Assembly (NCBI GenBank): GCA_002347705.1
Contig: DDWY01000017.1
Coordinates: 17,315-81,314 of the forward strand
DNA: 64,000 nucleotides
Origin: Anaerolineaceae bacterium UBA2274
GTDB taxonomy: Bacteria > Chloroflexota > Anaerolineae > Anaerolineales > Anaerolineaceae
Reading direction: 5' to 3'
The notes under the pieces are model-generated. The model had not been told where the DNA came from. It searched no databases and saw only the letters and a list, made by a program, of their open reading frames with translations. Below, piece by piece: positions 1 through 64,000 of the stretch (position 1 is its first letter; every line of letters starts with the position of its first letter). The position numbers and the translations under genes are program-made.

Positions 1-1136
1 TCAAAATTGGACATGATGCGGCTTTCCCTCACGGCATCCACGCCCATACAGAAAGCACCACCGCGTTTGCCAGGACGCTGCTCCGCGTCAATCCAGTGCT
101 TCTCAAAAGCACCCCGGGCGAACTCCGCCAGTTCAGGTGAAAAGCTGCCATAATGCTCCAGGATCAAATCGCGGGCTTCGTCGAAGGTGTATTCCTTGTT
201 GACTTCACCAATGGGGGCAAACAAGCTCCACCAGGGGAGTTTTTCAAAGCCGAGGATGCGAGCCTTGGCCTGGAAATAGCGCCTGAACATCGGCAGGGCG
301 TCGTCAATGGCTGCCAGCATCGCCTCGAGTGTGCCGCGGTCAATTCTCGCCTTCACCAGGGAGGAATGCAGGCAATCCTCACGACCACGCTTGCGGTCCA
401 ACGTCACGACTTCGCCTTTGACCCCGTTCAGACAGGCTGCCAAAGGCTCCTTCATCTCTTCGAACACTTGCTGCTCGCGCTTATAAGCCCGCTCTCTCAC
501 GTCCGCATCCGGATGCGAACGCAGGTTGATCAGCGCCGGCAGAGGCAGCGACTGCAGCTTACCATCCAATTCAAAATCGACACTTTTCTGCGAAGTGAGT
601 ACGCCCTGCAGGTCACCCCAGGCACTGCCGCCTGAAAGCGTCAGTTCATTGGCGAGGATTTCCTCTGGTTCAGACATCAGATAACGGCTCTCCCTCGCTA
701 TTTCCAGCAGACGAAAAGCATGATCATGTGCGGCGCCTGGAATTTGCAGTGCTTCATCCAAACGTTCGCCAAGTGCGCCCAGCCAGGCATTGATCCGCAC
801 GCTTAGATCCTGCAGCGGGAGCATGGCAATCGCCATTTGCGAATGCAATTTTTCAGCGGCTTTGTTGAAAGAATCGGTGGAAATGATTGCTCCCAAAAAG
901 GCGAAAATCTTGCCCGCATTCAGTTCCAGGGCGTTGGCGTTTTCAACGTAATCGTTCAGCACCTGGTTGAGTGCCTCAGGGGAAGTGGTTGGGTCAAGCA
1001 GAGGCAAATATTCGGTTTCGAATGCTTGGGTTGCTGCCTGGATGGATTCCTTGACGGATTCGATGTCTGCGGCGAGCGCCGGGTCGTTTAGGGAGAGATA
1101 GAGGTTTGAAAGATCCCATCGTGGGGGTGTGGTCAT
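1..1136 (-). CDS. M3B-family oligoendopeptidase (PepF-like), N-terminal ~378 codons; 3' end lies beyond the left window edge
   Basis: Not in the ORF track because there is no in-window stop. Manual minus-strand translation from ATG at 1136 (AAGGAG 6 nt upstream) stays open to position 1: MTTPPRWDLSNLYLSLNDP...RPGKRGGAFCMGV. The helical N-domain and the GKRGGAFC segment that precedes the HExxH site are typical of the oligoendopeptidase F family. Confidence 0.75.
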   Translation of the reverse strand, partial: MTTPPRWDLSNLYLSLNDPALAADIESVKESIQAATQAFETEYLPLLDPTTSPEALNQVLNDYVENANALELNAGKIFAFLGAIISTDSFNKAAEKLHSQMAIAMLPLQDLSVRINAWLGALGERLDEALQIPGAAHDHAFRLLEIARESRYLMSEPEEILANELTLSGGSAWGDLQGVLTSQKSVDFELDGKLQSLPLPALINLRSHPDADVRERAYKREQQVFEEMKEPLAACLNGVKGEVVTLDRKRGREDCLHSSLVKARIDRGTLEAMLAAIDDALPMFRRYFQAKARILGFEKLPWWSLFAPIGEVNKEYTFDEARDLILEHYGSFSPELAEFARGAFEKHWIDAEQRPGKRGGAFCMGVDAVRESRIMSNF

Positions 1137-1292
1137 AGTGAACTCCTTTTTGATAGATTAGGGAATTATAACCGAGCCCTGTGGCTTGTTGGGCAGAGTG
1201 CGTCATTTTGCCGGCTTTACAGGAATGGGATGGGTCCATGTGCCCGCAAAGCAGAGTATAGCTTCACAGTAGGTGCATGCATGGAATCGACC

Positions 1293-1446
1293 GTAGGGTG
1301 GGTTGGCGTCATGAGTTTTTAGAACAACAAGAGCCTTATATAGCTAACCCACCAATAAATAATCTCACCTATTCAATCGGTGGGTTGGCTTTTAAATGCG
1401 TGCCAAATTCCCTTCTCTCCTCACGCCAACCCACCCTACGTGGCTC
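1293..1446. repeat. Interspersed repeat family A, full copy (GGTGGGTTGGC ... GCCAACCCACC hairpin element)
   Basis: Contains gtagggtgggttggcg, ctaacccaccaat, cggtgggttggctttta and cacgccaacccaccctacg. The same ordered motifs recur at 6765-6895. The 3' half recurs at 7071-7138 and 62456-62520. Confidence 0.9.
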
Positions 1447-1448
1447 GC

Positions 1449-1486
1449 AAAAATTTATAAAAATACCCTGGGAAACCGGGGTATTT
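1449..1486 (-). terminator. Candidate rho-independent terminator downstream of the YugP-like peptidase gene
   Basis: 8-bp stem aaataccc (1461-1468) / gggtattt (1479-1486). On the minus strand it is followed by a T-rich run (plus-strand aaaatttataaaaa). It lies 19 nt after the stop at 1505. Confidence 0.5.
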
Positions 1487-1504
1487 GATCAGCATTCAAA
1501 ATTA

Positions 1505-2194
1505 TTATCGGCGTCTGCCGCTGGCGCGACCTGCCACCGAAATGTAATACAGCAGCTGCAAAATAGAGGTCGCAAGCCCTGCCACATAGGTCCACGCCGC
1601 GGCATCCAGCACCTGCTTCACACCCTTGCGCTCTTCTTCATTTGCAACCAAACCAGTCTGGTCCAGCATCTGGCGGGCGCGCTTGGAGGCGTCCAGCTCA
1701 ACGGGAAGGGTGATCAGCGAAAAGACCGCTGTGGACGAGAATAAAATCACGCCAATCATCGCCAGGTTCGCCATACTCAAAACCACGCCAATCATCACCA
1801 TAAATATGCCAATGTTCGAGCCAAAGCTCACCAGTGGCACAATCGCAGAGCGCAGGCGCATCGGACCATAACTGGTCTTATCCTGCATGGCGTGCCCAAG
1901 TTCGTGCGCCGTAATTGCCATCGCGGCGACTGACGGCTGATCTGCCACCCCCTGCGAGAGTGCCAGTGTGTCGTTGCGTGGGTCGTAGTGATCGGTCAGT
2001 GTGCCCTTAGTGCGGGTGACCTTCACATTTTCGAGCCCCACACGTGGCTTGAGCTGCTCAGCAGTGTCCATACCGGTCAGGTTATGGTAATTGCGCACCT
2101 GGCTCCACTTGCTGTAGGCAGATTTGACCTTAGCCTGAGCGAAAAGGCTCAGTAAAAGCCCGGGGATCATATAGAGTAAGTATTCAAAGTTCAT
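1505..2194 (-). CDS. Membrane zinc metallopeptidase, YugP / Zn_peptidase_2 family
   Basis: 229 aa. N-terminal TM MNFEYLLYMIPGLLLSLFAQ, HELGHAMQD zinc motif, C-terminal TM helices. Confidence 0.85.
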   Translation of the reverse strand: MNFEYLLYMIPGLLLSLFAQAKVKSAYSKWSQVRNYHNLTGMDTAEQLKPRVGLENVKVTRTKGTLTDHYDPRNDTLALSQGVADQPSVAAMAITAHELGHAMQDKTSYGPMRLRSAIVPLVSFGSNIGIFMVMIGVVLSMANLAMIGVILFSSTAVFSLITLPVELDASKRARQMLDQTGLVANEEERKGVKQVLDAAAWTYVAGLATSILQLLYYISVAGRASGRRR

Positions 2195-2241
2195 CGTATT
2201 CTCCTTGTTAGCGATATATTCTTATCAAACAACAGTACTTT

Positions 2242-3579
2242 TTAGGGCAATTCGCTGAGTAAGAGTTCTACGGCAGCATCCAATTGCGGATCGAGACCGG
2301 CGTCGTAGTCTTCCTGGGTATATTCCACGACCAGGTCCGGAGTCAGACCAATACCGTCGATCTGGTTACCGTTCGGGGTCAGCCAGCGCGCGATCGTAAT
2401 GCGCACGCCGCCTGGTTCAGTACGGAGGGGGATCCAGTTTTGCACTGAACCTTTACCGTAGCTGGTCATCCCAACCAGTTTCGCGCGTCCGTAATCCTGC
2501 AGTGCGCCAGCAGTGATCTCTGATGCTGAGGCGGAACCTTCATCAATCAAAACCACCAGCGGGATTTCCGTTGCCAGACCGCCTTTCTTTACCGGATAAG
2601 AGTCGCGGGAGCCATCACCATACTCCTCATAGAGCACCACGCCATCCTTTAGGAATTCCGAAGTGACCTCAACAGAAGTTACCAGATAGCCGCCGCCATT
2701 GCCGCGCAAGTCAAAAACAATGCCCTTGGGGTTCTGTGACAGCAAATCTTTGAGAGCTGCCCGCAATTTATCCGTCGCCAACTCATTGAAGGTATAGAGT
2801 GCTATGTATCCAACGCCGTCCTCACGCATCTTGTATTCCACCACCGGGATTTGGATCACGGCGCGGGTCACTGATATGTCTAAGATTTGCTCACCGCGCC
2901 GGATGGTCAAAACAATCGTGTCGCCAGCAGGACCCAGAATTCTCTGCAAAACCAGGTCTCCTGGAATGCCAGTCATGTCCTCACCATTGATCGCAATCAC
3001 CAGGTCTTGCGCCTGTATACCCGCTTTTTCGGCTGGGGAGCCTTTCATGGGAGAAATAATTTCCACGTAATCGCCGCTGGTATCCACCCAGGCGCCAATG
3101 CCCGTATACTCACCCTCCATCTCGGTGTTAGCCTGTTTGAATTGCTCGGGGTCCATGTAGGAGGTGTGCTTGTCGCCTGTGGCTGCCAGCATACCCTGAA
3201 TGGCGCCGCGCATTAAGGCTACATCGTCCAATGGTTGGTCAACAAAGTTCTCATGCAGCAGTCTCCAGCTCTCCCAGAAGGGATCAAAGAGCTCTTTCAG
3301 CTCTTCCGGCGTGGACGCGCTGGTATATTCCAGGCAATAACTGTTGGGAGTTGGGGCTGGCGGTAGCTCACCCTCAGCCTGCGGTTGGTCGCCATCGGAC
3401 GGCAGCTGGCTGCTTTCAGGTTGGGGTATAAGCGTCGTGCAGGTGTCGTAGCCCAATGCCTGCCGTATTGGGTTTTTTCGAAGCACGCTAGCAGCCCCAA
3501 AACCAAGGCCAAAGGAACCTGCCAGCAACAAAATTGCGACAAAGACCAGTAAACACGAACGAACTGTTTTATTTTCCAT
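2242..3579 (-). CDS. S41 carboxy-terminal processing peptidase (Ctp) with PDZ domain
   Basis: 445 aa. Signal/TM anchor, PDZ segment GIGAWVD...GSPAEKAGIQAQDLVIAINGEDM, catalytic region VVLIDEGSASASEI ... TSYGKGSVQ. Confidence 0.9.
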   Translation of the reverse strand: MENKTVRSCLLVFVAILLLAGSFGLGFGAASVLRKNPIRQALGYDTCTTLIPQPESSQLPSDGDQPQAEGELPPAPTPNSYCLEYTSASTPEELKELFDPFWESWRLLHENFVDQPLDDVALMRGAIQGMLAATGDKHTSYMDPEQFKQANTEMEGEYTGIGAWVDTSGDYVEIISPMKGSPAEKAGIQAQDLVIAINGEDMTGIPGDLVLQRILGPAGDTIVLTIRRGEQILDISVTRAVIQIPVVEYKMREDGVGYIALYTFNELATDKLRAALKDLLSQNPKGIVFDLRGNGGGYLVTSVEVTSEFLKDGVVLYEEYGDGSRDSYPVKKGGLATEIPLVVLIDEGSASASEITAGALQDYGRAKLVGMTSYGKGSVQNWIPLRTEPGGVRITIARWLTPNGNQIDGIGLTPDLVVEYTQEDYDAGLDPQLDAAVELLLSELP

Positions 3580-3603
3580 TACAACTCCATTTAAACCACC
3601 GCT

Positions 3604-4269
3604 CTATAACGGCGGTCCTTCAACAAGTTTATTTCCATTATTTGATAAAAAGTACGGCAGCTCCGTCAGATTCTTGATGACGGGATGTTTCGACGCGATC
3701 TCTTCAAAAGACACTCGCAGTGTCTGGATCCCCAGAGCTTTGGCAGCATCCAGGTTAGTCTCGAGGTCGTCGACAAACAAGGTTTCTTCTGGCTGAGGCG
3801 CGCCTGCAAGCTTCAGCGCGATCTCAAAAGCCTCAGCGTGCGGCTTGCACCACGGCTCAGTATCCATCACGTCGATTACACCCTCAAACAGCTCTGCGAC
3901 ACCCAACAGCCCCAGCACATTGTTTGCGTGCTGCCGGCTGGCGTTAGTGAAGATCCATTTTCTCTGCGGCAAAGAACGCAAAGCTGCCTTGAGCTGATGA
4001 TCGGGCTGGATTACCTTCGAGAGGTCCACTTCGTGCACAAATTCAAGATAATCCTGAACGTTGATCCCATATTCAATATTCAGACCGCGCATCGTTGTGC
4101 CGTGCTCCAAAAAAAGACGCTCCCGTTTTTCAGGGATCTCATTTTCCGGAATTCCCACAACTTGCTGCATGTATTGGAAGACCCGTTCAGTCAGGATCGG
4201 CCATACTCCGACCGAGGTCGGATAAGTGGTATCGTCAAGATCAATCAGCAGCGTTTTTACAGGCATCAT
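3604..4269 (-). CDS. HAD-superfamily hydrolase, pyrimidine 5'-nucleotidase-like
   Basis: HAD motif I LLIDLDDTTY, motif II IFTNAS, motif IV FVDDLETN. Start taken at the tandem ATGATG (4269/4266) that overlaps the TGA stop of the upstream LOG gene. The ORF track extends to 4284. Confidence 0.8.
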   Translation of the reverse strand: MMPVKTLLIDLDDTTYPTSVGVWPILTERVFQYMQQVVGIPENEIPEKRERLFLEHGTTMRGLNIEYGINVQDYLEFVHEVDLSKVIQPDHQLKAALRSLPQRKWIFTNASRQHANNVLGLLGVAELFEGVIDVMDTEPWCKPHAEAFEIALKLAGAPQPEETLFVDDLETNLDAAKALGIQTLRVSFEEIASKHPVIKNLTELPYFLSNNGNKLVEGPPL

Positions 4270-4859
4270 GGACGTTCCATCCAACGATTTATTCCATTAT
4301 CGGGGGTAAAGGCGTCCATTGATGAAAGCAGCATGGCAGGGTCATCATCTACAAAAAAGAAGCGCCGATGCTCAGGGTAAATGTAATTTTCCTCAATCGA
4401 CGCCTCAATCAAGGCGACCAAAGGATCATAATACCCCTCCACATTCAACAGTCCGACCGGTTTGTCGTGCAAGCCAAGCTGCGCCCAGGTGAGCGCCTCA
4501 AAGAGCTCAGCAAAGGTGCCAAAGCCGCCAGGCAGAGCGATCATACCATCGGCCAGTTGGTTCATGCGTGCTTGTCGCGCGTGAATATCCGGTAATATTT
4601 CCAACTCACTCAAGCCGGCATGCGCCAGGTGAGGCAGGTTCAGACCATCATTGATGACCCCAACCGTTCTCCCCCCTGAAGCCAACGCGCCATCTGCCAC
4701 CGCGCCCATCAAGCCGGTTTTCCCAGCACCATATATCAGCGTGCGACCCTGCTTTGCCAGCGTCTCCCCCAGCATCCAGGCAGCATCAAGATAGACCTGT
4801 TTCAGGTTGTCAGCCGATCCAGCGTATACAGTGATGTTCTTTCGAAAAGTTTCAGTCAT
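4266..4859 (-). CDS. LOG-family (TIGR00730) Rossmann protein, putative nucleotide 5'-monophosphate nucleosidase
   Basis: 197 aa. YGAGKTGLMG, PGGFGTFAELFEALTWAQLGLHDKP (PGGxGTxxE signature). Confidence 0.85.
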   Translation of the reverse strand: MTETFRKNITVYAGSADNLKQVYLDAAWMLGETLAKQGRTLIYGAGKTGLMGAVADGALASGGRTVGVINDGLNLPHLAHAGLSELEILPDIHARQARMNQLADGMIALPGGFGTFAELFEALTWAQLGLHDKPVGLLNVEGYYDPLVALIEASIEENYIYPEHRRFFFVDDDPAMLLSSMDAFTPDNGINRWMERP

Positions 4860-4925
4860 GGCAATCGATAACCCTAAAATTATACCCGCAAGAATTCTGC
4901 CCTCTGCTTCATTTGGAAACTTCGG

Positions 4926-5870
4926 CTAAGCATGCCGCATGTTGCGAATTTCACGGAATTTTTCTTTTTCTGCGGGGGTCATGTGCCCAGGCAGGTGCAG
5001 TTCGATATGCGCGTAGAGGTCGCCATGCTCGCTGGGATTTTTGAGTTTTGGCATGCCGAGTCCCTTGAGACGCATGGTCTTCCCGCTGTCAGTCCCTTCT
5101 GGAATGGTCAGGCGAACCGGTTTGCCCAGTGTGTCAACGCTGACTTCGCCGCCCAGGATGGCGGTGTAAATATCGACGGGCACGGTGACGATCAGATCAT
5201 CTCCCTTGCGGGTAAAGCTCCTGTGCGGAAGCACTTTTATCTTCAGGAACAGGTCCGCCCCGCCTGCCTGCCCGCTCAGGCGCACTTTGGAACCCGTGCG
5301 AACGCCTTGTGGGATGCTGGCTTCAATTTTCCTGCCGCCCTCGAACTGCAGCGTGCGTTTTGTGCCTGTATATGCTTCTTCGAGGGTGATCTCAACCTCG
5401 TGTTCCATCGGCTGAGCTCTCTGCGGGCTACGCGAAACAGGTCTACCGCTGCTGTAAGAAGGTCCGGCACTGAATCCACCTTGCCCAAAAAGCGTGTTAA
5501 AGAAATCCGAGAAGCCCCCCAGACCGCCAAACATGTCGCTGAACTCTTCCTGCGAAACAGTGCGGTATCCAGGCTGACCGCCTTGCGGCGCCTGCTGCCA
5601 TCTGCCCCAGTCAAAACCACCTGGCTGCCCGCCGGTGGACTGATAGCGCTGCCATTCCGAGCCAAACTGGTCGTATTTCTTGCGCTTTTCCGGGTCCGAA
5701 AGCACCTGGTAGGCTTCGTTCACTTCCTTGAACTTATCCTCTGCCCCTGAGTCTTTGTTCACATCAGGGTGATAGCGGCGTGCTAGTTTGCGATAAGCAG
5801 TTTTTATTTCGCCCTCAGTGGCGGTTTTGCTGACACCAAGTGTTTTGTAATAATCCTTATAATCCATCAT
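4926..5870 (-). CDS. J-domain co-chaperone, CbpA/DnaJ class II type (no zinc-finger domain)
   Basis: DYYKTLGVSKTATEGEIKTAYRKLARRYHPDVNK (HPD motif), G/F-rich linker, DnaJ C-terminal beta domains, no CxxCxGxG repeats. Start at MMDYKDYY. The ORF track extends to 5888. Confidence 0.85.
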   Translation of the reverse strand: MMDYKDYYKTLGVSKTATEGEIKTAYRKLARRYHPDVNKDSGAEDKFKEVNEAYQVLSDPEKRKKYDQFGSEWQRYQSTGGQPGGFDWGRWQQAPQGGQPGYRTVSQEEFSDMFGGLGGFSDFFNTLFGQGGFSAGPSYSSGRPVSRSPQRAQPMEHEVEITLEEAYTGTKRTLQFEGGRKIEASIPQGVRTGSKVRLSGQAGGADLFLKIKVLPHRSFTRKGDDLIVTVPVDIYTAILGGEVSVDTLGKPVRLTIPEGTDSGKTMRLKGLGMPKLKNPSEHGDLYAHIELHLPGHMTPAEKEKFREIRNMRHA

Positions 5871-5952
5871 TAATCCATTCCAGCCCAAAGCTGCTTAATA
5901 ATGCGTATATGATAACAGTCCATTGTTGAAATTCTATTAACCCCTTTGAATT

Positions 5953-6666
5953 TCAGGAAAGTTCCGCCATGTAGGGACCTCGGGCTGAGATGGGGAGTAA
6001 GGCGGCAATTTTTTCCATGATCGCCTGCCCCGCGGCTTTAACTTCAACACGCCCAGGCAGCTTACCGGGCTCACCGATAGCCAGCGGACCGAAAGGCTCA
6101 CCAATGCACGTTACCACACGGGCTTTACGACGTTTTCTGCTCAGGGTGCCAAAGATGTTCCAGTCATCCTCGCTAAATGTGCCCAATGGTAGGATCGGCA
6201 CGCCCAGGCGCAGCGCCATAAAAGCCGCTCCCGGAAGCGGAGTGCCCAGCGGGGGTTTGTGCACATGCCCCTCCGGGAAGATCCCCAGGATGCCGTCCTG
6301 AGAGAGGACTGCTTCAGCCGCGCGCATAGCTGCCAGGTTTGGCGTGCCCTGCATGATGCGCAGTGTGTCCCAAATGCGCGGGAAGAGCTTCATGCTCATT
6401 GGCGCGTTGGGCATTTCGGCATCGCCAATAAATTCCAATGGATACTTTGTGCTGTGAATGGGACCGATGGAATCCAAAAAGTGGAAGTGGTTCCCCACGA
6501 TCAGCAGAGGGCCCCTCTTGGGCAGGTTTTCCGTGCCATGGACCTCGTAATCTACTAAAATTTTTGCCAGTAAGTTGATCCCATCTCGCAGGAGGCCTCG
6601 ACGAAATTGGTGGCGTGGGTAACGATACTTGTCTAAATATTCGGATTTGGTTTCCTGTCTGCCCAT
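5953..6666 (-). CDS. PlsC-family lysophospholipid acyltransferase
   Basis: HX4D motif VGNHFHFLD and FPEGHV motif. Start placed at internal ATG 6666 (MGRQETKSEY). The ORF-track start is 6741. Confidence 0.75.
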   Translation of the reverse strand: MGRQETKSEYLDKYRYPRHQFRRGLLRDGINLLAKILVDYEVHGTENLPKRGPLLIVGNHFHFLDSIGPIHSTKYPLEFIGDAEMPNAPMSMKLFPRIWDTLRIMQGTPNLAAMRAAEAVLSQDGILGIFPEGHVHKPPLGTPLPGAAFMALRLGVPILPLGTFSEDDWNIFGTLSRKRRKARVVTCIGEPFGPLAIGEPGKLPGRVEVKAAGQAIMEKIAALLPISARGPYMAELS

Positions 6667-6764
6667 AGAACATCCTGTAAAAATAATATTATTTTGGTCA
6701 ATTATACGGCAAACCCGGACCACGATAAGCCGACGCACCACCTATTTACTTGTAGCAAGGGTGG

Positions 6765-6895
6765 GTTGGTGTTACATATCCTTAGCCTCCACGCATCTCG
6801 CTATAGCCTACCCACCAATCCGCGTCTTCATTTGGTGGGTTGGCTTTTAATCGCCTGCTTAACACAAAACCATTTTACGCCAACCCACCCTACAC
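6765..6895. repeat. Interspersed repeat family A, full copy
   Basis: agggtgggttggtg ... cctacccaccaat ... ttggtgggttggcttttaa ... acgccaacccaccctacac, collinear with the copy at 1293-1446. Confidence 0.9.
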
Positions 6896-6906
6896 AACTT
6901 TTGTTA

Positions 6907-7059
6907 TCTTGAGCGAAGTGAAGGATCTGGTTTTTAAAGACAAACTTCTTCGCAAAAGAGGCTAGAATGACAAGAACATTTAAGTTGCGCTCAACCCCTT
7001 ACACCTGGAGAAAAAAGAGAGATCTCCACAGTCGCTAACGCTCCCTCGCGATGACAAAA
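6907..7059. repeat. Three family-B palindromic units (TGTCAT(T/C)(C/G)(T/C)GAG...GCGAAGGATCT type) in mixed orientation
   Basis: tcttgagcgaagtgaaggatct (6907-6928). cttcttcgcaaaagaggctagaatgacaag (6946-6975, reverse orientation). gatctccacagtcgctaacgctccctcgcgatgacaaaa (7021-7059, reverse). Related units occur at 14.4-15.8, 37.2, 39.7-40.0, 48.6-49.0 and 57.2 kb. Confidence 0.8.
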
Positions 7060-7070
7060 GAGACTCATCT

Positions 7071-7138
7071 TCATTTGGTGGGTTGGCTTTTGATGGCTTG
7101 TCCGACACAAAACCTTCTCACGCCAACCCACCCTACAC
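7071..7138. repeat. Interspersed repeat family A, 3' half copy
   Basis: cttcatttggtgggttggcttttga...cacgccaacccaccctacacc. An 11-bp inverted repeat GGTGGGTTGGC/GCCAACCCACC flanks a ~40-nt loop. Confidence 0.9.
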
Positions 7139-7258
7139 CACTTTAGAATGATCTGGTCTTGTGTTATTAGATACTTCTCAAAAAAAGTTCAGAATGTCAG
7201 GGGTTTTCCGTCCGCCCTTTCCCCTTTTTAAGCATTCCTTGATGTTACAATTAATTCT

Positions 7259-8272
7259 ATGGATACGATTTTTCTAGGAAACTCTGTTCTGCATTGGCTG
7301 AAGGCTCTGGTGGTTTTCGCTGTGGTTCTCTTACTGCTTTTTCTTTTACGAACTTTCTGTCGCAAAAAAGTAAAACAAAATCCCAACCCAAAACTTCTCA
7401 CCCGCCTGCTCAGCCAGATCATCCTGCCAACAGCTCTGATTACGGCCATCTGGCTTGCGTCCCGCCTGCTCGAAATCTCTGAGCCAATTAACACTCTGCT
7501 TAGAGTCCTTTTGATTGCTTTGCTTACCGTCCAAATTGGTCGTTGGGCGGACTTAGGACTCAGCCACTGGGTCGATCAGCAAATTGAAAAAATGCCTGAC
7601 GACGACTACAACCGCCGTTCCTCACTGCGTGGGATTGCCATTATCGCCCGCATCCTGATATGGCTGGTAGCTGTGCTTGTCATCATCGAAAGTATTCCAA
7701 ACTTTGATATCGCCGGCATCATTGCCAGCCTGGGTATTGGGGGTATTGCCATCGGTCTCGCAGCCCAGAGCCTGGTGGCTGATTTACTTTCCAGCCTGAC
7801 CATTCACCTTGATAAACCCTTTGAACCCGGAGACTCTATCACAATAGGCGAATTTACCGGCACCGTTGAGAAAATTGGCTTGAAATCCACCAGCATTCGC
7901 AATCTTTCAGGGGAAGAACTTACTGTATCCAACTCTCAGATGCTGAAAACCCCACTCCGGAATTTTAGCCGCATGGAGGAAAGACGCGTTTCATTTACCA
8001 TCCAAATCGCCAGCAACACTTCCACTGAAAAACTCGCGCTCATTCCTGAATTGGTAGAGAAGGCCTTCGAGGGACTTGAAAACGTGCGTTTTACACGGGC
8101 CCACTTTCAAGCAGTGGCACTGACGGGTTTTGTTTTTGAGGTTGTGTATTTTGTGACATCCCCTGATTTCGCCCTTTTCGTGAAGGCGCAAAATCTCATC
8201 AATTATCGGATCTACCAGGATCTGCAAAACGAAGGGATCTACTTTAGCGTCATACCCGCAGTCCCGCTCTAA
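7259..8272 (+). CDS. MscS-family mechanosensitive ion channel
   Basis: 337 aa. N-terminal TM helices, the pore helix GIGGIAIGLAAQSLVADLLSS, and the beta-domain PFEPGDSITIGEFTGTVEKIGLKSTSIR. Confidence 0.9.
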   Translation: MDTIFLGNSVLHWLKALVVFAVVLLLLFLLRTFCRKKVKQNPNPKLLTRLLSQIILPTALITAIWLASRLLEISEPINTLLRVLLIALLTVQIGRWADLGLSHWVDQQIEKMPDDDYNRRSSLRGIAIIARILIWLVAVLVIIESIPNFDIAGIIASLGIGGIAIGLAAQSLVADLLSSLTIHLDKPFEPGDSITIGEFTGTVEKIGLKSTSIRNLSGEELTVSNSQMLKTPLRNFSRMEERRVSFTIQIASNTSTEKLALIPELVEKAFEGLENVRFTRAHFQAVALTGFVFEVVYFVTSPDFALFVKAQNLINYRIYQDLQNEGIYFSVIPAVPL

Positions 8273-8281
8273 GAGTAATCC

Positions 8282-8299
8282 AAGCCTGGAAACAGGCTT
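8282..8299. terminator. Hairpin between the convergent mscS-like and thioesterase genes (possible bidirectional terminator; no clear U-tract)
   Basis: aagcctg-gaaa-caggctt: 7-bp stem with a GAAA loop. Confidence 0.3.
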
Positions 8300-8341
8300 A
8301 CCAATCAGAAGATAATCGCGGGGAAAACCGAAAGAATCTTC

Positions 8342-8752
8342 CTAAAGCTTACTGGCTCGCTCCTGCAGTTCAATCTCTTCAAGCGTTTCTGCCTCAATGG
8401 TAATGCCGTGAGGACGCGACTTGCCGTGATCATCCACGTAAACAAAGGTCAGGAATCCATCCACCATCGGCTCTTCTTTGGTGGTCGCCTGCACATAGGC
8501 AATCAGGCGCGACCGACCGGTGAGCGCGATTTTTGATTCAAAACGAATGACTTCTCCAGGTCTTACCGGACGCTGAAAGGTCATCCCATGGATTTTGAGG
8601 CAGAGCACATACTGCGGCGGCAGTAAATCAGCCGCGGCGATGAACCCCGCCTCCACCATCCACTCCGCCCCTCTTCCCGCATATAAAGTATGGTGGTGGT
8701 TGAGGTCTTCGCCCTTCACCAAATGATGTATTGTCAATGTTTTCATGCGCAT
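8342..8752 (-). CDS. Hotdog-fold acyl-CoA thioesterase
   Basis: 136 aa. LNHHHTLYAGRGAEWMVEAGFIAA and the overall length fit YciA/acyl-CoA thioester hydrolase type hotdog proteins. Confidence 0.7.
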   Translation of the reverse strand: MRMKTLTIHHLVKGEDLNHHHTLYAGRGAEWMVEAGFIAAADLLPPQYVLCLKIHGMTFQRPVRPGEVIRFESKIALTGRSRLIAYVQATTKEEPMVDGFLTFVYVDDHGKSRPHGITIEAETLEEIELQERASKL

Positions 8753-8760
8753 GTTTCACC

Positions 8761-10596
8761 TCATGGGATCATGATGATCAGGTTGTCAAAGGCAACCTTA
8801 AAGCCGCCTGTTTCGAAAGTGCCAGCTATCAACCCAAAGCTGCCTGGCGAATAATCCGGATCCTGCACTTCTCCAAGCAAAATGCCATCCACCGCCAGCA
8901 GCAGTTTTTCACGGCTGCATTGGACCCCAAGGCGGTAAGGACCGGACCCTGCCAGTTGTTCGCTGTAGGTCCACTCGATCAGGGTAATATAATCATCACC
9001 AAGCTGTTTCCAAATGGTGAAGTAACCGTCCTCGCTGATCTCAAGCGCCGTAAAGTGCTGGTCATCCTGCAGTCCACAAATAAATCCATAGTCCGCATCC
9101 CCTACCGAGTTCACCACGCGCACGTCTGCCTCAGCCATCAGCGCATCATAGGGGAAGTACTGATCGGACCAATACCAATACATGGGTGAGACTACTTCAA
9201 TCGTGTATTCACCATTTTCATAGGCACGCTTCCCATCTTCATCAGAAGTTCTAAGCCAACCGCTGCTCGCATCCGAAAAATCATCCGCAAAAACAACCTC
9301 TCCGACGCCGTGATAGGCCAGGTTTTGGCTTTCCCCGCTGCTGACAGTCACCTCGCCCCGTTTGGCGGCCTCAATCATTTTCCAGGCAAGGTTGATTGGG
9401 CGCAAAGCGTTGATAAACCCGCTCGTTGGCACACAATCATCATCATTATCAATATAGCCGTCGCGGTTGGTATCCCGCACGGGTCTGCAGTCTACTATAT
9501 CCAGTGAGATATCTCCGGAACCCAGCTGGGTTGGGATCCCAACAATTTCCCCCAGGAAATTGACCGCCAGCCCGCCAGAATTTCCACCAGCGATTGTGCC
9601 GCTGGTTTTTATGAAAGCCCGGTTACCAAATGGTTCCTCGGCAGTAAAGCCGCTGACCTCGCCGCGGGTGAGCGTGATCGTCCCGCCCCCGATGACCGGG
9701 TAGCCTAAGATTACGATCGACTCGCCCAAATTGAGAGTGTCCGAGTCGCCAAGCGGCACGAACGGAAGTTTGAGCTGGCTGTAGTCCAGCGGGTTTCCTT
9801 GCATGTCCCAGGCTGGTTTGATGACCGCCAGATCCAACTGCGCGTCCGCCTGAACCACATAAGCATAGTAAGAATCGACTGGCGGCTGATCCTGCGCAAC
9901 AGTCAGCGATACAAGCAGCGCCACAACCTCGTCGTACCTGGTGGAGCTGACAACGTGATCGTTGGTAAGGATCAATCCATCGGAACTGATGATCGTCCCC
10001 GAACCAGTCCAGCGCGGCACATATTCACCCTCAAAATCCACAAAAGCGGTGATCTGTACCACCGCCTGGTAAGGGATAGCGCCAAGGTCGGGAGCTGGCT
10101 CTTCCGGAGAGAGTCCGGGATCCCAACCTGTGGGGGTGGTGCCGGCAATTTTCAGCTTTGTTTCGATGGACGTGATTGATGAAGCTGAAACAACCTGCCA
10201 GTTTCCGCTGACGTCGCCGCTCTTATTAGCCCGGAAGCGAAAAATAAAATCCTCAACCCCGGTCGGAGCGATCGTTATATCCAGCCTGATGACTCCATCC
10301 CCATTCGCCTGCTGCTCCATGCTCAGCGGAGGGATTGAGCCTTCGTAGCTAGCCCATTGGAAAAAATTGGATTCAAAGCGGATTTCTTTTACAGCGGCAT
10401 TGACAATATCCGGGTTGGAAAGTGTCAACTCCAGGTCAAATACCTGTCCTTGCTGGATGGCTGTACCTGGGTTTTTGGCACTTACCTGGAGTTTCCCCCC
10501 GCCGCTTGGTTCCAGCACGACGCAGGAACCCGCAAGCAGCATCACGATCAACAAGAGTAACAAGTTTTGTCTGAGTTTAACTATCATGGTTTTCAT
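8761..10596 (-). CDS. Secreted or lipid-anchored trypsin-like serine protease (S1C-like) with N-terminal beta-sandwich and a C-terminal lectin-like domain
   Basis: 611 aa. Signal with LLAGSC lipobox. Triad contexts LILTNDHVV, LDLAVIK, GNSGGLAVNFLGEIVGIPT. Confidence 0.85.
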   Translation of the reverse strand: MKTMIVKLRQNLLLLLIVMLLAGSCVVLEPSGGGKLQVSAKNPGTAIQQGQVFDLELTLSNPDIVNAAVKEIRFESNFFQWASYEGSIPPLSMEQQANGDGVIRLDITIAPTGVEDFIFRFRANKSGDVSGNWQVVSASSITSIETKLKIAGTTPTGWDPGLSPEEPAPDLGAIPYQAVVQITAFVDFEGEYVPRWTGSGTIISSDGLILTNDHVVSSTRYDEVVALLVSLTVAQDQPPVDSYYAYVVQADAQLDLAVIKPAWDMQGNPLDYSQLKLPFVPLGDSDTLNLGESIVILGYPVIGGGTITLTRGEVSGFTAEEPFGNRAFIKTSGTIAGGNSGGLAVNFLGEIVGIPTQLGSGDISLDIVDCRPVRDTNRDGYIDNDDDCVPTSGFINALRPINLAWKMIEAAKRGEVTVSSGESQNLAYHGVGEVVFADDFSDASSGWLRTSDEDGKRAYENGEYTIEVVSPMYWYWSDQYFPYDALMAEADVRVVNSVGDADYGFICGLQDDQHFTALEISEDGYFTIWKQLGDDYITLIEWTYSEQLAGSGPYRLGVQCSREKLLLAVDGILLGEVQDPDYSPGSFGLIAGTFETGGFKVAFDNLIIMIP

Positions 10597-10723
10597 TACA
10601 AATCTCCGCAGAATCGTGGATACTCATCTATTGTACATGAAAGAGACCAGTTTTCGATAAGCAACACCCACCATAGGCCCCAGCCAGTATAAATACCCTC
10701 AGCCATCTCGGGAGGAGTCATCC

Positions 10724-11389
10724 ATGGAACAGTCTTCAACCATTCAAAAAGCAATAAAAAGCACCAATCTTACGGCGCTTGTCTTAGCCGCAATCGCCAT
10801 TCTGCTTTTAGCCCTCCTGGTGGCTTTCAATATTAAACCACTCTACAATCACTTTACGGGACCTTTTGAGGTTAGCAGCGAGGAGTTGATTTCGTATCAA
10901 GGTCCACAGGACACTTTCCGCACTTATGTGACGACCTATCCAATTATGGCTCTGGACACCAGCTATTACTTGTTTGAAAAATTGGATAATGGCACTGAAT
11001 TTATTAGCCATTCTTATTATGCGCTGCTGTTTGATGACCGGCTTTTGTTGGCAAAGTTCCCTGGTTCCGGGAGAGGCGATGACCTTCAACCAGGACCTGT
11101 GACTGGCAAAATTGTCAGGTTGACGAATGAAGAAAAATTTCAGGTTTTACAGGCTCTCAAAGAGGAATATCCTAATCTCAAAGAGGTCTTTTTGCCTTAC
11201 CTTTTGGACACAACAGCGGATAGCGGGTCAGTTTGGCTCCCAATCGTCGGCATCGCTATCCTTTTTGTCCTTTCCGTCTTGAGCCTGGTCAACCTCATCC
11301 GCTGCTCTAACGACTCCTCAAAGCATCCGATTGAAAGCGTAATCTCAAACCCTGACGACTGGCAGCAAACCCCCAACGTACCGATGTAG
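10724..11389 (+). CDS. Hypothetical membrane protein (two TM segments)
   Basis: 221 aa. TM at LTALVLAAIAILLLALLVAF and VWLPIVGIAILFVLSVLSLV. No recognisable family. Confidence 0.6.
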   Translation: MEQSSTIQKAIKSTNLTALVLAAIAILLLALLVAFNIKPLYNHFTGPFEVSSEELISYQGPQDTFRTYVTTYPIMALDTSYYLFEKLDNGTEFISHSYYALLFDDRLLLAKFPGSGRGDDLQPGPVTGKIVRLTNEEKFQVLQALKEEYPNLKEVFLPYLLDTTADSGSVWLPIVGIAILFVLSVLSLVNLIRCSNDSSKHPIESVISNPDDWQQTPNVPM

Positions 11390-11496
11390 GAGCATGCCAT
11401 TGCTAAGCCTCGCCCTTCCCTGAATCTTGTAAACAATCACCCCGGAGAATGTGTAGATAATCATAATTATCTAAACACCCCAAGGTTACCCTGGGC

Positions 11497-11516
11497 GGGC
11501 ATGGCATGCCATGCCC
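11497..11516. repeat. Perfect 20-bp palindrome GGGCATGGCATGCCATGCCC
   Basis: The reverse complement is identical to the sequence. It lies in the convergent intergenic region next to a ggttaccc motif and a gtaaacaatcacccc motif that also occurs at ~37.63 kb. Confidence 0.9.
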
Positions 11517-11627
11517 CTACCTCAGGAATTTTGTTCTCGCCGGCTTGTTGCGTGCGAAGACACGTTCAAAAATTTGGTAGGGTTGATGCACGCGTCAACC
11601 AAGAAGTTATGGAACGGGAAGGCTCAG

Positions 11628-12272
11628 CTAATTCCAGTTAATAGTCGGGTCGAGTGGCCAACCAAGTGCTTCCGGGTCGGTACCATACCAATCATTCGGG
11701 TCAACGTTGGTGGTTTCCATTCCCGCTTTGACTTCGACGGCGACCAATGTGTGATCCGTGCAACTCTCCAGGTAGCCGCAAGTGACGAAATTGGAATATG
11801 CCGCGTAAAAGGTTCGGGTAGGATTCTCAATCAGATAAGCCAGCACATGATACTTGCCCACCGGCAGTGCTTCAAACCGGTAATTCATCTGGTTCAGCAC
11901 CGTATTTTGCCAATAATACTCACCTGTCAGGATATTAAATGCCACAACCCTTAGCGGTGGCACCATTTCCGAGGGATAACCCAGTCTCCCCGAAACGCTT
12001 CCGGTGGCTTGGACAGTCGCTGTCGGTACAGGTGTCTCAGTAGGTGTAAGCGGTGTTGAAGTGGGCTCGGGCGTCGGGCAGACCGGACATGTCGCTGTTG
12101 GTTGTGCTAATAGCGTTTCTAAAGAGGTTATTTGGTCTGCCTGAATTGTTGATTGAACATTAACAGCTACCAATGTTGCCCGCAGTTCGGCTTCAACGTT
12201 GGTATTCTGAGGAGTGACGCAGGCGCTCAGCGTCACAAGAAGAATAATCACAGCAAAAAGGATTCGTTTCAT
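11628..12272 (-). CDS. Hypothetical lipoprotein
   Basis: Start at ATG 12272 with GAGAGGAG upstream. MKRILFAVIILLVTLSAC lipobox, Thr/Pro-rich linker, no recognisable family. The ORF-track start is 12338. Confidence 0.65.
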   Translation of the reverse strand: MKRILFAVIILLVTLSACVTPQNTNVEAELRATLVAVNVQSTIQADQITSLETLLAQPTATCPVCPTPEPTSTPLTPTETPVPTATVQATGSVSGRLGYPSEMVPPLRVVAFNILTGEYYWQNTVLNQMNYRFEALPVGKYHVLAYLIENPTRTFYAAYSNFVTCGYLESCTDHTLVAVEVKAGMETTNVDPNDWYGTDPEALGWPLDPTINWN

Positions 12273-12456
12273 GGGTCTCCTCTCAATCGGGACAGGTTGT
12301 ATGTGATTATACAATCTCAAAGCTTTCATAAAAGCCATTGATTAAGGTTTTAAAGAATTGACTGCTTGCCCCTCTACTACTCCTATTATTCATCTCCGCA
12401 GTAGCAACCTTTTCCGCTGCCATCGAAATTTCCACTAAATCGCTTATACTTTACCC

Positions 12457-13689
12457 ATGCTTGAATTTGACTTTCCGCCGCTCCAACCAATGATCTTCAC
12501 CGTCACCTCCCTCAGCAACTATCTGCGCGAGGTACTTGAGTCGGACGAAATCCTGCGCGACGTCTGGGTTCGGGGAGAGATTTCCAACTTGAGCCAGCCG
12601 CGTTCCGGGCATCTTTATTTCACCCTCAAAGACAGCGAAGCACAACTGCGCTGCGTGATGTGGAAGAGCCAGACCTTCCGCCTGCGTTTCAACCCCAAGG
12701 ATGGCCTGAGCGTGGAAGCCCACGGCGCCATGAGCCTTTATCCAGCTGGGGGGCAGGTGCAGCTTTACATCGACCAAATGCAGCCGGTTGGGGAAGGTCA
12801 GCTCTACCAGGAATTTCTGCGCCTCAAAGCCCGCCTTGAAGAAGAGGGGCTCTTTGCGTCCGAACTGAAGCGCCCGCTGCCGCAATTCCCGCGACACATC
12901 GGCGTCATCACCTCCGCCAGCGGAGCTGCCCTGCAGGACATTCTGAACACCCTGCGCCGGCGCCTGCCGCTGGTGCGCGTCACGCTTGCCCCGACCCCTG
13001 TTCAGGGTGCTGAAGCCCCTGCCGGCATAGTCAGCGCTTTTCAGTCGCTCAAGACTCTGCCCGATCTGGACCTGATCATCCTTGCCCGCGGTGGCGGCTC
13101 GATTGAGGATTTGTGGTCATTCAATGATGAAGCCGTCGCTTACGCCATCCGCGCCTCGCACGTGCCAGTCATCTCGGGCGTGGGGCACGAAACGGACTTC
13201 ACCATCGCCGATTTCGCAGCCGACCTGCGCGCCCCCACCCCCACAGCCGCAGCCGAACTTGCTACCCCGATTACCAGTGCTGACCTGGCAGCGGAGCTTC
13301 TCGCCATCCGACAAAATCTGAACCTCAACCTCAAAACCAGGTTGAGCAATTTGCGTCAGGACTTGCTGCTTGCAGAAAACCGCTTGCAGCGTCACTCTCC
13401 GGCACAGCGAGTGCGCACTTACCTTCAATCTCAGGACGAAACACGCGAGCGTCTCGAGCGCGCCATGCGCCACTATCTTGCCGAGCGTCAGCTCAAACTG
13501 CAAAACCAGCTTGCCCGCCTGGAAAGCGTGAGCCCAATGGCAGTGCTCAGGCGCGGCTTTGCCATCGTCAGCGACGCCCAGACCCACCAACTGATTTCGC
13601 GCCGCGATCAGACCAATCCAAACCAATCCATCCAGATCCAGTTGAGCGATGGCAAAATTGCCGCAACTATCTCAGGAGATAACTCATGA
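12457..13689 (+). CDS. xseA: Exodeoxyribonuclease VII large subunit
   Basis: 410 aa. OB-fold N-terminus VWVRGEISNLSQPRSGHLYFTLKD, catalytic core IGVITSASGAALQDIL ... ARGGGSIEDLWSFNDE ... VISGVGHETDFTIADF. Confidence 0.95.
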   Translation: MLEFDFPPLQPMIFTVTSLSNYLREVLESDEILRDVWVRGEISNLSQPRSGHLYFTLKDSEAQLRCVMWKSQTFRLRFNPKDGLSVEAHGAMSLYPAGGQVQLYIDQMQPVGEGQLYQEFLRLKARLEEEGLFASELKRPLPQFPRHIGVITSASGAALQDILNTLRRRLPLVRVTLAPTPVQGAEAPAGIVSAFQSLKTLPDLDLIILARGGGSIEDLWSFNDEAVAYAIRASHVPVISGVGHETDFTIADFAADLRAPTPTAAAELATPITSADLAAELLAIRQNLNLNLKTRLSNLRQDLLLAENRLQRHSPAQRVRTYLQSQDETRERLERAMRHYLAERQLKLQNQLARLESVSPMAVLRRGFAIVSDAQTHQLISRRDQTNPNQSIQIQLSDGKIAATISGDNS

Positions 13690-13907
13690 CCGACCAATCC
13701 ACACCCAGTTTTGAAACTGCCTTTGCCTCCCTGCAGCAGATCATCACCCAGCTCGAAAATACTGAACTGCCGCTGGAGGAAGCACTGAAACTGTATGAAG
13801 AAGGCAAACGCCTGAGCGACATCTGCAGCCAACTGCTGGAGACCGCTCAATTACGCGTGGAAACGCTTAGCTCGACCACTTCATCCGTGGATGGTGAGTC
13901 GGCGTGA
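13686..13907 (+). CDS. xseB: Exodeoxyribonuclease VII small subunit
   Basis: 73 aa. FETAFASLQQIITQLENTELPLEEALKLYEEGKRL. Its ATG overlaps the xseA stop (ATGA). Confidence 0.9.
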   Translation: MTDQSTPSFETAFASLQQIITQLENTELPLEEALKLYEEGKRLSDICSQLLETAQLRVETLSSTTSSVDGESA

Positions 13908-14371
13908 ACTTTTTAAGTTTCTTCACCAATCCGGTTGGTATCTCAACCATGCTTAGCTGGATCCTGGCACAGTTGATCAAAGTGCCGGTTGAGTACCTGC
14001 GCTACAAACGCTGGGACTGGACGCTGCTGTTGAACGCCGGAGGTATGCCCTCTTCGCACTCCGCGCTGATGACCGCCGTTGCGACTTCCATAGGACTAAA
14101 CGCGGGTTGGGACAGCCCGATGTTCGCCCTGGCACTCGCGATTGCTGGTATCGTGGTATACGATGCAACAGGGGTCCGCCGCCAGGCAGGCTTGCATGCT
14201 GAACGCATCAATCAGATTGTGCGCGAGCTGCTGCATTTGAAGAAACTGGAGGAGGACCAGGTCTCCTACCTGCGGGAAATCATCGGTCACACTCCTGGCG
14301 AAGCCGTCGCGGGTGTGTTTTGTGGGATAGTGATTGCTTTCGCGGTGCAGTGGATCATGGTTTGGCGCTGA
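13904..14371 (+). CDS. Divergent PAP2 family membrane protein (DUF212, acid phosphatase / haloperoxidase-related)
   Basis: 155 aa. GGMPSSHSALMTAVATSIGL, VVYDATGVRRQAG, GHTPGEAVAG. The GTG start overlaps the xseB stop (GTGA). Confidence 0.8.
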   Translation: MNFLSFFTNPVGISTMLSWILAQLIKVPVEYLRYKRWDWTLLLNAGGMPSSHSALMTAVATSIGLNAGWDSPMFALALAIAGIVVYDATGVRRQAGLHAERINQIVRELLHLKKLEEDQVSYLREIIGHTPGEAVAGVFCGIVIAFAVQWIMVWR

Positions 14372-14382
14372 TGCTGTTAGTT

Positions 14383-15757
14383 AGTTGCCATTGCGAGCAT
14401 CCTTTGCGTCACGCAGGGTACTATTTCGTAAGCAATCTAAACTGATGACGGCTTCAGTCCTTGCGAATCCTTTTTTAATCTGTCATTGCGAGCGGTTTCT
14501 GACATTGCAAGCGCAGCGAAGCAATCTAAACTGTAGGCGCACCGTAAAGGTCAGTCTTTAGATAGATACCGCAATATTCCCGCAACTTCCCAGATTTGAG
14601 ATTGCCGCGACCTTTGCCAAATCTCTACCCTTTTCATCCATCACATCCTGTTGGCAAAGGTCTCGCAATGACAGGCGAGGGGTTATTGTCATTGGAAACG
14701 CAGCGAAGCAATCTAAACTGTAGACGTTTTCTGTCATTGCGAGCCTCTTTTGCGAAGCAATCTAAAATGATAACCCTCGACAAAATTCAACCATTGGATA
14801 GATACCGCAATATTTCTGCAACTTCCCAGATTTGAGATTGCCGCGACCTTTGCCAAAGCACCACCCCTTTAACCTATCGTCCTACTGGCAAAGATCTCGC
14901 AATAACAGGTGTGTGGTTTTCTGTCATTGCAAGCGAAGCAATTTAAAATGCGGGCGGTTTCTGTCATTGCGAGCGCAGCGAAGCAATCTAAACTGTAGGC
15001 GCACCGTAAAGGTCAGTCTTTAGATAGATACCGCAATATTCCCGCAACTTCCCAGATTTGAGATTGCCGCGACCTTTGCCAAAGCATCACCCATTTCAAC
15101 TCTATCATCCTGCTGGCAAAGGTCTCGCAATGACAGGTTAGCGATACCCGCATCAACCATCTCAACATCCGGACAAAGGTCTCGCAATGACAGGCGAAGG
15201 GTTATTGTCATTGCGAGCGAAGCAATCTAAACTGTAGGCGCACCGTAAAGGTCAGTCTTTGGATCGATACCGCAATAATCCCGCAACTTCCCAGATTTGA
15301 GATTGCCACGACCGTTGCCAAAGCACTGCCTTTTTCATCCATTACTTCCTGCTGGCAAAGGTCTCGCAATGACAGGTATGTGGCAGGCATGACTATCAGC
15401 CTTCGGTGAGTTTTACTGTGATCGCGAACCTCTTTTGCTAAGCAATCTAAAATGCAGGCGGCTACTGTCATCGCGAGCCTCTTTTGCGAAGCAATCTAAA
15501 TTATTGGCACATCACGAAACTTAACCACTGGATAGATACCGCAATGTTCCCTCAACTTCCCAGATTTGAGATTGCCACGACCTTTGCCAAAGCACCACCC
15601 CCTCAACCTTCACAGCCTATGGGCAAAGGTCTCGCAATGACAGGTGTGTGTTACCTGCATCGACCATCTCAACATCCAGACAAAAGCCTCCCAATGACAG
15701 GTGTGTATTATCCGCATCAAGCATCATAGCCTGCTGGCAAAGGTCTCACAATACCAG
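14383..15757 (+). repeat. 1.4-kb tandem array of five composite repeat units (226-269 bp) built from nested hairpin modules
   Basis: The anchor gatagataccgcaatattcccgcaacttcccagatttgagattgccgcgacctttgccaaag occurs at 14561, 14797, 15023, 15262 and 15531, all in the same orientation. Each unit also carries tgtcattgcgagc..gaagcaatctaaa and ..ggcaaaggtctcgcaatgacagg modules. Confidence 0.95.
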
Positions 15758-15770
15758 CTACATGTTATTG

Positions 15771-16646
15771 CTAATCACCCAAATCCAGGTAAATCACACC
15801 CAGGGCATAGCCGAGCTTGGAAGGGCTCCGCAGGGCTGCCCGCTGAAGGCTCGTCTGCTGGGGATAATCTGCTTTCCGCCGGAAGCGCCTGCCGAAGATA
15901 CGCTCCATAGCCTGAGTGTCATCCCCCGTTTGACTGATCACATCAAAATTCTTTACAAAACCCAAAATCCGGCTGTCAGAAGGAAGCAGATCCTTCAAAC
16001 CTGAGTGCAACAACCACGAATAGCACACCATCGCCCGGAATTGCGTCCCTGGGAAAACATCTTCAAAGAAACCACTTGCCATCTGCAGCGACTCAGCCAC
16101 ACGCTCCTGCGCCAGATCTGCCCCGTGTTGGATGTGCACATTCAACACGGGCACGCCCGCCGGCAGCCTGGATTTCTGAGAATCAGTAACCACAAAAAAC
16201 GGACTTCCGTTCTTGTGGCTTTCCAAGTAAAACATCTTGGTCGGCTGATACTGCAGCACACCCAGCTTGAAAATCTGCACGCTTATCAAATGCCGCAGCC
16301 AGATGCAATCCGCGCGGCTCAGTCCGATTTTGGCGGTTTGTTGGTAAAACAAGCGCTGCCGCAAGGTAACATCGCTGAATGTATCTGTTATTATCCCCGC
16401 TGGAACACCAAGAGCCTCATACTCGCCCCGAATCTCAGCCAACTTCCAGACGAGCACCGCCAACCTGCCCAGCGGATGCAAGCGGCAGATTGGAAAGTCC
16501 GGTACTTCGCCCTCGTAAGCGCTCTCCGCCAAGGCCACCATCTGGCGCAAGTGCCGCTGAGCGTAGCCAATGACCGATGCATCAGCCTCCTCGCCTAAAG
16601 CAAGGCTTGCTAATTCTTTCTGGAAAGCGAGAGGGAGCTCAACCAT
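15771..16646 (-). CDS. Putative acyltransferase-like protein (DUF5596 N-domain / GNAT-like C-domain type)
   Basis: Start at internal ATG 16646 (MVELPLAFQKEL); the ORF track extends into a repeat hairpin at 16727. VLQYQP, MVCYSWLLHSGLKDLLPSDSRI resemble the family as I remember it. The assignment is tentative. Confidence 0.45.
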   Translation of the reverse strand: MVELPLAFQKELASLALGEEADASVIGYAQRHLRQMVALAESAYEGEVPDFPICRLHPLGRLAVLVWKLAEIRGEYEALGVPAGIITDTFSDVTLRQRLFYQQTAKIGLSRADCIWLRHLISVQIFKLGVLQYQPTKMFYLESHKNGSPFFVVTDSQKSRLPAGVPVLNVHIQHGADLAQERVAESLQMASGFFEDVFPGTQFRAMVCYSWLLHSGLKDLLPSDSRILGFVKNFDVISQTGDDTQAMERIFGRRFRRKADYPQQTSLQRAALRSPSKLGYALGVIYLDLGD

Positions 16647-16735
16647 TCTTGCCAGACAAGGTTGATTTCTTACATTTTTCAGGGCAGACACAGGGGTCTG
16701 CCCCCACGAAAGCCACCTCTCCCTCAACCCCCCAG

Positions 16736-16769
16736 TTGTAGGGGTAACCCCCCGTGGTTACCCGTGTAG
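16736..16769. repeat. Repeat family C hairpin (GTAGGGGTAACC..GGTTACCCGT)
   Basis: ttgtaggggtaaccccccgtggttacccgtgtag. Near-identical cores occur at 37541-37570 and 37723-37752. Confidence 0.85.
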
Positions 16770-16912
16770 ACAGCATAGACAGGGTGGCCTTTACGACCCA
16801 AGAAAATCTGCTTGAAAGATAAAAGGAAATGCTCACACAAACGCCATATAAGCCTTCATTGTTCAACCATTTGATGCGAATACTGACCAACTGGTCAGAT
16901 TTTGCAATACTT

Positions 16913-18565
16913 TCAGCCTTTTTCAGCCAGCTTGCCTTTTATTTTCAATAAGATTGCATCCAACTCCGGCACTTTCAACAGCTTCAGCATCACGCCGTAA
17001 ACCAGCACCCCCAACATAACTCCCACAGCTAACACCAACAATTTGTTTAAGTTCCCGAACAGTGTCATCCATCCGAACAGCACCAAGCCCATCATAATGC
17101 TGCCAGTTAGAGCCAGCGCACCAGTCCGCAAGATTTGCTTCCCACCAACTCCATGTAAGCGCCGGCGCATGATCGCAAACAAAACCAGGCATTCCACCGC
17201 GGTGGCTGTAGTGTTTGCCAGCGCCAGACCTCCCAAAGGCAGCCAGCCTATCTGGCTGAAAAGCCGGGAGAAGAAAAAGGAAAGCAGAATGTTGCCCGTC
17301 ATCGCCGCGACCCCAACCAGAACCGGGGTTTTGGTGTCGTGCATGGCGTAAAAAGCGCGGCTCAACACTTCCACCAGGCTGTGCCCGGTCAGCCCAAGGG
17401 CATACCAGAGCAGCGCCCAGGCAACCATCTGGGTGGATGTGGCATCGAAGCTGCCGCGTTCGTACAAAACCCGCACCAGTGGCACACGCAGAAAGACAAG
17501 CCCAATCGTAGCAGGCAGTGCCAACAGAAGCATAACACGCACAATGCTTGAAAGAGTCTGGCGAAAGTCCTCAAATTTTCCCAGTTCCACCTGCGCTGAG
17601 AGCGTCGGCAGCGAAGCCGTGCCAGCGGACTGCGCAATCGCCGCCTGAGGCATCAACATCAGTGTAAACGCCCAGGTGAGCGCACTTGCGGATCCTGCCC
17701 CAAGCGAGAGGCTAATGATGGTGTTTGCAACAAAATTCAACTGCACGATGCCTGCCCCAAAAATCCGCGGCAGCATCAGGCGCAGCACTTTGCGCACCGG
17801 ATCGTCCCTGAAACCTGCTGCCAATTCGTAATTACGGGCAGGCAGGCGCAAGAGCGCCGGCAATTGCAGCAACAAATGCCCGGCTGCGCCAATCACGGTG
17901 CCGATCGCGAGGCGCTCGATTCCCCAGGAGGCTGGCAGCAGCCATACCCCCAGGATGATGCCAAAAGAATAGGCTGCAGGTGCCAACGCCGGCCAAAGGA
18001 AGACCTGGTGGGCGTTCAGCATGCCCATCACCAAACCGCTGATCCCAAAAATGATCACCGTTGGCAGCATGATGCGCAGCAGGCGAGCCGTCTCAGCCAC
18101 TTGCGCGGCGTTCGATTCCGGCACAAGCGCGAACAATCCGCGCTCAACCAAAAATGGCGCAAATATCCACATCAGGGTTGAAGCCAAAATCAGGACGATC
18201 AAAACCGAGTTCACCACCCCCGAAGCCAAGCGCCAGGCGCCTTTTTGATCCTTACGCGTCAAGTAACCTGTAAACATCGGGATAAAAGCTGAACCCAGAG
18301 CGCCCCCAGCCGTAAGGTTGAAGAGCAGCTCGGTCACGCGGTTGGCAGCGTTGAACGAATCGAGGGAAACACTGGTGCCAAAAGCATGCGAAACAACCAT
18401 GCCGCGTACTATCCCCACCATCGTGCTAAGAATATAAGCAATCATCACGATTCCAGCCGCGCGCGCAATCTGCCGCCCAGCCTGAGCACTCCCAGTGTCG
18501 CTTAGATCCAAGGGCTTTTGGAGTTTTTCAGGATTATTCACGCCCAGCATCCTTATTTTCTTCAT
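16913..18565 (-). CDS. murJ: Lipid II flippase MurJ (MviN)
   Basis: Polytopic MOP-family protein: IARAAGIVMIAYILSTMVGIVRGMVVSHAFG ... SRAFYAMHDTKTPV. Start uncertain. ATG 18565 has GAGG 9 nt upstream. The ORF-track start is 18613. Confidence 0.9.
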   Translation of the reverse strand: MKKIRMLGVNNPEKLQKPLDLSDTGSAQAGRQIARAAGIVMIAYILSTMVGIVRGMVVSHAFGTSVSLDSFNAANRVTELLFNLTAGGALGSAFIPMFTGYLTRKDQKGAWRLASGVVNSVLIVLILASTLMWIFAPFLVERGLFALVPESNAAQVAETARLLRIMLPTVIIFGISGLVMGMLNAHQVFLWPALAPAAYSFGIILGVWLLPASWGIERLAIGTVIGAAGHLLLQLPALLRLPARNYELAAGFRDDPVRKVLRLMLPRIFGAGIVQLNFVANTIISLSLGAGSASALTWAFTLMLMPQAAIAQSAGTASLPTLSAQVELGKFEDFRQTLSSIVRVMLLLALPATIGLVFLRVPLVRVLYERGSFDATSTQMVAWALLWYALGLTGHSLVEVLSRAFYAMHDTKTPVLVGVAAMTGNILLSFFFSRLFSQIGWLPLGGLALANTTATAVECLVLFAIMRRRLHGVGGKQILRTGALALTGSIMMGLVLFGWMTLFGNLNKLLVLAVGVMLGVLVYGVMLKLLKVPELDAILLKIKGKLAEKG

Positions 18566-20024
18566 TCCTGAAAGCCTCTTTGGCAGCCTCCCAAAGCTGA
18601 TCCATTTCCTCAAAACTCAACTGATCCACGCTTTTGCCCTTCTCTGCAGCCTTCTTCTCGATGTAGGCAAAGCGTTTGCGGAAGCGCATGTTAGTTTCGC
18701 GCAGGGCAATTTCAGGGTCAACCTTGAGCCAGCGCACCAAATTGACCACCGCGAAGAGCACATCTCCGGCTTCGGATTGTCTCTCCTCATCGGTTTGGGC
18801 GTCCCGCAGTTCGCCCAGTTCTTCATGCACTTTGGCAATGACCGGTTCGATGGTGTGCCAGTCAAATCCTACACGTTTTGCCCGGCGTTGGATCTGGTTC
18901 GCCTGCGAAAGCGCCGGCAGGCTGAGGGGGACACCATCCAGCATGCCCTTGTGACTCTCGCCATTGCTTTTGCGCTCATCCGCCTTGATCTTTTCCCAAT
19001 TGGTAAGCACATTTTCCACTGAATCCACGTTTATATCCGAAAAGACATGTGGGTGGCGCCGGACGAGCTTGGCATTGATGCCCTTCAGAACATCACTCAT
19101 GAGGAAGTCTTCGTCCTCAGTCGCAATCTGGGCATGCAAACCAATCTGCAGCAGCAGATCGCCAAGTTCTTCACGCAGGTGCTGGCTATCTTCCTGGTCC
19201 AGGGCTTCCAAGACCTCGTACGCCTCCTCCAACAGATAGGGGCGCAGGCTCAGATGGGTCTGTTCGCGGTCCCAGGGGCAGCCATCATGGCGGCGTAAGC
19301 GGGCGATGATCTGCAGGAAGTCTTCAAAAGACGTGCCCTGGCTTAAGGGCGGCAGGTACAGGCAGCTCAGCATGCCCAGGTGGACGGACTGATCAATCTC
19401 ATAAAGCGCTAACTTCTCGACGATCTCGTCTGAAGTGCCGGCGTTGTGCACCAGCATCACGGGATGCTCCTGGGGGTAAGTTGCCATGAGGGTCAGCTTG
19501 AGCTCGCTGGCTTCAAAGCTGCTTTCCAACTGCGAAATGATGGCCGGGATGGTCGGGGGAAAGGAGGGTACTTCAAGGCTGGCCAGGTGCAGCGCTTCTG
19601 CCAGCACCATCTGCGGATGCGGGTCGATTCCCAGCGCCGAACAGACCGGTTCGATGAAACTGAGGCCGTCGATCAGCCGGATTGGCAAATCGCTGGCTTC
19701 AACCGCTTTCATGAGTTCACTGACGGTCTCCTCAGCCACAAAGGGGCTGCCGGGCACCCCGTAGGTCACGCCTTGCTCGCGTCTGCCCAGTTCCATGACC
19801 TGCTGGACGATCATCTCGAGGACTTCACCGATATCATCCTTGGAATCGTAGATCTCATCAAAACTACGCACCCCTAAGCCTTCCGGCAGTCCGGCTACCG
19901 CCGGGTGGAACTTCGTCCGCAGCCAGATCTCACCACACTGCTCAAGGTGAGCCCAGGCTTCACGGGTCAGGTATTCTGCCCCTGCGGGTCCTAATCCTAC
20001 AATGGTTATTCCACGTCCAGTCAT
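18534..20024 (-). CDS. YabN-like fusion: N-terminal tetrapyrrole-methylase-fold domain + C-terminal MazG nucleoside-triphosphate pyrophosphohydrolase
   Basis: GITIVGLGPAGAEYLT at the N-terminus. Tandem MazG repeats EEAYEVLEALD...ELGDLLLQI and HEELGELRDA...EAGDVLFAVVNL. Start at ATG 20024 preceded by AAGGAAGCGG. The ORF-track start is 20048. Confidence 0.85.
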   Translation of the reverse strand: MTGRGITIVGLGPAGAEYLTREAWAHLEQCGEIWLRTKFHPAVAGLPEGLGVRSFDEIYDSKDDIGEVLEMIVQQVMELGRREQGVTYGVPGSPFVAEETVSELMKAVEASDLPIRLIDGLSFIEPVCSALGIDPHPQMVLAEALHLASLEVPSFPPTIPAIISQLESSFEASELKLTLMATYPQEHPVMLVHNAGTSDEIVEKLALYEIDQSVHLGMLSCLYLPPLSQGTSFEDFLQIIARLRRHDGCPWDREQTHLSLRPYLLEEAYEVLEALDQEDSQHLREELGDLLLQIGLHAQIATEDEDFLMSDVLKGINAKLVRRHPHVFSDINVDSVENVLTNWEKIKADERKSNGESHKGMLDGVPLSLPALSQANQIQRRAKRVGFDWHTIEPVIAKVHEELGELRDAQTDEERQSEAGDVLFAVVNLVRWLKVDPEIALRETNMRFRKRFAYIEKKAAEKGKSVDQLSFEEMDQLWEAAKEAFRNEENKDAGRE

Positions 20025-20051
20025 CAAATCCGCTTCCTTAATAAACATGCA

Positions 20052-20084
20052 AAGGCTGCCCAGCTAAACTTGGGCAGCCTTTTA
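20052..20084 (-). terminator. Hairpin after rpsI (candidate terminator or attenuator before the YabN-like gene)
   Basis: aaggctgccca-gctaaact-tgggcagcctt: an 11-bp perfect stem. T-runs follow it on both strands, with the stronger run on the plus strand. Confidence 0.55.
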
Positions 20085-20140
20085 ATTGTAACATTACCCG
20101 ATTCCAACATACCAGGCAAACTGGCAGGTGGGATTCAAAA

Positions 20141-20533
20141 CTAACGCTTGGTGTAGGTCGGGGCCTTGCGGGCGCGCTTGAGACCTGGCTTCTTGCGTTC
20201 CTTAACACGGGCGTCGCGCGTCAGCAAACCCTCGGCGCGCAAGGCAGGACGCACAGTCTCATCTGCGGTGACGAGTGCACGTGCCAAACCAAGTTTGACA
20301 GCGTCGCGTTGACCACTGATGCCGCCACCCTGTACTTTGACGGTGACATCAAAGGAGGATGCGCTCTGACCAGTGACTTCGATTGCGTTCAGGATCGCAG
20401 GGGCATCGCCAGCCCGCGGGAAGTAATCGGTCAGGGGTTTCTCATTGACTGTGAAAGTGCCGCTTCCGGGAAAAACCCGCACACGGGCAGTACTTTGTTT
20501 GCGTCGTCCAACTGCTTCTATGTATTGTGCCAT
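20141..20533 (-). CDS. rpsI: 30S ribosomal protein S9
   Basis: 130 aa. MAQYIEAVGRRKQSTARVRV ... KKPGLKRARKAPTYTKR. Confidence 0.97.
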   Translation of the reverse strand: MAQYIEAVGRRKQSTARVRVFPGSGTFTVNEKPLTDYFPRAGDAPAILNAIEVTGQSASSFDVTVKVQGGGISGQRDAVKLGLARALVTADETVRPALRAEGLLTRDARVKERKKPGLKRARKAPTYTKR

Positions 20534-20545
20534 AATTCCTCTTTA

Positions 20546-20977
20546 CTACTTTTCAAAAATAGGCTGGGGGTCTTGACCCTGGTGGGGGTGTTCTGAGCCA
20601 GCATAAATTTTCAGATTATCAAGATAACGCGCTGTCAGCCGGTTCTTTGGGAGCATGCCGCGCACCGCAAAGCGGATAATGCGATCTGGATGGGTTTCGA
20701 GCTGTCGCTTGTAATCCACTGCTTTCAAACCACCGGGATAACCAGAGTGACGATAATACTTTTTCTCTTCTTCACGGGTTTGGTTAACGCTGATTTCGGC
20801 TGCATTAATGACTACCACATGGTCTCCGAGAACCACACCGGGGGTGTAATCCGGGCGATGTTTGCCAATTAATAGCCCTGCAATTTTGGTCGCCAGGCGA
20901 CCAAGGGTTTGACCGGAGGCATCCACCAGATACCACTCTCCAGTCACGTTTCCTTTAGGAATGTATGTTTTTTCCAC
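20546..20977 (-). CDS. rplM: 50S ribosomal protein L13
   Basis: KTYIPKGNVTGEWYLVDASGQTLGRLATKIAGLLIGKHRPDYTP. The likely start is GTG 20977 with GGAG upstream, giving ~143 aa. The ORF track extends to 21031. Confidence 0.93.
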   Translation of the reverse strand: MEKTYIPKGNVTGEWYLVDASGQTLGRLATKIAGLLIGKHRPDYTPGVVLGDHVVVINAAEISVNQTREEEKKYYRHSGYPGGLKAVDYKRQLETHPDRIIRFAVRGMLPKNRLTARYLDNLKIYAGSEHPHQGQDPQPIFEK

Positions 20978-21035
20978 TTCTACTTCTCCGTTTTCAAAAT
21001 ACATACCCGGCCTTGCAGGCTGGGCAAACAATCTT

Positions 21036-21779
21036 TTATTTATCCTCGTTAAAGGTCACTGCTTCCAGGGTCAGACCGCGGGCAGGAGCCAGGCTGACAA
21101 TGCCAGTACTGCCACGTTCAAGCCCAAGCCGCACAGTCTCGACTGGCAGATCGCCAAGCCCGATTCTTACCAAAACGTACACGATCCGCCGCACCATGTG
21201 ATAGAGGAAAGCATTGCCCACAATCGTGAAGCTCATGCCATCATCCTCCTCAACCCAATCCGCCGAATAAATTCTGCGGATCGTGGTGCCGCCCTCTTTC
21301 AGCGCTTTGCCAAAAGCAATAAAATCGTGCTCTCCGAGCAGGTCTTTTGCTGCTGCTTGCATTCGTGCAAGCTCCGGCTTTCGTTCAAGCCGCCAGGCGT
21401 ACCTGTCGCGCAGGGGGTCACGCGCGGATTGCCAATAGAGCTGATAGCAATACTGGCGGTTAAGCGCATCGTAGCGGGGATGAAACTCCGCTGCCACCTG
21501 TGCCACGCTTTGCACCGCAATATCTGCTGGCAAGAAGGCATTCAATGCATTTTCCAGGTCCTTATCGGGGTGGTTCCAATCCAAATTGAAACTGATCACC
21601 TGCCCCCTGGCGTGCACACCGCTATCGGTGCGCCCCGAGGGCATAATTGCCCTGCCCTGCCATCCCAGCCGCTGAAGAGCTCCCTCGAAGGTTGCCTGGA
21701 CGCTGGCTTTGATTGCCTGCCTTTGAAAGCCGTTGTAATTCGTGCCGTCGTAAGCGAGGATAAGTTTGTAATGTGCCAT
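21036..21779 (-). CDS. truA: tRNA pseudouridine(38-40) synthase TruA
   Basis: 247 aa. MAHYKLILAYDGTNYNGFQRQ ... GRTDSGVHARGQV (catalytic Asp context). Confidence 0.95.
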   Translation of the reverse strand: MAHYKLILAYDGTNYNGFQRQAIKASVQATFEGALQRLGWQGRAIMPSGRTDSGVHARGQVISFNLDWNHPDKDLENALNAFLPADIAVQSVAQVAAEFHPRYDALNRQYCYQLYWQSARDPLRDRYAWRLERKPELARMQAAAKDLLGEHDFIAFGKALKEGGTTIRRIYSADWVEEDDGMSFTIVGNAFLYHMVRRIVYVLVRIGLGDLPVETVRLGLERGSTGIVSLAPARGLTLEAVTFNEDK

Positions 21780-21823
21780 GCCTTTCGCTTTCTCGTGAAA
21801 GGCTAATCTTTCTACTCGACTGC

Positions 21824-22207
21824 CTACTCGCTCACCAGCTCAAGCAGCACCATCTCGGCATTGTCACCGAGCCTGGGACCAAGTTTGAGCAGACGCGTGT
21901 AGCCGCCCTTGCGGGTTGTAAAACGCGGAGCGATATCATCGAATAACTTCTTTACAATTTCGTTGCTGTTGTTGCCAAGGCTGGCTGCGACCTGCCGGCG
22001 TGCGTTCATCTTCAGGATGTCGTCGCCTTTTTGTGCGTTGCGTGCCAGCGTGATCAACTTTTCAGCATCTGGCTGAATGGACTTTGCCTTCGCCAGGGTG
22101 GTCTCTATCTTTTCATGCTCGAACAGTTGTTTGATCATGGTCTTCCGCATGGAAGTGCGATGACCCATACTTCTGTTGAGTCGGTATCCTTTAACTTGAT
22201 GCCGCAT
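21824..22207 (-). CDS. rplQ: 50S ribosomal protein L17
   Basis: 127 aa. MRHQVKGYRLNRSMGHRTSMRKTM...TTLAKAK. Confidence 0.97.
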   Translation of the reverse strand: MRHQVKGYRLNRSMGHRTSMRKTMIKQLFEHEKIETTLAKAKSIQPDAEKLITLARNAQKGDDILKMNARRQVAASLGNNSNEIVKKLFDDIAPRFTTRKGGYTRLLKLGPRLGDNAEMVLLELVSE

Positions 22208-22213
22208 ATTCTC

Positions 22214-23179
22214 TTACTCCACTTCTTCTTTTTCCAAATAGCCTTTTTCGACCATGGCGTCTTTTAGCTCTGTCAGACTTTTATCACCGAAATTTCGGAT
22301 GGAAAGCATGGCACTTTCGCCTTTATCCAGCAAATCCAGCACATCACCAACAGTTGTGATGCCAGTTCGCTTCAGCGCGTTGAATACTCGCACAGTCAGG
22401 TCCAGGGCTTCAATCGGGGTTTCGATGACTTCCTTGCTGAAAAGCGGCGTCTCAACCTCAGCCAGGATTGCGGGTTTCACGAGTTCTTCTTCATTGGTGC
22501 CGCTGATGATCATGAGCTGCTCCATCAAGCGCTGCGATGATTCAATCAGTGCCTTCTCCGGGGAGAGTGTTCCGTCAGTCCAGATTTCAAGTTGCAGGCG
22601 ATCGAAGTTGGTGTTTTGACCAACGCGGGCATTTGCCACACTCCAATTTACGCGCCGTACCGGCGAGAAGATTGCATCCACAGGCAGCACACCGATCGGC
22701 AGTCTGTCCGCGCGATCTCCCGCGGGAAGATAACCCCTGCCGGATTCTACCGTCATGTCCATCTCCACGTGGGCATCCTTTTCATTGATGCTGAACAAAT
22801 AGAGATCGGGGTTGACTACTTCCACCTCAGGTGGGCAGCGCAAATCTGCCGCCGTGATGGTGCCTTCACCCTTTACATCCAGGCTGATTGTGGCGCTCTC
22901 AACGTTGTGAAGTTTGAAGCGCAGCAGTTTGATCTGCAGCATCACCTGAATGACATCTTCGCGGACACCTTTGATAGTGGTGAATTCGTGCATCACGTCG
23001 GTGATACGCACTGAGCTTACCGCTGCGCCCTTCAACGAAGAGAGCAGGGTCCTGCGCAGGGCGTTTCCCAGAGTGACACCGAAACCACGATCAAGCGGGC
23101 TGATCGTAAATTTTCCATAGTCTCGGGACTCTTCAGTCCGTTCAATTTTTGGTGTTACCATTTCCATATTTCCTGTCAC
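22214..23179 (-). CDS. rpoA: DNA-directed RNA polymerase alpha subunit
   Basis: 321 aa. GKFTISPLDRGFGVTLGNALRRTLLSSL. C-terminal domain LDLTVRVFNALKRTGITTVGDVL. Confidence 0.97.
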   Translation of the reverse strand: MTGNMEMVTPKIERTEESRDYGKFTISPLDRGFGVTLGNALRRTLLSSLKGAAVSSVRITDVMHEFTTIKGVREDVIQVMLQIKLLRFKLHNVESATISLDVKGEGTITAADLRCPPEVEVVNPDLYLFSINEKDAHVEMDMTVESGRGYLPAGDRADRLPIGVLPVDAIFSPVRRVNWSVANARVGQNTNFDRLQLEIWTDGTLSPEKALIESSQRLMEQLMIISGTNEEELVKPAILAEVETPLFSKEVIETPIEALDLTVRVFNALKRTGITTVGDVLDLLDKGESAMLSIRNFGDKSLTELKDAMVEKGYLEKEEVE

Positions 23180-23230
23180 GTTTGCCCCTAACCAGTCTAA
23201 CGATCAAGTAAGACTGAACTAGTTCTTGAA

Positions 23231-23869
23231 TTAGCGTGAGTAATACTCAACAACCAATTGCTCGCTGAGATTGCCATCAATTTCTGAACGTTCGGGGTTG
23301 CGTAGCATCCGACCTGTAAGATTTGTCAGGTCGCGAGCCAACCATGTGGGCACAGTGCGACCTTCGGCTTCTTCACGCAAATTCTTGAAGAATACCGTCT
23401 CCTTGGACTTTTCCTTCACGGTGATGACATCATCGACTTTGACACCAAAAGAATGGACATCAGCGCGCTGACCGTTCACCAAAAAATGACCGTGGCTCAC
23501 CATGACGCGCGCCTGCGCACGGCTGGCTGCAAAACCAAGTCGATAGATCACGTTATCCAGCCTGGTTTCCAGGATGGTCAACAAGTTAGCACCAGTCTGA
23601 CCGCGCATGCGTAAAGCCTGACCGTAAAAGCGGCGGAACTGGCGTTCATAAATACCGTAAACCCGGCGAACCTTCTGTTTGGCGCGCAGCTGCTTGCCAT
23701 AATCAGATTGACGTGCTGGGCGACCGGCGAGATTTTTTCCATGCATACCAGGGGCGTAGCTGCGTTTCTCAAAAGAGCATTTAGGAGTATAGCAACGCTC
23801 TCCCTTGAGGAACAACTTCTCGCCTTCCCGGCGGCATAAACGACAAACTGCTTCTGTATATCTAGCCAT
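23231..23869 (-). CDS. rpsD: 30S ribosomal protein S4
   Basis: 212 aa. MARYTEAVCRLCRREGEKLFLKGERCYTPKC. Confidence 0.97.
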   Translation of the reverse strand: MARYTEAVCRLCRREGEKLFLKGERCYTPKCSFEKRSYAPGMHGKNLAGRPARQSDYGKQLRAKQKVRRVYGIYERQFRRFYGQALRMRGQTGANLLTILETRLDNVIYRLGFAASRAQARVMVSHGHFLVNGQRADVHSFGVKVDDVITVKEKSKETVFFKNLREEAEGRTVPTWLARDLTNLTGRMLRNPERSEIDGNLSEQLVVEYYSR

Positions 23870-23891
23870 CTTAATAATTTCCTTTTCTTAA

Positions 23892-24296
23892 CTACACGCG
23901 GCGTTTCTTGGGAGGTCGGCAGCCATTATGAGGCACGGGTGTCATATCTGTGATCATGCGCACACGGATACCTAATGATTGGACTGCACGAATCGCAGCT
24001 TCCCGACCAGGACCAGGGCCCTTGACGAACATTTCTACTTCCTGAAGACCCATCTGTTGGGCTGTCTTCACAGTTTGTTCGGCTGCAAGTCTTGCAGCAA
24101 ACGGGGTGCTTTTGCGTGATCCTTTAAAACCAGCTGACCCGGAACTGCCCCAGCAAATCGTATTGCCTTGCAAATCCGTGATGGTCACGATGGTGTTATT
24201 GAAGGACGCAAACACGTGCACTTGTCCTGTCGAAATCTGGCGCTTGACCTTACGCGAAGTAGTCGTTCGCCGCGCTTTACGTGCTTGTTTTGCCAT
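23892..24296 (-). CDS. rpsK: 30S ribosomal protein S11
   Basis: 134 aa. [45 protein letters not shown]. Confidence 0.97.
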
Positions 24297-24397
24297 AATT
24301 CTTCCTCACTAAATCTTTACATGTCTGTCACAGCCTGCTTTAGGTTGCCGCTGGGGAGAAAGGGAACCCCATCCCAAGCTTGCTGGTCAGTTCATTA

Positions 24398-24787
24398 CTA
24401 TTTCTTGGTCGCTCCACGGCGGCGTCCGCGACCAGCGACTGTGCGCTTGGGACCCTTGCGTGTGCGTGCGTTGGTGCGGGTATTCTGACCGCGCACAGGG
24501 AGATTCCGGCGGTGACGTAAGCCACGATAGCAGCCAATCTCAACCAAACGCTTGATGTTCATTTGAACTTCCCGACGCAGGTCACCTTCAACCTTGACGT
24601 TCTGTCCAATGAAATCACGGAGTTTTGACACTTCGGCTTCAGGTAAATCTTTTACCCGGATATCAGGATCGACGCCAGTGGCTGCCAGAATTGTATCCGC
24701 AGTCCTTGGTCCGATACCGTAGATATATCGCAAACCGATCTGAATGCGCTTATTGCGCGGGAGGTCAACACCTTCTATACGAGCCAT
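24398..24787 (-). CDS. rpsM: 30S ribosomal protein S13
   Basis: Start at internal ATG 24787 ([26 protein letters not shown]), 129 aa. The ORF-track start is 24874. Confidence 0.96.
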
Positions 24788-24798
24788 ATTTTGATTCC

Positions 24799-24912
24799 TT
24801 ATCCTTGTCGCTGCTTGTGGCGGGTATTGGGACAAATAACATAAAGCCGACCGTGTCTTTTGACGATCTTGCATTGGTTACAGCGTTTCTTTATCGATGC
24901 TGATACTTTCAT
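24799..24912 (-). CDS. rpmJ: 50S ribosomal protein L36 (zinc-ribbon type)
   Basis: Below the ORF-track size cutoff. Manual translation gives [37 protein letters not shown] (37 aa), in the canonical position upstream of rpsM. Confidence 0.93.
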
Positions 24913-24983
24913 CAGTCCTTACTCCTTCTTCTATCCGCAAAACATTTATTATATCTTTATCGTTCAATATTCGCAAGGTTTGG

Positions 24984-25757
24984 CTATAAACTGGTCAGCA
25001 CCAGCGGGCCATCCTTGGTTACTGCTATAGTATTTTCCTGGTGCGCGGTCAGCTTCCTGTTCACTGATACTACCGTCCACTGATCACCCAGAGTCTTCGT
25101 TCGCCGTGTTCCAATCAGCACCATTGGTTCAATCGCGATCGTCATGCCTTCGCGCAGCAAAAAACCCTGCCCTGGCACGCCGTAGTTGGTCAACTGTGGG
25201 CTTTCGTGCATCTCACGCCCAACACCATGACCTGTGTAAGTGTGGGTGCTAAAGAAACCGTGGCTTTCCACATGGGCTTCAATGGCCGAACCGATATCAC
25301 CGCTGTGATTACCCGCCACCATCAGTGACGTCGCAATTTCCAGCGCTTCTTTGGTCACATCGATCAGTCGCTGAGATTCTGCTGAAATCTCACCGACGCC
25401 GACCGTAAAAGCGGAATCGCCAACAAAACCTTCATAGACCGTACCGCAATCAACCGAAATGATGTCGCCTTCTTTTAGCTTGCGATTGCCGGGAATGCCG
25501 TGCACCATTTGTTCATTGATGCTGGTGCAGATACTCCCCGGGAAGGGCACCCCGTTTCCGGGGTCATAATTCTTAAAGGGCGAGTAAACTCCGTGAGCCC
25601 GCTGAAAACTTTCCGCGACCTCATTCAGTTCACCAGTTGTCACACCTGGCCTGATTTCTGCCTTGACCGCTTCGAGGGTCTGGGCATTCAAACGACCAGC
25701 TTCCCGCATCAGGGCGATTTCCGCGCCTGATTTGAGATTGATTCTGTTTTCGAACAT
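24984..25757 (-). CDS. map: Type I methionine aminopeptidase
   Basis: 257 aa. Pita-bread metal ligand contexts DIISVDCG, GDSAFT, TGHGVGREMHE, IEPM. Confidence 0.95.
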   Translation of the reverse strand: MFENRINLKSGAEIALMREAGRLNAQTLEAVKAEIRPGVTTGELNEVAESFQRAHGVYSPFKNYDPGNGVPFPGSICTSINEQMVHGIPGNRKLKEGDIISVDCGTVYEGFVGDSAFTVGVGEISAESQRLIDVTKEALEIATSLMVAGNHSGDIGSAIEAHVESHGFFSTHTYTGHGVGREMHESPQLTNYGVPGQGFLLREGMTIAIEPMVLIGTRRTKTLGDQWTVVSVNRKLTAHQENTIAVTKDGPLVLTSL

Positions 25758-26410
25758 TAAGCCACAGCTTTCAGCAAATCTTCTGTGACTTGCTCAATTT
25801 CCTGTGTGCCGTCTACCTCGATCAGCGTCCCTGCCTGACGATAATAATCAATCAGAGGGGAGGTCTGGTCGTAGTATACATTGATGCGGTGCAGGACCGT
25901 CTCGGGCTTATCATCGTCCCGCTGATAGAGCTGCGAGCCGTCCACATCGTCCACCCATTTTACCCTGGGGGGATTGTAGAGTGCGTGATAAACACGCCCC
26001 GCATGGCTCATCCAGCGACCGCTCAGACGTTCAACCAGCACATCATTCGGCACGCTGATAAAAGGCACAAAATCTACCTTTCCACCAATCTCAGCCAAAA
26101 GGTTTTCAAACGCTTCAGCCTGGGTCGGAGTGCGTGGAAAGCCGTCCATTACGGCACCCTTTGCACAATCAGGTCTTGAAAGGCGTTCTCTTACCATTTC
26201 GATGGTTACGCCATCGGGCACCAGTTCGCCTTTGACCATGTAACTTGAGGCCAACTTACCCAGCTCGGTTTCCTGGCTCAGATTCTCGCGGAAGAGATCG
26301 CCCGTCGAAACATGTACCAGACCCAGCTTTGCCGCCAGGATCTTAGCCTGAGTGCCTTTGCCGGCTCCCGGTGGACCCAGCATAACGATGTAAGTCGCTT
26401 TTTCGTTCAT
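25757..26410 (-). CDS. adk: Adenylate kinase (LID domain without the 4-Cys zinc site)
   Basis: 217 aa. P-loop MLGPPGAGKGTQA. LID segment SGRWMSHAGRVYH...DDVDG lacks the CxxC pairs. Confidence 0.95.
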   Translation of the reverse strand: MNEKATYIVMLGPPGAGKGTQAKILAAKLGLVHVSTGDLFRENLSQETELGKLASSYMVKGELVPDGVTIEMVRERLSRPDCAKGAVMDGFPRTPTQAEAFENLLAEIGGKVDFVPFISVPNDVLVERLSGRWMSHAGRVYHALYNPPRVKWVDDVDGSQLYQRDDDKPETVLHRINVYYDQTSPLIDYYRQAGTLIEVDGTQEIEQVTEDLLKAVA

Positions 26411-26426
26411 CTTCCAACTCTCCAGC

Positions 26427-27761
26427 TTAGTTGATCAGCCGATCATCGTAGCCGTGCATGCGCAATTCGGTCTCGATCAGCTCAACCGTCTCGCGAATAG
26501 TGCCAACCACGATCAACAGACCCGAAGCCTGCATTAATTGCACACCCGCGCTGCCTTCTGGCAGGAAGTATCCCATGATGTATGGCAATACCGCCACCAA
26601 ACCCAGGAAGAACGCGCCAGGGAGCGTGATGCGCCGCTGAACACGAGTGAGATAGTCCTGCGTGGCTTTACCACGGACAACTCCCGGGATCTGAGCGCCC
26701 TGCTTTTTCAGGTTATCACCATAGTTTTGCTGCGCGAAGAGCACGTCAGTGTAGAAGTACGCAAACGCAACAACCAGCAGGAAGAACATGATTGGATACC
26801 ACCAGTCTTCCCCACCAAAAGCTCGGTACAACCAGTTGGACGCGCTATTGACCCATTTGGTCTGGGAATTGATAAAGAATGACGACAGAATCGCCGGGAA
26901 GGTCAGGAATGATTGGGCAAAAATGATCGGGATCATGCCGGCCATGTTGACCATCAGGGGTAGTTGACTGCGCACCGGCATCGACATTCGGTTGCCAATA
27001 CGCCGTCCCGGGAACAAAACCGGTATGTTGCGGCGTCCGCCCTGGACAAACACAATAGCCAGGATCGTCAACACAAAGACAGTCAGCACCACCGCAAATA
27101 CCCACCAGGGTTCTTTCCCATTGAACATCTGGGCGAAGGTGACCGGGAAGCGTGAGACGATGCCAGCAAAGATGATCAACGATAAGCCCTGATTACGTAA
27201 GCCATATTCAGAAATCAACTGACCAATCCAGATACCAAACATCGTACCCGCAACCATACTGATGATGGCGGTGAGAGTCGGCAACAACTGTGCTCCAGAA
27301 AAGCCCCACTGCTGAATGACCGTACTGCCGCCTAACATCGAGTTAAAGATATTAATTTGCCCAAACGCTGAAAGGAGCGCCATCGGAATGGTCAGGATAA
27401 CTGTCCATTTTTCCATCCAGATACGACCTTCGCGGGGATCATCCTTCATTTTTTGTTCCAACGCGGGAATAACCGGTGTGAGCAATTGCAGGATAATTTG
27501 GGCAGTGATATACGGGTAGACACCCATGGCAAGCACAGAGAATCTGGACACCGCTCCACCAGAGAGCAGATCAAGCAAGTTCACCAGATTACCGCCAGCT
27601 CCAGTCTGCTGGGACAATGCCGCAACAGCAGCACGGTTGATGCCAGGAACTGGAATGTTGGCTGCCAGGCGGAAAATTGCCAGCAGCAACAGCGAAATCA
27701 ACAGCTTGTTGCGAATATCCTCAGATTTCCACAGGTAACGCCAGGATGATCGTTTCATCAC
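26427..27761 (-). CDS. secY: Preprotein translocase subunit SecY
   Basis: 444 aa polytopic protein in the spc-operon position between rplO and adk. Confidence 0.96.
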   Translation of the reverse strand: MMKRSSWRYLWKSEDIRNKLLISLLLLAIFRLAANIPVPGINRAAVAALSQQTGAGGNLVNLLDLLSGGAVSRFSVLAMGVYPYITAQIILQLLTPVIPALEQKMKDDPREGRIWMEKWTVILTIPMALLSAFGQINIFNSMLGGSTVIQQWGFSGAQLLPTLTAIISMVAGTMFGIWIGQLISEYGLRNQGLSLIIFAGIVSRFPVTFAQMFNGKEPWWVFAVVLTVFVLTILAIVFVQGGRRNIPVLFPGRRIGNRMSMPVRSQLPLMVNMAGMIPIIFAQSFLTFPAILSSFFINSQTKWVNSASNWLYRAFGGEDWWYPIMFFLLVVAFAYFYTDVLFAQQNYGDNLKKQGAQIPGVVRGKATQDYLTRVQRRITLPGAFFLGLVAVLPYIMGYFLPEGSAGVQLMQASGLLIVVGTIRETVELIETELRMHGYDDRLIN

Positions 27762-27775
27762 TTATCTCCTCTTAG

Positions 27776-28234
27776 CTACGAAAGTGCCAATGTCTCGATA
27801 GTCCCGCCAGCTTTTTCAATTTTCTGACGAGCGCCTTCAGTCACCTTGTGAGCTTTGATTTTCAGGGCAACGTTGATATCACCACGACCCAGGATTTTGA
27901 TCGGCAAATCTTTGCCCTTCAGAAGTCCGGCAGCTTTCAGGCTTTCAGGAGTGATTTCATCACCAGCCTTAAAACCCTGCAGTGAATCCAAGTTTACTTC
28001 CGCGTAGCGTACGCGATTGCGTGGGGTGAAACCTTCACCACGCAGGAAAGGCAGCTTGCGGTAAAAGGGCAGGTTACCGCCCATGTGATAAGGGCGCACT
28101 CCGCCGCCACTGCGTGCGTTCTGACCTTTGGTTCCGCGACCGGCAGTTTTGCCTGAGCCGCTTCCAGTACCCCGGCCTACACGCTTGCGCGTTTTCTTTG
28201 CGCCTTCGTTTGGTTTGAGATCATGTAATTGCAT
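27776..28234 (-). CDS. rplO: 50S ribosomal protein L15
   Basis: 152 aa. MQLHDLKPNEGAKKTRKRVGRGTGSGSGKTAGRGTKGQ. Confidence 0.97.
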   Translation of the reverse strand: MQLHDLKPNEGAKKTRKRVGRGTGSGSGKTAGRGTKGQNARSGGGVRPYHMGGNLPFYRKLPFLRGEGFTPRNRVRYAEVNLDSLQGFKAGDEITPESLKAAGLLKGKDLPIKILGRGDINVALKIKAHKVTEGARQKIEKAGGTIETLALS

Positions 28235-28236
28235 GC

Positions 28237-28443
28237 TTACTTCTCCTCAGTGTCTGGCAGGATCTCAATTAAATGTGAGACCTTTGTCAGCATTCCGCGC
28301 AGAGCCTCATTATCCTCATGCTCAACCACCTGGTTGAGATTACGGAAGCCGAGCGCTTTGAGTGTTCGTTTGGTGCGGACGCTGTAGCCGATGCCGCTTT
28401 TCACCAATTTGACGCGCAGGATATTTGACTGTTTCTTAGCCAT
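28237..28443 (-). CDS. rpmD: 50S ribosomal protein L30
   Basis: 68 aa. LRVKLVKSGIGYSVRTKRTLKALGF. Confidence 0.95.
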   Translation of the reverse strand: MAKKQSNILRVKLVKSGIGYSVRTKRTLKALGFRNLNQVVEHEDNEALRGMLTKVSHLIEILPDTEEK

Positions 28444-28960
28444 TTTTCCTCCGGTCCCAATATGGTGTCACATCGATCAGGTCCTTGCCGCGTTCCGCCG
28501 CCACCGTAGCAGGTGATTTGAGCTGCGATAAGGCATCGAAGGTAGCCTGGACGATGTTGAGCATGTTTGAAGAGCCCAGAGATTTGGTAAGGATGTCCTT
28601 GATCCCTGCAGCTTCACAAACCGCGCGCACACCACCGGCCGCGATGACGCCAGTACCAGCCGAAGCCGGCTTCAGCAGCACTTTCGCGCCACTTTGGCTG
28701 CCAGTCACTTCATGAGCAATCGTTGTGCCCAGCAGGCTGACTTTATTCATATTCTTATACGCACGCTCGGTAGCTTTGCGCATCGCGTCTGGAACAGCAA
28801 GTGCCTTGCCAGTGCCCAGCCCAACATTCCCGTTATTATCGCCAACCACCACGGTCACGCGGAACGAGAAGCGGCGGCCACCTTTGACAACCTTGGCAAC
28901 CCGAGCAATGTCAATTACACGTTCGTCGTATTGAGTCTCTAATCCTTGATATTCTTCCAT
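28436..28960 (-). CDS. rpsE: 30S ribosomal protein S5
   Basis: 174 aa. [39 protein letters not shown]. Confidence 0.97.
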
Positions 28961-28972
28961 AGTATCCTCGTT

Positions 28973-29344
28973 TTAGAATTCCAGCCCGCCCTTGCGAGCA
29001 CCTTCGGCCAGAGCTTTCAGACGACCGGTATAAATGTAACCACCACGATCCATGACAACGGTCTTGATGCCTTTGTCCAGGGCTCGCTTGGCAAGCGCCT
29101 CACCAACAAGCAATGCCTGTTCGGATTTGTTCTTGCCCTTCACGACTTCGCGCAGAGCCGCATCCACGCTGGATGCAGAAACCAGAGTTGTGCCGCTGTG
29201 ATCATCAATCACCTGGGCATAGATCTCATTAATACTGCGAAATACGTTCAGACGCGGACGCTCTGGCGTTCCAAAGATCTTCTTACGCACGCGAACGTGA
29301 CGGTGTAAACGAGCAGCGTTTCTTGATTTTTTAGCCATAGTCAT
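28973..29344 (-). CDS. rplR: 50S ribosomal protein L18
   Basis: 123 aa. [20 protein letters not shown] ... [23 protein letters not shown]. Confidence 0.97.
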
Positions 29345-29350
29345 TTACCT

Positions 29351-29899
29351 CTACTTACCGGTTTTCCCGGCTTTACCAGCTTTGAGCTTGATAATTTCGC
29401 CCTGATAACGGATACCGGTGCCATGATAGCGTTCCGGTGGGCGCAGCTTGCGGATATTCGCAGCCACCTGCCCCACCTGCTGCCGGTCGCGCCCTTTGAT
29501 CTTGATCAGACGGGCTTTTGCGTCCACATCAAAGGTGATGCCCTCTGGAGCGGGGAAATTCACAGGATGTGAAAATCCCAGATTCAACAACAGGTCATTA
29601 CCTTTCAATTCAGCCCGATAACCAACGCCGCTGTATTCCAGCACAATTTCAAAACCTTTGTCGCAGCCAACAACCATGTTGTTGAGCAGGGCGCGCGTGG
29701 TTCCATGCAATGCCCGGATCCGGGGCTGGTCGTTGGGGCGCTCTACTGTGATAACGCCGTCTTCGAGCTTGATTGTAATCTCAGGAGAGAAGGTATCTTC
29801 CAGGACCCCGTTGGGTCCTTTGACTGAAACCTTGTTTCCGTCCATCTTCACTTCCACACCCTTTGGCAGGGTTATGGGTAATTTACCAATTCGCGACAT
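29351..29899 (-). CDS. rplF: 50S ribosomal protein L6
   Basis: Start at internal ATG 29899 (MSRIGKLPITLPKGVEV) with GGAGGAAG upstream, 182 aa. The ORF-track start of 30025 would overlap rpsH. Confidence 0.96.
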   Translation of the reverse strand: MSRIGKLPITLPKGVEVKMDGNKVSVKGPNGVLEDTFSPEITIKLEDGVITVERPNDQPRIRALHGTTRALLNNMVVGCDKGFEIVLEYSGVGYRAELKGNDLLLNLGFSHPVNFPAPEGITFDVDAKARLIKIKGRDRQQVGQVAANIRKLRPPERYHGTGIRYQGEIIKLKAGKAGKTGK

Positions 29900-29910
29900 T
29901 TCTCTTCCTC

Positions 29911-30324
29911 CTACCAAACCTTGCAGAGGATCTCGCCGCCGACGCCAATCTTGCGAGCGCGTTGGCCGGTCATGATACCCTTCGGGGTTGATAAAATCGC
30001 GATACCAATACCAGATAATACCCACGGGATATCATTCTTGGAGGTGTAAACACGGCACCCAGGATGGCTGACGCGCTCCAAACCCGTAATAATCGGGCGG
30101 CGTTGGCGGCGTTCACCGATGTACTTCAGCTTCATGCGCAAAATTTTGTGCGAATCGCTCTTTCCATCAACAACTTCATAACTCTCAAGATAACCCTCTT
30201 CGGTCAGAATGCGGGCAATTTCACTCTTGAGCTTCGAGTTCGGCATGGCTACGGTTGTTTTGCCAACCATGGCAACATTGCGGATTCTCGTCAACATATC
30301 GGCAATTGGATCTGATATCGTCAT
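29911..30324 (-). CDS. rpsH: 30S ribosomal protein S8
   Basis: 137 aa. MTISDPIADMLTRIRNV. Confidence 0.97.
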   Translation of the reverse strand: MTISDPIADMLTRIRNVAMVGKTTVAMPNSKLKSEIARILTEEGYLESYEVVDGKSDSHKILRMKLKYIGERRQRRPIITGLERVSHPGCRVYTSKNDIPWVLSGIGIAILSTPKGIMTGQRARKIGVGGEILCKVW

Positions 30325-30344
30325 TTTAATCCCTCCAGGTCCTT

Positions 30345-30527
30345 TTACCAGGATGATTTAGTCACACCGGGGATTTTTCCCTGGAGTGCTAACTCACGGA
30401 AGCAAATACGGCAAAGACCAAACTTGCGCATATAACCGCGCGGTCTGCCGCACACACGACAGCGATTTACTACGCGGGTTGGATATTTCCGCCGCATTTC
30501 GCGATATTGCATACACTTTTTAGCCAT
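30345..30527 (-). CDS. rpsN: 30S ribosomal protein S14, type Z (zinc-binding)
   Basis: 60 aa. [23 protein letters not shown]. Confidence 0.96.
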
Positions 30528-31073
30528 TTAGTTTCCTTTCCTGAAGGGCATGCCGAATTTACTCAGCAATTGCCGGGCATGGTCATCATTTTCAGCAGTT
30601 GTCACAATGCTGATCTCCATGCCGCGCACTTTGTCGATTTTGTCATACTGGATCTCAGGGAAAATCAACTGTTCAGTCAGACCGAGCGTGTAGTTGCCAC
30701 GTCCGTCAAAAGAATCAGCCGATATTCCACGGAAGTCACGCACACGAGGCAGAGCGACGTTGATCAGGCGGTCCAAAAATGCCCACATCTTTTCTCCGCG
30801 CAGCGTAACCTTGACGCCGATTTGACGCCCTTCACGCAGCTTGAAATTTGAAATGGCTTTCTTGGCGGCGATGACAACAGGCTTCTGACCAGTGATGATA
30901 GTCAGATCGTTCACAGCAGCATCCAAAGCCTTGGGGTTGTCCAGCGCTTCGCCGACACCGATATTGACCACCACTTTGCTGATCTTCGGAATCTGCATGA
31001 CGTTTTTCAACCCGAGCTCTTTCAGCAGAGCTGGCGCGATTTCATTCTTATATTGTTCTTGTAGTCTGTTCAT
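30528..31073 (-). CDS. rplE: 50S ribosomal protein L5
   Basis: 181 aa. [39 protein letters not shown]. Confidence 0.97.
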
Positions 31074-31090
31074 ATCTGCTCACCTACGCC

Positions 31091-31525
31091 TCAGTTACCC
31101 TTGGCGGCTTTCTTCTTGCTTTCAGCTGGTTTTGCCTTGCTCTCAGTCGCTTTTTCGGCTGGTTTTTTGGCAGCAGGTTTTGATTCTGCTTTCTTTTCCG
31201 CTGGCTTCGTTGCGGCTGGTTTTTTAGCGCTGCCGGCTTTTGCCTTGGAGACCTTGCGGACATCCTTGGCTTCTTTTTCCGCTGCGCGATCAACCACAGC
31301 CACGTTGGAGGCATGGATTGGGGCTTCAAACTCACGAATGCCGGCAGGGATTGTCTTGCCCGCAGATTGGGTTTGCTTCTGGTGCTTCTTCACTATATTC
31401 ACGCCCTGCACTACCACACGGTTTTCCTTGGGGAGCACACGGATGACTTCGCCAACCTTATCCTTATCTTCCTCAGCCCCGCGCATAACCCTCACGCGAT
31501 CACCCTTATGTATTTTCATTTTCAT
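31091..31525 (-). CDS. rplX: 50S ribosomal protein L24 with a ~65-aa Lys/Ala/Glu-rich C-terminal tail
   Basis: 144 aa. KOW core [28 protein letters not shown], then the tail [45 protein letters not shown]... Confidence 0.95.
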
Positions 31526-31546
31526 TTGACACTCCTAATTCATCGA

Positions 31547-31918
31547 CTACAGCACTTCCGGAGCCAATGAAACGATTTTCATATAGCCTTTGTCGCGCAA
31601 TTCGCGGGCAACCGGGCCAAAAATACGGGTGCCGCGTGGGTTGACACCGTCATTGTCCAGGATTACAGCCGCGTTATCGTCAAAACTGATGGTAGAACCA
31701 TCTGGGCGGCGGTAAGGGTGGCTGGTGCGGACGATGACCGCTTTTACAATTTCACTCTTCTTTACTGAAGACTGAGGCGTGGCAACTTTCACTGTTCCAA
31801 CCACAATGTCGCCCACGTAACCGTATCGGCGGCCTGTGCCGCCCACAACCTGGATAACCAGAATTTCACGGGCGCCAGTGTTATCAGCAATAACTAATCG
31901 AGATTCTCGCTGGATCAT
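31547..31918 (-). CDS. rplN: 50S ribosomal protein L14
   Basis: 123 aa. [24 protein letters not shown]. Confidence 0.97.
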
Positions 31919-32430
31919 GCTGCATCCTCTTCCTCGAGCTCTTCCTCGACCTCTTCAGCAGCTTCTTCAGTTTCGGTTAATTCCTCGACCTCTGCAACAG
32001 CCTCTTCGGTTTCGATTAATTCCTCGACCTCTGCAACAGCCTCTTCGGTTTCGACTAATTCCTCGACCTCTTCAACAGCTTCTTCGGTTTCGATTAATTC
32101 CTCGACCTCTTCAACAGCTTCTTCAGTTTCGATTAATTCCACAAGCTCTTCGATGGCCTCAGGTGCTGATTCAACGCCTTCCTGGCGGATTTCGACCTTG
32201 ACGATCTCTGCCACAACCCAACGCACTGTTGCTGAAATCGGAGCTGATTCGACGATCACGACCTTATCGCCCACATTGCAGCCCAATTCATCATGTGCCT
32301 TGTAAGCCTTCGTGCTCCGCACTACTTTGTGGTAAAGCGGATGCTTGTAGGTGCGCGAAACTTCCACAATGACCGTTTTGGTCATCTTATTCGATTTAAC
32401 AACACCCGTTAAACGTCGGCGATTGTTCAT
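31915..32430 (-). CDS. rpsQ: 30S ribosomal protein S17 with an 88-aa acidic C-terminal extension containing five 13-aa tandem repeats
   Basis: 171 aa. Canonical core [34 protein letters not shown]...VRWVV, then ([13 protein letters not shown])x5-like repeats. The stop overlaps the rplN ATG (ATGA). Confidence 0.93.
31945..32139 (-). repeat. Five tandem 39-bp repeats inside rpsQ
   Basis: Plus-strand units ctcgacctc(t/tg)..cagc.tcttc.gtttcg.ttaattc start at 31945, 31984, 32023, 32062 and 32101. Confidence 0.95.
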
Positions 32431-32636
32431 TTCTTACCTTCCTTCTCCTGGCGGGCGCGCTCATTCAGGATTGTTTCCAATCGGGCAATGTCCCGTCGGG
32501 CAACCTTGAAGCGGCTGGTGTCCGTTAGCTGACCGGTCACGATCTGGAAGCGCAAATTCATGAGCTCCTGCCGGATGTTCAACAGTTTAATATTAATATC
32601 TTCCGTAGAAAGTTCCCTTATTTCTTTGCTGTTCAT
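32427..32636 (-). CDS. rpmC: 50S ribosomal protein L29
   Basis: 69 aa. [28 protein letters not shown]. Confidence 0.95.
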
Positions 32637-33058
32637 GAACCTTCTCCCATTGTTTCTCGGGCTACGATCTTAGTTTTGAAGCCCAACTTATAGCGTGCCC
32701 GGTTCAGTGCTCTGACTGCGGATTCGCCATCAGTTCCACCTACCTCGAACAAAATGCGACCGGGGCGAATTACTGCCACCCAATGATCCACGGCGCCCTT
32801 CCCTTTACCCATACGGGTTTCAGCAGCGCGCTTGGTGTAGGGTTTGTCAGGAAACACACGGATCCAGATTTTTCCGCGGCGCTTCAACTCGTGCACGATT
32901 GCACGGCGGGCAGCCTCGATCTGGCGAGCGGTCATATAACCACAATCCAGTGCCTTCAATCCATAGTCACCGAAGTTTACGTCCACACCGCGTGAAGCTT
33001 TGCCCTTCATGCGGCCGCGCATTTGCTTGCGGTACTTTACTCTCTTTGGCATCAACAT
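32633..33058 (-). CDS. rplP: 50S ribosomal protein L16
   Basis: 141 aa. [24 protein letters not shown]. Confidence 0.97.
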
Positions 33059-33086
33059 AATTTACTTCCTCACTCGTTCCGAATAA

Positions 33087-33764
33087 TTACTCGCTGATAT
33101 AGACACCTTCGGTGGTTTCAACCTTTTCTTCAGGTTGGTTCATGACGATGCCCTTATAAATCCAAACTTTGACGCCAATCTGACCAAAAGTGGTCGTGGC
33201 AGCGGCACGGGCGAAGTCAATATCCGCACGCAGCGTCTGCAGCGGCACGCGCCCTTCACGCAGGGTCACACGGCGAGCCATTTCAGCACCGGACAAACGA
33301 CCGGAAACCGAAATTTTGATCCCGCCTGCGCCCTGGCGTAAAGCCTGTTGGATAGCGCGTTTCATTGCACGGCGGTAGCTGATGCGGCGCTCGAGCTGAC
33401 TGGCAATGTTAGTTGCCACCAGGTAAGCATCGGTATCGGCGGATTTGATCTCTTTTACTTCCAGATCAATCTTCTTGCCCGTCAATGCTTCCAGCTGCTG
33501 ACGCAGAATTTTCACACTCTCGCCTTTGCGACCGATCAGGATGCCGGGTTTGGCTGTGTGCAGGGTGACCTTCACCTTGCCTGGATAGCGTTCGATTTCG
33601 ATATTTGAAACACCAGCGCGTTCGGTTTCCTTTTTCACCAGATCCCGAATTTGCAGATCCTGATGCAGTTGTTCGGTGTAATCCGCACCTTCAGCGTACC
33701 AGCGTCCTAACCAGGGTTTATTGATCCCCAGACGAAATCCGATTGGATGTACTTTACGACCCAT
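33087..33764 (-). CDS. rpsC: 30S ribosomal protein S3
   Basis: 225 aa. [26 protein letters not shown] domain. Confidence 0.97.
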
Positions 33765-33780
33765 ATCTCACTCCTTACCT

Positions 33781-34134
33781 TTACTCGATCTCGCGTAATA
33801 CGACGGTCACATGCGCACGGCGCTTAAGCAGCGGCTTGAAACGACCACGCGCGCCAAACCTGCGCCACTTGCGGGTGGGAGCTTCGTCAGCGTAGATCTT
33901 GTAAACCACGAGGTCATCGCGGCTAACACCAAAGTTCTCTTCAGCATTGGACATTGCCGAATAAATCAGCTTACGAACCGGGTGGGCTGCCTTCTTAGGG
34001 GTCAGACTCAAGATGTTCAATGCATCCACAACCTTCTTACCGCGGACCAGGTCGATTACCAGGCGGGTCTTCTGAGCAGATTCAGCAAAGTTTGAGAGTT
34101 TTGCAGAAATTTCCTGTGCCATCTTCTTTCTCAC
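33781..34134 (-). CDS. rplV: 50S ribosomal protein L22
   Basis: 117 aa. [24 protein letters not shown]. Confidence 0.96.
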
Positions 34135-34400
34135 CTTCCCTTTTCAGAGACATGACCGCGGAACCAGCGGGTGGGGGCAAATTCGCCCAGGCGATGGCCA
34201 ACCATGTTCTCAGTAACATAGATCGGAACGTGGCGACGACCGTCATGCACTGCAATCGTATGCCCTACCATCTGGGGGAAGATGGTACTGGCACGGCTCC
34301 AGGTGCGGATGACCTTCTTTTCGCCTTTCTCGTTCATATCTTCAATTCTTTTCAACAGTTTCGGGTCAACGAATGGCCCTTTTTTTAATGATCGCGACAT
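34131..34400 (-). CDS. rpsS: 30S ribosomal protein S19
   Basis: 89 aa. [19 protein letters not shown] ... [17 protein letters not shown]. Confidence 0.97.
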
Positions 34401-34428
34401 CTTAGTTTCCTTTTCTGTCTCTCAACCG

Positions 34429-35268
34429 CTAACGGCGCTTGGCTTTGGAGCGGTGGCGAAGAATCATGTTATCCGTGCGCTTATTTCGGCGGGTCTTATA
34501 ACCAAGGGTCGGCTTACCCCAGGGGGACTTTGGTCCGGGCATGCCGATCGGGCTGCGACCTTCACCACCACCATGCGGATGGTCCCTTGGAGACATCGCA
34601 CTACCGCGAACTTCAGGGCGGAGCCCCATGTGGCGCGCGCGCCCAGCCTTGCCGAGCTTGATATTGCTGTGTTCCACATTACCAACCTGACCGATCGAGG
34701 CACTGCATTCCTGCAGAACTAAACGCACTTCGCCCGAAGGCATACGCACATGCGCATACTTACCTTCTTTTGCGAGCAGTTGCGCGGAGGTTCCAGCAGA
34801 GCGAACCATCTGAGCGCCCTTGCCGGGATGCAGCTCGATCGCGTGGATCGTGGTGCCAACCGGGATATTTGCCAGGGGAAGATTGTTTCCGGGGCGGATT
34901 TCCACGTTTGAACCAGACAGCAGCGTGTCGCCAACTTTGACCCCGATGGGGGCAATGATGTAGCGTTTCTCACCATCAGCGTAGTTCAGCAGCGCCAGGC
35001 GGGCAGTCCGATTGGGATCGTATTCGATCGCGGCGACTTTGGCGGGGATGTTCGTCTTATCCCGTTTGAAGTCCACCAGGCGGATCTGTCGGCGTGCGCC
35101 GCCGCCGCGATGGCGGACAGTGATACGACCAGCAGAGTTTCGCCCGGCGCGTTCCTTTTTCAGAACGATCAGACTGCGCTCGGGACGGGTCTTGGTAATT
35201 TCTTCGAACGTATAGCTGGTTTTATGCCGCTGACCGTTCGTCTTGGGTTTATAAATCTTGACTGCCAT
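34429..35268 (-). CDS. rplB: 50S ribosomal protein L2
   Basis: 279 aa. [15 protein letters not shown] ... [21 protein letters not shown]. Confidence 0.97.
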
Positions 35269-35573
35269 TAGTCCACTCCTTCAAACACAGGAATGCTCTC
35301 CCCAGGCTTCAGCTTCACAATGGCTTTTTTGTAACCATTTGAACGCAGCGCCAGGCGGCGGGTCCGCGAGTTGCGGTGCGCTTTGGCGGGGAGGTTGATG
35401 ATATTTACACGCACAACGTTGACATCGAAAGCCGTTTCGACGGCGGTCTTAACCTGTTCGCGAGTGGCATAAGATGCAACTTCGAACACATACTGGTTCA
35501 GTTTTCCGGCCAGGTAATTCGACTTTTCGGTCACGACAGGGCGCCGCAGGATATCAAAGACGGTATTACTCAT
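35268..35573 (-). CDS. rplW: 50S ribosomal protein L23
   Basis: 101 aa. [26 protein letters not shown]. Confidence 0.96.
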
Positions 35574-35587
35574 TCTGCTTCACCTTC

Positions 35588-36217
35588 CTATCCCAGATAA
35601 CTCTTGATCACATCGAGTGAAGCAAGTGGGATAATGACTTTCTCACAAGTGAACAAATCGCGAATGTTCAGGTAATTTGCCTGCAGCAGCTTGGCATTGC
35701 TCAAGTTGCGTCCGGATTTGATCAGGTTTGTGTAAGATTCACTCTTATCGGGCACCAAAATCAGCTTGCGCACATCACCAGCCAGAGCTGAGAGCGCTTT
35801 TGCCAGGTCTGCACTGCGGGCTTTTTCCATGCTGAGGGTATCAACCATGATGATCTTGGCATCGTTGGCGGTCACCGTCAGGGCACTGCGCAGAGCCGCG
35901 CGGCGCATCTTCTGGGGCATAGCCTGGGTGTAGTCCCGAGGTTTCGGGGTGTGGATGCGACCACCGCCAACAGACTGGGCAGAATTCATGCTGCCGCGTC
36001 GGGCGCGGCCAGTACCCTTCTGCTTCCAGGGTTTGGCACCGCCGCCACGGACTTCGCCGCGGCGCTTGGTGTTGTGAGTGCCCAGGCGGGCATTCGCCAT
36101 CTGGCGCTGATATGCCTGGTGCATCAGGTCCACATTCACTTTAGCTGCAAAAATTTCATCGGGCAGTTCAACAGTATCCGACTTTTCGCCTTTTAAGTTA
36201 TAAACGTCAACTTTCAT
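35588..36217 (-). CDS. rplD: 50S ribosomal protein L4
   Basis: MKVDVYNLKGEKSDTVELPDEIF ... GGGAKPWKQKGTGRARRGS. ATG 36217 has GGAG 9 nt upstream. The alternative ATG is at 36232. Confidence 0.96.
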   Translation of the reverse strand: MKVDVYNLKGEKSDTVELPDEIFAAKVNVDLMHQAYQRQMANARLGTHNTKRRGEVRGGGAKPWKQKGTGRARRGSMNSAQSVGGGRIHTPKPRDYTQAMPQKMRRAALRSALTVTANDAKIIMVDTLSMEKARSADLAKALSALAGDVRKLILVPDKSESYTNLIKSGRNLSNAKLLQANYLNIRDLFTCEKVIIPLASLDVIKSYLG

Positions 36218-36247
36218 GATAGCTTTCTCCATTCAACCACAAGCGTT

Positions 36248-36880
36248 TTACTGCTTGCGAGCCTCTTTGATTACCACAGTTCCGCCTTTGGCGCCGGGCA
36301 CTGAGCCCTGAACCGCGATCAGATTGCGCTCTGGATCAACCATCGCAACACGGATATGCGAAGAAGTGACCTGAACATTGCCCATATGCCCAGGACGGCG
36401 CTTGCCCTTGTATACACGCCCTGGCGTGGTGCCGGATCCAGAAGAGCCGGGAGAACGCTGGCGGTCAGACTGACCATGGGTGGCAGGTCCACCGTGAAAA
36501 CCATGACGTTTCATGGCGCCGGCAAATCCTTTACCCTTGGAGGTGCCAACAACATCTACGTATTCGCCTGCAGCGAAAACCGACGCGTTCAGTTCGTCAC
36601 CTGGATTGATATCTTCAATTTTCTTTGTGCGGAATTCCCTCAACACGCGCAAGGGAGGGAGATTGTTGGTCTTGAGATGCCCAAGTTGAGCCTTACTCAG
36701 ACGCTTTGGTTTCACTTCTCCAAATGCCAGCTGAACAGCGCTATAGCCGTCAGTCTCGACCTCTTTGACCTGAGAAACAAAACAAGGCCCAGCCTCGATA
36801 AGCGTCACGGGAATTGCGCGCCCGCTATCATCGAAGATCTGGGTCATACCGATCTTTCTTCCAATAAGCCCTTTTAACAT
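36248..36880 (-). CDS. rplC: 50S ribosomal protein L3
   Basis: Start at ATG 36880 (MLKGLIGRKIGMTQIF) with ACAGGAGAA upstream. The ORF-track start of 36925 is a TTG with no SD. Confidence 0.96.
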   Translation of the reverse strand: MLKGLIGRKIGMTQIFDDSGRAIPVTLIEAGPCFVSQVKEVETDGYSAVQLAFGEVKPKRLSKAQLGHLKTNNLPPLRVLREFRTKKIEDINPGDELNASVFAAGEYVDVVGTSKGKGFAGAMKRHGFHGGPATHGQSDRQRSPGSSGSGTTPGRVYKGKRRPGHMGNVQVTSSHIRVAMVDPERNLIAVQGSVPGAKGGTVVIKEARKQ

Positions 36881-37009
36881 ACTATTCTCCTGTTTAGGTT
36901 TTTGCGAGACTGTCAGCCTGGGCAAGCTGCATCATCTCCGCACAATCCAGTCAATGTTCCCTGTGCAGCCTTCTGCCCACGCGGGTAACATTCTTAAATT
37001 GTCACACAA

Positions 37010-37039
37010 ATATAACTACCTCTGAAGGTAGCCCGTCAA
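37010..37039 (-). promoter_or_regulatory. Candidate sigma-70-type promoter for the r-protein cluster (weak call)
   Basis: The minus strand reads TTGACG-18 nt-TTATAT (or 19 nt-TATATT), ~130 nt upstream of the rplC ATG. Pattern match only. Confidence 0.25.
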
Positions 37040-37318
37040 ATATATCACAAGTCCCCGCGGAATGCAAGGGTTTTTGGAATTTGCTTTGGTAATCTCGGAA
37101 ACGAATTGACCAAATTCAGATTCGCAAGAATTCAACGTGCGGCGGTTATTTTATCACGCTTTGGAATTGTTTTCCTGTCATTGGGGGCGCTACTTTGTCA
37201 TTCCGAGGGCAGCAGAGAATCTTAACACCATGAGGAGAAAGATCCTTCGCAAAAGAAGCTCAGGATGACAGTGGTGCGGGTATTTTTTGGTCATTACGGA
37301 TTGCGGAGAGGCGTGCGC

Positions 37319-37476
37319 AATGGTTAGACCGATGTAGGGCGGAGGCCCGCCTCCGCCGCGATATGTCATTGAATAAAATGACGGGGAACAGGCAGGCCAG
37401 TTCCCTACGATGATGGTGGCGAGGTGTGCTCATTGGTGAGACCGATGTAGGGCAGAGGCCTGCCTCCGCCACGATA
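37319..37476. repeat. Two ~44-bp direct repeats, each with a GC hairpin (ggcggagg-cccg-cctccgcc)
   Basis: Copies at ~37319-37362 and ~37433-37476 (..ggt(t/g)agaccgatgtagggc(g/a)gaggcc(c/t)gcctccgcc(g/a)cgata). A related gtagggcggaatgcgc..gcgcactccgcc occurs at 57.21-57.25 kb. Confidence 0.85.
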
Positions 37477-37505
37477 GGGTCTTGATAAAATTAATGAGGA
37501 ACAGG

Positions 37506-37755
37506 CCTACGTGAAAATATATTCAATTTCAACCAGTTCGTGTAGGGGTAACCGCCTCTGGTTGCCCGTTATTGTTAATAACCTGAATCAACACAGCCCT
37601 CAAAAGGAATGTGTTTGATGGATAAAATGTGTAAACAATCACCCCAAACAAAATGTAAACAATCATTGTCTTGACAAAGAGCCTGTCCCTACGTGAAAAT
37701 ATATTCAATTTCAACCGGTTCGTGTAGGGGTAACCGCCTCTGGTTACCCGTTATT
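37506..37755. repeat. Two 68-bp direct repeats (182 bp apart) ending in the family C hairpin
   Basis: cctacgtgaaaatatattcaatttcaacc(a/g)gttcgtgtaggggtaaccgcctctggtt(g/a)cccgttatt at 37506-37573 and 37688-37755. Confidence 0.95.
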
Positions 37756-37788
37756 AAGGCATTGAACAAAACAAAATTTTTTCTTCCG

Positions 37789-37810
37789 GGGCGGGTCTTC
37801 ATACCCGCCC
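37789..37810 (-). terminator. GC-rich hairpin just downstream of the lipoprotein gene (possible terminator)
   Basis: gggcgggt-cttcat-acccgccc, 17 nt after the stop at 37827. The T-run on the minus strand is not immediately adjacent. Confidence 0.35.
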
Positions 37811-37826
37811 TATATTCAGAAACAGT

Positions 37827-39239
37827 CTACTTGTTTATCAAAGGCAACTGCGTGTTCCACGCCTGGGTGGAGAACCAGGTGTCTGAGCAAGCATCCCAGA
37901 CCCCAGACAAGTACATATCGTTGGAGGCGATATTGCCTGAAACCATGGTTTCAGGGCAATTGTCCTCTGAGATTTTGACAGCTGGAGTATAGAACCCTGC
38001 GACATAATGGGATGCAGTTATAAAGTTCGACTCTGCCCATGCCATTACGGGTATCACAAAAGGTGACTTGACACGGTTCTTGACAGCAGTCATCTCCAGA
38101 TCAAATTTAAAGGTTGCTGAACCATCACTGGGTTCCAAGATTACTGAGGTATCAAAAGCATTTGTGTAATAGACCTGAGGAGCGCCAGTCGGAGCAGTAT
38201 TGTCATCCCCTATAAAACTGAGAAACAGGGTGTCATCCAGACCCAGGATTTCCACATCATCAATGATTGAGAAGGTATCCCAGCTGGTAGGTAGATCTAC
38301 CATCACATCTTGTTTATTGCCGCAACCATTCGCCTCACAAGATGACATGTAAATCTGGTCCACCGATCCAGGATGGTATCCGCTGGCAAGTGCAACCCGC
38401 TGAGTTGTGCCATCCTGATAGAAAGACAGGCTAACAGAAATGTCCTGATCTGTATATTCAGATGAAGTGATTACCCAAATCTGGTTCATCTGACCGTCTG
38501 CCAGCGTACTGCGGTTGGAACGAATCTCCAGGCGCTCGGAATACGGTGGCGCACCTCCGGTGGTCCAGTTGTAGTGATAACCTACATGCAGAAAACCATC
38601 GTTATCGATCCCCATTTCCAGGCTATAGAAATATGCGGTTTCAAGACTTGGTTCGATAAACCAGTGGACTCGACCAGACACTATCGGTGTTGGAGCGATA
38701 CGCTTATACCAAAGATCAGCCGTACGCCCTCCTGTGTAGGGCCTGTCATAAACCGCATAGGCGGTACTACCGCGGGCAGTGACCCAGACGTTGCCAGCGG
38801 TTTGTTCTGTGCCATCCAACGGGTCGCAATCATTATCATAGCCTCCAACCGGCGGGTAGAGTGGAATTTGCTGGTAACAGGCAAATTTTTCGGGTCCACC
38901 GCGCTGTTCAACCCAGGTCACATACGCCATCCCATTGTCCAAAACGGCGATATCAGGATTATATTGCTTCCAGTTCGTCCCGGACCCACTCATAACCATG
39001 GTAATCTTGCCTATTGGCCCTGCCTCTCCATAGCGCGTGCGATAGTAGACAATCCGGTCAGCCACGACGCCGGCGATGTGAGAGCGGCCAGCCGCGTCAA
39101 CAGCGATTACCGCATGCTCCACCTGATCTCCATCTGTGATATGGATTTCGGTCGGGGGTGAAAAAGTGGTGGGAACACAGGCACTCAAAATGAGTGTTAA
39201 AAGCAAGAAGAATGTCCAAATGATGGTTTTGCCTTTCAT
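37827..39239 (-). CDS. Hypothetical secreted lipoprotein
   Basis: Start at ATG 39239 with AAGGAGG upstream. MKGKTIIWTFFLLLTLILSAC lipobox. No family recognised. The ORF-track start is 39344. Confidence 0.7.
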   Translation of the reverse strand: MKGKTIIWTFFLLLTLILSACVPTTFSPPTEIHITDGDQVEHAVIAVDAAGRSHIAGVVADRIVYYRTRYGEAGPIGKITMVMSGSGTNWKQYNPDIAVLDNGMAYVTWVEQRGGPEKFACYQQIPLYPPVGGYDNDCDPLDGTEQTAGNVWVTARGSTAYAVYDRPYTGGRTADLWYKRIAPTPIVSGRVHWFIEPSLETAYFYSLEMGIDNDGFLHVGYHYNWTTGGAPPYSERLEIRSNRSTLADGQMNQIWVITSSEYTDQDISVSLSFYQDGTTQRVALASGYHPGSVDQIYMSSCEANGCGNKQDVMVDLPTSWDTFSIIDDVEILGLDDTLFLSFIGDDNTAPTGAPQVYYTNAFDTSVILEPSDGSATFKFDLEMTAVKNRVKSPFVIPVMAWAESNFITASHYVAGFYTPAVKISEDNCPETMVSGNIASNDMYLSGVWDACSDTWFSTQAWNTQLPLINK

Positions 39240-39708
39240 AGTATCCAACCTCCTTGAAGTGGGTGCATACAAACCCTCCTTAGGGGAGTGTATGCATGTT
39301 TTATATTGAAGTTTTGTCGAATTGGCGGCCTCGGACGAGGTCAAGTGAATTTATGTTAATACTATAGCAAATTTGGACCTGAAATTCAATAAGCTTTGAG
39401 CAATTCCATGTATTAATATAACGTTCTGGGCAACACATAATATGGAAAGAAAAAAAAAGATACCGGCCCGTTAGCCGACTTCTTTAGGTGATTAGTTGTA
39501 ATTCTCTGCTATCTGGTCAGCAAGGACAGGTAGATAGCATTATCCAGCAGCGGAGGCATCTTGTAGAGATTGAAGTCGAGCCTTTCGGCATCATTCTTTA
39601 TGGTAGCTGTGGAACCAATGCTAAACCAACCATACCAAACCTCACTTGAATTGAAAGCCGTGCTGGGCTCCCAATGACAAAAAATCTTTCAACGTGAACC
39701 TCCATTGC

Positions 39709-40014
39709 GTGGCGATCTCTCCTTGTGTGTATACCCAACCGCAAAAGCGAGATTGCCACACCCCCTTTCCGTATCTCCAAACTCGTGGCTGCAAAACACC
39801 GGGGGTTCGCAATGACAAAATATCCGTCACCGCGAGGAGCAAAGCAATGTGGCGATCCGCCTGTGAGTCTGTCATCGCGAGGGAGCTTATGACCGTGGCG
39901 ATCTCTCCTTGTGTGTATACCCAACAGCAAAAGCGAGATTGCCACACCCCCTTACCATATCTCCAAACTCGTGGCTGCAAAACATCGGGGGTTCGCAATG
40001 ACAAAAGATGCGTC
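39709..40014. repeat. Two ~120-bp direct repeats (period 186 bp) of the GAGATTGCC...TCGCAATGACA type
   Basis: gtggcgatctctccttgtgtgtatacccaac.gcaaaagcgagattgccacaccccctt.cc.tatctccaaactcgtggctgcaaaaca.cgggggttcgcaatgacaaaa at 39709-39828 and 39895-40014. Confidence 0.95.
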
Positions 40015-40146
40015 TACACGGGCACAGGTGACCGTTCCCTGTGACTGCGACCTGTTATTCCGAAGGGAACGCGGCTCGCCCCATATCAATTTGATTATTC
40101 TCAACACAGATTGGCAATGGGAACATAACGCGTGACTGAAAGGCAT

Positions 40147-40181
40147 TAAAAAGAGACTGGCTCCTCAAGAGTCAGTCTCTT
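40147..40181 (-). terminator. Rho-independent terminator of the subtilase gene
   Basis: agagactg (40152-40159) / cagtctct (40173-40180): an 8-bp stem followed on the minus strand by TTTTT (plus-strand aaaaa at 40148-40152). A T-rich run also follows on the plus strand. Confidence 0.6.
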
Positions 40182-40243
40182 TACTTTTCCTACCCGATCA
40201 ATCAAAGATCACGAGTAAGTGGAAACACCTTCTGTCGTCTGCA

Positions 40244-43200
40244 CTATCTCATGATAAGAGGCAGGTATAAGAACTTGAGAGGTTCTTCAACCAAAACTTC
40301 CCAAACTGCCATTTCCTCAACAGTGTAGGCTTCATCTGTGCTGTGCAAAGCTTCATTGACGACCAAGCCAACTGTTTCCTCGTCCACCGTCACTTGGAAG
40401 GTGATCACATGGGTGGGCGGAACAAAGACGTAGTCGAAGCAGATAGCCGAGCCATTTTCAATTTGAAGGGTCGTATCATTGTAGACAAAGGTCGTGCCAA
40501 CAGTACCGTCGACATTTTCCACGCCAATGGTCGAACTGCCCAGATCGAAATCGGGATGAATGTTATCGTAGGCAAAAATGATCTCATAGGCGCCTGGGGC
40601 ATCGCTTGGCTGCAAGAAGTAGCCAATTTCGAAGTCCAGGGTCACCGCAGGATCGCCGCCATAGCGGTAAACATCATCGTATTCAATCACCGCGAAGGAA
40701 GCTCCATCACCAACCATGGTAACACCCTTATTGGTGGTCAGGTCGTACTGGGTGAAAAGATCATCCCAGAACATCGCCATCAGGTTATTGGGGTCAGTCG
40801 GGTTGGGCAGATTCTGGTTCATAAAGCTGGTTGAAGCCATATCAAATCCCGCAAACCCATCAGCCGTGAATTCCATCCCTACATAATCGATACCGTAGAA
40901 GTTGAATGGAGGGTAGGTGGAGAAAGTGCCGTACCAGAAACTGTCACCATACGCCAGCGAAGGTGAAGCGGCAAACCCGTAACTGGTCGTAAACCAATCC
41001 ATGTAAGCGTCAGGGTTGCCATCAGGCATGATCTCCAGTGTACAGGCGGGGTCTTCAGCGCTGGTGGTGAAATCATAGGTGTAATAGCCCGGATCAATGG
41101 TGCCAGTCCAGGTGATGGCATTGGTCAGCTCATCATACACTGCACCGCCCGTAACCGAATCCGGCACATATGTGACACCATCAGGCAGTACATCATTGAT
41201 ACTGTACTCAATTGAGTAATCCTTGTAATTAGTAACGGCAAGGGTGTAGGTAATCGTGTCGCCCGGTGCCGCAATTTCGACATCAGCGGTCTTGACCACG
41301 TCATCCGCGAGGCGGACAATATCCAAATCGGTCGAACCAATCCACAAGTCGCAGAAGGTATCAGCACAGGTGTCAAAGTAACCATACATGCGATCGCCTT
41401 CGGATGTGTCTTCATACCAGACAATATCCATGCTGAAAGGTTCCCCAGCTGGGTTAGTTGCAGGCACGATCACATCGTAATTACCGACTTCGGGTTCCAA
41501 AGGAACGATGGCACTTGCAAGGGTGACCGTGTCACCAACCGCGCCATTCCAGTTTTGGACAACAATGAAGTAGGTATCAACAGCAGGCCAGTAAATCCAG
41601 TCCTTAGGCGCATTTAGATATTCCAGGACGGCACCCGTCGCACTACTGGCAACCAGGTAGTCAGCTGAAGAAAGCATGCCATCACCGTTCTGGTCCCAAT
41701 ACAGGAACATATCCAGATCAAGTGAGGTTGACTCAGTAATTTCAGCCACAAGCCGAATTGAATTGGCAGGCACGTCAAACTTCTTTACGAACACCTGGCT
41801 AATATCATCCACCGGATCAGAGTTGGTTGGGTCTGGATCCAAAGTGAAGGTTTCCAAATCCGCGACAACCAGACCAGATAGGTAAACATTGCCATCCGTG
41901 ATTTCCACGGCTGTCAGATCGCTGATTGTTTCAGCGTCAGCATCCCGGTGAGTCCCAAGCCGCAGGAAAGCCGGAATATTGCTTGAGGTAGGCAGAACAG
42001 CCAAGGGGATATGGAGGTCGGCGATCGGTGCGCCAGCCACAATTGGGCCAAGTTCGACATCATCTATGTACCAGTTGTCCGCATCATTGCCCTGATAGTT
42101 GAATGCCAAACAAACAGTTTGACCTTCATAGGAAGTTAGGTCATAGGTGTATTGAGCCCAGGTTGTGGATGCAGCACTAAGCTCTTCAAGCTCAACAAAA
42201 GCTCCATCCGCTGGATTGCAACTTCCTGTTGAAATAAGCAAACCATGATAATAGTACCAAGTCGGGTAGAGTGATCTTTCCCAGAATGAGAAATACATAC
42301 CAGATTCTACTGTAAAGGCAGGTGTCACCAACCATCCATTCTGGTCGCCGGCCGCACTATATACATGATAGGCTGACCCTACGCCAGAATGATAGTAATC
42401 TATCGTGCGAGCCCATTGGCTACCACCACCATCGGAATTATAAGCAGACCAACCGGTTGGAGGGAACGTGGTAGATTCAAAACCTTCCTGCCATCCACCA
42501 CCACCTGCATGCGAGCTATCTGTCAGAAAATCGATACTCGCAAATTCCCAAACGTCTGTCTCTAATGTTGCAACATCCGCCGTAAACGTGACCACCTGGG
42601 TGCCGCCGGCAGGGATAGTGAAACTAGCAGGAGCAACCGTTACCCATTCGGGTGCAACAACAGTATAAGTAGCTGGCATACCAGCCACGCTCTTGAAGGT
42701 TCGTGTCCAGGTGCATTCACCCACGCACTTGCTGCTATACAAGCTGGCAAGGTTCAAACTTGAAGGAGTGCCGTCCAATGTAGGATCAGCCGCCTCAAAA
42801 TTAGCAATGGTTTCGTCCAATACCAAACCGACCATTGCGGCATTTTCGAGCGCAACGCGTCCGGAGCCTTCATCCTGAGGGGTGGCTGGGCGCATGACGC
42901 CTTCAATGGTAACGCGGTCAGCAAGCAGACCGTCTTCCGCGGTCATCATCATGGCTGAACGGATTTCCATGGGGGTCCAATCGGGATGCAGCGCCATCAA
43001 TAACGCGGCAGCGCCAGCATTGTGCGGGCTGGACATGGAAGTACCCTGGTACAAGTCGAGTTCGTAATCACCACTGGGGGCAATCGTTCCATCAGCCACA
43101 GCAGCCAAAATGGAGACACCCGGAGCAGTGATATCGGGCTTCAAAACATCAAACGTAGTGTTGGGTCCGTAAGAGCTAAAGCCAGCGATAATATCTTCAT

Positions 43201-44869
43201 AATTGGCGTTATAGATCCGGCTGGTTTCAGCAGAGATCGACGCTGTAGCGGTCGGATTGGCATCAATCCATGCCTTGATAGCCAGGCCATCTTCCATGCT
43301 GATCATGGCGGCACCAGTAACGATGCCAGCCATGCCTGCAGGAGCGCCAGTTCGGCTGTTGAAAATCAGCACATATTCAGCACCAGCAGCGTAAGCATTG
43401 GCTTCCTTTGCTGCAAAGGTGCAGACACCACGTTGAATGAGGGCAATTGCGCCGTCAAAGAAACCGGGAGCAAAAGCCGCACAGCCGTTGAGATTTGCAG
43501 GATCATACTTGATTGGCAAGTCCACCAAGTCAATTGTCAGTAAAGGTCCTGCTTGCACTGCGCCCAGACCAGTTAACTCGGGGGGTACAGTGCCTGGACC
43601 GGTGATATCCACGGCATTGGCAAAAATCCGGCCATGTGAGGCGGCAGCAACGGTGGACACCCAGGGTGAGCGATGCGCCACAGAGGATGGGCCGGTTGTA
43701 TCGCCGGCATTGCCAGCGGATGTAGAGACAAAAATACCAGCTTCAGTTGCAGCCAAAAAGGCCAATTCCACTGGGTCAGAGTAAGGATTGGCGCCACCGG
43801 AAATGGAGTAGTTCAGAACATCCACACCACTGGCGATAGCATCATCAACAGCCGCAACAGTTGCGTCACCGTAACAAGCACCATTCGGAGGGACCGGTAC
43901 ACAAACATCAAAAGAGATAATCTGCGCGTGAGGTGCCACACCGCTGATAGTGGTGGTAACACCCTGGAATTCCACTTCCACAAAATTGCCGGCAACAGTG
44001 GAGGCGGTATGGGAACCATGACCTTCAGAGTCTTCCGGGCTGGAAGTCTCTACGGGATGATCGGCAACATAGGTGAACGCGCCAACTAATTTGTCATTAC
44101 AAGCAGTGGCATAATCGGGGTCACCATCAGGAGCACAAACACCCAGGTAATCGCCAGTCCATTCGTAGACATAGCCATCTGTGGGGGTAGCGCTGAAGGA
44201 GGGGTGGTCAAAGTTGATGCCGGTATCGATAATACCAACCAGCACGCCTTCGCCGTAGGTATCAACACCCGTGGCAGTTTCGCCATTCCAAATGGCAGGA
44301 GCGCCGATCAGGGTGGGACCTTCATCCGTATCAGTGTGCTCGATGGGTGCACGCAGTACCTTGGCGCCAGTTTGAGCGGCCAACAGTTCTGCTTCAGCAG
44401 CGGTCAACATCATAGAGAAACCGTTGGTGGCATAACGATACGTGAACAGCACTTCTGGCACACGACCCAAGACGTTGCTGGCTGTCGTCAGGTAGGCTTG
44501 CTGTTGGACCTGGATGTAATCCAGGTATGCCTGGCTCTCGGGAGCTTTAACATCCAACTTTTCGCCAGTGACAGAAGGGGCTGTAGCAGCAAAACCTGCA
44601 AGTTCTCCCTTGTAGGTGGCTAAAGGTTTGTCGGGCAAGATGACCACAAAGCGAAGGGGGTCCTTGCTATTCACCTCATAGGCTTCGACGGCCGTTTCCT
44701 CAACAAATTTAAGGTTACGCCCCTCAGCCTCCGGCTGGTTGAGCAAGGTTGAGCGGTCAACCACTAACAGCCTGGAGCCAGCGGGAGGAGGGTTCTGGGC
44801 ACTTACGGGTGCTGCAACCATTGCCAGCACAACTAATAGTGCGATTACACGAAATAATGCTGATTTCAT
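40244..44869 (-). CDS. Secreted multidomain subtilisin-like serine protease (S8) with I9 propeptide, PA-domain insertion, choice-of-anchor-J/cleaved-adhesin-like domain and a long C-terminal extension
   Basis: 1541 aa. Signal MKSALFRVIALLVVLAMVAAPVSAQ. Catalytic Asp VGIIDTGINFDHPSF, His GHGSHTASTVAG, Ser GTSMSSPHNAGAAALL. PA-like CAAFAPGFFDGAIALIQRGVCTF. GWQEGFESTTFPPTGWSAY...WYIDDVELG. DUF11-like GDTITYTLAVTNY. Confidence 0.9.
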   Translation of the reverse strand: MKSALFRVIALLVVLAMVAAPVSAQNPPPAGSRLLVVDRSTLLNQPEAEGRNLKFVEETAVEAYEVNSKDPLRFVVILPDKPLATYKGELAGFAATAPSVTGEKLDVKAPESQAYLDYIQVQQQAYLTTASNVLGRVPEVLFTYRYATNGFSMMLTAAEAELLAAQTGAKVLRAPIEHTDTDEGPTLIGAPAIWNGETATGVDTYGEGVLVGIIDTGINFDHPSFSATPTDGYVYEWTGDYLGVCAPDGDPDYATACNDKLVGAFTYVADHPVETSSPEDSEGHGSHTASTVAGNFVEVEFQGVTTTISGVAPHAQIISFDVCVPVPPNGACYGDATVAAVDDAIASGVDVLNYSISGGANPYSDPVELAFLAATEAGIFVSTSAGNAGDTTGPSSVAHRSPWVSTVAAASHGRIFANAVDITGPGTVPPELTGLGAVQAGPLLTIDLVDLPIKYDPANLNGCAAFAPGFFDGAIALIQRGVCTFAAKEANAYAAGAEYVLIFNSRTGAPAGMAGIVTGAAMISMEDGLAIKAWIDANPTATASISAETSRIYNANYEDIIAGFSSYGPNTTFDVLKPDITAPGVSILAAVADGTIAPSGDYELDLYQGTSMSSPHNAGAAALLMALHPDWTPMEIRSAMMMTAEDGLLADRVTIEGVMRPATPQDEGSGRVALENAAMVGLVLDETIANFEAADPTLDGTPSSLNLASLYSSKCVGECTWTRTFKSVAGMPATYTVVAPEWVTVAPASFTIPAGGTQVVTFTADVATLETDVWEFASIDFLTDSSHAGGGGWQEGFESTTFPPTGWSAYNSDGGGSQWARTIDYYHSGVGSAYHVYSAAGDQNGWLVTPAFTVESGMYFSFWERSLYPTWYYYHGLLISTGSCNPADGAFVELEELSAASTTWAQYTYDLTSYEGQTVCLAFNYQGNDADNWYIDDVELGPIVAGAPIADLHIPLAVLPTSSNIPAFLRLGTHRDADAETISDLTAVEITDGNVYLSGLVVADLETFTLDPDPTNSDPVDDISQVFVKKFDVPANSIRLVAEITESTSLDLDMFLYWDQNGDGMLSSADYLVASSATGAVLEYLNAPKDWIYWPAVDTYFIVVQNWNGAVGDTVTLASAIVPLEPEVGNYDVIVPATNPAGEPFSMDIVWYEDTSEGDRMYGYFDTCADTFCDLWIGSTDLDIVRLADDVVKTADVEIAAPGDTITYTLAVTNYKDYSIEYSINDVLPDGVTYVPDSVTGGAVYDELTNAITWTGTIDPGYYTYDFTTSAEDPACTLEIMPDGNPDAYMDWFTTSYGFAASPSLAYGDSFWYGTFSTYPPFNFYGIDYVGMEFTADGFAGFDMASTSFMNQNLPNPTDPNNLMAMFWDDLFTQYDLTTNKGVTMVGDGASFAVIEYDDVYRYGGDPAVTLDFEIGYFLQPSDAPGAYEIIFAYDNIHPDFDLGSSTIGVENVDGTVGTTFVYNDTTLQIENGSAICFDYVFVPPTHVITFQVTVDEETVGLVVNEALHSTDEAYTVEEMAVWEVLVEEPLKFLYLPLIMR

Positions 44870-45285
44870 TCTTTCACTCCATTTTCTTGTTTAACAGGAT
44901 TTTTGCAGGGGAACGCACCCTGCACGTTTCTACGTACACTTGCGGGAACAATTGTAAAGATTTGCTGATAATTCGGTCTGACTAAGCTAAAAGTCAAGTG
45001 GTGGTAACTCCTTTCAAATTTTATATCCATCCCCCAAGGGGAACGTTCAAGAAAGGTACGAACAGATTAATAAATATCGACCGGCAATCGACGTCTAAAT
45101 TATAGTCATTCTGTTTCCATGCGTCAAGCGAAACTTTAGTCGCATTATCATTTGAACCAACAGCTATCTCTTAGTAACATTATCCTTTGACATGACACTG
45201 AGAACAATATTTTTCTATTATCGCTCCCTGCCAGACTTCGTCTAGCCAAAACCATGCGGATTCCAACTCTCCAGAGCCCACTGTC

Positions 45286-45309
45286 AAAAAAACTGCTTCT
45301 TTGTGCAGC
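45286..45309 (-). terminator. Weak candidate terminator after the feo operon
   Basis: The minus strand reads ctgc-acaaagaa-gcag followed by TTTTTTT. The stem is only 4-5 bp. Confidence 0.3.
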
Positions 45310-45331
45310 GGGTGTTTCCAAAAATATCTGA

Positions 45332-45526
45332 TCAACAATGCTTTTTGATCTGCTCCGGGCAGTTCTGCTCGGATTTTTTCGGCAGGATCTTTGCCGCGGC
45401 ACAGGTGCCCGCGTAGGTGCAGCCCGCGCAACCCCCACGCCCGGATTTGGCATTGCATACCATCTTATAAATGATCAATCCTACGATTGCCGCGAGCACA
45501 ACACTGATAATAATCGTTGGGACCAT
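45332..45526 (-). CDS. FeoB-associated Cys-rich small membrane protein
   Basis: 64 aa. N-terminal TM VPTIIISVVLAAIVGLIIY followed by GRGGCAGCTYAGTC. Starts 1 nt after the feoB stop, with AAGAGG upstream. Confidence 0.8.
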   Translation of the reverse strand: MVPTIIISVVLAAIVGLIIYKMVCNAKSGRGGCAGCTYAGTCAAAKILPKKSEQNCPEQIKKHC

Positions 45527-45527
45527 C

Positions 45528-47690
45528 TTAGCCTCTTGACCCTGCTCTCGCCCGCTTCAATCTCCCATCTGCCTGCGGTGATGGTCTGAAAATGAGCCAC
45601 AACACCACCCCAGTCACTGCCAGGGTGATACCCGTCCACAAAGTGAACACGCCTCCCTGCAACCATGTGCCGAGCTGATAAACCATCAGTGCTGCAATAT
45701 ATCCAAAAGCGGTCATATACCCAACCGCAAACAAAGTCCACATCACGCTGTTCATCTCGCGCCGGATTGAACTGATCGCTGCAATGCATGGCGCGGAGAG
45801 CAGCACAAAGATCAGAAACGAGGTCGCCGAAAGGGGCGAAAAGGCTGCCCGCAAGCTCATCCACATTTCCTGACCACCAGCAGCAACTTCAGAAAAACCG
45901 TAGAAAATACCGAAGCTGCTCACCACAGTCTCCTTGGCAACCAACCCGTTCAGTGCCGCCATGACCGGGCGCCATTCTCCCCAGCCCAAAGGTTTAAAAA
46001 CCCAGGCAATTGAGGTTCCAATCGCAGCCAGGATGCTGTGATTGATTTGCCCGGCTTCAAGCATCTGAAAACGACCTTCCACCCAACCAAAAAAGGTCAA
46101 AAACCAGATCACGATCGCTGCCAGGAGGATCACGGAGGTAGCTTTTTTGACAAAAGATGAAACTCTATCCCAGGTTGTTCTAAAAATGCATTTAAGCGAA
46201 GGACATCGATAGGCTGGCAATTCCATCACGAATGGCGAAGGCTCCCCCTGGAACAACGCCGTCTTTTTCAGGATAAGCCCTGAAATAACCACTGCCGCGA
46301 TCCCCAAAAAGTAAGCGCCAAAAGCAACCCAGCCTTTCCCGCCAAAAAAAGCTCCAGCAATCATGGAAATCACCGGCAGTTTTGCGCTGCAAGGAATGAA
46401 GGATGTTGTGATGACCGTCATGCGTCTGGCACTCTCGTTCTCGATCGTGCGTGCCGCCAAAATCGCCGGCACACTACAGCCGCTTCCAATTAGCATCGGG
46501 ATAAAACTTTTCCCTGAAAGTCCAAACTTGCGGAACATACGGTCCAGGATGAAAGTGACCCTCGACATATATCCGCTGAATTCCAACAAGCCCAAAAACA
46601 GAAACAAGACCACCATCTGGGGCAAAAAACTCAAGACTGAACCCACCCCTGCCAGGATGCCATCCACGAGCAGCCCCTGCAGCCAGTTTGCCACGCCCCA
46701 ATCCACCAGCTTTCCACTGACAGCAGGCAGGATAATCTCGCCGAAAAGTTTGTCGTTGGTCCAGCGTGTCATGGTGGCGCCAACCGTGTTTACCGAAACG
46801 TAATAGACCACGAACATCACCAGGGCAAAAATTGGTAAAGCCAGCCAGCGATTGGTCACAACTCGATCGATCCGGTCTGAAGGTGAGAGTTCGCCCGCCT
46901 TTTTGCGCACGGTGACCTTCTCGAGCACATTCTCGATGAAGCCATAGCGTTCTGAGGCGATGATGCTGTCGGAGTCGTCGTCGTACTCAAGTTCACATTG
47001 CCAGATATCCTGTTCGATGTGGGCCTTCAATTCGGCTGAGAGGCCTAATTCCGCTTCAACCAGTTCGTTGCGTTCGAAGAGTTTGACCGCGTACCAGCGC
47101 TGTTTGTGCTCAGGCTGCTCATGCAGAGCTACTTCTTCGATGTGCCCCAGGGCATGTTCCACCCCGCCGCTGAAACGATGCACCGATAGCAAGCGCCTGT
47201 TTTTTTGAGCAACCTCCATGGCAGCTCCAGCGAGTTCATCGATCTGAGTCTCGCGCAGTGCTGATATTTTCACCACAGGCAGTCCAAAAGCCTCGCCAAG
47301 AGCTGTGCTGTCAATCCTGGTCCCGCTTTTCTCAACCTCATCCATCATGTTGATTGCCAGGACCATCGGGATGCCCAACTCCGCCAACTGCGTCGTCAGG
47401 TAAAGATTCCGTTCCAGGCTCGTACCATCTACGATATTGATGATGGCATCAGGGTTGGACTCAAGCAGGTAATCCCTGGCTATTTCTTCTTCAAGCGAAT
47501 TCGTCGAGAGTGAATAGATCCCCGGCAGATCCACCAATACCACATCGGGGTGACCGATCAGAATGCCTTCCTTCTTCTCAACCGTCACGCCTGGCCAGTT
47601 GCCAACATATTGGTTTGAACCTGTGAGGGCATTAAATAGCGTGGTTTTTCCGGAATTAGGATTTCCTGCGACAGCAATAATTACAGACAT
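45528..47690 (-). CDS. feoB: Ferrous iron transporter FeoB
   Basis: 720 aa. N-terminal GTPase AVAGNPNSGKTTLFNALTG ... VDLPGIYSL, then a polytopic permease domain. Confidence 0.96.
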   Translation of the reverse strand: MSVIIAVAGNPNSGKTTLFNALTGSNQYVGNWPGVTVEKKEGILIGHPDVVLVDLPGIYSLSTNSLEEEIARDYLLESNPDAIINIVDGTSLERNLYLTTQLAELGIPMVLAINMMDEVEKSGTRIDSTALGEAFGLPVVKISALRETQIDELAGAAMEVAQKNRRLLSVHRFSGGVEHALGHIEEVALHEQPEHKQRWYAVKLFERNELVEAELGLSAELKAHIEQDIWQCELEYDDDSDSIIASERYGFIENVLEKVTVRKKAGELSPSDRIDRVVTNRWLALPIFALVMFVVYYVSVNTVGATMTRWTNDKLFGEIILPAVSGKLVDWGVANWLQGLLVDGILAGVGSVLSFLPQMVVLFLFLGLLEFSGYMSRVTFILDRMFRKFGLSGKSFIPMLIGSGCSVPAILAARTIENESARRMTVITTSFIPCSAKLPVISMIAGAFFGGKGWVAFGAYFLGIAAVVISGLILKKTALFQGEPSPFVMELPAYRCPSLKCIFRTTWDRVSSFVKKATSVILLAAIVIWFLTFFGWVEGRFQMLEAGQINHSILAAIGTSIAWVFKPLGWGEWRPVMAALNGLVAKETVVSSFGIFYGFSEVAAGGQEMWMSLRAAFSPLSATSFLIFVLLSAPCIAAISSIRREMNSVMWTLFAVGYMTAFGYIAALMVYQLGTWLQGGVFTLWTGITLAVTGVVLWLIFRPSPQADGRLKRARAGSRG

Positions 47691-47717
47691 AGCGGCTTTC
47701 TAATAGAAAGAAAACGA

Positions 47718-47939
47718 TCATTCCACTTCGATTATTTCAGCGTCGATCTTGCGTAGACTCAGCTCGTAACCACGCAGATTGACTTCAATGGGATCGCCAA
47801 GGGGAGCTACTTTGCGTACGAAGATTTCCACGTTTTTTGTGATGCCCATATCCATTACCCGGCGGCGAATTCGTCCTTGCCCGTGGACTTTCACTACACG
47901 GGCCGATTCTCCTACCCGAACATCTCTCAAAGTTTTCAT
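47718..47939 (-). CDS. feoA: FeoA family protein
   Basis: Start at ATG 47939 (GAGGAAG upstream): MKTLRDVRVGESARVVKVHGQGRIRRRVMDMGI. 73 aa. The ORF-track start is 48008. Confidence 0.9.
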   Translation of the reverse strand: MKTLRDVRVGESARVVKVHGQGRIRRRVMDMGITKNVEIFVRKVAPLGDPIEVNLRGYELSLRKIDAEIIEVE

Positions 47940-47985
47940 CTGGTCTTCCTCTTGGCTTAAATGGTCTTGCGTTTGTAAGCGAAAT

Positions 47986-48029
47986 TTGTTAGGATTACCT
48001 AACAACAAAAAATGTTAGCCTAAGCTGAC
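47986..48029. promoter_or_regulatory. Two adjacent palindromic DtxR/IdeR-like operator candidates between feoA and the divergent regulator gene
   Basis: TTGTTAGG-ATTA-CCTAACAA is a perfect 8-bp inverted repeat at 47986-48005. aaaatGTTAGCCTAAgCtga at ~48010-48029 matches the GTTAGCCTAAC core of the TTAGGTTAGCCTAACCTAA DtxR box (about 14 of 19 by eye). Confidence 0.45.
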
Positions 48030-48206
48030 TGTTCTGTCAAGGCTTCAGTGCTAAAACCGAAGTTAAGCCACTTGCTTGAGCCCCTTCGTTGGATGTGGTG
48101 GGCGCAGCCGAATCTTTTCAGCCTCTTCCTGGAGGCGGACGGCGCAGCCGGGGGGTGGGTTAACATTGAGCAACTAACTGCCTTTGGGGCATAAGGAGTG
48201 CACACT

Positions 48207-48602
48207 ATGAATTTGCAAGAGTCAGCTGAGATGTATCTTGAGACAATTCTGGTCCTGGAGAAGCAAAACGGCCAGGTACGCGCCGTTGATATTGCCCGCC
48301 AAATGCAATTCTCCCGCCCAACCGTCAGCCAGCAGATCAGACGCCTCGCGGAGAATGGTTACCTTGAGCTGGACGCCAACAAACACATTTTCCTTACATC
48401 CAAAGGTCGCCTAATCGCTGAAGAAACGTACAACAGACACAACAGCCTGGCGGAGATTTTTATCTGGATGGGAGTCAGCGAGCAAACCGCGTTTGAGGAT
48501 GCCTGCCGCATCGAGCACTATATCAGCACCGAAACCTTCAACTGCCTGCGTCAGCATTATGAAAAAGAGCGTAAAAATGCGATCGCAAGCAACCCAGGCT
48601 GA
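48207..48602 (+). CDS. DtxR/MntR-family metal-dependent transcriptional repressor
   Basis: MNLQESAEMYLETILVLEKQNGQVRAVDIARQMQFSRPTVSQQIRRLAENGYL. AAGGAG lies 8 nt upstream of ATG 48207. The protein has the wHTH and dimerisation domains and no SH3-like domain. Confidence 0.88.
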   Translation: MNLQESAEMYLETILVLEKQNGQVRAVDIARQMQFSRPTVSQQIRRLAENGYLELDANKHIFLTSKGRLIAEETYNRHNSLAEIFIWMGVSEQTAFEDACRIEHYISTETFNCLRQHYEKERKNAIASNPG

Positions 48603-48644
48603 TCCTCTTCAATCTCTTCCTGTCGCCCCTCAGTCGGTTTTTCT

Positions 48645-48994
48645 TTCATTCTGAGACTCTTTTACGAAAAATCTAATCATTAGAGATGGTAGAGCGTTCT
48701 TTCCGCCACTCCGCCACCTGTCATTCTGAGGCCTTTTTGCGAAGGATCTAAGCAGCAGAAATCACCACCCCGGTATCTGTCATCGCGAGGAGCGAAGCGA
48801 CGTGGCGATCTGAACTGCTCGAATTTCATCAGCGATAAACAATTTTATTGGCCGGATAGACTCTTCTATTGTCGGAGTGAGCCCGGGCCAGATTGACAAT
48901 ATGCAAACTTGCAAAGGCGGTCTCATTCCGACCTACAGCTAACACTCTTGTCATTCTGAGGCCTTTTTGCGAAGAATCTAAGCAGCAGAAATCA
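48645..48994. repeat. Cluster of family-B units (four copies) plus a family-D segment
   Basis: tttcattctgagactcttttacgaaaaatcta (48645-). ctgtcattctgaggcctttttgcgaaggatctaagcagcagaaatca (48718-48764). tgtcatcgcgaggagcgaagcgacgtggcgatct (48778-48811). cttgtcattctgaggcctttttgcgaagaatctaagcagcagaaatca (48947-48994). attgtcggagtgagcccgg..ggcggtctcattccgacctac also occurs at 57.27-57.36 kb. Confidence 0.9.
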
Positions 48995-49270
48995 GATCCA
49001 TCGCTTTGCTAAAAATGATAAGACCGAAGTCCAACCTGCAGTTTACACTTCAACCGGAAGAGATCGCCAACCCGACAATACCATTTTCATTAATTGCACC
49101 CGTAAGGCGAGCTTGGAAGCACTAAATACACCGTGATCCTGATACGCTTCCGTGGCGGATTGAGGACGGTCCGTTACTTGTTTCTGCACCAGGAAAATTC
49201 GTCCTCAATACCCTACGGGCACTTTGTCCTGCCCTACGAAATATTGAAATTTCCTATTACAAATCCAGAT

Positions 49271-49347
49271 CACCTACCACCTATCACCCTTCCCCAATCA
49301 CCTATCACCTATCACCCATCACCTATCACCTACCGCCACCCGCCATA
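49271..49347 (+). repeat. Eleven tandem heptanucleotides (CACCTAT consensus)
   Basis: cacctac cacctat caccctt ccccaat cacctat cacctat cacccat cacctat cacctac cgccacc cgccata, ending 19 nt before the ATG at 49366. Confidence 0.95.
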
Positions 49348-49365
49348 CGCGGTACAATTGCTGCC

Positions 49366-50052
49366 ATGAGCTACCGCCCAAACCTCGATATTGCCAGCCT
49401 CTACGCCAGCTTTGCCTCCCCGATTGCCGAAGTCGACTGCGGCAGACTATGCGCACCCCACAATCCCTCCGGCAAACCCTTCTGCTGCGATATCTGCGTG
49501 GCAGTGCCCGTCGCATTGAAAGAGGAATGGGCTTACCTCAAACCCAACACCAAGCTCTGGCATCGCCTGCGCGGAGACGAGTGCCCCAGCGACCCCATCG
49601 ACGTGCCTAAGATGAAAGCTGAAACGCCCCATTACATGCACCTGATGGCCTGCCGCGGTCCAGAATACTGTGAGCGCGACTTTCGCACCCTCAGCTGCCG
49701 CCAGTTTCCCTTCTCCCCCTACATCACCGCAGACGATCGCTTCATTGGGCTCACCTACAATTGGGACTTCGAGCCGGTCTGTTGGGTCATCAGCAATCTC
49801 GACCAGGTCACCCCTGCCTATCGCCGCGAATTCATCAACATCTACGATCAACTCCTCTACGAATACCCCAAAGAATACGACAGCTACTATTTCCTCTCAG
49901 AGGACATGCGCGAAGTCTTCAAAAAGCGGCGGCGGCGCATCCCCATCCTCCACCGCGACGGGTTCGACTACCTTCTAAGCCCCGCCACCGACCGCCTCAC
50001 GCGCGTGGATGCCGCCCAATTCCGCAAATTTGGCCCCTACCAACAGTCCTGA
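49366..50052 (+). CDS. Cysteine-cluster protein, distantly YkgJ/UPF0153-like (putative Zn/Fe-chelating domain)
   Basis: 228 aa. CGRLCAPHNPSGKPFCCDIC and CRGPEYCERDFRTLSCRQFPFSPY resemble the CxxCxxCC ... C..RP..CR.FP pattern. No obvious SD. Tentative. Confidence 0.45.
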   Translation: MSYRPNLDIASLYASFASPIAEVDCGRLCAPHNPSGKPFCCDICVAVPVALKEEWAYLKPNTKLWHRLRGDECPSDPIDVPKMKAETPHYMHLMACRGPEYCERDFRTLSCRQFPFSPYITADDRFIGLTYNWDFEPVCWVISNLDQVTPAYRREFINIYDQLLYEYPKEYDSYYFLSEDMREVFKKRRRRIPILHRDGFDYLLSPATDRLTRVDAAQFRKFGPYQQS

Positions 50053-50174
50053 CTGCCCACCCTTAAACTGTCCATTAAATACACCCATTTTTTGTCTTAA
50101 CATTGGATTCTCACATTACCTCAAGTACAATTACAAACAAGAAGACTTCAAAAAGTTCGTCAGCGAGGAGAAAT

Positions 50175-51563
50175 ATGCCTATCAACAGCACATCAACCCT
50201 TCAGTTTAAAGCAACGCTAAATGATTCCAAGCCACCAATCTGGCGGCGCTTTACGATCCCCGCTGACAAGACCCTCCTGGACTTGCATGACGTCCTCCAG
50301 GTACTATTTGGCTGGGAAGATTACCACCTACACGAGTTTCGAATTGGACGTAAAAACTATGGCATACCTGATCCTGATGAGCATTTCGAAGACGAAATTC
50401 TGGATGACAGCAATTTTACGCTTTTCCAGGTGCTTGAAAAGGAAGGCCAAAGGTTCCCTTACCTCTACGATTTTGGTGACGGGTGGCAAATTGATCTCGT
50501 GATCGAGAAGGTGCAGGAATCCAGCGCAAAAGATAGGAAGGCAGTCTGCCTGGCGGGTGCGCGCAATGGGCCTCCTGAAGATGTGGGCGGCGTTTATGGC
50601 TACGAAGAGTTCCTGGAAGCGATTGCTGATCCTGCGCATGAGATGTATGCTGATTTAATTCAATGGATTGGAGGTCATTTTGACTCCGAAGAATTTGATA
50701 TCCAGGCGATCAACAAATCTTTGGGGCGGATTGGAAAGCCCATAGATTACTGGGAGGTTGATCCCAATCCTGAAGCTGAAAACCATTTCGGATACAAAAC
50801 AAGCTGGATCACTTCAGGCTCTAAAAAATTTAACAAAACGATCCAGGATTTGCCATTACGGCGAGATATTGTTGAAATGCTAACCTATATTCAGAATAAT
50901 AAGGTTGTGGGCACGGCAACGACTGGCAATTTCCCATTAAAAACAGTAGAAGAAATGGGTAAGCACTTCGTAGATCCGATAAAGGTGTGGTTTCCTAATG
51001 GGGAACGCCGATATAGATCTGAACTTGAGGTCGATACCCTGTACTTTTACCACGTCCTGGCAATTGCCGGACAGTTGCTAACTGGAGGCAAGGGGCGAAA
51101 ATGGCGTCTGACTGAACTCGGACATCGTTTTCTCGCGGAATCCCCCGCCTGGCAATACTGGCATCTGTTGATAACCTTTTGGACACAAACAAACTGGCTT
51201 TCGGTCGCGCGTGTCAACGTGCCTGAAGAAGGAATTTCAACTCCTTTTAAGGTTCTCCTCCTGTTTGTTTGCCAGAAACTCAGCCCAACATATGGAGTTT
51301 CCTTCGAGCGGTTTGTGGAAAATCTGGCAGAGAATTCCTACATCTCCTGGCAATCGCTATATTTTTCCGAGTATAAGGAAGATCTCGTTGAACAAATATG
51401 CATCAACCCCCTGATCTCATTTGGGATTTTTCAACCGGATTATGAACTCCGTAAACATAAATACTTTTCCAGGGAACACCTGAACAGGATCACTATAACT
51501 CAGCTCGGAGCAAGTGTTTTAAAAGCCTTCATGGAATCCATTGAAAAAGCCTCACCTGCATAA
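50175..51563 (+). CDS. pRiA4b ORF-3-like (MM3350-like, PF07929-type) domain protein with a ~290-aa uncharacterised C-terminal region
   Basis: Start at ATG 50175 (GAGGAG upstream). LQFKATLNDSKPPIWRRFTIPADKTLLDLHDVLQVLFGWEDYHLHEF ... YLYDFGDGWQIDLVIEKV ... PPEDVGGVYGYEEFLEAI. The ORF-track start is 50103. Confidence 0.75.
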   Translation: MPINSTSTLQFKATLNDSKPPIWRRFTIPADKTLLDLHDVLQVLFGWEDYHLHEFRIGRKNYGIPDPDEHFEDEILDDSNFTLFQVLEKEGQRFPYLYDFGDGWQIDLVIEKVQESSAKDRKAVCLAGARNGPPEDVGGVYGYEEFLEAIADPAHEMYADLIQWIGGHFDSEEFDIQAINKSLGRIGKPIDYWEVDPNPEAENHFGYKTSWITSGSKKFNKTIQDLPLRRDIVEMLTYIQNNKVVGTATTGNFPLKTVEEMGKHFVDPIKVWFPNGERRYRSELEVDTLYFYHVLAIAGQLLTGGKGRKWRLTELGHRFLAESPAWQYWHLLITFWTQTNWLSVARVNVPEEGISTPFKVLLLFVCQKLSPTYGVSFERFVENLAENSYISWQSLYFSEYKEDLVEQICINPLISFGIFQPDYELRKHKYFSREHLNRITITQLGASVLKAFMESIEKASPA

Positions 51564-51606
51564 TTCCGCAAGGTAAGAAACTCGTTCAAAGTTCTATTAA
51601 AAACAC

Positions 51607-51642
51607 TCCCCAGGGTCAATAATATTCCTGGGGACTTGTTTT
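51607..51642 (+). terminator. Rho-independent terminator after the pRiA4b-like gene
   Basis: tccccagg (51607-51614) / cctgggga (51627-51634): an 8-bp stem with a 12-nt loop, followed by cttgtttt. Confidence 0.6.
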
Positions 51643-51822
51643 GAAAGGTCTGCCTCCCATCGGGAGCGTCTTTTACATTTGTGCCCCAAAGCAAGTTGTC
51701 CGATCTGGATTTGCTCACTTTCTGACAGAACCCACTGCATACTGCCATACACACGTGGTAACATTATTCCGAATTTCCGACCATATCCAACCAGGGCTGC
51801 CGCACACCTGAGTGAGAGTCAA

Positions 51823-52500
51823 ATGAACCAGACACTAAAACCAAACCAACATCTGATTGTCCTTGCCGGGAATATCGGCAGCGGAAAGACTTCCCTGACC
51901 CAACAGCTCAGCCAACACTTTGGATGGGAGGCATCCTACGAATCGGTGGATAACAACCCCTATTTAGCCGATTTCTATGCGGATATGCGCGCTTGGGCCT
52001 TCCATCTTCAGATGTATTTCCTGGGCAACCGCGCCCAGGAGGTTGAAACCCTGCTTAGTTCTGGCCGCTCTGCCATCATGGATCGCAGCATTTATGAGGA
52101 TGCCCACATTTTTGTGCGCGCCTTGCACGAGATGAACAATCTTTCGGACCGGGACTATCACGCCTATTTCAAGTTATACGAACTGGTGCTCAGGCAGTTG
52201 CCAAAACCCTCGCTGCTGATCCGCCTGGTTGCGCCGGTTGAGACCCTGGTTGAGAGGATCCAGCAGCGGGCGCGTTCGATTGAAGACACGATCGACCCCG
52301 ATTACCTGCGCCTGCTCGACAGCTACTACCAGCAGTGGGCGGCTGAATACGCCGAAAGCCCCGTCCTGACGGTCAACAGCCAGCTTTTTGACTTCGTCAA
52401 CAATCCCCTTCACCTCGGGGAAATCATCGATGGGATTGAGCATTGCCTCAGCACCAACTCCAACCTGAGCTTATACGAGCCGGGTAACAGTCAAGGTTGA
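51823..52500 (+). CDS. Deoxynucleoside kinase (dAK/dGK/dCK family)
   Basis: Start at ATG 51823. LIVLAGNIGSGKTSLTQQL P-loop, NPYLADFY, DRSIYED, LIRLVAP..L.ERIQQRAR lid. The ORF-track start is 51679. Confidence 0.88.
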   Translation: MNQTLKPNQHLIVLAGNIGSGKTSLTQQLSQHFGWEASYESVDNNPYLADFYADMRAWAFHLQMYFLGNRAQEVETLLSSGRSAIMDRSIYEDAHIFVRALHEMNNLSDRDYHAYFKLYELVLRQLPKPSLLIRLVAPVETLVERIQQRARSIEDTIDPDYLRLLDSYYQQWAAEYAESPVLTVNSQLFDFVNNPLHLGEIIDGIEHCLSTNSNLSLYEPGNSQG

Positions 52501-52621
52501 GCACCTTGACCTCATTTTTCCTATAAATCATGGACTTTACAAGGTCGACTAATTATCAATAAGTAAGATTTTTGATGCTGATATCTGTCAATTATGCGAG
52601 ATCAAACAAGGATGTTGTCTG

Positions 52622-54706
52622 ATGGATAGAACACATACATTAACACTTCTAAGAAAAATGATCGGGGAAGATAAAGATTTCCGTCCCGGTCAGTGGGAAG
52701 CTATCGAAGCAGTGGCAAGCAAAAAACAGCGGACACTAGTTGTCCAACGCACAGGATGGGGAAAAAGTCTGGTTTACTTCCTCGCGACAAAATTATTACG
52801 CGAGCAAGGTTCCGGTCCCACAGTGCTCATCAGCCCATTATTGTCACTCATGCGCAATCAAATTGAAATGGCCGGAAGGATTGGCATTCGCGCATTCACG
52901 ATAAACAGCGCGAACAAGCAAGAATGGGCAGCTATTGAAGAAGCTTTAGCAAAAGATGAATGTGATTTAATACTCATTTCCCCAGAACGGTTAAATAATG
53001 AGCATTTCCTGAAAGATGTCCTTCCACAAATTTCCGGCCGGATCGGTCTTTTTGTAGTGGATGAAGCGCATTGTATCTCCGATTGGGGACATGATTTTCG
53101 TCCGGATTACCGCCGAATCGTGCGGATCGTTCAGATGCTGCCAAGAGGCATCCCCGTACTCGGAACAACCGCCACCGCCAACGACCGGGTGGTTAAGGAT
53201 GTTCAGGCTCAGTTAGGACCTGGGCTGACTGTTCATCGTGGGCCGCTAGTACGTGAATCTCTACGTTTACAAAATATCACACTCGCGAATCAAAGTGAAA
53301 GATTGGCTTGGTTAGCGGAAAATCTGCCAAAATTCAAGGGGAGCGGCATTATTTACTGTCTGACGGTTGCGGATACAGAACGGGTAACCGGCTGGTTAAA
53401 ACAAAAAGGCTTTTCTGCTGAGGCCTATCACGCTGGTGGTAATGGAACTATGGATCGACCGGCATTAGAACAGGCCTTCCTCAACAATAAAATCAAGATA
53501 TTGGTTGCTACTGTGGCATTGGGAATGGGCTTCGATAAGCCAGATATCGACTTTGTCATCCATTTTCAACGCCCCGGATCAGTTGTGGCATATTATCAGC
53601 AGGTAGGCCGTGCCGGACGAGCAGTGGAAAAGTCATACGGTATTTTGTTAAGTGGCAATGAAGATGATCAAATTCAGAACTACTTTATTGAATCAGCATT
53701 TCCAAGCATAGATGTGACAAAAGACTTACTGAAAGTACTTGAAAATAGCGAAGGATTGTCATTGTATGAAATTTTATCGAAGGTAAACATATCAAAGTCA
53801 ACGGCAGAGAAAGCCCTTAAGTTGTTGGAAGTTGATGGAATTGTTGGGCAGACATGGGATAATAAGGTGCTTTACTTCCGAACGCCAAACCCTTGGCGAC
53901 CTGATGTCGAGCGAGTAAATCGTGTGTTGGATTTACGAAGATCCGAACTCGCGCAAATGCAAGAATACGTTGATCATCAGGGTTGCTTGATGAAATTTTT
54001 ACTGAACGCATTGGATGATCCTCATCCTGCTGCTTGCGATCGCTGCGCGAATTGCAAGGGGCGAGGATTTTCCGGGGAAGTTGATCAAAAAATGGTAATT
54101 GAAGCGGAAAGTTTCCTGAAAAGCGATCAAATCATCATCCAACCGCGCGTGCTATGGCCATTTGCGTTGTTTCCAGACCAAAAGCGAAAGATTCCACTGG
54201 AGTATCAGAATACCGACGGGCGTTCATTATGTTATTATGGTGACGCGGGTTGGGGAAAACTGGTTCAATCAGGGAAATATCAGGAAGGTCATTTTAGTAA
54301 TGAATTAGTAAAAGCAGCGGCTCATTTAATCCGCGACATGTGGCAGCCCAATCCTTTTCCAGGCTGGGTTACCGCAATTCCGTCTACACGTCATCCCAAG
54401 CTCGTGGCCGAGTTTGCTCGCCGCCTGGCTGATTCACTGCAGATCCCTTTCTACCCCGTTATTGATCGGATCAGGGAAGCCCCCGAACAAAAAACCATGC
54501 AGAACAGCTCCAAGCAAGCTCATAATGTGTTCAATACAATACGGATAGTTCAAACAATCTCTCATGAGCCTGTATTATTGGTTGATGATATTATTGATTC
54601 GGGATGGACATTGACAATGGCTGGATACTTGTTGAAAAAGCAAGGGAGCGGGCTGGTTTACCCATTTACATTGGCACGAGCTACTTCAAGGAACGCAAAC
54701 GGATGA
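52622..54706 (+). CDS. RecQ-family DNA helicase fused to a C-terminal ComFC-like phosphoribosyltransferase-fold domain
   Basis: 694 aa. QRTGWGKS (Walker A), FVVDEAHCISDWGHDFRPDY, GTTATA, QQVGRAGR, zinc subdomain GCLMKF..CDRCANCKG. There is no HRDC domain. The C-terminus instead carries WVTAIPSTRHPKLVAEFARRLA, EQKTMQNSSKQAHNVFNT and the PRPP-loop-like VLLVDDIIDSGWTLT. Confidence 0.85.
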   Translation: MDRTHTLTLLRKMIGEDKDFRPGQWEAIEAVASKKQRTLVVQRTGWGKSLVYFLATKLLREQGSGPTVLISPLLSLMRNQIEMAGRIGIRAFTINSANKQEWAAIEEALAKDECDLILISPERLNNEHFLKDVLPQISGRIGLFVVDEAHCISDWGHDFRPDYRRIVRIVQMLPRGIPVLGTTATANDRVVKDVQAQLGPGLTVHRGPLVRESLRLQNITLANQSERLAWLAENLPKFKGSGIIYCLTVADTERVTGWLKQKGFSAEAYHAGGNGTMDRPALEQAFLNNKIKILVATVALGMGFDKPDIDFVIHFQRPGSVVAYYQQVGRAGRAVEKSYGILLSGNEDDQIQNYFIESAFPSIDVTKDLLKVLENSEGLSLYEILSKVNISKSTAEKALKLLEVDGIVGQTWDNKVLYFRTPNPWRPDVERVNRVLDLRRSELAQMQEYVDHQGCLMKFLLNALDDPHPAACDRCANCKGRGFSGEVDQKMVIEAESFLKSDQIIIQPRVLWPFALFPDQKRKIPLEYQNTDGRSLCYYGDAGWGKLVQSGKYQEGHFSNELVKAAAHLIRDMWQPNPFPGWVTAIPSTRHPKLVAEFARRLADSLQIPFYPVIDRIREAPEQKTMQNSSKQAHNVFNTIRIVQTISHEPVLLVDDIIDSGWTLTMAGYLLKKQGSGLVYPFTLARATSRNANG

Positions 54707-55686
54707 CACTTTCACCTGATTCTCAAACCTTATTATTGCTTTGTTCGCATCTGGGGCTTTCTTCTGCGTCTGAGTATGCACCAATGACGTTGAAAAACTG
54801 GAATCCATTAGCAAAAAAGTTGCTATCCATCTCTAAACGTCCAGCAGATTTATTAGAGCTCGATAAAGAGGAACTCAAAAATCTGCTGGAGATAACTGAA
54901 GAGGAAGCTGAACGAATCGCACACCTTCTTCAAAGAAGTGGAACCGTTGCAATTGAGTTGGAACGCCTCAACTCTTTGGGAATTGATGTGATTACCAGAG
55001 CAGATTCAGATTATCCTTTACGATACAAGCAGCGCCTAAAAGAAGCAGCTCCAACGATTCTTTTTTACGCTGGCGAGAAAGATCTTTTAGGGCAGCCCGG
55101 CATTGCTGTAGTGGGATCGCGTCATCTGGATGACGCTGGTCAAGCTTGTGCTGAATTTGTGGGCAATGCCTGTGGATTGTCCGGATTGGTATTGTATTCT
55201 GGCGGAGCAAAGGGAGTTGATTCTATCAGCATGAACGCAGCATTAACTTCAAGAGGAACTGCTGTTGGAATACTCGCTGATAGTTTGGAAAAATCTATTA
55301 GAAATCCAGAAAATCGTGATGCAATTTATCGTGGTGATTTATGTCTTGTAACCCCATATTCTCCTAATGCTCCTTTTTCAGTCGGCACAGCAATGGGTAG
55401 AAACAAATTAATTTATACCCTTGCTGATTATGCAATAGTAGTGGCAAGTGATGCAGAAAAGGGCGGCACCTGGGCTGGCGCGACCGAAGCGCTAAAATCG
55501 AAATGGCTTCCAGTTTTTGTCTTAGACCATCCCGACATGCCCGAAGGAAATAAAATGCTCCTGCAAAAGGGCGCTTTACAATTTCCCCACCCCTTTCCAG
55601 AACATCACCAGGAATTGAAATCCTGGCTGGATAAGCATACTGCAGAGATCAAATCTGATCCTTGTCAGTTGTCACTGTTTTACTGA
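54703..55686 (+). CDS. DprA/Smf-like (SLOG superfamily) DNA-processing protein
   Basis: The ATG at 54703 overlaps the recQ-like TGA (ATGA), with AAGGAA upstream. 327 aa. ADSDYPLRYKQ, PGIAVVGSRHLDDAG, LYSGGAKGVDSISMNAAL, GRNKLIYTLADYAIVVASDAEKGGTWAGA follow the DprA Rossmann pattern. The ORF-track start is 54604. Confidence 0.8.
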   Translation: MTLSPDSQTLLLLCSHLGLSSASEYAPMTLKNWNPLAKKLLSISKRPADLLELDKEELKNLLEITEEEAERIAHLLQRSGTVAIELERLNSLGIDVITRADSDYPLRYKQRLKEAAPTILFYAGEKDLLGQPGIAVVGSRHLDDAGQACAEFVGNACGLSGLVLYSGGAKGVDSISMNAALTSRGTAVGILADSLEKSIRNPENRDAIYRGDLCLVTPYSPNAPFSVGTAMGRNKLIYTLADYAIVVASDAEKGGTWAGATEALKSKWLPVFVLDHPDMPEGNKMLLQKGALQFPHPFPEHHQELKSWLDKHTAEIKSDPCQLSLFY

Positions 55687-55852
55687 ACATAAGATTGAGT
55701 CTAACAGATCCTGGGCAGGCAAAATTATGATTAATCACCCCATCCTTGTGCTTTTGTGGACGTGATGGTCACTTAACTGAGCACGGGAAGTGATCTCAGG
55801 CTCTATAAAAGCGTAGCTAAAGATCATTGGAAACCCAACAGTGAAACACAAG

Positions 55853-55886
55853 AAAAAAAACCAGAACTAATCCGGATTCAATCTGG
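55853..55886 (-). terminator. Candidate rho-independent terminator after the TM2 gene
   Basis: The minus strand reads ccagattgaatccggattagttctgg followed by TTTTTTTT (plus-strand poly-A at 55853-55860). The stem is interrupted. Confidence 0.45.
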
Positions 55887-55945
55887 ACGAATCCCCACCC
55901 CTTCTCTTTTTATGAACAATAACGATCCCCCTAAAAACAATAACC

Positions 55946-56356
55946 TTATCTACTATACATGGCGTAATATTCTCGCGCTTTGGTCTCGTTGTACCTGGCG
56001 ACTGTCCCAGAGATGCCAAATGCTTCAAAAAGCGCAATCCAGGCAGGTATGGTGGTCCAGGCAAAGAGGATGAAGAGGATACCTGCTACAGTTTGTCCAA
56101 GATAAAACTTGTGAGCCCCGAGTCCGCCCAAAAATAAAGCCAATAAGACCGCAGTTGTAGGGTTCTTCTTGACCGAATTGATTTGCAGCAAAAAAGGTGT
56201 CTGCTTGTCGGCAGGAAGCGATGTTACCATATTCATAATGTTCGCTTCGCTTTGTTGTGCAATTTCCTTGCTTTTTCCCAGGGTAAGTATCAAGGCGACT
56301 AATATACCAACAACGAGTAACACAAAGACTATTAAAATCCAGCTGCCATCTTCCAT
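55946..56356 (-). CDS. TM2 domain-containing membrane protein
   Basis: Start at ATG 56356 (GGAGGA 5 nt upstream). The TM2 signature is LLALFLGGLGAHKFYLGQTVAGILFILF. The ORF-track GTG start is 56368. Confidence 0.8.
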   Translation of the reverse strand: MEDGSWILIVFVLLVVGILVALILTLGKSKEIAQQSEANIMNMVTSLPADKQTPFLLQINSVKKNPTTAVLLALFLGGLGAHKFYLGQTVAGILFILFAWTTIPAWIALFEAFGISGTVARYNETKAREYYAMYSR

Positions 56357-56591
56357 TGCATCCTCCACCTCTGATTTGGGAATTTGCGTCGTTACATCCC
56401 CATGAATATTTGTTATATTAGCATAATTTCATCAAAAAATCAACGTTTTTTTGAGAGGATTGCAACCATATTTTGATTGACTTTTTGAAAACTTGAAAAT
56501 CACTAAAGACTCTGAGGTTTTGTATTTGCAGTCTTAGTCGCAGCCCTGCAAGGATGATCTTTTAAACATTCCCAGCTCAGTCAAGTTGCAT

Positions 56592-56624
56592 AAAAAAATC
56601 CACTGTTATGAAGTGGATTTTTTC
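56592..56624. terminator. Symmetric A-tract/stem/T-tract hairpin (bidirectional terminator-like) at the 5' break of the IS110 remnant
   Basis: aaaaaaatccact-gttatga-agtggattttttc. Confidence 0.5.
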
Positions 56625-57101
56625 AACACCCTCGAAATTCAGTGCTTGCTCCAACTTATTGAGCTACTGGAGCAACAAAGATCCCAGGTGGATGCTAAAG
56701 TAGAGCAGTTGATGAACGCAATCCCTCACCACATCATTACCATCCCAGGCATTGGGCAGGTAACTGGCGCCATGCTCCTGGCTGAAATTGGCAACATCAA
56801 TCGTTTTCCTGCTCTTGAACAACTGGTTGCCTATACTGGAATTGATGCCTCTGTCTTCAAAACCGGCCAATTTGAGGGCGATGAGACGCATATGAGCAAA
56901 CGAGGCTCGCATTACTTGCGTTATGCCTTGTGGCAAGCAGCCACTGCCTCTTTGTTGCATAACCCTGAATTGAAGCAGTATTACGATAAGAAACGCGCTG
57001 AAGGCAAGCAACATGGTGTTGCCATGGGGGCAGTTTGCCATAAACTCCTCAGCCGCATTTTTGTCATCATGAAGGAGCAAAGACCCGATGTAACCCATTA
57101 A
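56625..57101 (+). mobile_element. IS110-family transposase remnant (C-terminal Transposase_20-type half only; degraded)
   Basis: IPGIGQVTGAMLLAEIGNINRFPALEQLVAYTGIDASVFKTGQFEGDETHMSKRGSHYLRYALWQAA. There is no N-terminal DEDD/RuvC-like domain upstream. The only in-frame start is a TTG inside the hairpin. Confidence 0.8.
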
Positions 57102-57424
57102 CTTCTTTATTTTCCCCCTTGACTTCTAATAACAGGTCTGAACGAATTGAAGAATCATAATTAAGAAGTGCTTAGATCCTTCGCTGACGCTCAAGATGAC
57201 AAATAGTCGTAGGGCGGAATGCGCCTCTGTTGCGCACTCCGCCAAAACAGCGCAAGGAAGGTTTTCGATTGTCGGAGTGAGCCCGCGACAAGCTCACAAA
57301 AAGTAATATTTCCTGGCGGTCTCATTACACAGCTTCGCTGGTACTTCGTCCGACCTACGAGAAATCTTTATAAAAAATCTCCAAACCATCCGATCCTAAC
57401 GCCAACCTACCCTACGGTTTACGG

Positions 57425-58195
57425 CTACTGCTTCAGCACTTCCAGCAAGCCCTTGTTTGTCATGTCCATTTGCAGGGGCGTGACGGAAATGAAACCGCGT
57501 TTGATCGCCCAGTAGTCAGTGCCCTCATCCATCAGCCCCGTGGGAGCTTCTCCGCCGATCCAATAATAAGGCTTGCCCTGAGGATCGAGGCGTTTCTCCA
57601 GCACGTCCCGGTACAGCCTGACCCCCTGCCGGGTGTAGAGCACGCCTTCGAACTGCCCGTTTTCCCGGTAAGGCAGGTTGATATTCCAGATCGGCTGCCT
57701 GTTCTTTTCTATCTTATCAGCCAGCAATCCCTGGATCACATCCACCGCGGCTCTGGCAGCAGGGGCAAAATTCAGCTCGCCATCATGATGCTCCGGCGCA
57801 TCCAGCGAAACCGCATAACCCGGCTTGTCGTTGATCGAAGCTTCCATTGCCGCTGTCACCGTCCCGGAGTAAGTTACATCCAAACCCACGTTGGCATTCG
57901 GATTAATACCCGACACCACCACGTCGATCGGTTTTTCAATCGCGCCCATGATGGCGATCGCCACGCAGTCCGAAGGCGCGCCGTCACAAGAAAGAGCCAG
58001 ACTACCATCAGCCAGCTTGACCTCGCGCACCCTCAGAGGGCGGGTCAGGGTTTTGACGTGCCCGCACGCCGACCAGTTATGATCCGGAGCTAACACGCTC
58101 ACTTCATTTCCCGGGATCGCCTTGATCGCCTGAACCAGCGCCAGCAGGCCGGGCGCGAACACGCCATCATCATTCGTAACCAAAAAATGGGTCAT
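57425..58195 (-). CDS. surE: 5'/3'-nucleotidase SurE
   Basis: 256 aa. MTHFLVTNDDGVFAPGLLAL ... SGINPNANVGLDVTYSGTVTAAMEA. Confidence 0.95.
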   Translation of the reverse strand: MTHFLVTNDDGVFAPGLLALVQAIKAIPGNEVSVLAPDHNWSACGHVKTLTRPLRVREVKLADGSLALSCDGAPSDCVAIAIMGAIEKPIDVVVSGINPNANVGLDVTYSGTVTAAMEASINDKPGYAVSLDAPEHHDGELNFAPAARAAVDVIQGLLADKIEKNRQPIWNINLPYRENGQFEGVLYTRQGVRLYRDVLEKRLDPQGKPYYWIGGEAPTGLMDEGTDYWAIKRGFISVTPLQMDMTNKGLLEVLKQ

Positions 58196-58205
58196 CTATT
58201 ACCTC

Positions 58206-61200
58206 TTAATGGCGTTTTCGCCGCTTTTTATTTGGGGTTTTTTCTGCAGTTGGCTTGGGTTCTGCCCCGCCGGCCGCTTTTACCGGAGCAGGCGTCGCAA
58301 GCGCGTTTTGCGCTTCGGCAGCCTTGGTCGGTCGGTAGCGGAACATGCGGCTGATTACCGTCTGACGCACCTCGGAGAGCATCTCCGTAAACAGCGTGCT
58401 CGCCTGGCTCTTATAGCGCACCAGCGGGTCGCGCTGGGCGTAAGATTCCATGCTGATCGAGACCCGCAGGGCTTCCATGCGCGTCAGATATTCCACCCAG
58501 GTCTCTGTAATTGTGCCGAGTAATAAATCGCGGTAGATGCGATTCTGAGCCTTGTCGCCCAAAACTTCCCGGACATCTTCGTGCAGAGTCTCCGGGAGCT
58601 CCTCGATGGCTAATCCCAAAATTGCTCCGAGCTGCTCTTCACCGAGCTTTTTACTCAACCCCTCCCTGGTAGCTTTTGGCAGATCGGCAAGTTTGAAGTT
58701 ATTGTTTGCCAGGTGCTGCAGCTCAAACTCCCCAAAAATTTCGGCAAGTTTCTTTTCTGCACCCTGTAAGTGCGCCAGAATATCTTCGGTAACTTTCTCT
58801 GCCGGCTGCTTCAGCAGCTGTTCCGACATCGAGAAGAGGTAATTCAGCCTCATATAAGTCTGGAAAGTTTTGCGATGCGAACGGCTATCAAAGGCGATCC
58901 GCTTGCCTTCAGTGCTCACCTGAACCAGCTGAGCGCGCGCTTTTTCATCGCTCAGCGCAGCTTGCAGCAATTCCGGATTAGCTTCCAGGTCGCGCCGCAC
59001 CTCCCCATCCGCCCCAAACAGCCGCTCCACCCGCCGATCGAGCGATTCTGCGATTTGGGAATTAATAGTTTGGCGGACTTCTGCCCATGGGAGCTGCGCC
59101 AGATCGATGGGTTTCATTCCCCAATTGTCCCCAAAGCGTTTTTCCAGAGTCAGGAGGATGCGCCGGATAGTCGTGAGTGTCACACTGGTTCTCAAAGCTT
59201 CCTTGAGCGGTTCCTTCATGCTCAGGGGGTCTTCCATCAGGCTGCGCTGCTGCGATGGTGCCATCTTCACCGGAGTCTGCACGATCTCGCCAATCTCTGC
59301 TGCCAGGTCGTGCTGCTCATCCGGGTCAAAGCTCTCCAGGTAGGCATCCAACATTTCATTGCGTTCTGCCAGTTGGGTTTTCATACTCTGCTCGCTGCGT
59401 TCAAAGAGCAGAGCCGCCCCCTCGCGTATGTGCTCGTTCTCACGCAACACGGCCTCTTTTGCCAATGCTGTGAGCTTATCCACCAGAGATTGCTCATCAC
59501 TTGGGGTGCCGAGGTTTTCCATCACCATCTTCAGGGAGTAGCTCGGATAGCTGCCAAAGTCCGTTTGGATCGTGGGTTGGATGTCCTCCAAAAAGCCCAA
59601 CAACTTCCAAGGACCTTCTACATCCTCAAGACCAGTTCGGATCCTGCTGCCAAGCTCGGTGATCAGCATTTCGCTTACGTCTTCATGCAGATCGTCCTTG
59701 GTAAAGATCTTATCCCGCTGGCTGTAAATGCGGTTCCTCTGCGCGTTCAACACATCGTCGTATTCCAGCAAATGCTTGCGCACATCAAAGTTTGCGCCTT
59801 CCACGCGCGTCTGAGACTGCTCAACCAGCCTGTTTACCAGCGATATTTCGATTGGCATGTTCTCATCGATCTTGAAGCGCTGCAGCAAACCTTCCATCTG
59901 TTGCCCGCCAAACATTCGCATCAGGTCATCGTCCAGTGCCAGGTAAAAGCGCGATGAGCCAGGGTCGCCCTGCCGGCCAGCGCGACCGCGAAGCTGGTTA
60001 TCGATGCGGCGCGCCTCGTGGCGCTCTGAGCCAACCACATGCAAGCCGCCCAGTTCGCGCACCTTCGCCATGTTTTCCATGTACACCAGGAAGCCGTCCA
60101 CAGCCTCTTGCTGGCTCTCGTCCAGCTCCGCATTCAGTGCCTTAACCGCCTCTAAGCGCTCAGGCATGGTCATGTTGTAGGGGTCAGTGTGGGTTTTTTC
60201 CACCAGCACCTGGTTCACGCGCGAGAGCAGGCTTTCAGACAGCTCACCCCCCAGCTTGATGTCCACACCGCGGCCAGCCATGTTGGTGGCAATCGTCACC
60301 GCCCCGAACGCGCCCGCGCCGGCGATGATGAGCGATTCTTCGGTATGTTTGCGCGCGTTCAAAACCTGGTGCGGAACGCCGCTGTCAAACAAAGCCCTCA
60401 GCCGCTCCCAATCGCTTTCCTCCAACTTCAGCAGTGCCAGCAGATTCGCTTTGTTGCTTTCATCTGCCAGGTCGAGCGCGGTCATGCCGTTTTGCATTCC
60501 AAGCCGGCGCAATTCCGGCATGCGCAGCTTGTCCAATGGTTCACTTAAAACTCTCAATTCGGGTTGATCCACAAAATCGGCTTCGTTGAGCCCCTTGGTT
60601 TTGAACCATGCCTGGCGGATCAGATTCACTTGCAGCAGTCGCCGCACCATATCTGAGCCCAGTCGCTCCGATAGCCGCTCGGAGTTCTCCACTGAGGTGG
60701 TGCCCACCAACTGCGGTCTTCCAATCACGTGATAGCGCAAGATCTCCAGCACAATCGCGCGCACTTTGCCTTCCGTGGTGCGGTAAATTACATCAGGATA
60801 ATCCTTGCGCTTGTAGAACAGGGGCTTTTTATAAGGATCGGACTCGGCATAGTAGTAGGTGTACTTGTACCCCTCTTCGTCCTTGGCTTCCTCATCGTTC
60901 AGGCCTGAGTCCGGGCGCATTGCCTGGTATTCAAGGTTGGTCGGGATCGCAAGCACGTCCAGTCCATAGATCCGGAAGAATTCCTCTTTTTCAGTGAGGG
61001 CGGTACCCGTCATGCCAGCCAGTTTTTTATACATGCGGAAGTAGTTCTGGATGGTGATGGTGGCATGCGTGATATTCTCCGCCTGCACCTTCACGCCTTC
61101 CTTGGCTTCCACTGCCTGGTGCAGCCCGTCTGACCAGCGCCTTCCGGGCATCATGCGGCCGGTGAACTCGTCCACGATGATGACTTCACCGTTCTGGACG

Positions 61201-62219
61201 ATGTATTCCTTATCCCGGCGGAAGAGGAATCTTGCCCTCAGGGACTGCTCCAGGAAGCCCATCAAGCGCGCCTGCTCGGGGTTGATATCTTCAGGTCGCT
61301 CAGGGTCCGAAAGCGGTTCACCGAGCATCTCTTCCACGTGGGCGATGCCGACCTCCGTCAGGCTCACGGTCTGATCTTTTTCGGCGACTTCATAATCCTC
61401 GGGGTTAAGCGCCTTCACTATCTGCGCCATACGGATGTAGTTCTCCGAATCCTCATGCGAAGGACCAGAAATGATCAGCGGCGTTCGTGCCTCATCGATC
61501 AGGATATTGTCAACTTCATCGATGATGGCGAAATGATGGGGGCGCTGAACGCGCTGCTCCCAGCGCATGGTGATATTGTCGCGCAGGTAGTCAAAACCGA
61601 ACTCGCTGTTGGTTCCATAGGTGATGTCCGCCAGGTAGGCTTGCTTGCGGGGCACCGGTCTGAGCAGATCGGTAGCCTCGGCTAAGGATCGCTCGGTGGG
61701 ATCGAAGATGAAAGCCCGCTCGTTGCCTTCCGCGCTGCCCGCAGACTGGAGTACGCCCACACTCAAACCCAGCATACCAAAGATTGCGCCCATCCAACGA
61801 CCGTCGCGCCTCGCCAGGTAATCATTGACCGTGATCAGGTGTGCGCCTTTGCCCTCCAGCGCGTTGAGGTAGAGCGGCAGCGTGGCTGAGAGGGTCTTGC
61901 CCTCGCCAGTTCGCAGTTCCGAGATGCCCCCCTGGTGCAGGTTAATGCCGCAGATTATCTGGACGTCGTAGTGGCGCTGCCCCAAGACACGCTTGCCGGC
62001 TTCACGCACGGTCGCGAAGGCTTCCGGCAGGAGTTCGTCGAGCGTCTCGCCCTTAGCCAGGCGCGCTTTAAACTCAAGCGTCTTGGCTCCGAGCTCCTCA
62101 TCACTCAATTTCTCAAATTCTGCTTCGAGAGCGTTGATCTGGTCTACAATTATTACCAGCTGGTCTATTTTCTTTTTATGCGGATCTCCATTGAAGATCT
62201 GCCCGAGTTTTTTAAACAT
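58206..62219 (-). CDS. secA: Preprotein translocase ATPase SecA, unusually long (1337 aa)
   Basis: ELRTGEGKTL (Walker A), IIDEVDNILIDEARTPLIISG, VTIATNMAGRGVDIKLGG, ERHEARRIDNQLRGRAGRQGDPGSSRFYL, SYAQRDPLVRYK. There are extra segments in NBD2 and in the helical-wing region. Confidence 0.96.
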   Translation of the reverse strand: MFKKLGQIFNGDPHKKKIDQLVIIVDQINALEAEFEKLSDEELGAKTLEFKARLAKGETLDELLPEAFATVREAGKRVLGQRHYDVQIICGINLHQGGISELRTGEGKTLSATLPLYLNALEGKGAHLITVNDYLARRDGRWMGAIFGMLGLSVGVLQSAGSAEGNERAFIFDPTERSLAEATDLLRPVPRKQAYLADITYGTNSEFGFDYLRDNITMRWEQRVQRPHHFAIIDEVDNILIDEARTPLIISGPSHEDSENYIRMAQIVKALNPEDYEVAEKDQTVSLTEVGIAHVEEMLGEPLSDPERPEDINPEQARLMGFLEQSLRARFLFRRDKEYIVQNGEVIIVDEFTGRMMPGRRWSDGLHQAVEAKEGVKVQAENITHATITIQNYFRMYKKLAGMTGTALTEKEEFFRIYGLDVLAIPTNLEYQAMRPDSGLNDEEAKDEEGYKYTYYYAESDPYKKPLFYKRKDYPDVIYRTTEGKVRAIVLEILRYHVIGRPQLVGTTSVENSERLSERLGSDMVRRLLQVNLIRQAWFKTKGLNEADFVDQPELRVLSEPLDKLRMPELRRLGMQNGMTALDLADESNKANLLALLKLEESDWERLRALFDSGVPHQVLNARKHTEESLIIAGAGAFGAVTIATNMAGRGVDIKLGGELSESLLSRVNQVLVEKTHTDPYNMTMPERLEAVKALNAELDESQQEAVDGFLVYMENMAKVRELGGLHVVGSERHEARRIDNQLRGRAGRQGDPGSSRFYLALDDDLMRMFGGQQMEGLLQRFKIDENMPIEISLVNRLVEQSQTRVEGANFDVRKHLLEYDDVLNAQRNRIYSQRDKIFTKDDLHEDVSEMLITELGSRIRTGLEDVEGPWKLLGFLEDIQPTIQTDFGSYPSYSLKMVMENLGTPSDEQSLVDKLTALAKEAVLRENEHIREGAALLFERSEQSMKTQLAERNEMLDAYLESFDPDEQHDLAAEIGEIVQTPVKMAPSQQRSLMEDPLSMKEPLKEALRTSVTLTTIRRILLTLEKRFGDNWGMKPIDLAQLPWAEVRQTINSQIAESLDRRVERLFGADGEVRRDLEANPELLQAALSDEKARAQLVQVSTEGKRIAFDSRSHRKTFQTYMRLNYLFSMSEQLLKQPAEKVTEDILAHLQGAEKKLAEIFGEFELQHLANNNFKLADLPKATREGLSKKLGEEQLGAILGLAIEELPETLHEDVREVLGDKAQNRIYRDLLLGTITETWVEYLTRMEALRVSISMESYAQRDPLVRYKSQASTLFTEMLSEVRQTVISRMFRYRPTKAAEAQNALATPAPVKAAGGAEPKPTAEKTPNKKRRKRH

Positions 62220-62380
62220 ATGTTATTCCCTGTGAGTCATTAATTTCATCAATTTTGGGCTGCCAAAACCATCGGTTTCAGTTTCCCGCAATGGGAGATT
62301 ATAGCATACCGCCTGCGCGAAGGTTTACGCCGCAGACAGTTCAGGCATTTATAAGGAACAGTTCGCAGGCCAGATTCTTG

Positions 62381-62407
62381 TAGTTCGTAGTTCGTAGTAG
62401 TTCGTAG
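62381..62407. repeat. Short tandem heptamer run (TAGTTCG x3 with one interruption)
   Basis: tagttcg tagttcg tag tagttcg tagg, followed by the hairpin gccggatt-gtgttgttc-aatccggc (62408-62432). Confidence 0.85.
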
Positions 62408-62455
62408 GCCGGATTGTGTTGTTCAATCCGGCATCAGGTGGCAGGTGTTTGTTCT

Positions 62456-62520
62456 GGCGGTGGGTTGGCTTTCAAACGTCGTTATGAAGACAGGCTCTAT
62501 GACGCCAACACACCCTACAA
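62456..62520. repeat. Interspersed repeat family A, 3' half copy (diverged)
   Basis: ggcggtgggttggctttcaaacg...gacgccaacacaccctacaa. Confidence 0.85.
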
Positions 62521-62632
62521 CCATTGCATCCCCAAAATCGTTGGTCAGCGTGTGGAATTAATTAGAGCCCACATGGCACGTAAATAAAAACCAGGTCTGC
62601 GATTGCAGACCTGGTAATGAACAAAAGCTAAA

Positions 62633-64000
62633 TTACTGAACCGTTACGGTCGTATACACTGGCGTCACGTTCCCATTCAGATCCGCCACCAGGAAACCGA
62701 CCAGGTAGTCCCCGCTCGGCAGCCATTCCTGCTTCCACTGGAACGGCTGGCTGCCAAAGGTCAGGGTTTCTCCGTCGCTGTTGGAAATCTTGCTGACCGC
62801 TCCATTGGCATCCAGGTCCAGCCACTTGTAGGAGATCGTGAAGGTATCTCCCGGATTCGGAGTGATTTCAGAGGCATCACCAGCAGTGGTAGTCCCCTTA
62901 AATCCCATCACCTGGAATAAATACTCATCCTTGAAAAGAAGTTGGGCTGCGCGGGTTTCGCCCGTTTCGCTGAAGGTGTAGGTGCCATCCACCGCATAAA
63001 CCGCCTGCTCAGCCGAAGCCCCGTAGGAGACCGGGTTGAGCAGCGCGATACCTGATTCAGTGCCATTGGTGATGGTAAAAACGAGCGGCTCAAACTCAAA
63101 ATTGAGTCTAAAAGTTTGCGCGTCTGGCCAGATGGGGTAATAAACGCCCCCCTCAGTACCGGTGGAAGGACTTTCAACATAATCCGTATCCGCCACAAAA
63201 ATGCTATTCGAAGCCGTATCAACCAGGCCTGTAAAGAGATAAATATAGCCGATGTTTTCGCCCGTGATAGTCGTGCTGAGAGTGATCGCATCGCCCGGGG
63301 CGACCCTGTTGGCAGTCGCGCTGATGTCAGAAACCGAAAATGTGCCCGCCCCCGGTATCTGGCTGGCACGGCTGATATTCACCGCTTCCATAGCATTCGC
63401 CGTGAACTGCCTTCCGCCATAGTGATAACCCAGGAAATCATCCCAGAGGGATGCCCGGCTGAAGCTGTTTGCAATCACCGAGTAGGATGCCATGCCCGTG
63501 GAGGCATTGCTGTAAAGCTGGGAATTGGGGAAGTAGATGGCAATTCCAGTGGAACCGGGTTTGGACGGACCGTGCTTCTCCGCCACCACTACGCGCGAAA
63601 GAGCACTCAGGATGTTATTTGCCTGCTGGCGGGTGGCGCTGTCGCCGGCATACTTGGCCGTCAGCGCCGCAAAGTGTCCCAGGTCGATGAATGAGGGTGG
63701 CACATTCGTGCCGAATATTGAGCTGTAGGACTGCGCGTAAGTGCGCGCCTGCGCCACCGCCCGCTGGTCCAGGCTCTGCATGTGGTAGGAAAATTGATTA
63801 AGCGCGTTCAGCAATAGCGGCAGGTTCTCAAGATTCACTGCCGTCAGCGTGATGTTCTGCTCAAGCTGGGTCGCTAACTGCTGCGCGCTCATGCGATTAA
63901 CGAACCATCCGCCACTGCTGGAATTTTGTGCCAGGAATTCCGCGCGTGCCTGGTCATCGACCACGCGCTGATCCTGGTTGATGTAGGAATCCACAATATT
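62633..64000 (-). CDS. C-terminal part of a secreted clostripain-like (C11 family) protein; 5' end probably beyond the right window edge
   Basis: The frame is open to the window end; the ORF-track 'M' at 63994 is a GTG. TLTAVNLENLPLLLNAL, SFIDLGHFAALTAKY and HGPSKPGSTGIAIYFPNS resemble the post-catalytic region of C11 peptidases as I remember them. Beta-rich C-terminal domains follow. Confidence 0.5.
   Translation of the reverse strand, partial: NIVDSYINQDQRVVDDQARAEFLAQNSSSGGWFVNRMSAQQLATQLEQNITLTAVNLENLPLLLNALNQFSYHMQSLDQRAVAQARTYAQSYSSIFGTNVPPSFIDLGHFAALTAKYAGDSATRQQANNILSALSRVVVAEKHGPSKPGSTGIAIYFPNSQLYSNASTGMASYSVIANSFSRASLWDDFLGYHYGGRQFTANAMEAVNISRASQIPGAGTFSVSDISATANRVAPGDAITLSTTITGENIGYIYLFTGLVDTASNSIFVADTDYVESPSTGTEGGVYYPIWPDAQTFRLNFEFEPLVFTITNGTESGIALLNPVSYGASAEQAVYAVDGTYTFSETGETRAAQLLFKDEYLFQVMGFKGTTTAGDASEITPNPGDTFTISYKWLDLDANGAVSKISNSDGETLTFGSQPFQWKQEWLPSGDYLVGFLVADLNGNVTPVYTTVTVQ

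Follow-up and report, generated by a model that had tools for sequence, protein, structure and literature searches.

Fusion of a RecQ-like helicase to a phosphoribosyltransferase (PRTase) domain was described in 2012 as the RqlH architecture (Ordonez et al., PMC3378886), and a linker of ~90 amino acids between the ATPase and zinc domains was recognised as the hallmark of this clade (Ordonez 2012, PMC3378886). The N-terminal 505 amino acids of M. smegmatis RqlH act as a 3′-5′ ssDNA translocase and helicase, the ComF-like domain being dispensable for motor activity; mycobacteria carrying RqlH were reported to lack RecQ and a role in DNA repair was proposed (PMC3378886). The pair formed with a second gene was described as the toxin-antitoxin system PsyrTA/RqlHI in 2013 (Sberro 2013, as cited in later work) and in 2015 by Russell & Mulvey (PMC4670107), who described the DprA-like gene immediately downstream of rqlH. 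In E. coli, RqlH without RqlI leads to SOS induction, filamentation and growth arrest; the PRTase domain is the toxic part, and toxicity requires its PRPP-binding aspartate, the D663A exchange abolishing it. RqlI physically binds RqlH and neutralises it, while the C-terminal HTH of RqlI is dispensable, the E. coli fragment 1-320 being fully active (PMC4670107). The same authors discussed the analogy to ComFA/ComFC/DprA, could not detect a role of RqlHI in transformation in the non-competent E. coli, suggested that the pair acts cooperatively and beneficially on DNA, and speculated that the RecQ-like motor delivers the PRTase onto ssDNA (PMC4670107). In 2022 PsyrTA was reported as an anti-phage defence system that protects when transplanted (Millman et al. 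2022, bioRxiv 10.1101/2022.05.11.491447). Rousset et al. 2022 (PMC9122126), cited in the first-pass annotation of the DNA analysed here for a DprA + PRTase system, already name rqlHI beside that system. In the latter, now known as ShosTA, the ShosT toxin is PRPP-dependent and is neutralised without being bound by ShosA, a DprA-like antitoxin that binds ssDNA and RecA and acts through them.

The locus reported here lies in a window of 64 kb, the whole stretch of DNA that was analysed. It is very probably a PsyrTA (= RqlHI) two-gene toxin-antitoxin/anti-phage module that an uncultured Anaerolineae-type bacterium has taken up into its chromosome by horizontal transfer. Its features are collected in the table.

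Table. Features of the psyrTA locus and its surroundings (positions in the window).
Feature	Position	Strand	Basis
psyrT / rqlH, RecQ-like helicase fused to PRTase domain (toxin)	52622..54706	+	ORF, PADLOC PsyrT, identity to E. coli Nissle RqlH
RecQ-like SF2 ATPase/helicase domain, aa 1-~350, Walker A K48, DEAH D147	52622..53671	+	Pfam DEAD + Helicase_C, recQ_fam, PDB sequence matches
RqlH-specific linker, aa ~351-437, weak winged-helix-like matches	53672..53932	+	Pfam, Ordonez 2012
RecQ-type four-cysteine zinc-binding module, aa 438-479, C455/C472/C475/C478	53933..54058	+	Pfam RecQ_Zn_bind
C-terminal ComF-like type I PRTase domain (predicted fold), aa 480-694, PRPP loop VLLVDDIIDSGWT	54059..54703	+	Pfam Pribosyltran, AlphaFold2, Foldseek
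ATGA stop/start overlap psyrT-psyrA	54703..54706	+	sequence read
psyrA / rqlI, 327-aa DprA-like protein (antitoxin), short form without C-terminal extension	54703..55686	+	PADLOC PsyrA, Pfam DNA_processg_A
Low-GC patch: PRiA4_ORF3 gene, dNK gene, psyrTA, TM2 gene, IS110-family transposase remnant	50001..57400	.	GC, GC3, Pfam domains
IS110 remnant, Transposase_20 domain only	56586-57101		Pfam

The intact psyrT ORF encodes a protein of 694 amino acids that begins with a RecQ-like ATPase; this is followed by a linker, then by a zinc module with four cysteines, and at the C-terminus by a ComF-like PRTase domain. Pfam places DEAD at aa 21-193, Helicase_C at 233-334, RecQ_Zn_bind at 438-479 (26.9 bits, against a Pfam cut-off of 25) and Pribosyltran at 597-676, and finds neither HRDC nor any further additional domain in the protein. 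Within the linker, matches to MarR, HTH_11 and IclR (aa 363-410) are weak and sub-threshold. Motif invariance was assessed in a family alignment of 16 sequences, throughout which GWGKS (K48), the DEAH box (D147/E148/H150), the segment CISDWGHDFRPDY (151-163), the four zinc-module cysteines and the PRPP loop VLLVDDIIDSGWT (D655/D656/D659; loop VDDIIDSGWT) are conserved without exception. Judged by its sequence, PsyrT belongs to the RqlH clade, is of full length and has kept its helicase, zinc and PRPP-binding motifs intact. The RecQ core recognised in the first-pass annotation, with GWGKS, DEAH, CISDWGHDFRPDY and the zinc subdomain, is borne out by Pfam and alignment within the coordinates that had been given. 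Upstream of the psyrT ATG at 52622 an AAGGA is found, resembling the AAGGAA that precedes psyrA; a promoter scan of this region for the sigma-70 type, uninformative for this phylum, returned no candidate.

A PDB sequence search with PsyrT retrieved RecQ-family cores only, matching the N-terminal half (best for example 1oyw, E 7e-56); nothing was returned for the PRTase half, nor was a solved structure of a complete RqlH/PsyrT found by this search. The fold of the PRTase half was therefore tested on a predicted model. For the AlphaFold2 model of aa 480-694, with a pLDDT of 90.6, Foldseek against the PDB gives H. pylori ComF (7p0h) as best match, followed by ShosT (8zvd/8zvb) and adenine PRTases. 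The PRTase domain of PsyrT is predicted to adopt a ComF/ShosT-like fold, in agreement with the earlier description of a ComFC-like PRTase module at the C-terminus in place of HRDC.

The TGA of psyrT and the ATG of psyrA share four nucleotides (ATGA), as had been read before, and AAGGAA is located 9-10 nt upstream of the psyrA ATG. The ORF list also offers an earlier psyrA start at ATG 54604 (360 aa), which was rejected for three reasons: a protein started at 54703 matches the PADLOC PsyrA profile from its first position onward, its first residue coincides with the methionine from which the published E. coli RqlI of 400 aa is counted, and the product form on record has 327 and not 360 amino acids. 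Pfam DNA_processg_A covers aa 90-291 of the product (E 9.9e-35). With a pLDDT of 68 the predicted structure of PsyrA is of moderate confidence only, so that its top Foldseek matches, DprA (3uqz/3maj) and ShosA (8zva), do no more than back up what Pfam and the PDB sequence matches show. PsyrA has a DprA fold, as the first reading of the downstream gene had it.

Assignment to the PsyrTA family rests on matches over the entire toxin and most of the antitoxin. The PADLOC model PsyrT (PDLC03928) matches aa 4-690 of PsyrT over profile positions 6-687 of 689 (E 1.8e-284, 943 bits), and the PsyrA model (PDLC03927) matches aa 1-314 of PsyrA over positions 1-311 of 398 (E 2.4e-107, 357 bits). The PADLOC ShosA model reaches 96 bits on PsyrA (E 5e-28), compared with the 357 bits of the PsyrA model. 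PsyrT shares 48% identity with E. coli Nissle RqlH over its full length (aa 1-691), and its K48, D147 and D656 align with the functionally tested E. coli residues K49, D148 and D663, the first two having been tested in E. coli and M. smegmatis; PsyrA shares 39% identity with E. coli RqlI in an alignment (aa 1-291) that takes in the N-terminal part on which activity depends. All features of the RqlH clade are present in PsyrT, namely Walker A/DEAH, the ~90-aa linker, the four-cysteine zinc module, the lack of HRDC and the ComF-like PRTase domain. NCBIfam recQ_fam is passed with 268 bits (cut-off 220), and the curated models of the housekeeping relatives are not reached: the recQ equivalog TIGR01389 scores 303 bits on PsyrT (cut-off 640), the dprA equivalog TIGR00732 scores 87.6 bits on PsyrA (cut-off 191), fold and Pfam domain being common to both, and GntX/ComF NF008616 scores 23.9 bits (cut-off 304). 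DpdF of the Dpd system, suggested by many PADLOC matches, was discarded in view of partial coverage, a score of 155 bits against a cut-off of 550 for NF041063, and the lack of dpd genes nearby. Since the PsyrT and PsyrA models match, and the RqlH fusion and the RqlHI pair were published between 2012 and 2022, the pair is an ordinary member of the already described PsyrTA/RqlHI system and not a new one.

The two genes occur together, and in the same order, in different phyla. In 55 of the 72 informative loci, which come from many phyla, RqlH is directly followed by a DprA-like gene on the same strand, which answers in the affirmative the question whether it is a conserved neighbour of the fusion; RqlH stands without partner in 16 of the 72, mostly in Actinomycetota. 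As so many homologues lack a partner, RqlH proteins are not toxins in every host. The known split, according to which non-actinobacterial RqlH mostly have a partner and many actinobacterial ones do not, is upheld. Among 53 homologous pairs the junction measures -4 to +17 nt in 49, and in 14 it is the same 4-nt overlap as in the present locus. The antitoxins of these pairs fall into two length classes, 23 short ones of 309-364 aa and 30 long ones of 405-485 aa, with none in between. PsyrA ends at aa 327, leaving profile positions 312-398 unmatched, i.e. the ~90 positions that correspond to the HTH-containing extension of E. coli RqlI (aa ~320-400). The C-terminal extension is no strict requirement of the system, because E. 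coli RqlI 1-320 is active and 23 of the 53 partners are short. Truncation of the antitoxin by the nearby IS remnant was considered and rejected: the 326-327-aa form is common to well over a hundred sequence clusters, conserved to the last residues, and the short form is a large natural class. The family is found in 1671 of 5426 complete E. coli genomes (31%) and is therefore accessory. Full-length copies occur on some plasmids, and a phage collection yielded matches to the RecQ core only and none of full length.

The surroundings of psyrTA are compositionally distinct, as had been noted at first reading together with the IS110 remnant. The GC content of 50001-57400 is 0.456, that of the remaining window 0.522; GC3 amounts to 0.42 in psyrT and 0.34 in psyrA, compared with 0.68 for SecA, 0.69 for SurE and 0.69 for the deoxynucleoside kinase (dNK). 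Gene neighbours vary among relatives with 75-83% identity, and the truncated IS110 transposase lies 0.9 kb downstream of psyrTA. Foreign-looking GC3, variable neighbourhoods and the IS110 remnant together point to horizontal acquisition of psyrTA. A recognisable defence island is not present, only FeoAB, a protease, dNK, SurE and SecA being found within +/-10 kb. The dNK gene upstream was rejected as a part of the system on account of its native-like GC3, its absence beside the pairs of relatives and a terminator-like hairpin at its 3′ end (52490-52510).

By analogy with the E. coli, P. syringae and donor systems, from which toxicity, rescue and binding by PsyrA and phage protection are carried over, the following course of events may be proposed. 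A single transcript would yield PsyrT and PsyrA at a set ratio; in the complex formed by the two, the PRTase domain would be restrained jointly by PsyrA and the helicase domain. Upon phage infection either the supply of antitoxin would fail, or phage ssDNA or replication intermediates would engage the DprA-like or the helicase parts. The PRTase domain so freed could use PRPP to the detriment of nucleotide or DNA metabolism, and replication would halt, aborting the phage cycle. As a solved cousin, ShosTA may serve as the nearest guide to the PRTase substrate and to the trigger. For the family as a whole it is conceivable, if rather unlikely, that the motor brings the PRTase onto ssDNA so that bases or nucleotides in or at DNA are phosphoribosylated, that the DprA-like partner senses phage ssDNA and thereby releases the toxin, and that the short antitoxin marks a subtype with different regulation or trigger.

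Several other readings of the locus have to be weighed against a PsyrTA module. RqlH might replace RecQ as a housekeeping helicase of DNA repair or recombination, as has been suggested for mycobacteria, with the DprA-like partner as cofactor or regulator. RqlH is indeed a genuine 3′-5′ helicase, mycobacteria that carry it lack RecQ, it stands alone in the 16 loci mentioned above, and the cooperative beneficial function on DNA proposed by Russell & Mulvey (PMC4670107) would fit; furthermore, no second recQ or dprA was found within the 64-kb window, an absence that holds for the window alone. However, GC3 of the pair (0.34-0.42) is far from the ~0.69 of the flanking housekeeping genes, the genomic neighbours of close relatives differ, the distribution is accessory with 31% of E. 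coli genomes, neither protein reaches its equivalog cut-off (recQ and dprA, respectively), and toxin-antitoxin behaviour and phage defence have been shown experimentally in the family, which makes such a role improbable.

A decayed, non-functional remnant of a mobile cassette beside the IS remnant is less probable still. The truncated transposase 0.9 kb downstream and an antitoxin shorter than the PADLOC profile would be consistent with decay, but both ORFs are intact with every catalytic motif conserved, the 326-327-aa antitoxin recurs in well over a hundred clusters with its last residues conserved, natural antitoxins come in two lengths, 23 of them short and 30 long, and E. coli RqlI 1-320 is fully active (PMC4670107). 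Hardly credible is a natural-transformation module, i.e. a fused ComFA/ComFC analogue that handles incoming ssDNA in competence together with DprA. The best structural match of the C-terminal domain is H. pylori ComF, the partner has a DprA fold and earlier authors have drawn this comparison (PMC3378886, PMC4670107); nevertheless the scores fall far short of the curated models (GntX/ComF 23.9 vs 304 bits, DprA 87.6 vs 191 bits), the helicase belongs to the RecQ family and not to the ComFA type, com or pilus genes are not found in the neighbourhood, and homologues reside in non-competent E. coli with no detectable role in transformation (PMC4670107).

The PsyrTA reading preferred here retains much of the first-pass annotation. 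Its anatomy stands, and so does its view of a conflict or mobile-element module rather than a housekeeping RecQ, which agrees with the PADLOC PsyrT and PsyrA matches, the scores below the equivalog cut-offs, the foreign GC3 and the varying neighbourhoods. Its premise that a RecQ::PRTase + DprA pair lacked a functional description has to be given up, the fusion or the pair being described in PMC3378886, PMC4670107 and Millman 2022. In a genome scan PsyrTA/RqlHI is the appropriate label for the locus, which should not be marked as a new system. What it adds is an example from the chromosome of an uncultured bacterium of Anaerolineae type, where base composition clearly speaks for horizontal acquisition, and the two antitoxin length classes among the 53 pairs are a small addition to what is known of the family.

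Compared with canonical RecQ, PsyrT shares the SF2 ATPase core and the zinc-binding module and passes recQ_fam, whereas it lacks the HRDC of RecQ and carries the ~90-aa linker before the zinc module as well as the PRTase domain. With ComFA/ComFC/DprA the locus has in common the set of a helicase, a ComF-type PRTase fold and a DprA fold, all related to ssDNA. The competence proteins are, however, separate and employ the ComFA helicase, whereas here a RecQ-like helicase is fused to the PRTase and the curated cut-offs are not reached; they serve DNA uptake, in contrast to the toxicity and defence known for RqlHI, and a competence gene context is absent from the locus. ComFC/GntX is a stand-alone protein of ~200-250 aa, while the present domain is fused to a helicase and only the fold is common to both.

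ShosTA, the DprA + PRTase system of Rousset et al. 2022, is closer: both combine a PRPP-dependent toxin of PRTase fold with a DprA-like antitoxin in phage defence, a likeness that for the present pair is drawn by analogy, and the C-terminal domain of PsyrT has ShosT structures among its best structural matches. Contrary to the local toxin with its RecQ-like helicase, ShosT stands alone, and ShosA acts without binding the toxin, whereas RqlI binds RqlH directly. M. smegmatis RqlH, the founding member of its clade, has a four-part architecture identical to that of PsyrT, but mycobacterial and most actinobacterial RqlH lack the RqlI partner (PMC4670107 and the survey of 72 loci) that is present here. 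The closest relatives are PsyrTA and RqlHI themselves, studied in E. coli and P. syringae, while the host of the present pair is represented by a Chloroflexota MAG. E. coli RqlI has 400 aa including the HTH-containing C-terminal extension, in contrast to the antitoxin of 327 aa without it. In all other respects compared they are alike: the domain order of the toxin, its length of ~690 aa and the tested catalytic residues, as well as the gene order, the overlap or abutment of stop and start, and a DprA-fold antitoxin with the needed N-terminal region.

The 694-residue helicase-phosphoribosyltransferase (PRTase) fusion PsyrT and the DprA-like protein PsyrA form a standard member of the PsyrTA/RqlHI family, which is named, experimentally characterised and already included in defence-finder tools; the pair is therefore known, not new. 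The helicase matches the PADLOC defence model for PsyrT, the toxin, over its whole length (943 bits, E 1.8e-284; positions 6-687 of the 689 in the profile), and the partner matches the model for PsyrA, the antitoxin, over positions 1-311 of 398 (E 2.4e-107), the ShosA model scoring far lower against the latter (96 bits). The equivalog models for recQ (303 bits, cut-off 640) and dprA (87.6 bits, cut-off 191) remain below threshold, as do the GntX/ComF (23.9 bits, cut-off 304) and DpdF models (155 bits, cut-off 550). The suggestion of the first-pass annotation that the two genes constitute a conflict system rather than a housekeeping RecQ is thus borne out by the family match and by the sub-threshold recQ and dprA scores. 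Its statement that no functional description was known has to be corrected, since RqlH was published in 2012, RqlHI in 2015 and the anti-phage activity of PsyrTA in 2022. The very study it cited for a DprA-PRTase module, Rousset et al. 2022 (PMC9122126), itself names rqlHI, alongside shosTA and syrTA, as toxin-antitoxin systems with DprA-homologue antitoxins.

A homologous accessory locus is found by DNA search in 1671 of 5426 complete E. coli genomes. In E. coli Nissle 1917 it lies between gntU and yhgN; the first gene carries the annotation 'RecQ family ATP-dependent DNA helicase' and the second, which overlaps it, 'DNA-processing protein DprA', the products sharing 48% identity with PsyrT over the entire length and 39% with PsyrA over residues 1-291, respectively. 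Experiments in E. coli and M. smegmatis have tested the residues K49, D148 and D663, whose counterparts in PsyrT are K48, D147 and D656. Several PADLOC models labelled DpdF also match PsyrT strongly, PDLC02866 and PDLC02869 only within the zinc/PRTase C-terminus (aa 457-685, 620-690). The DpdF models appear to overlap with RqlH-type proteins, which could give rise to confusing Dpd cross-hits in automated annotation.

Features of psyrTA and of other genes in the window (nucleotide positions of the window unless given as aa)
Feature	Position	Strand	Length	GC3	Basis or match
Methylase-MazG fusion gene	18534-20048	-			
Cysteine-rich ORF	49366-50052	+	228 aa	0.75	
PRiA4_ORF3-family gene	50103-51563	+	486 aa (462 aa in another call)	0.48	E 2.4e-62
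Deoxynucleoside kinase (dNK) gene	51679-52500	+		0.69	E 2.3e-50
Terminator-like hairpin and T-run	52490-52510				
psyrT	52622-54706	+	694 aa	0.42	ORF
DEAD domain of PsyrT	aa 21-193				Pfam
Helicase_C domain of PsyrT	aa 233-334				Pfam
RecQ_Zn_bind domain of PsyrT	aa 438-479				Pfam
Pribosyltran domain of PsyrT	aa 597-676				Pfam
ATGA overlap (cggATGAcac), psyrT TGA / psyrA ATG	54703-54706	+			sequence
psyrA (DprA-like)	54703-55686	+	327 aa	0.34	ORF list (end)
TM2-domain gene	55946-56368	-		0.49	
IS110-family transposase remnant	56586-57101	+	171 aa		Transposase_20
SecA gene	58206-62219	-	1337 aa	0.68	
SurE gene				0.69	

The Pfam search detects no HRDC domain in PsyrT, as originally read; weak winged-helix-like matches are present at aa 363-410, in the segment that joins the helicase to the zinc module. 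Across 16 aligned homologues with 68-84% identity the Walker A motif GWGKS (K48), the DEAH box (D147, E148, H150), the sequence CISDWGHDFRPDY, the cysteines C455, C472, C475 and C478 and the acidic PRPP loop VLLVDDIIDSGWT are invariant, and all motifs quoted in the first-pass annotation are recovered among them. For the C-terminal part (aa 480-694) an AlphaFold2 model was calculated from 53 diverse homologous sequences, with a mean pLDDT of 90.6 and a pTM of 0.87. Among solved structures this model is closest to Helicobacter pylori ComF (7p0h, E 2.4e-6), followed by the ShosT toxin (8zvd, 8zvb, 8zvc) and by many type I phosphoribosyltransferases, adenine and other, and the predicted fold supports the earlier label of a ComFC-like PRTase. 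The PRTase domain family is large, comprising 1537 clusters (50% identity) at E <= 0.001 and 203 at E <= 1e-30, and its full-length clusters are mostly helicase fusions of about 690 residues.

The stop codon of psyrT and the start codon of psyrA do share bases, as had been noted, and a Shine-Dalgarno-like AAGGA(A) is located about 10 nt ahead of both ATGs. An alternative in-frame start of psyrA at ATG 54604, taken up in a mechanical ORF list, is disfavoured by three results: position 54703 coincides with position 1 of the PADLOC family profile, it aligns with the methionine of the published 400-aa E. coli RqlI, and the form on record in the protein collection is the 327-aa product. PsyrA matches the Pfam family DNA_processg_A (E 9.9e-35) and, in sequence searches, solved DprA structures and ShosA. 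Its structure model is of moderate confidence (pLDDT 68), with DprA of S. pneumoniae and R. palustris and ShosA of E. coli as best structural matches, and agrees with the sequence evidence for the DprA likeness proposed at the outset.

The pairing was examined in one genome per species, yielding 80 loci with full-length relatives (45-77% identity) from Chloroflexota, Actinomycetota, Pseudomonadota, Cyanobacteria, Desulfobacterota, Spirochaetota, Verrucomicrobiota, Acidobacteriota, others and one haloarchaeon. A PsyrA homologue follows directly downstream on the same strand in 55 of the 72 informative loci (those with >= 1.2 kb of downstream sequence), so that the DprA-like gene is a conserved neighbour; in one locus it lies about 2.9 kb upstream, and in 16, mostly from Actinomycetota plus Halorubrum, it is absent. 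With start codons chosen heuristically, the junction spans -4 to +17 nt in 49 of 53 pairs, 14 of which display the 4-nt overlap seen in the window. According to Russell & Mulvey 2015 (PMC4670107), rqlH always precedes rqlI, mostly with overlap, and RqlH occurs alone in most Gram-positive bacteria. An exception to this order is a Chloroflexota metagenome-assembled genome (MAG) locus (L060), where the only DprA-like homologue, more divergent at 31% identity, is encoded just upstream of the helicase gene (5049-5999 and 6001-8067, respectively). Haloarchaea carry full-length RqlH-type fusions on the chromosome (L073, Halorubrum cibi) and on plasmids (H12, H14, H15); in Halorubrum cibi no DprA-like partner is detectable within 6 kb downstream.

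The partners fall into a long class of 405-485 aa (30 loci, including those of enterobacteria and Pseudomonas) and a short class of 309-364 aa (23 loci). As the latter includes all close relatives of the window, the short PsyrA is a natural variant and not a truncation, a reading also rejected on the conserved ends: the 120 best-matching PsyrA clusters (70-97% identical) are nearly all 326-327 aa long and conserved to the last residues.

The exact PsyrT protein is encoded on contig DHVV01000068.1 (MAG GCA_002412845.1) as well as in several metagenome assemblies, the nearest named relatives being Anaerolineaceae and Anaerolineae MAGs. The remaining window is ordinary chromosome (SecY, MurJ, XseA, proteases, FeoAB, SurE, SecA). 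psyrTA resides in the lowest-GC stretch of the window (50001-57400, GC 0.456 versus 0.522 elsewhere), which also contains a gene of the PRiA4_ORF3 family, one with a TM2 domain and an IS110-family transposase reduced to its C-terminal part; both the compositional patch and the remnant had been recognised from the sequence. Relatives with a 75-83% identical helicase carry the same pair in unrelated neighbourhoods, next to the kdp operon, surE and sugar-modification genes, or an ftsX-type transporter gene. Plasmid-borne full-length homologues are few (12 records), including an E. coli plasmid with the pair and some haloarchaeal plasmids; the phage collection contains none. Taken together, the GC and GC3 contrast, the unrelated neighbourhoods and the plasmid copies indicate that psyrTA is a small, horizontally mobile cassette, located in a neighbourhood with no recognisable multi-system defence island.

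The PRiA4_ORF3 protein has no PADLOC match, and its gene may have arrived with the cassette or separately. The dNK gene, on the strand of psyrT and 120 nt ahead of it, is native-like in composition and has a terminator-like hairpin at its 3' end; it does not adjoin the pair in relatives and so is probably unrelated to psyrTA. The TM2 gene, coding for a small membrane protein between psyrA and the IS remnant, is likewise not conserved beside the pair, and the remnant itself lacks the N-terminal catalytic domain. In one relative (helicase 83% identical; loci L087 7792-8001 and L088 60-269) a 69-aa HNH-domain gene that does not occur in the window abuts the psyrT start. Further away, SecA is unusually long, with all four SecA Pfam domains reported; bacterial SecA typically has about 900 residues. 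The cysteine-rich ORF combines a very high GC3 with no Pfam match, and a tetrapyrrole-methylase-like domain is fused to a MazG nucleotide pyrophosphohydrolase domain, a known YabN-like architecture.

Both genes are intact and overlapping, and the pairing as well as all experimentally tested functional residues are conserved. Ordonez et al. 2012 (PMC3378886) defined RqlH, 691 aa long and devoid of HRDC, as a RecQ-like helicase in which the ATPase domain is followed by a clade-specific linker of about 90 aa, a zinc domain with four cysteines and, at the C-terminus, a ComF-like domain bearing PRTase motifs; they located the 3'-5' ssDNA translocase and helicase activity in residues 1-505 and named Chloroflexi among the phyla containing RqlH. 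In E. coli, RqlH without RqlI causes SOS response, filamentation and growth arrest, effects that require the PRTase domain and the PRPP-pocket aspartate; RqlI, encoded in the same operon, binds RqlH and is fully active as fragment 1-320 lacking the C-terminal HTH, but not after N-terminal deletions (PMC4670107). The parallel to ComFA/ComFC/DprA is already drawn in that discussion. Millman et al. 2022 (bioRxiv 10.1101/2022.05.11.491447) equate PsyrTA with RqlHI (citing Sberro 2013) and list it among phage-protecting toxin-antitoxin pairs; a psyrA deletion was unobtainable, toxicity being suggested as a possible reason. In the literature collection searched, there was no later paper devoted to the PsyrTA mechanism.

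In homologues the motor acts as helicase and translocase and the PRTase domain is required for toxicity; the partner binds the toxin directly and so neutralises it, and the system protects against phage. By analogy, we infer that PsyrT and PsyrA would be co-produced and form a complex, within which PsyrA and the helicase domain may restrain the PRTase domain. Infection could release the toxin, either because the antitoxin is lost or because phage ssDNA or replication intermediates are engaged, and the freed PRTase might then damage DNA or nucleotide metabolism by PRPP-dependent chemistry and abort the infection. The related ShosTA system has been solved: its toxin is dependent on PRPP binding, its DprA-like antitoxin binds ssDNA and RecA, and T7 Gp0.7, acting via the shut-off of protein synthesis, is an identified trigger.
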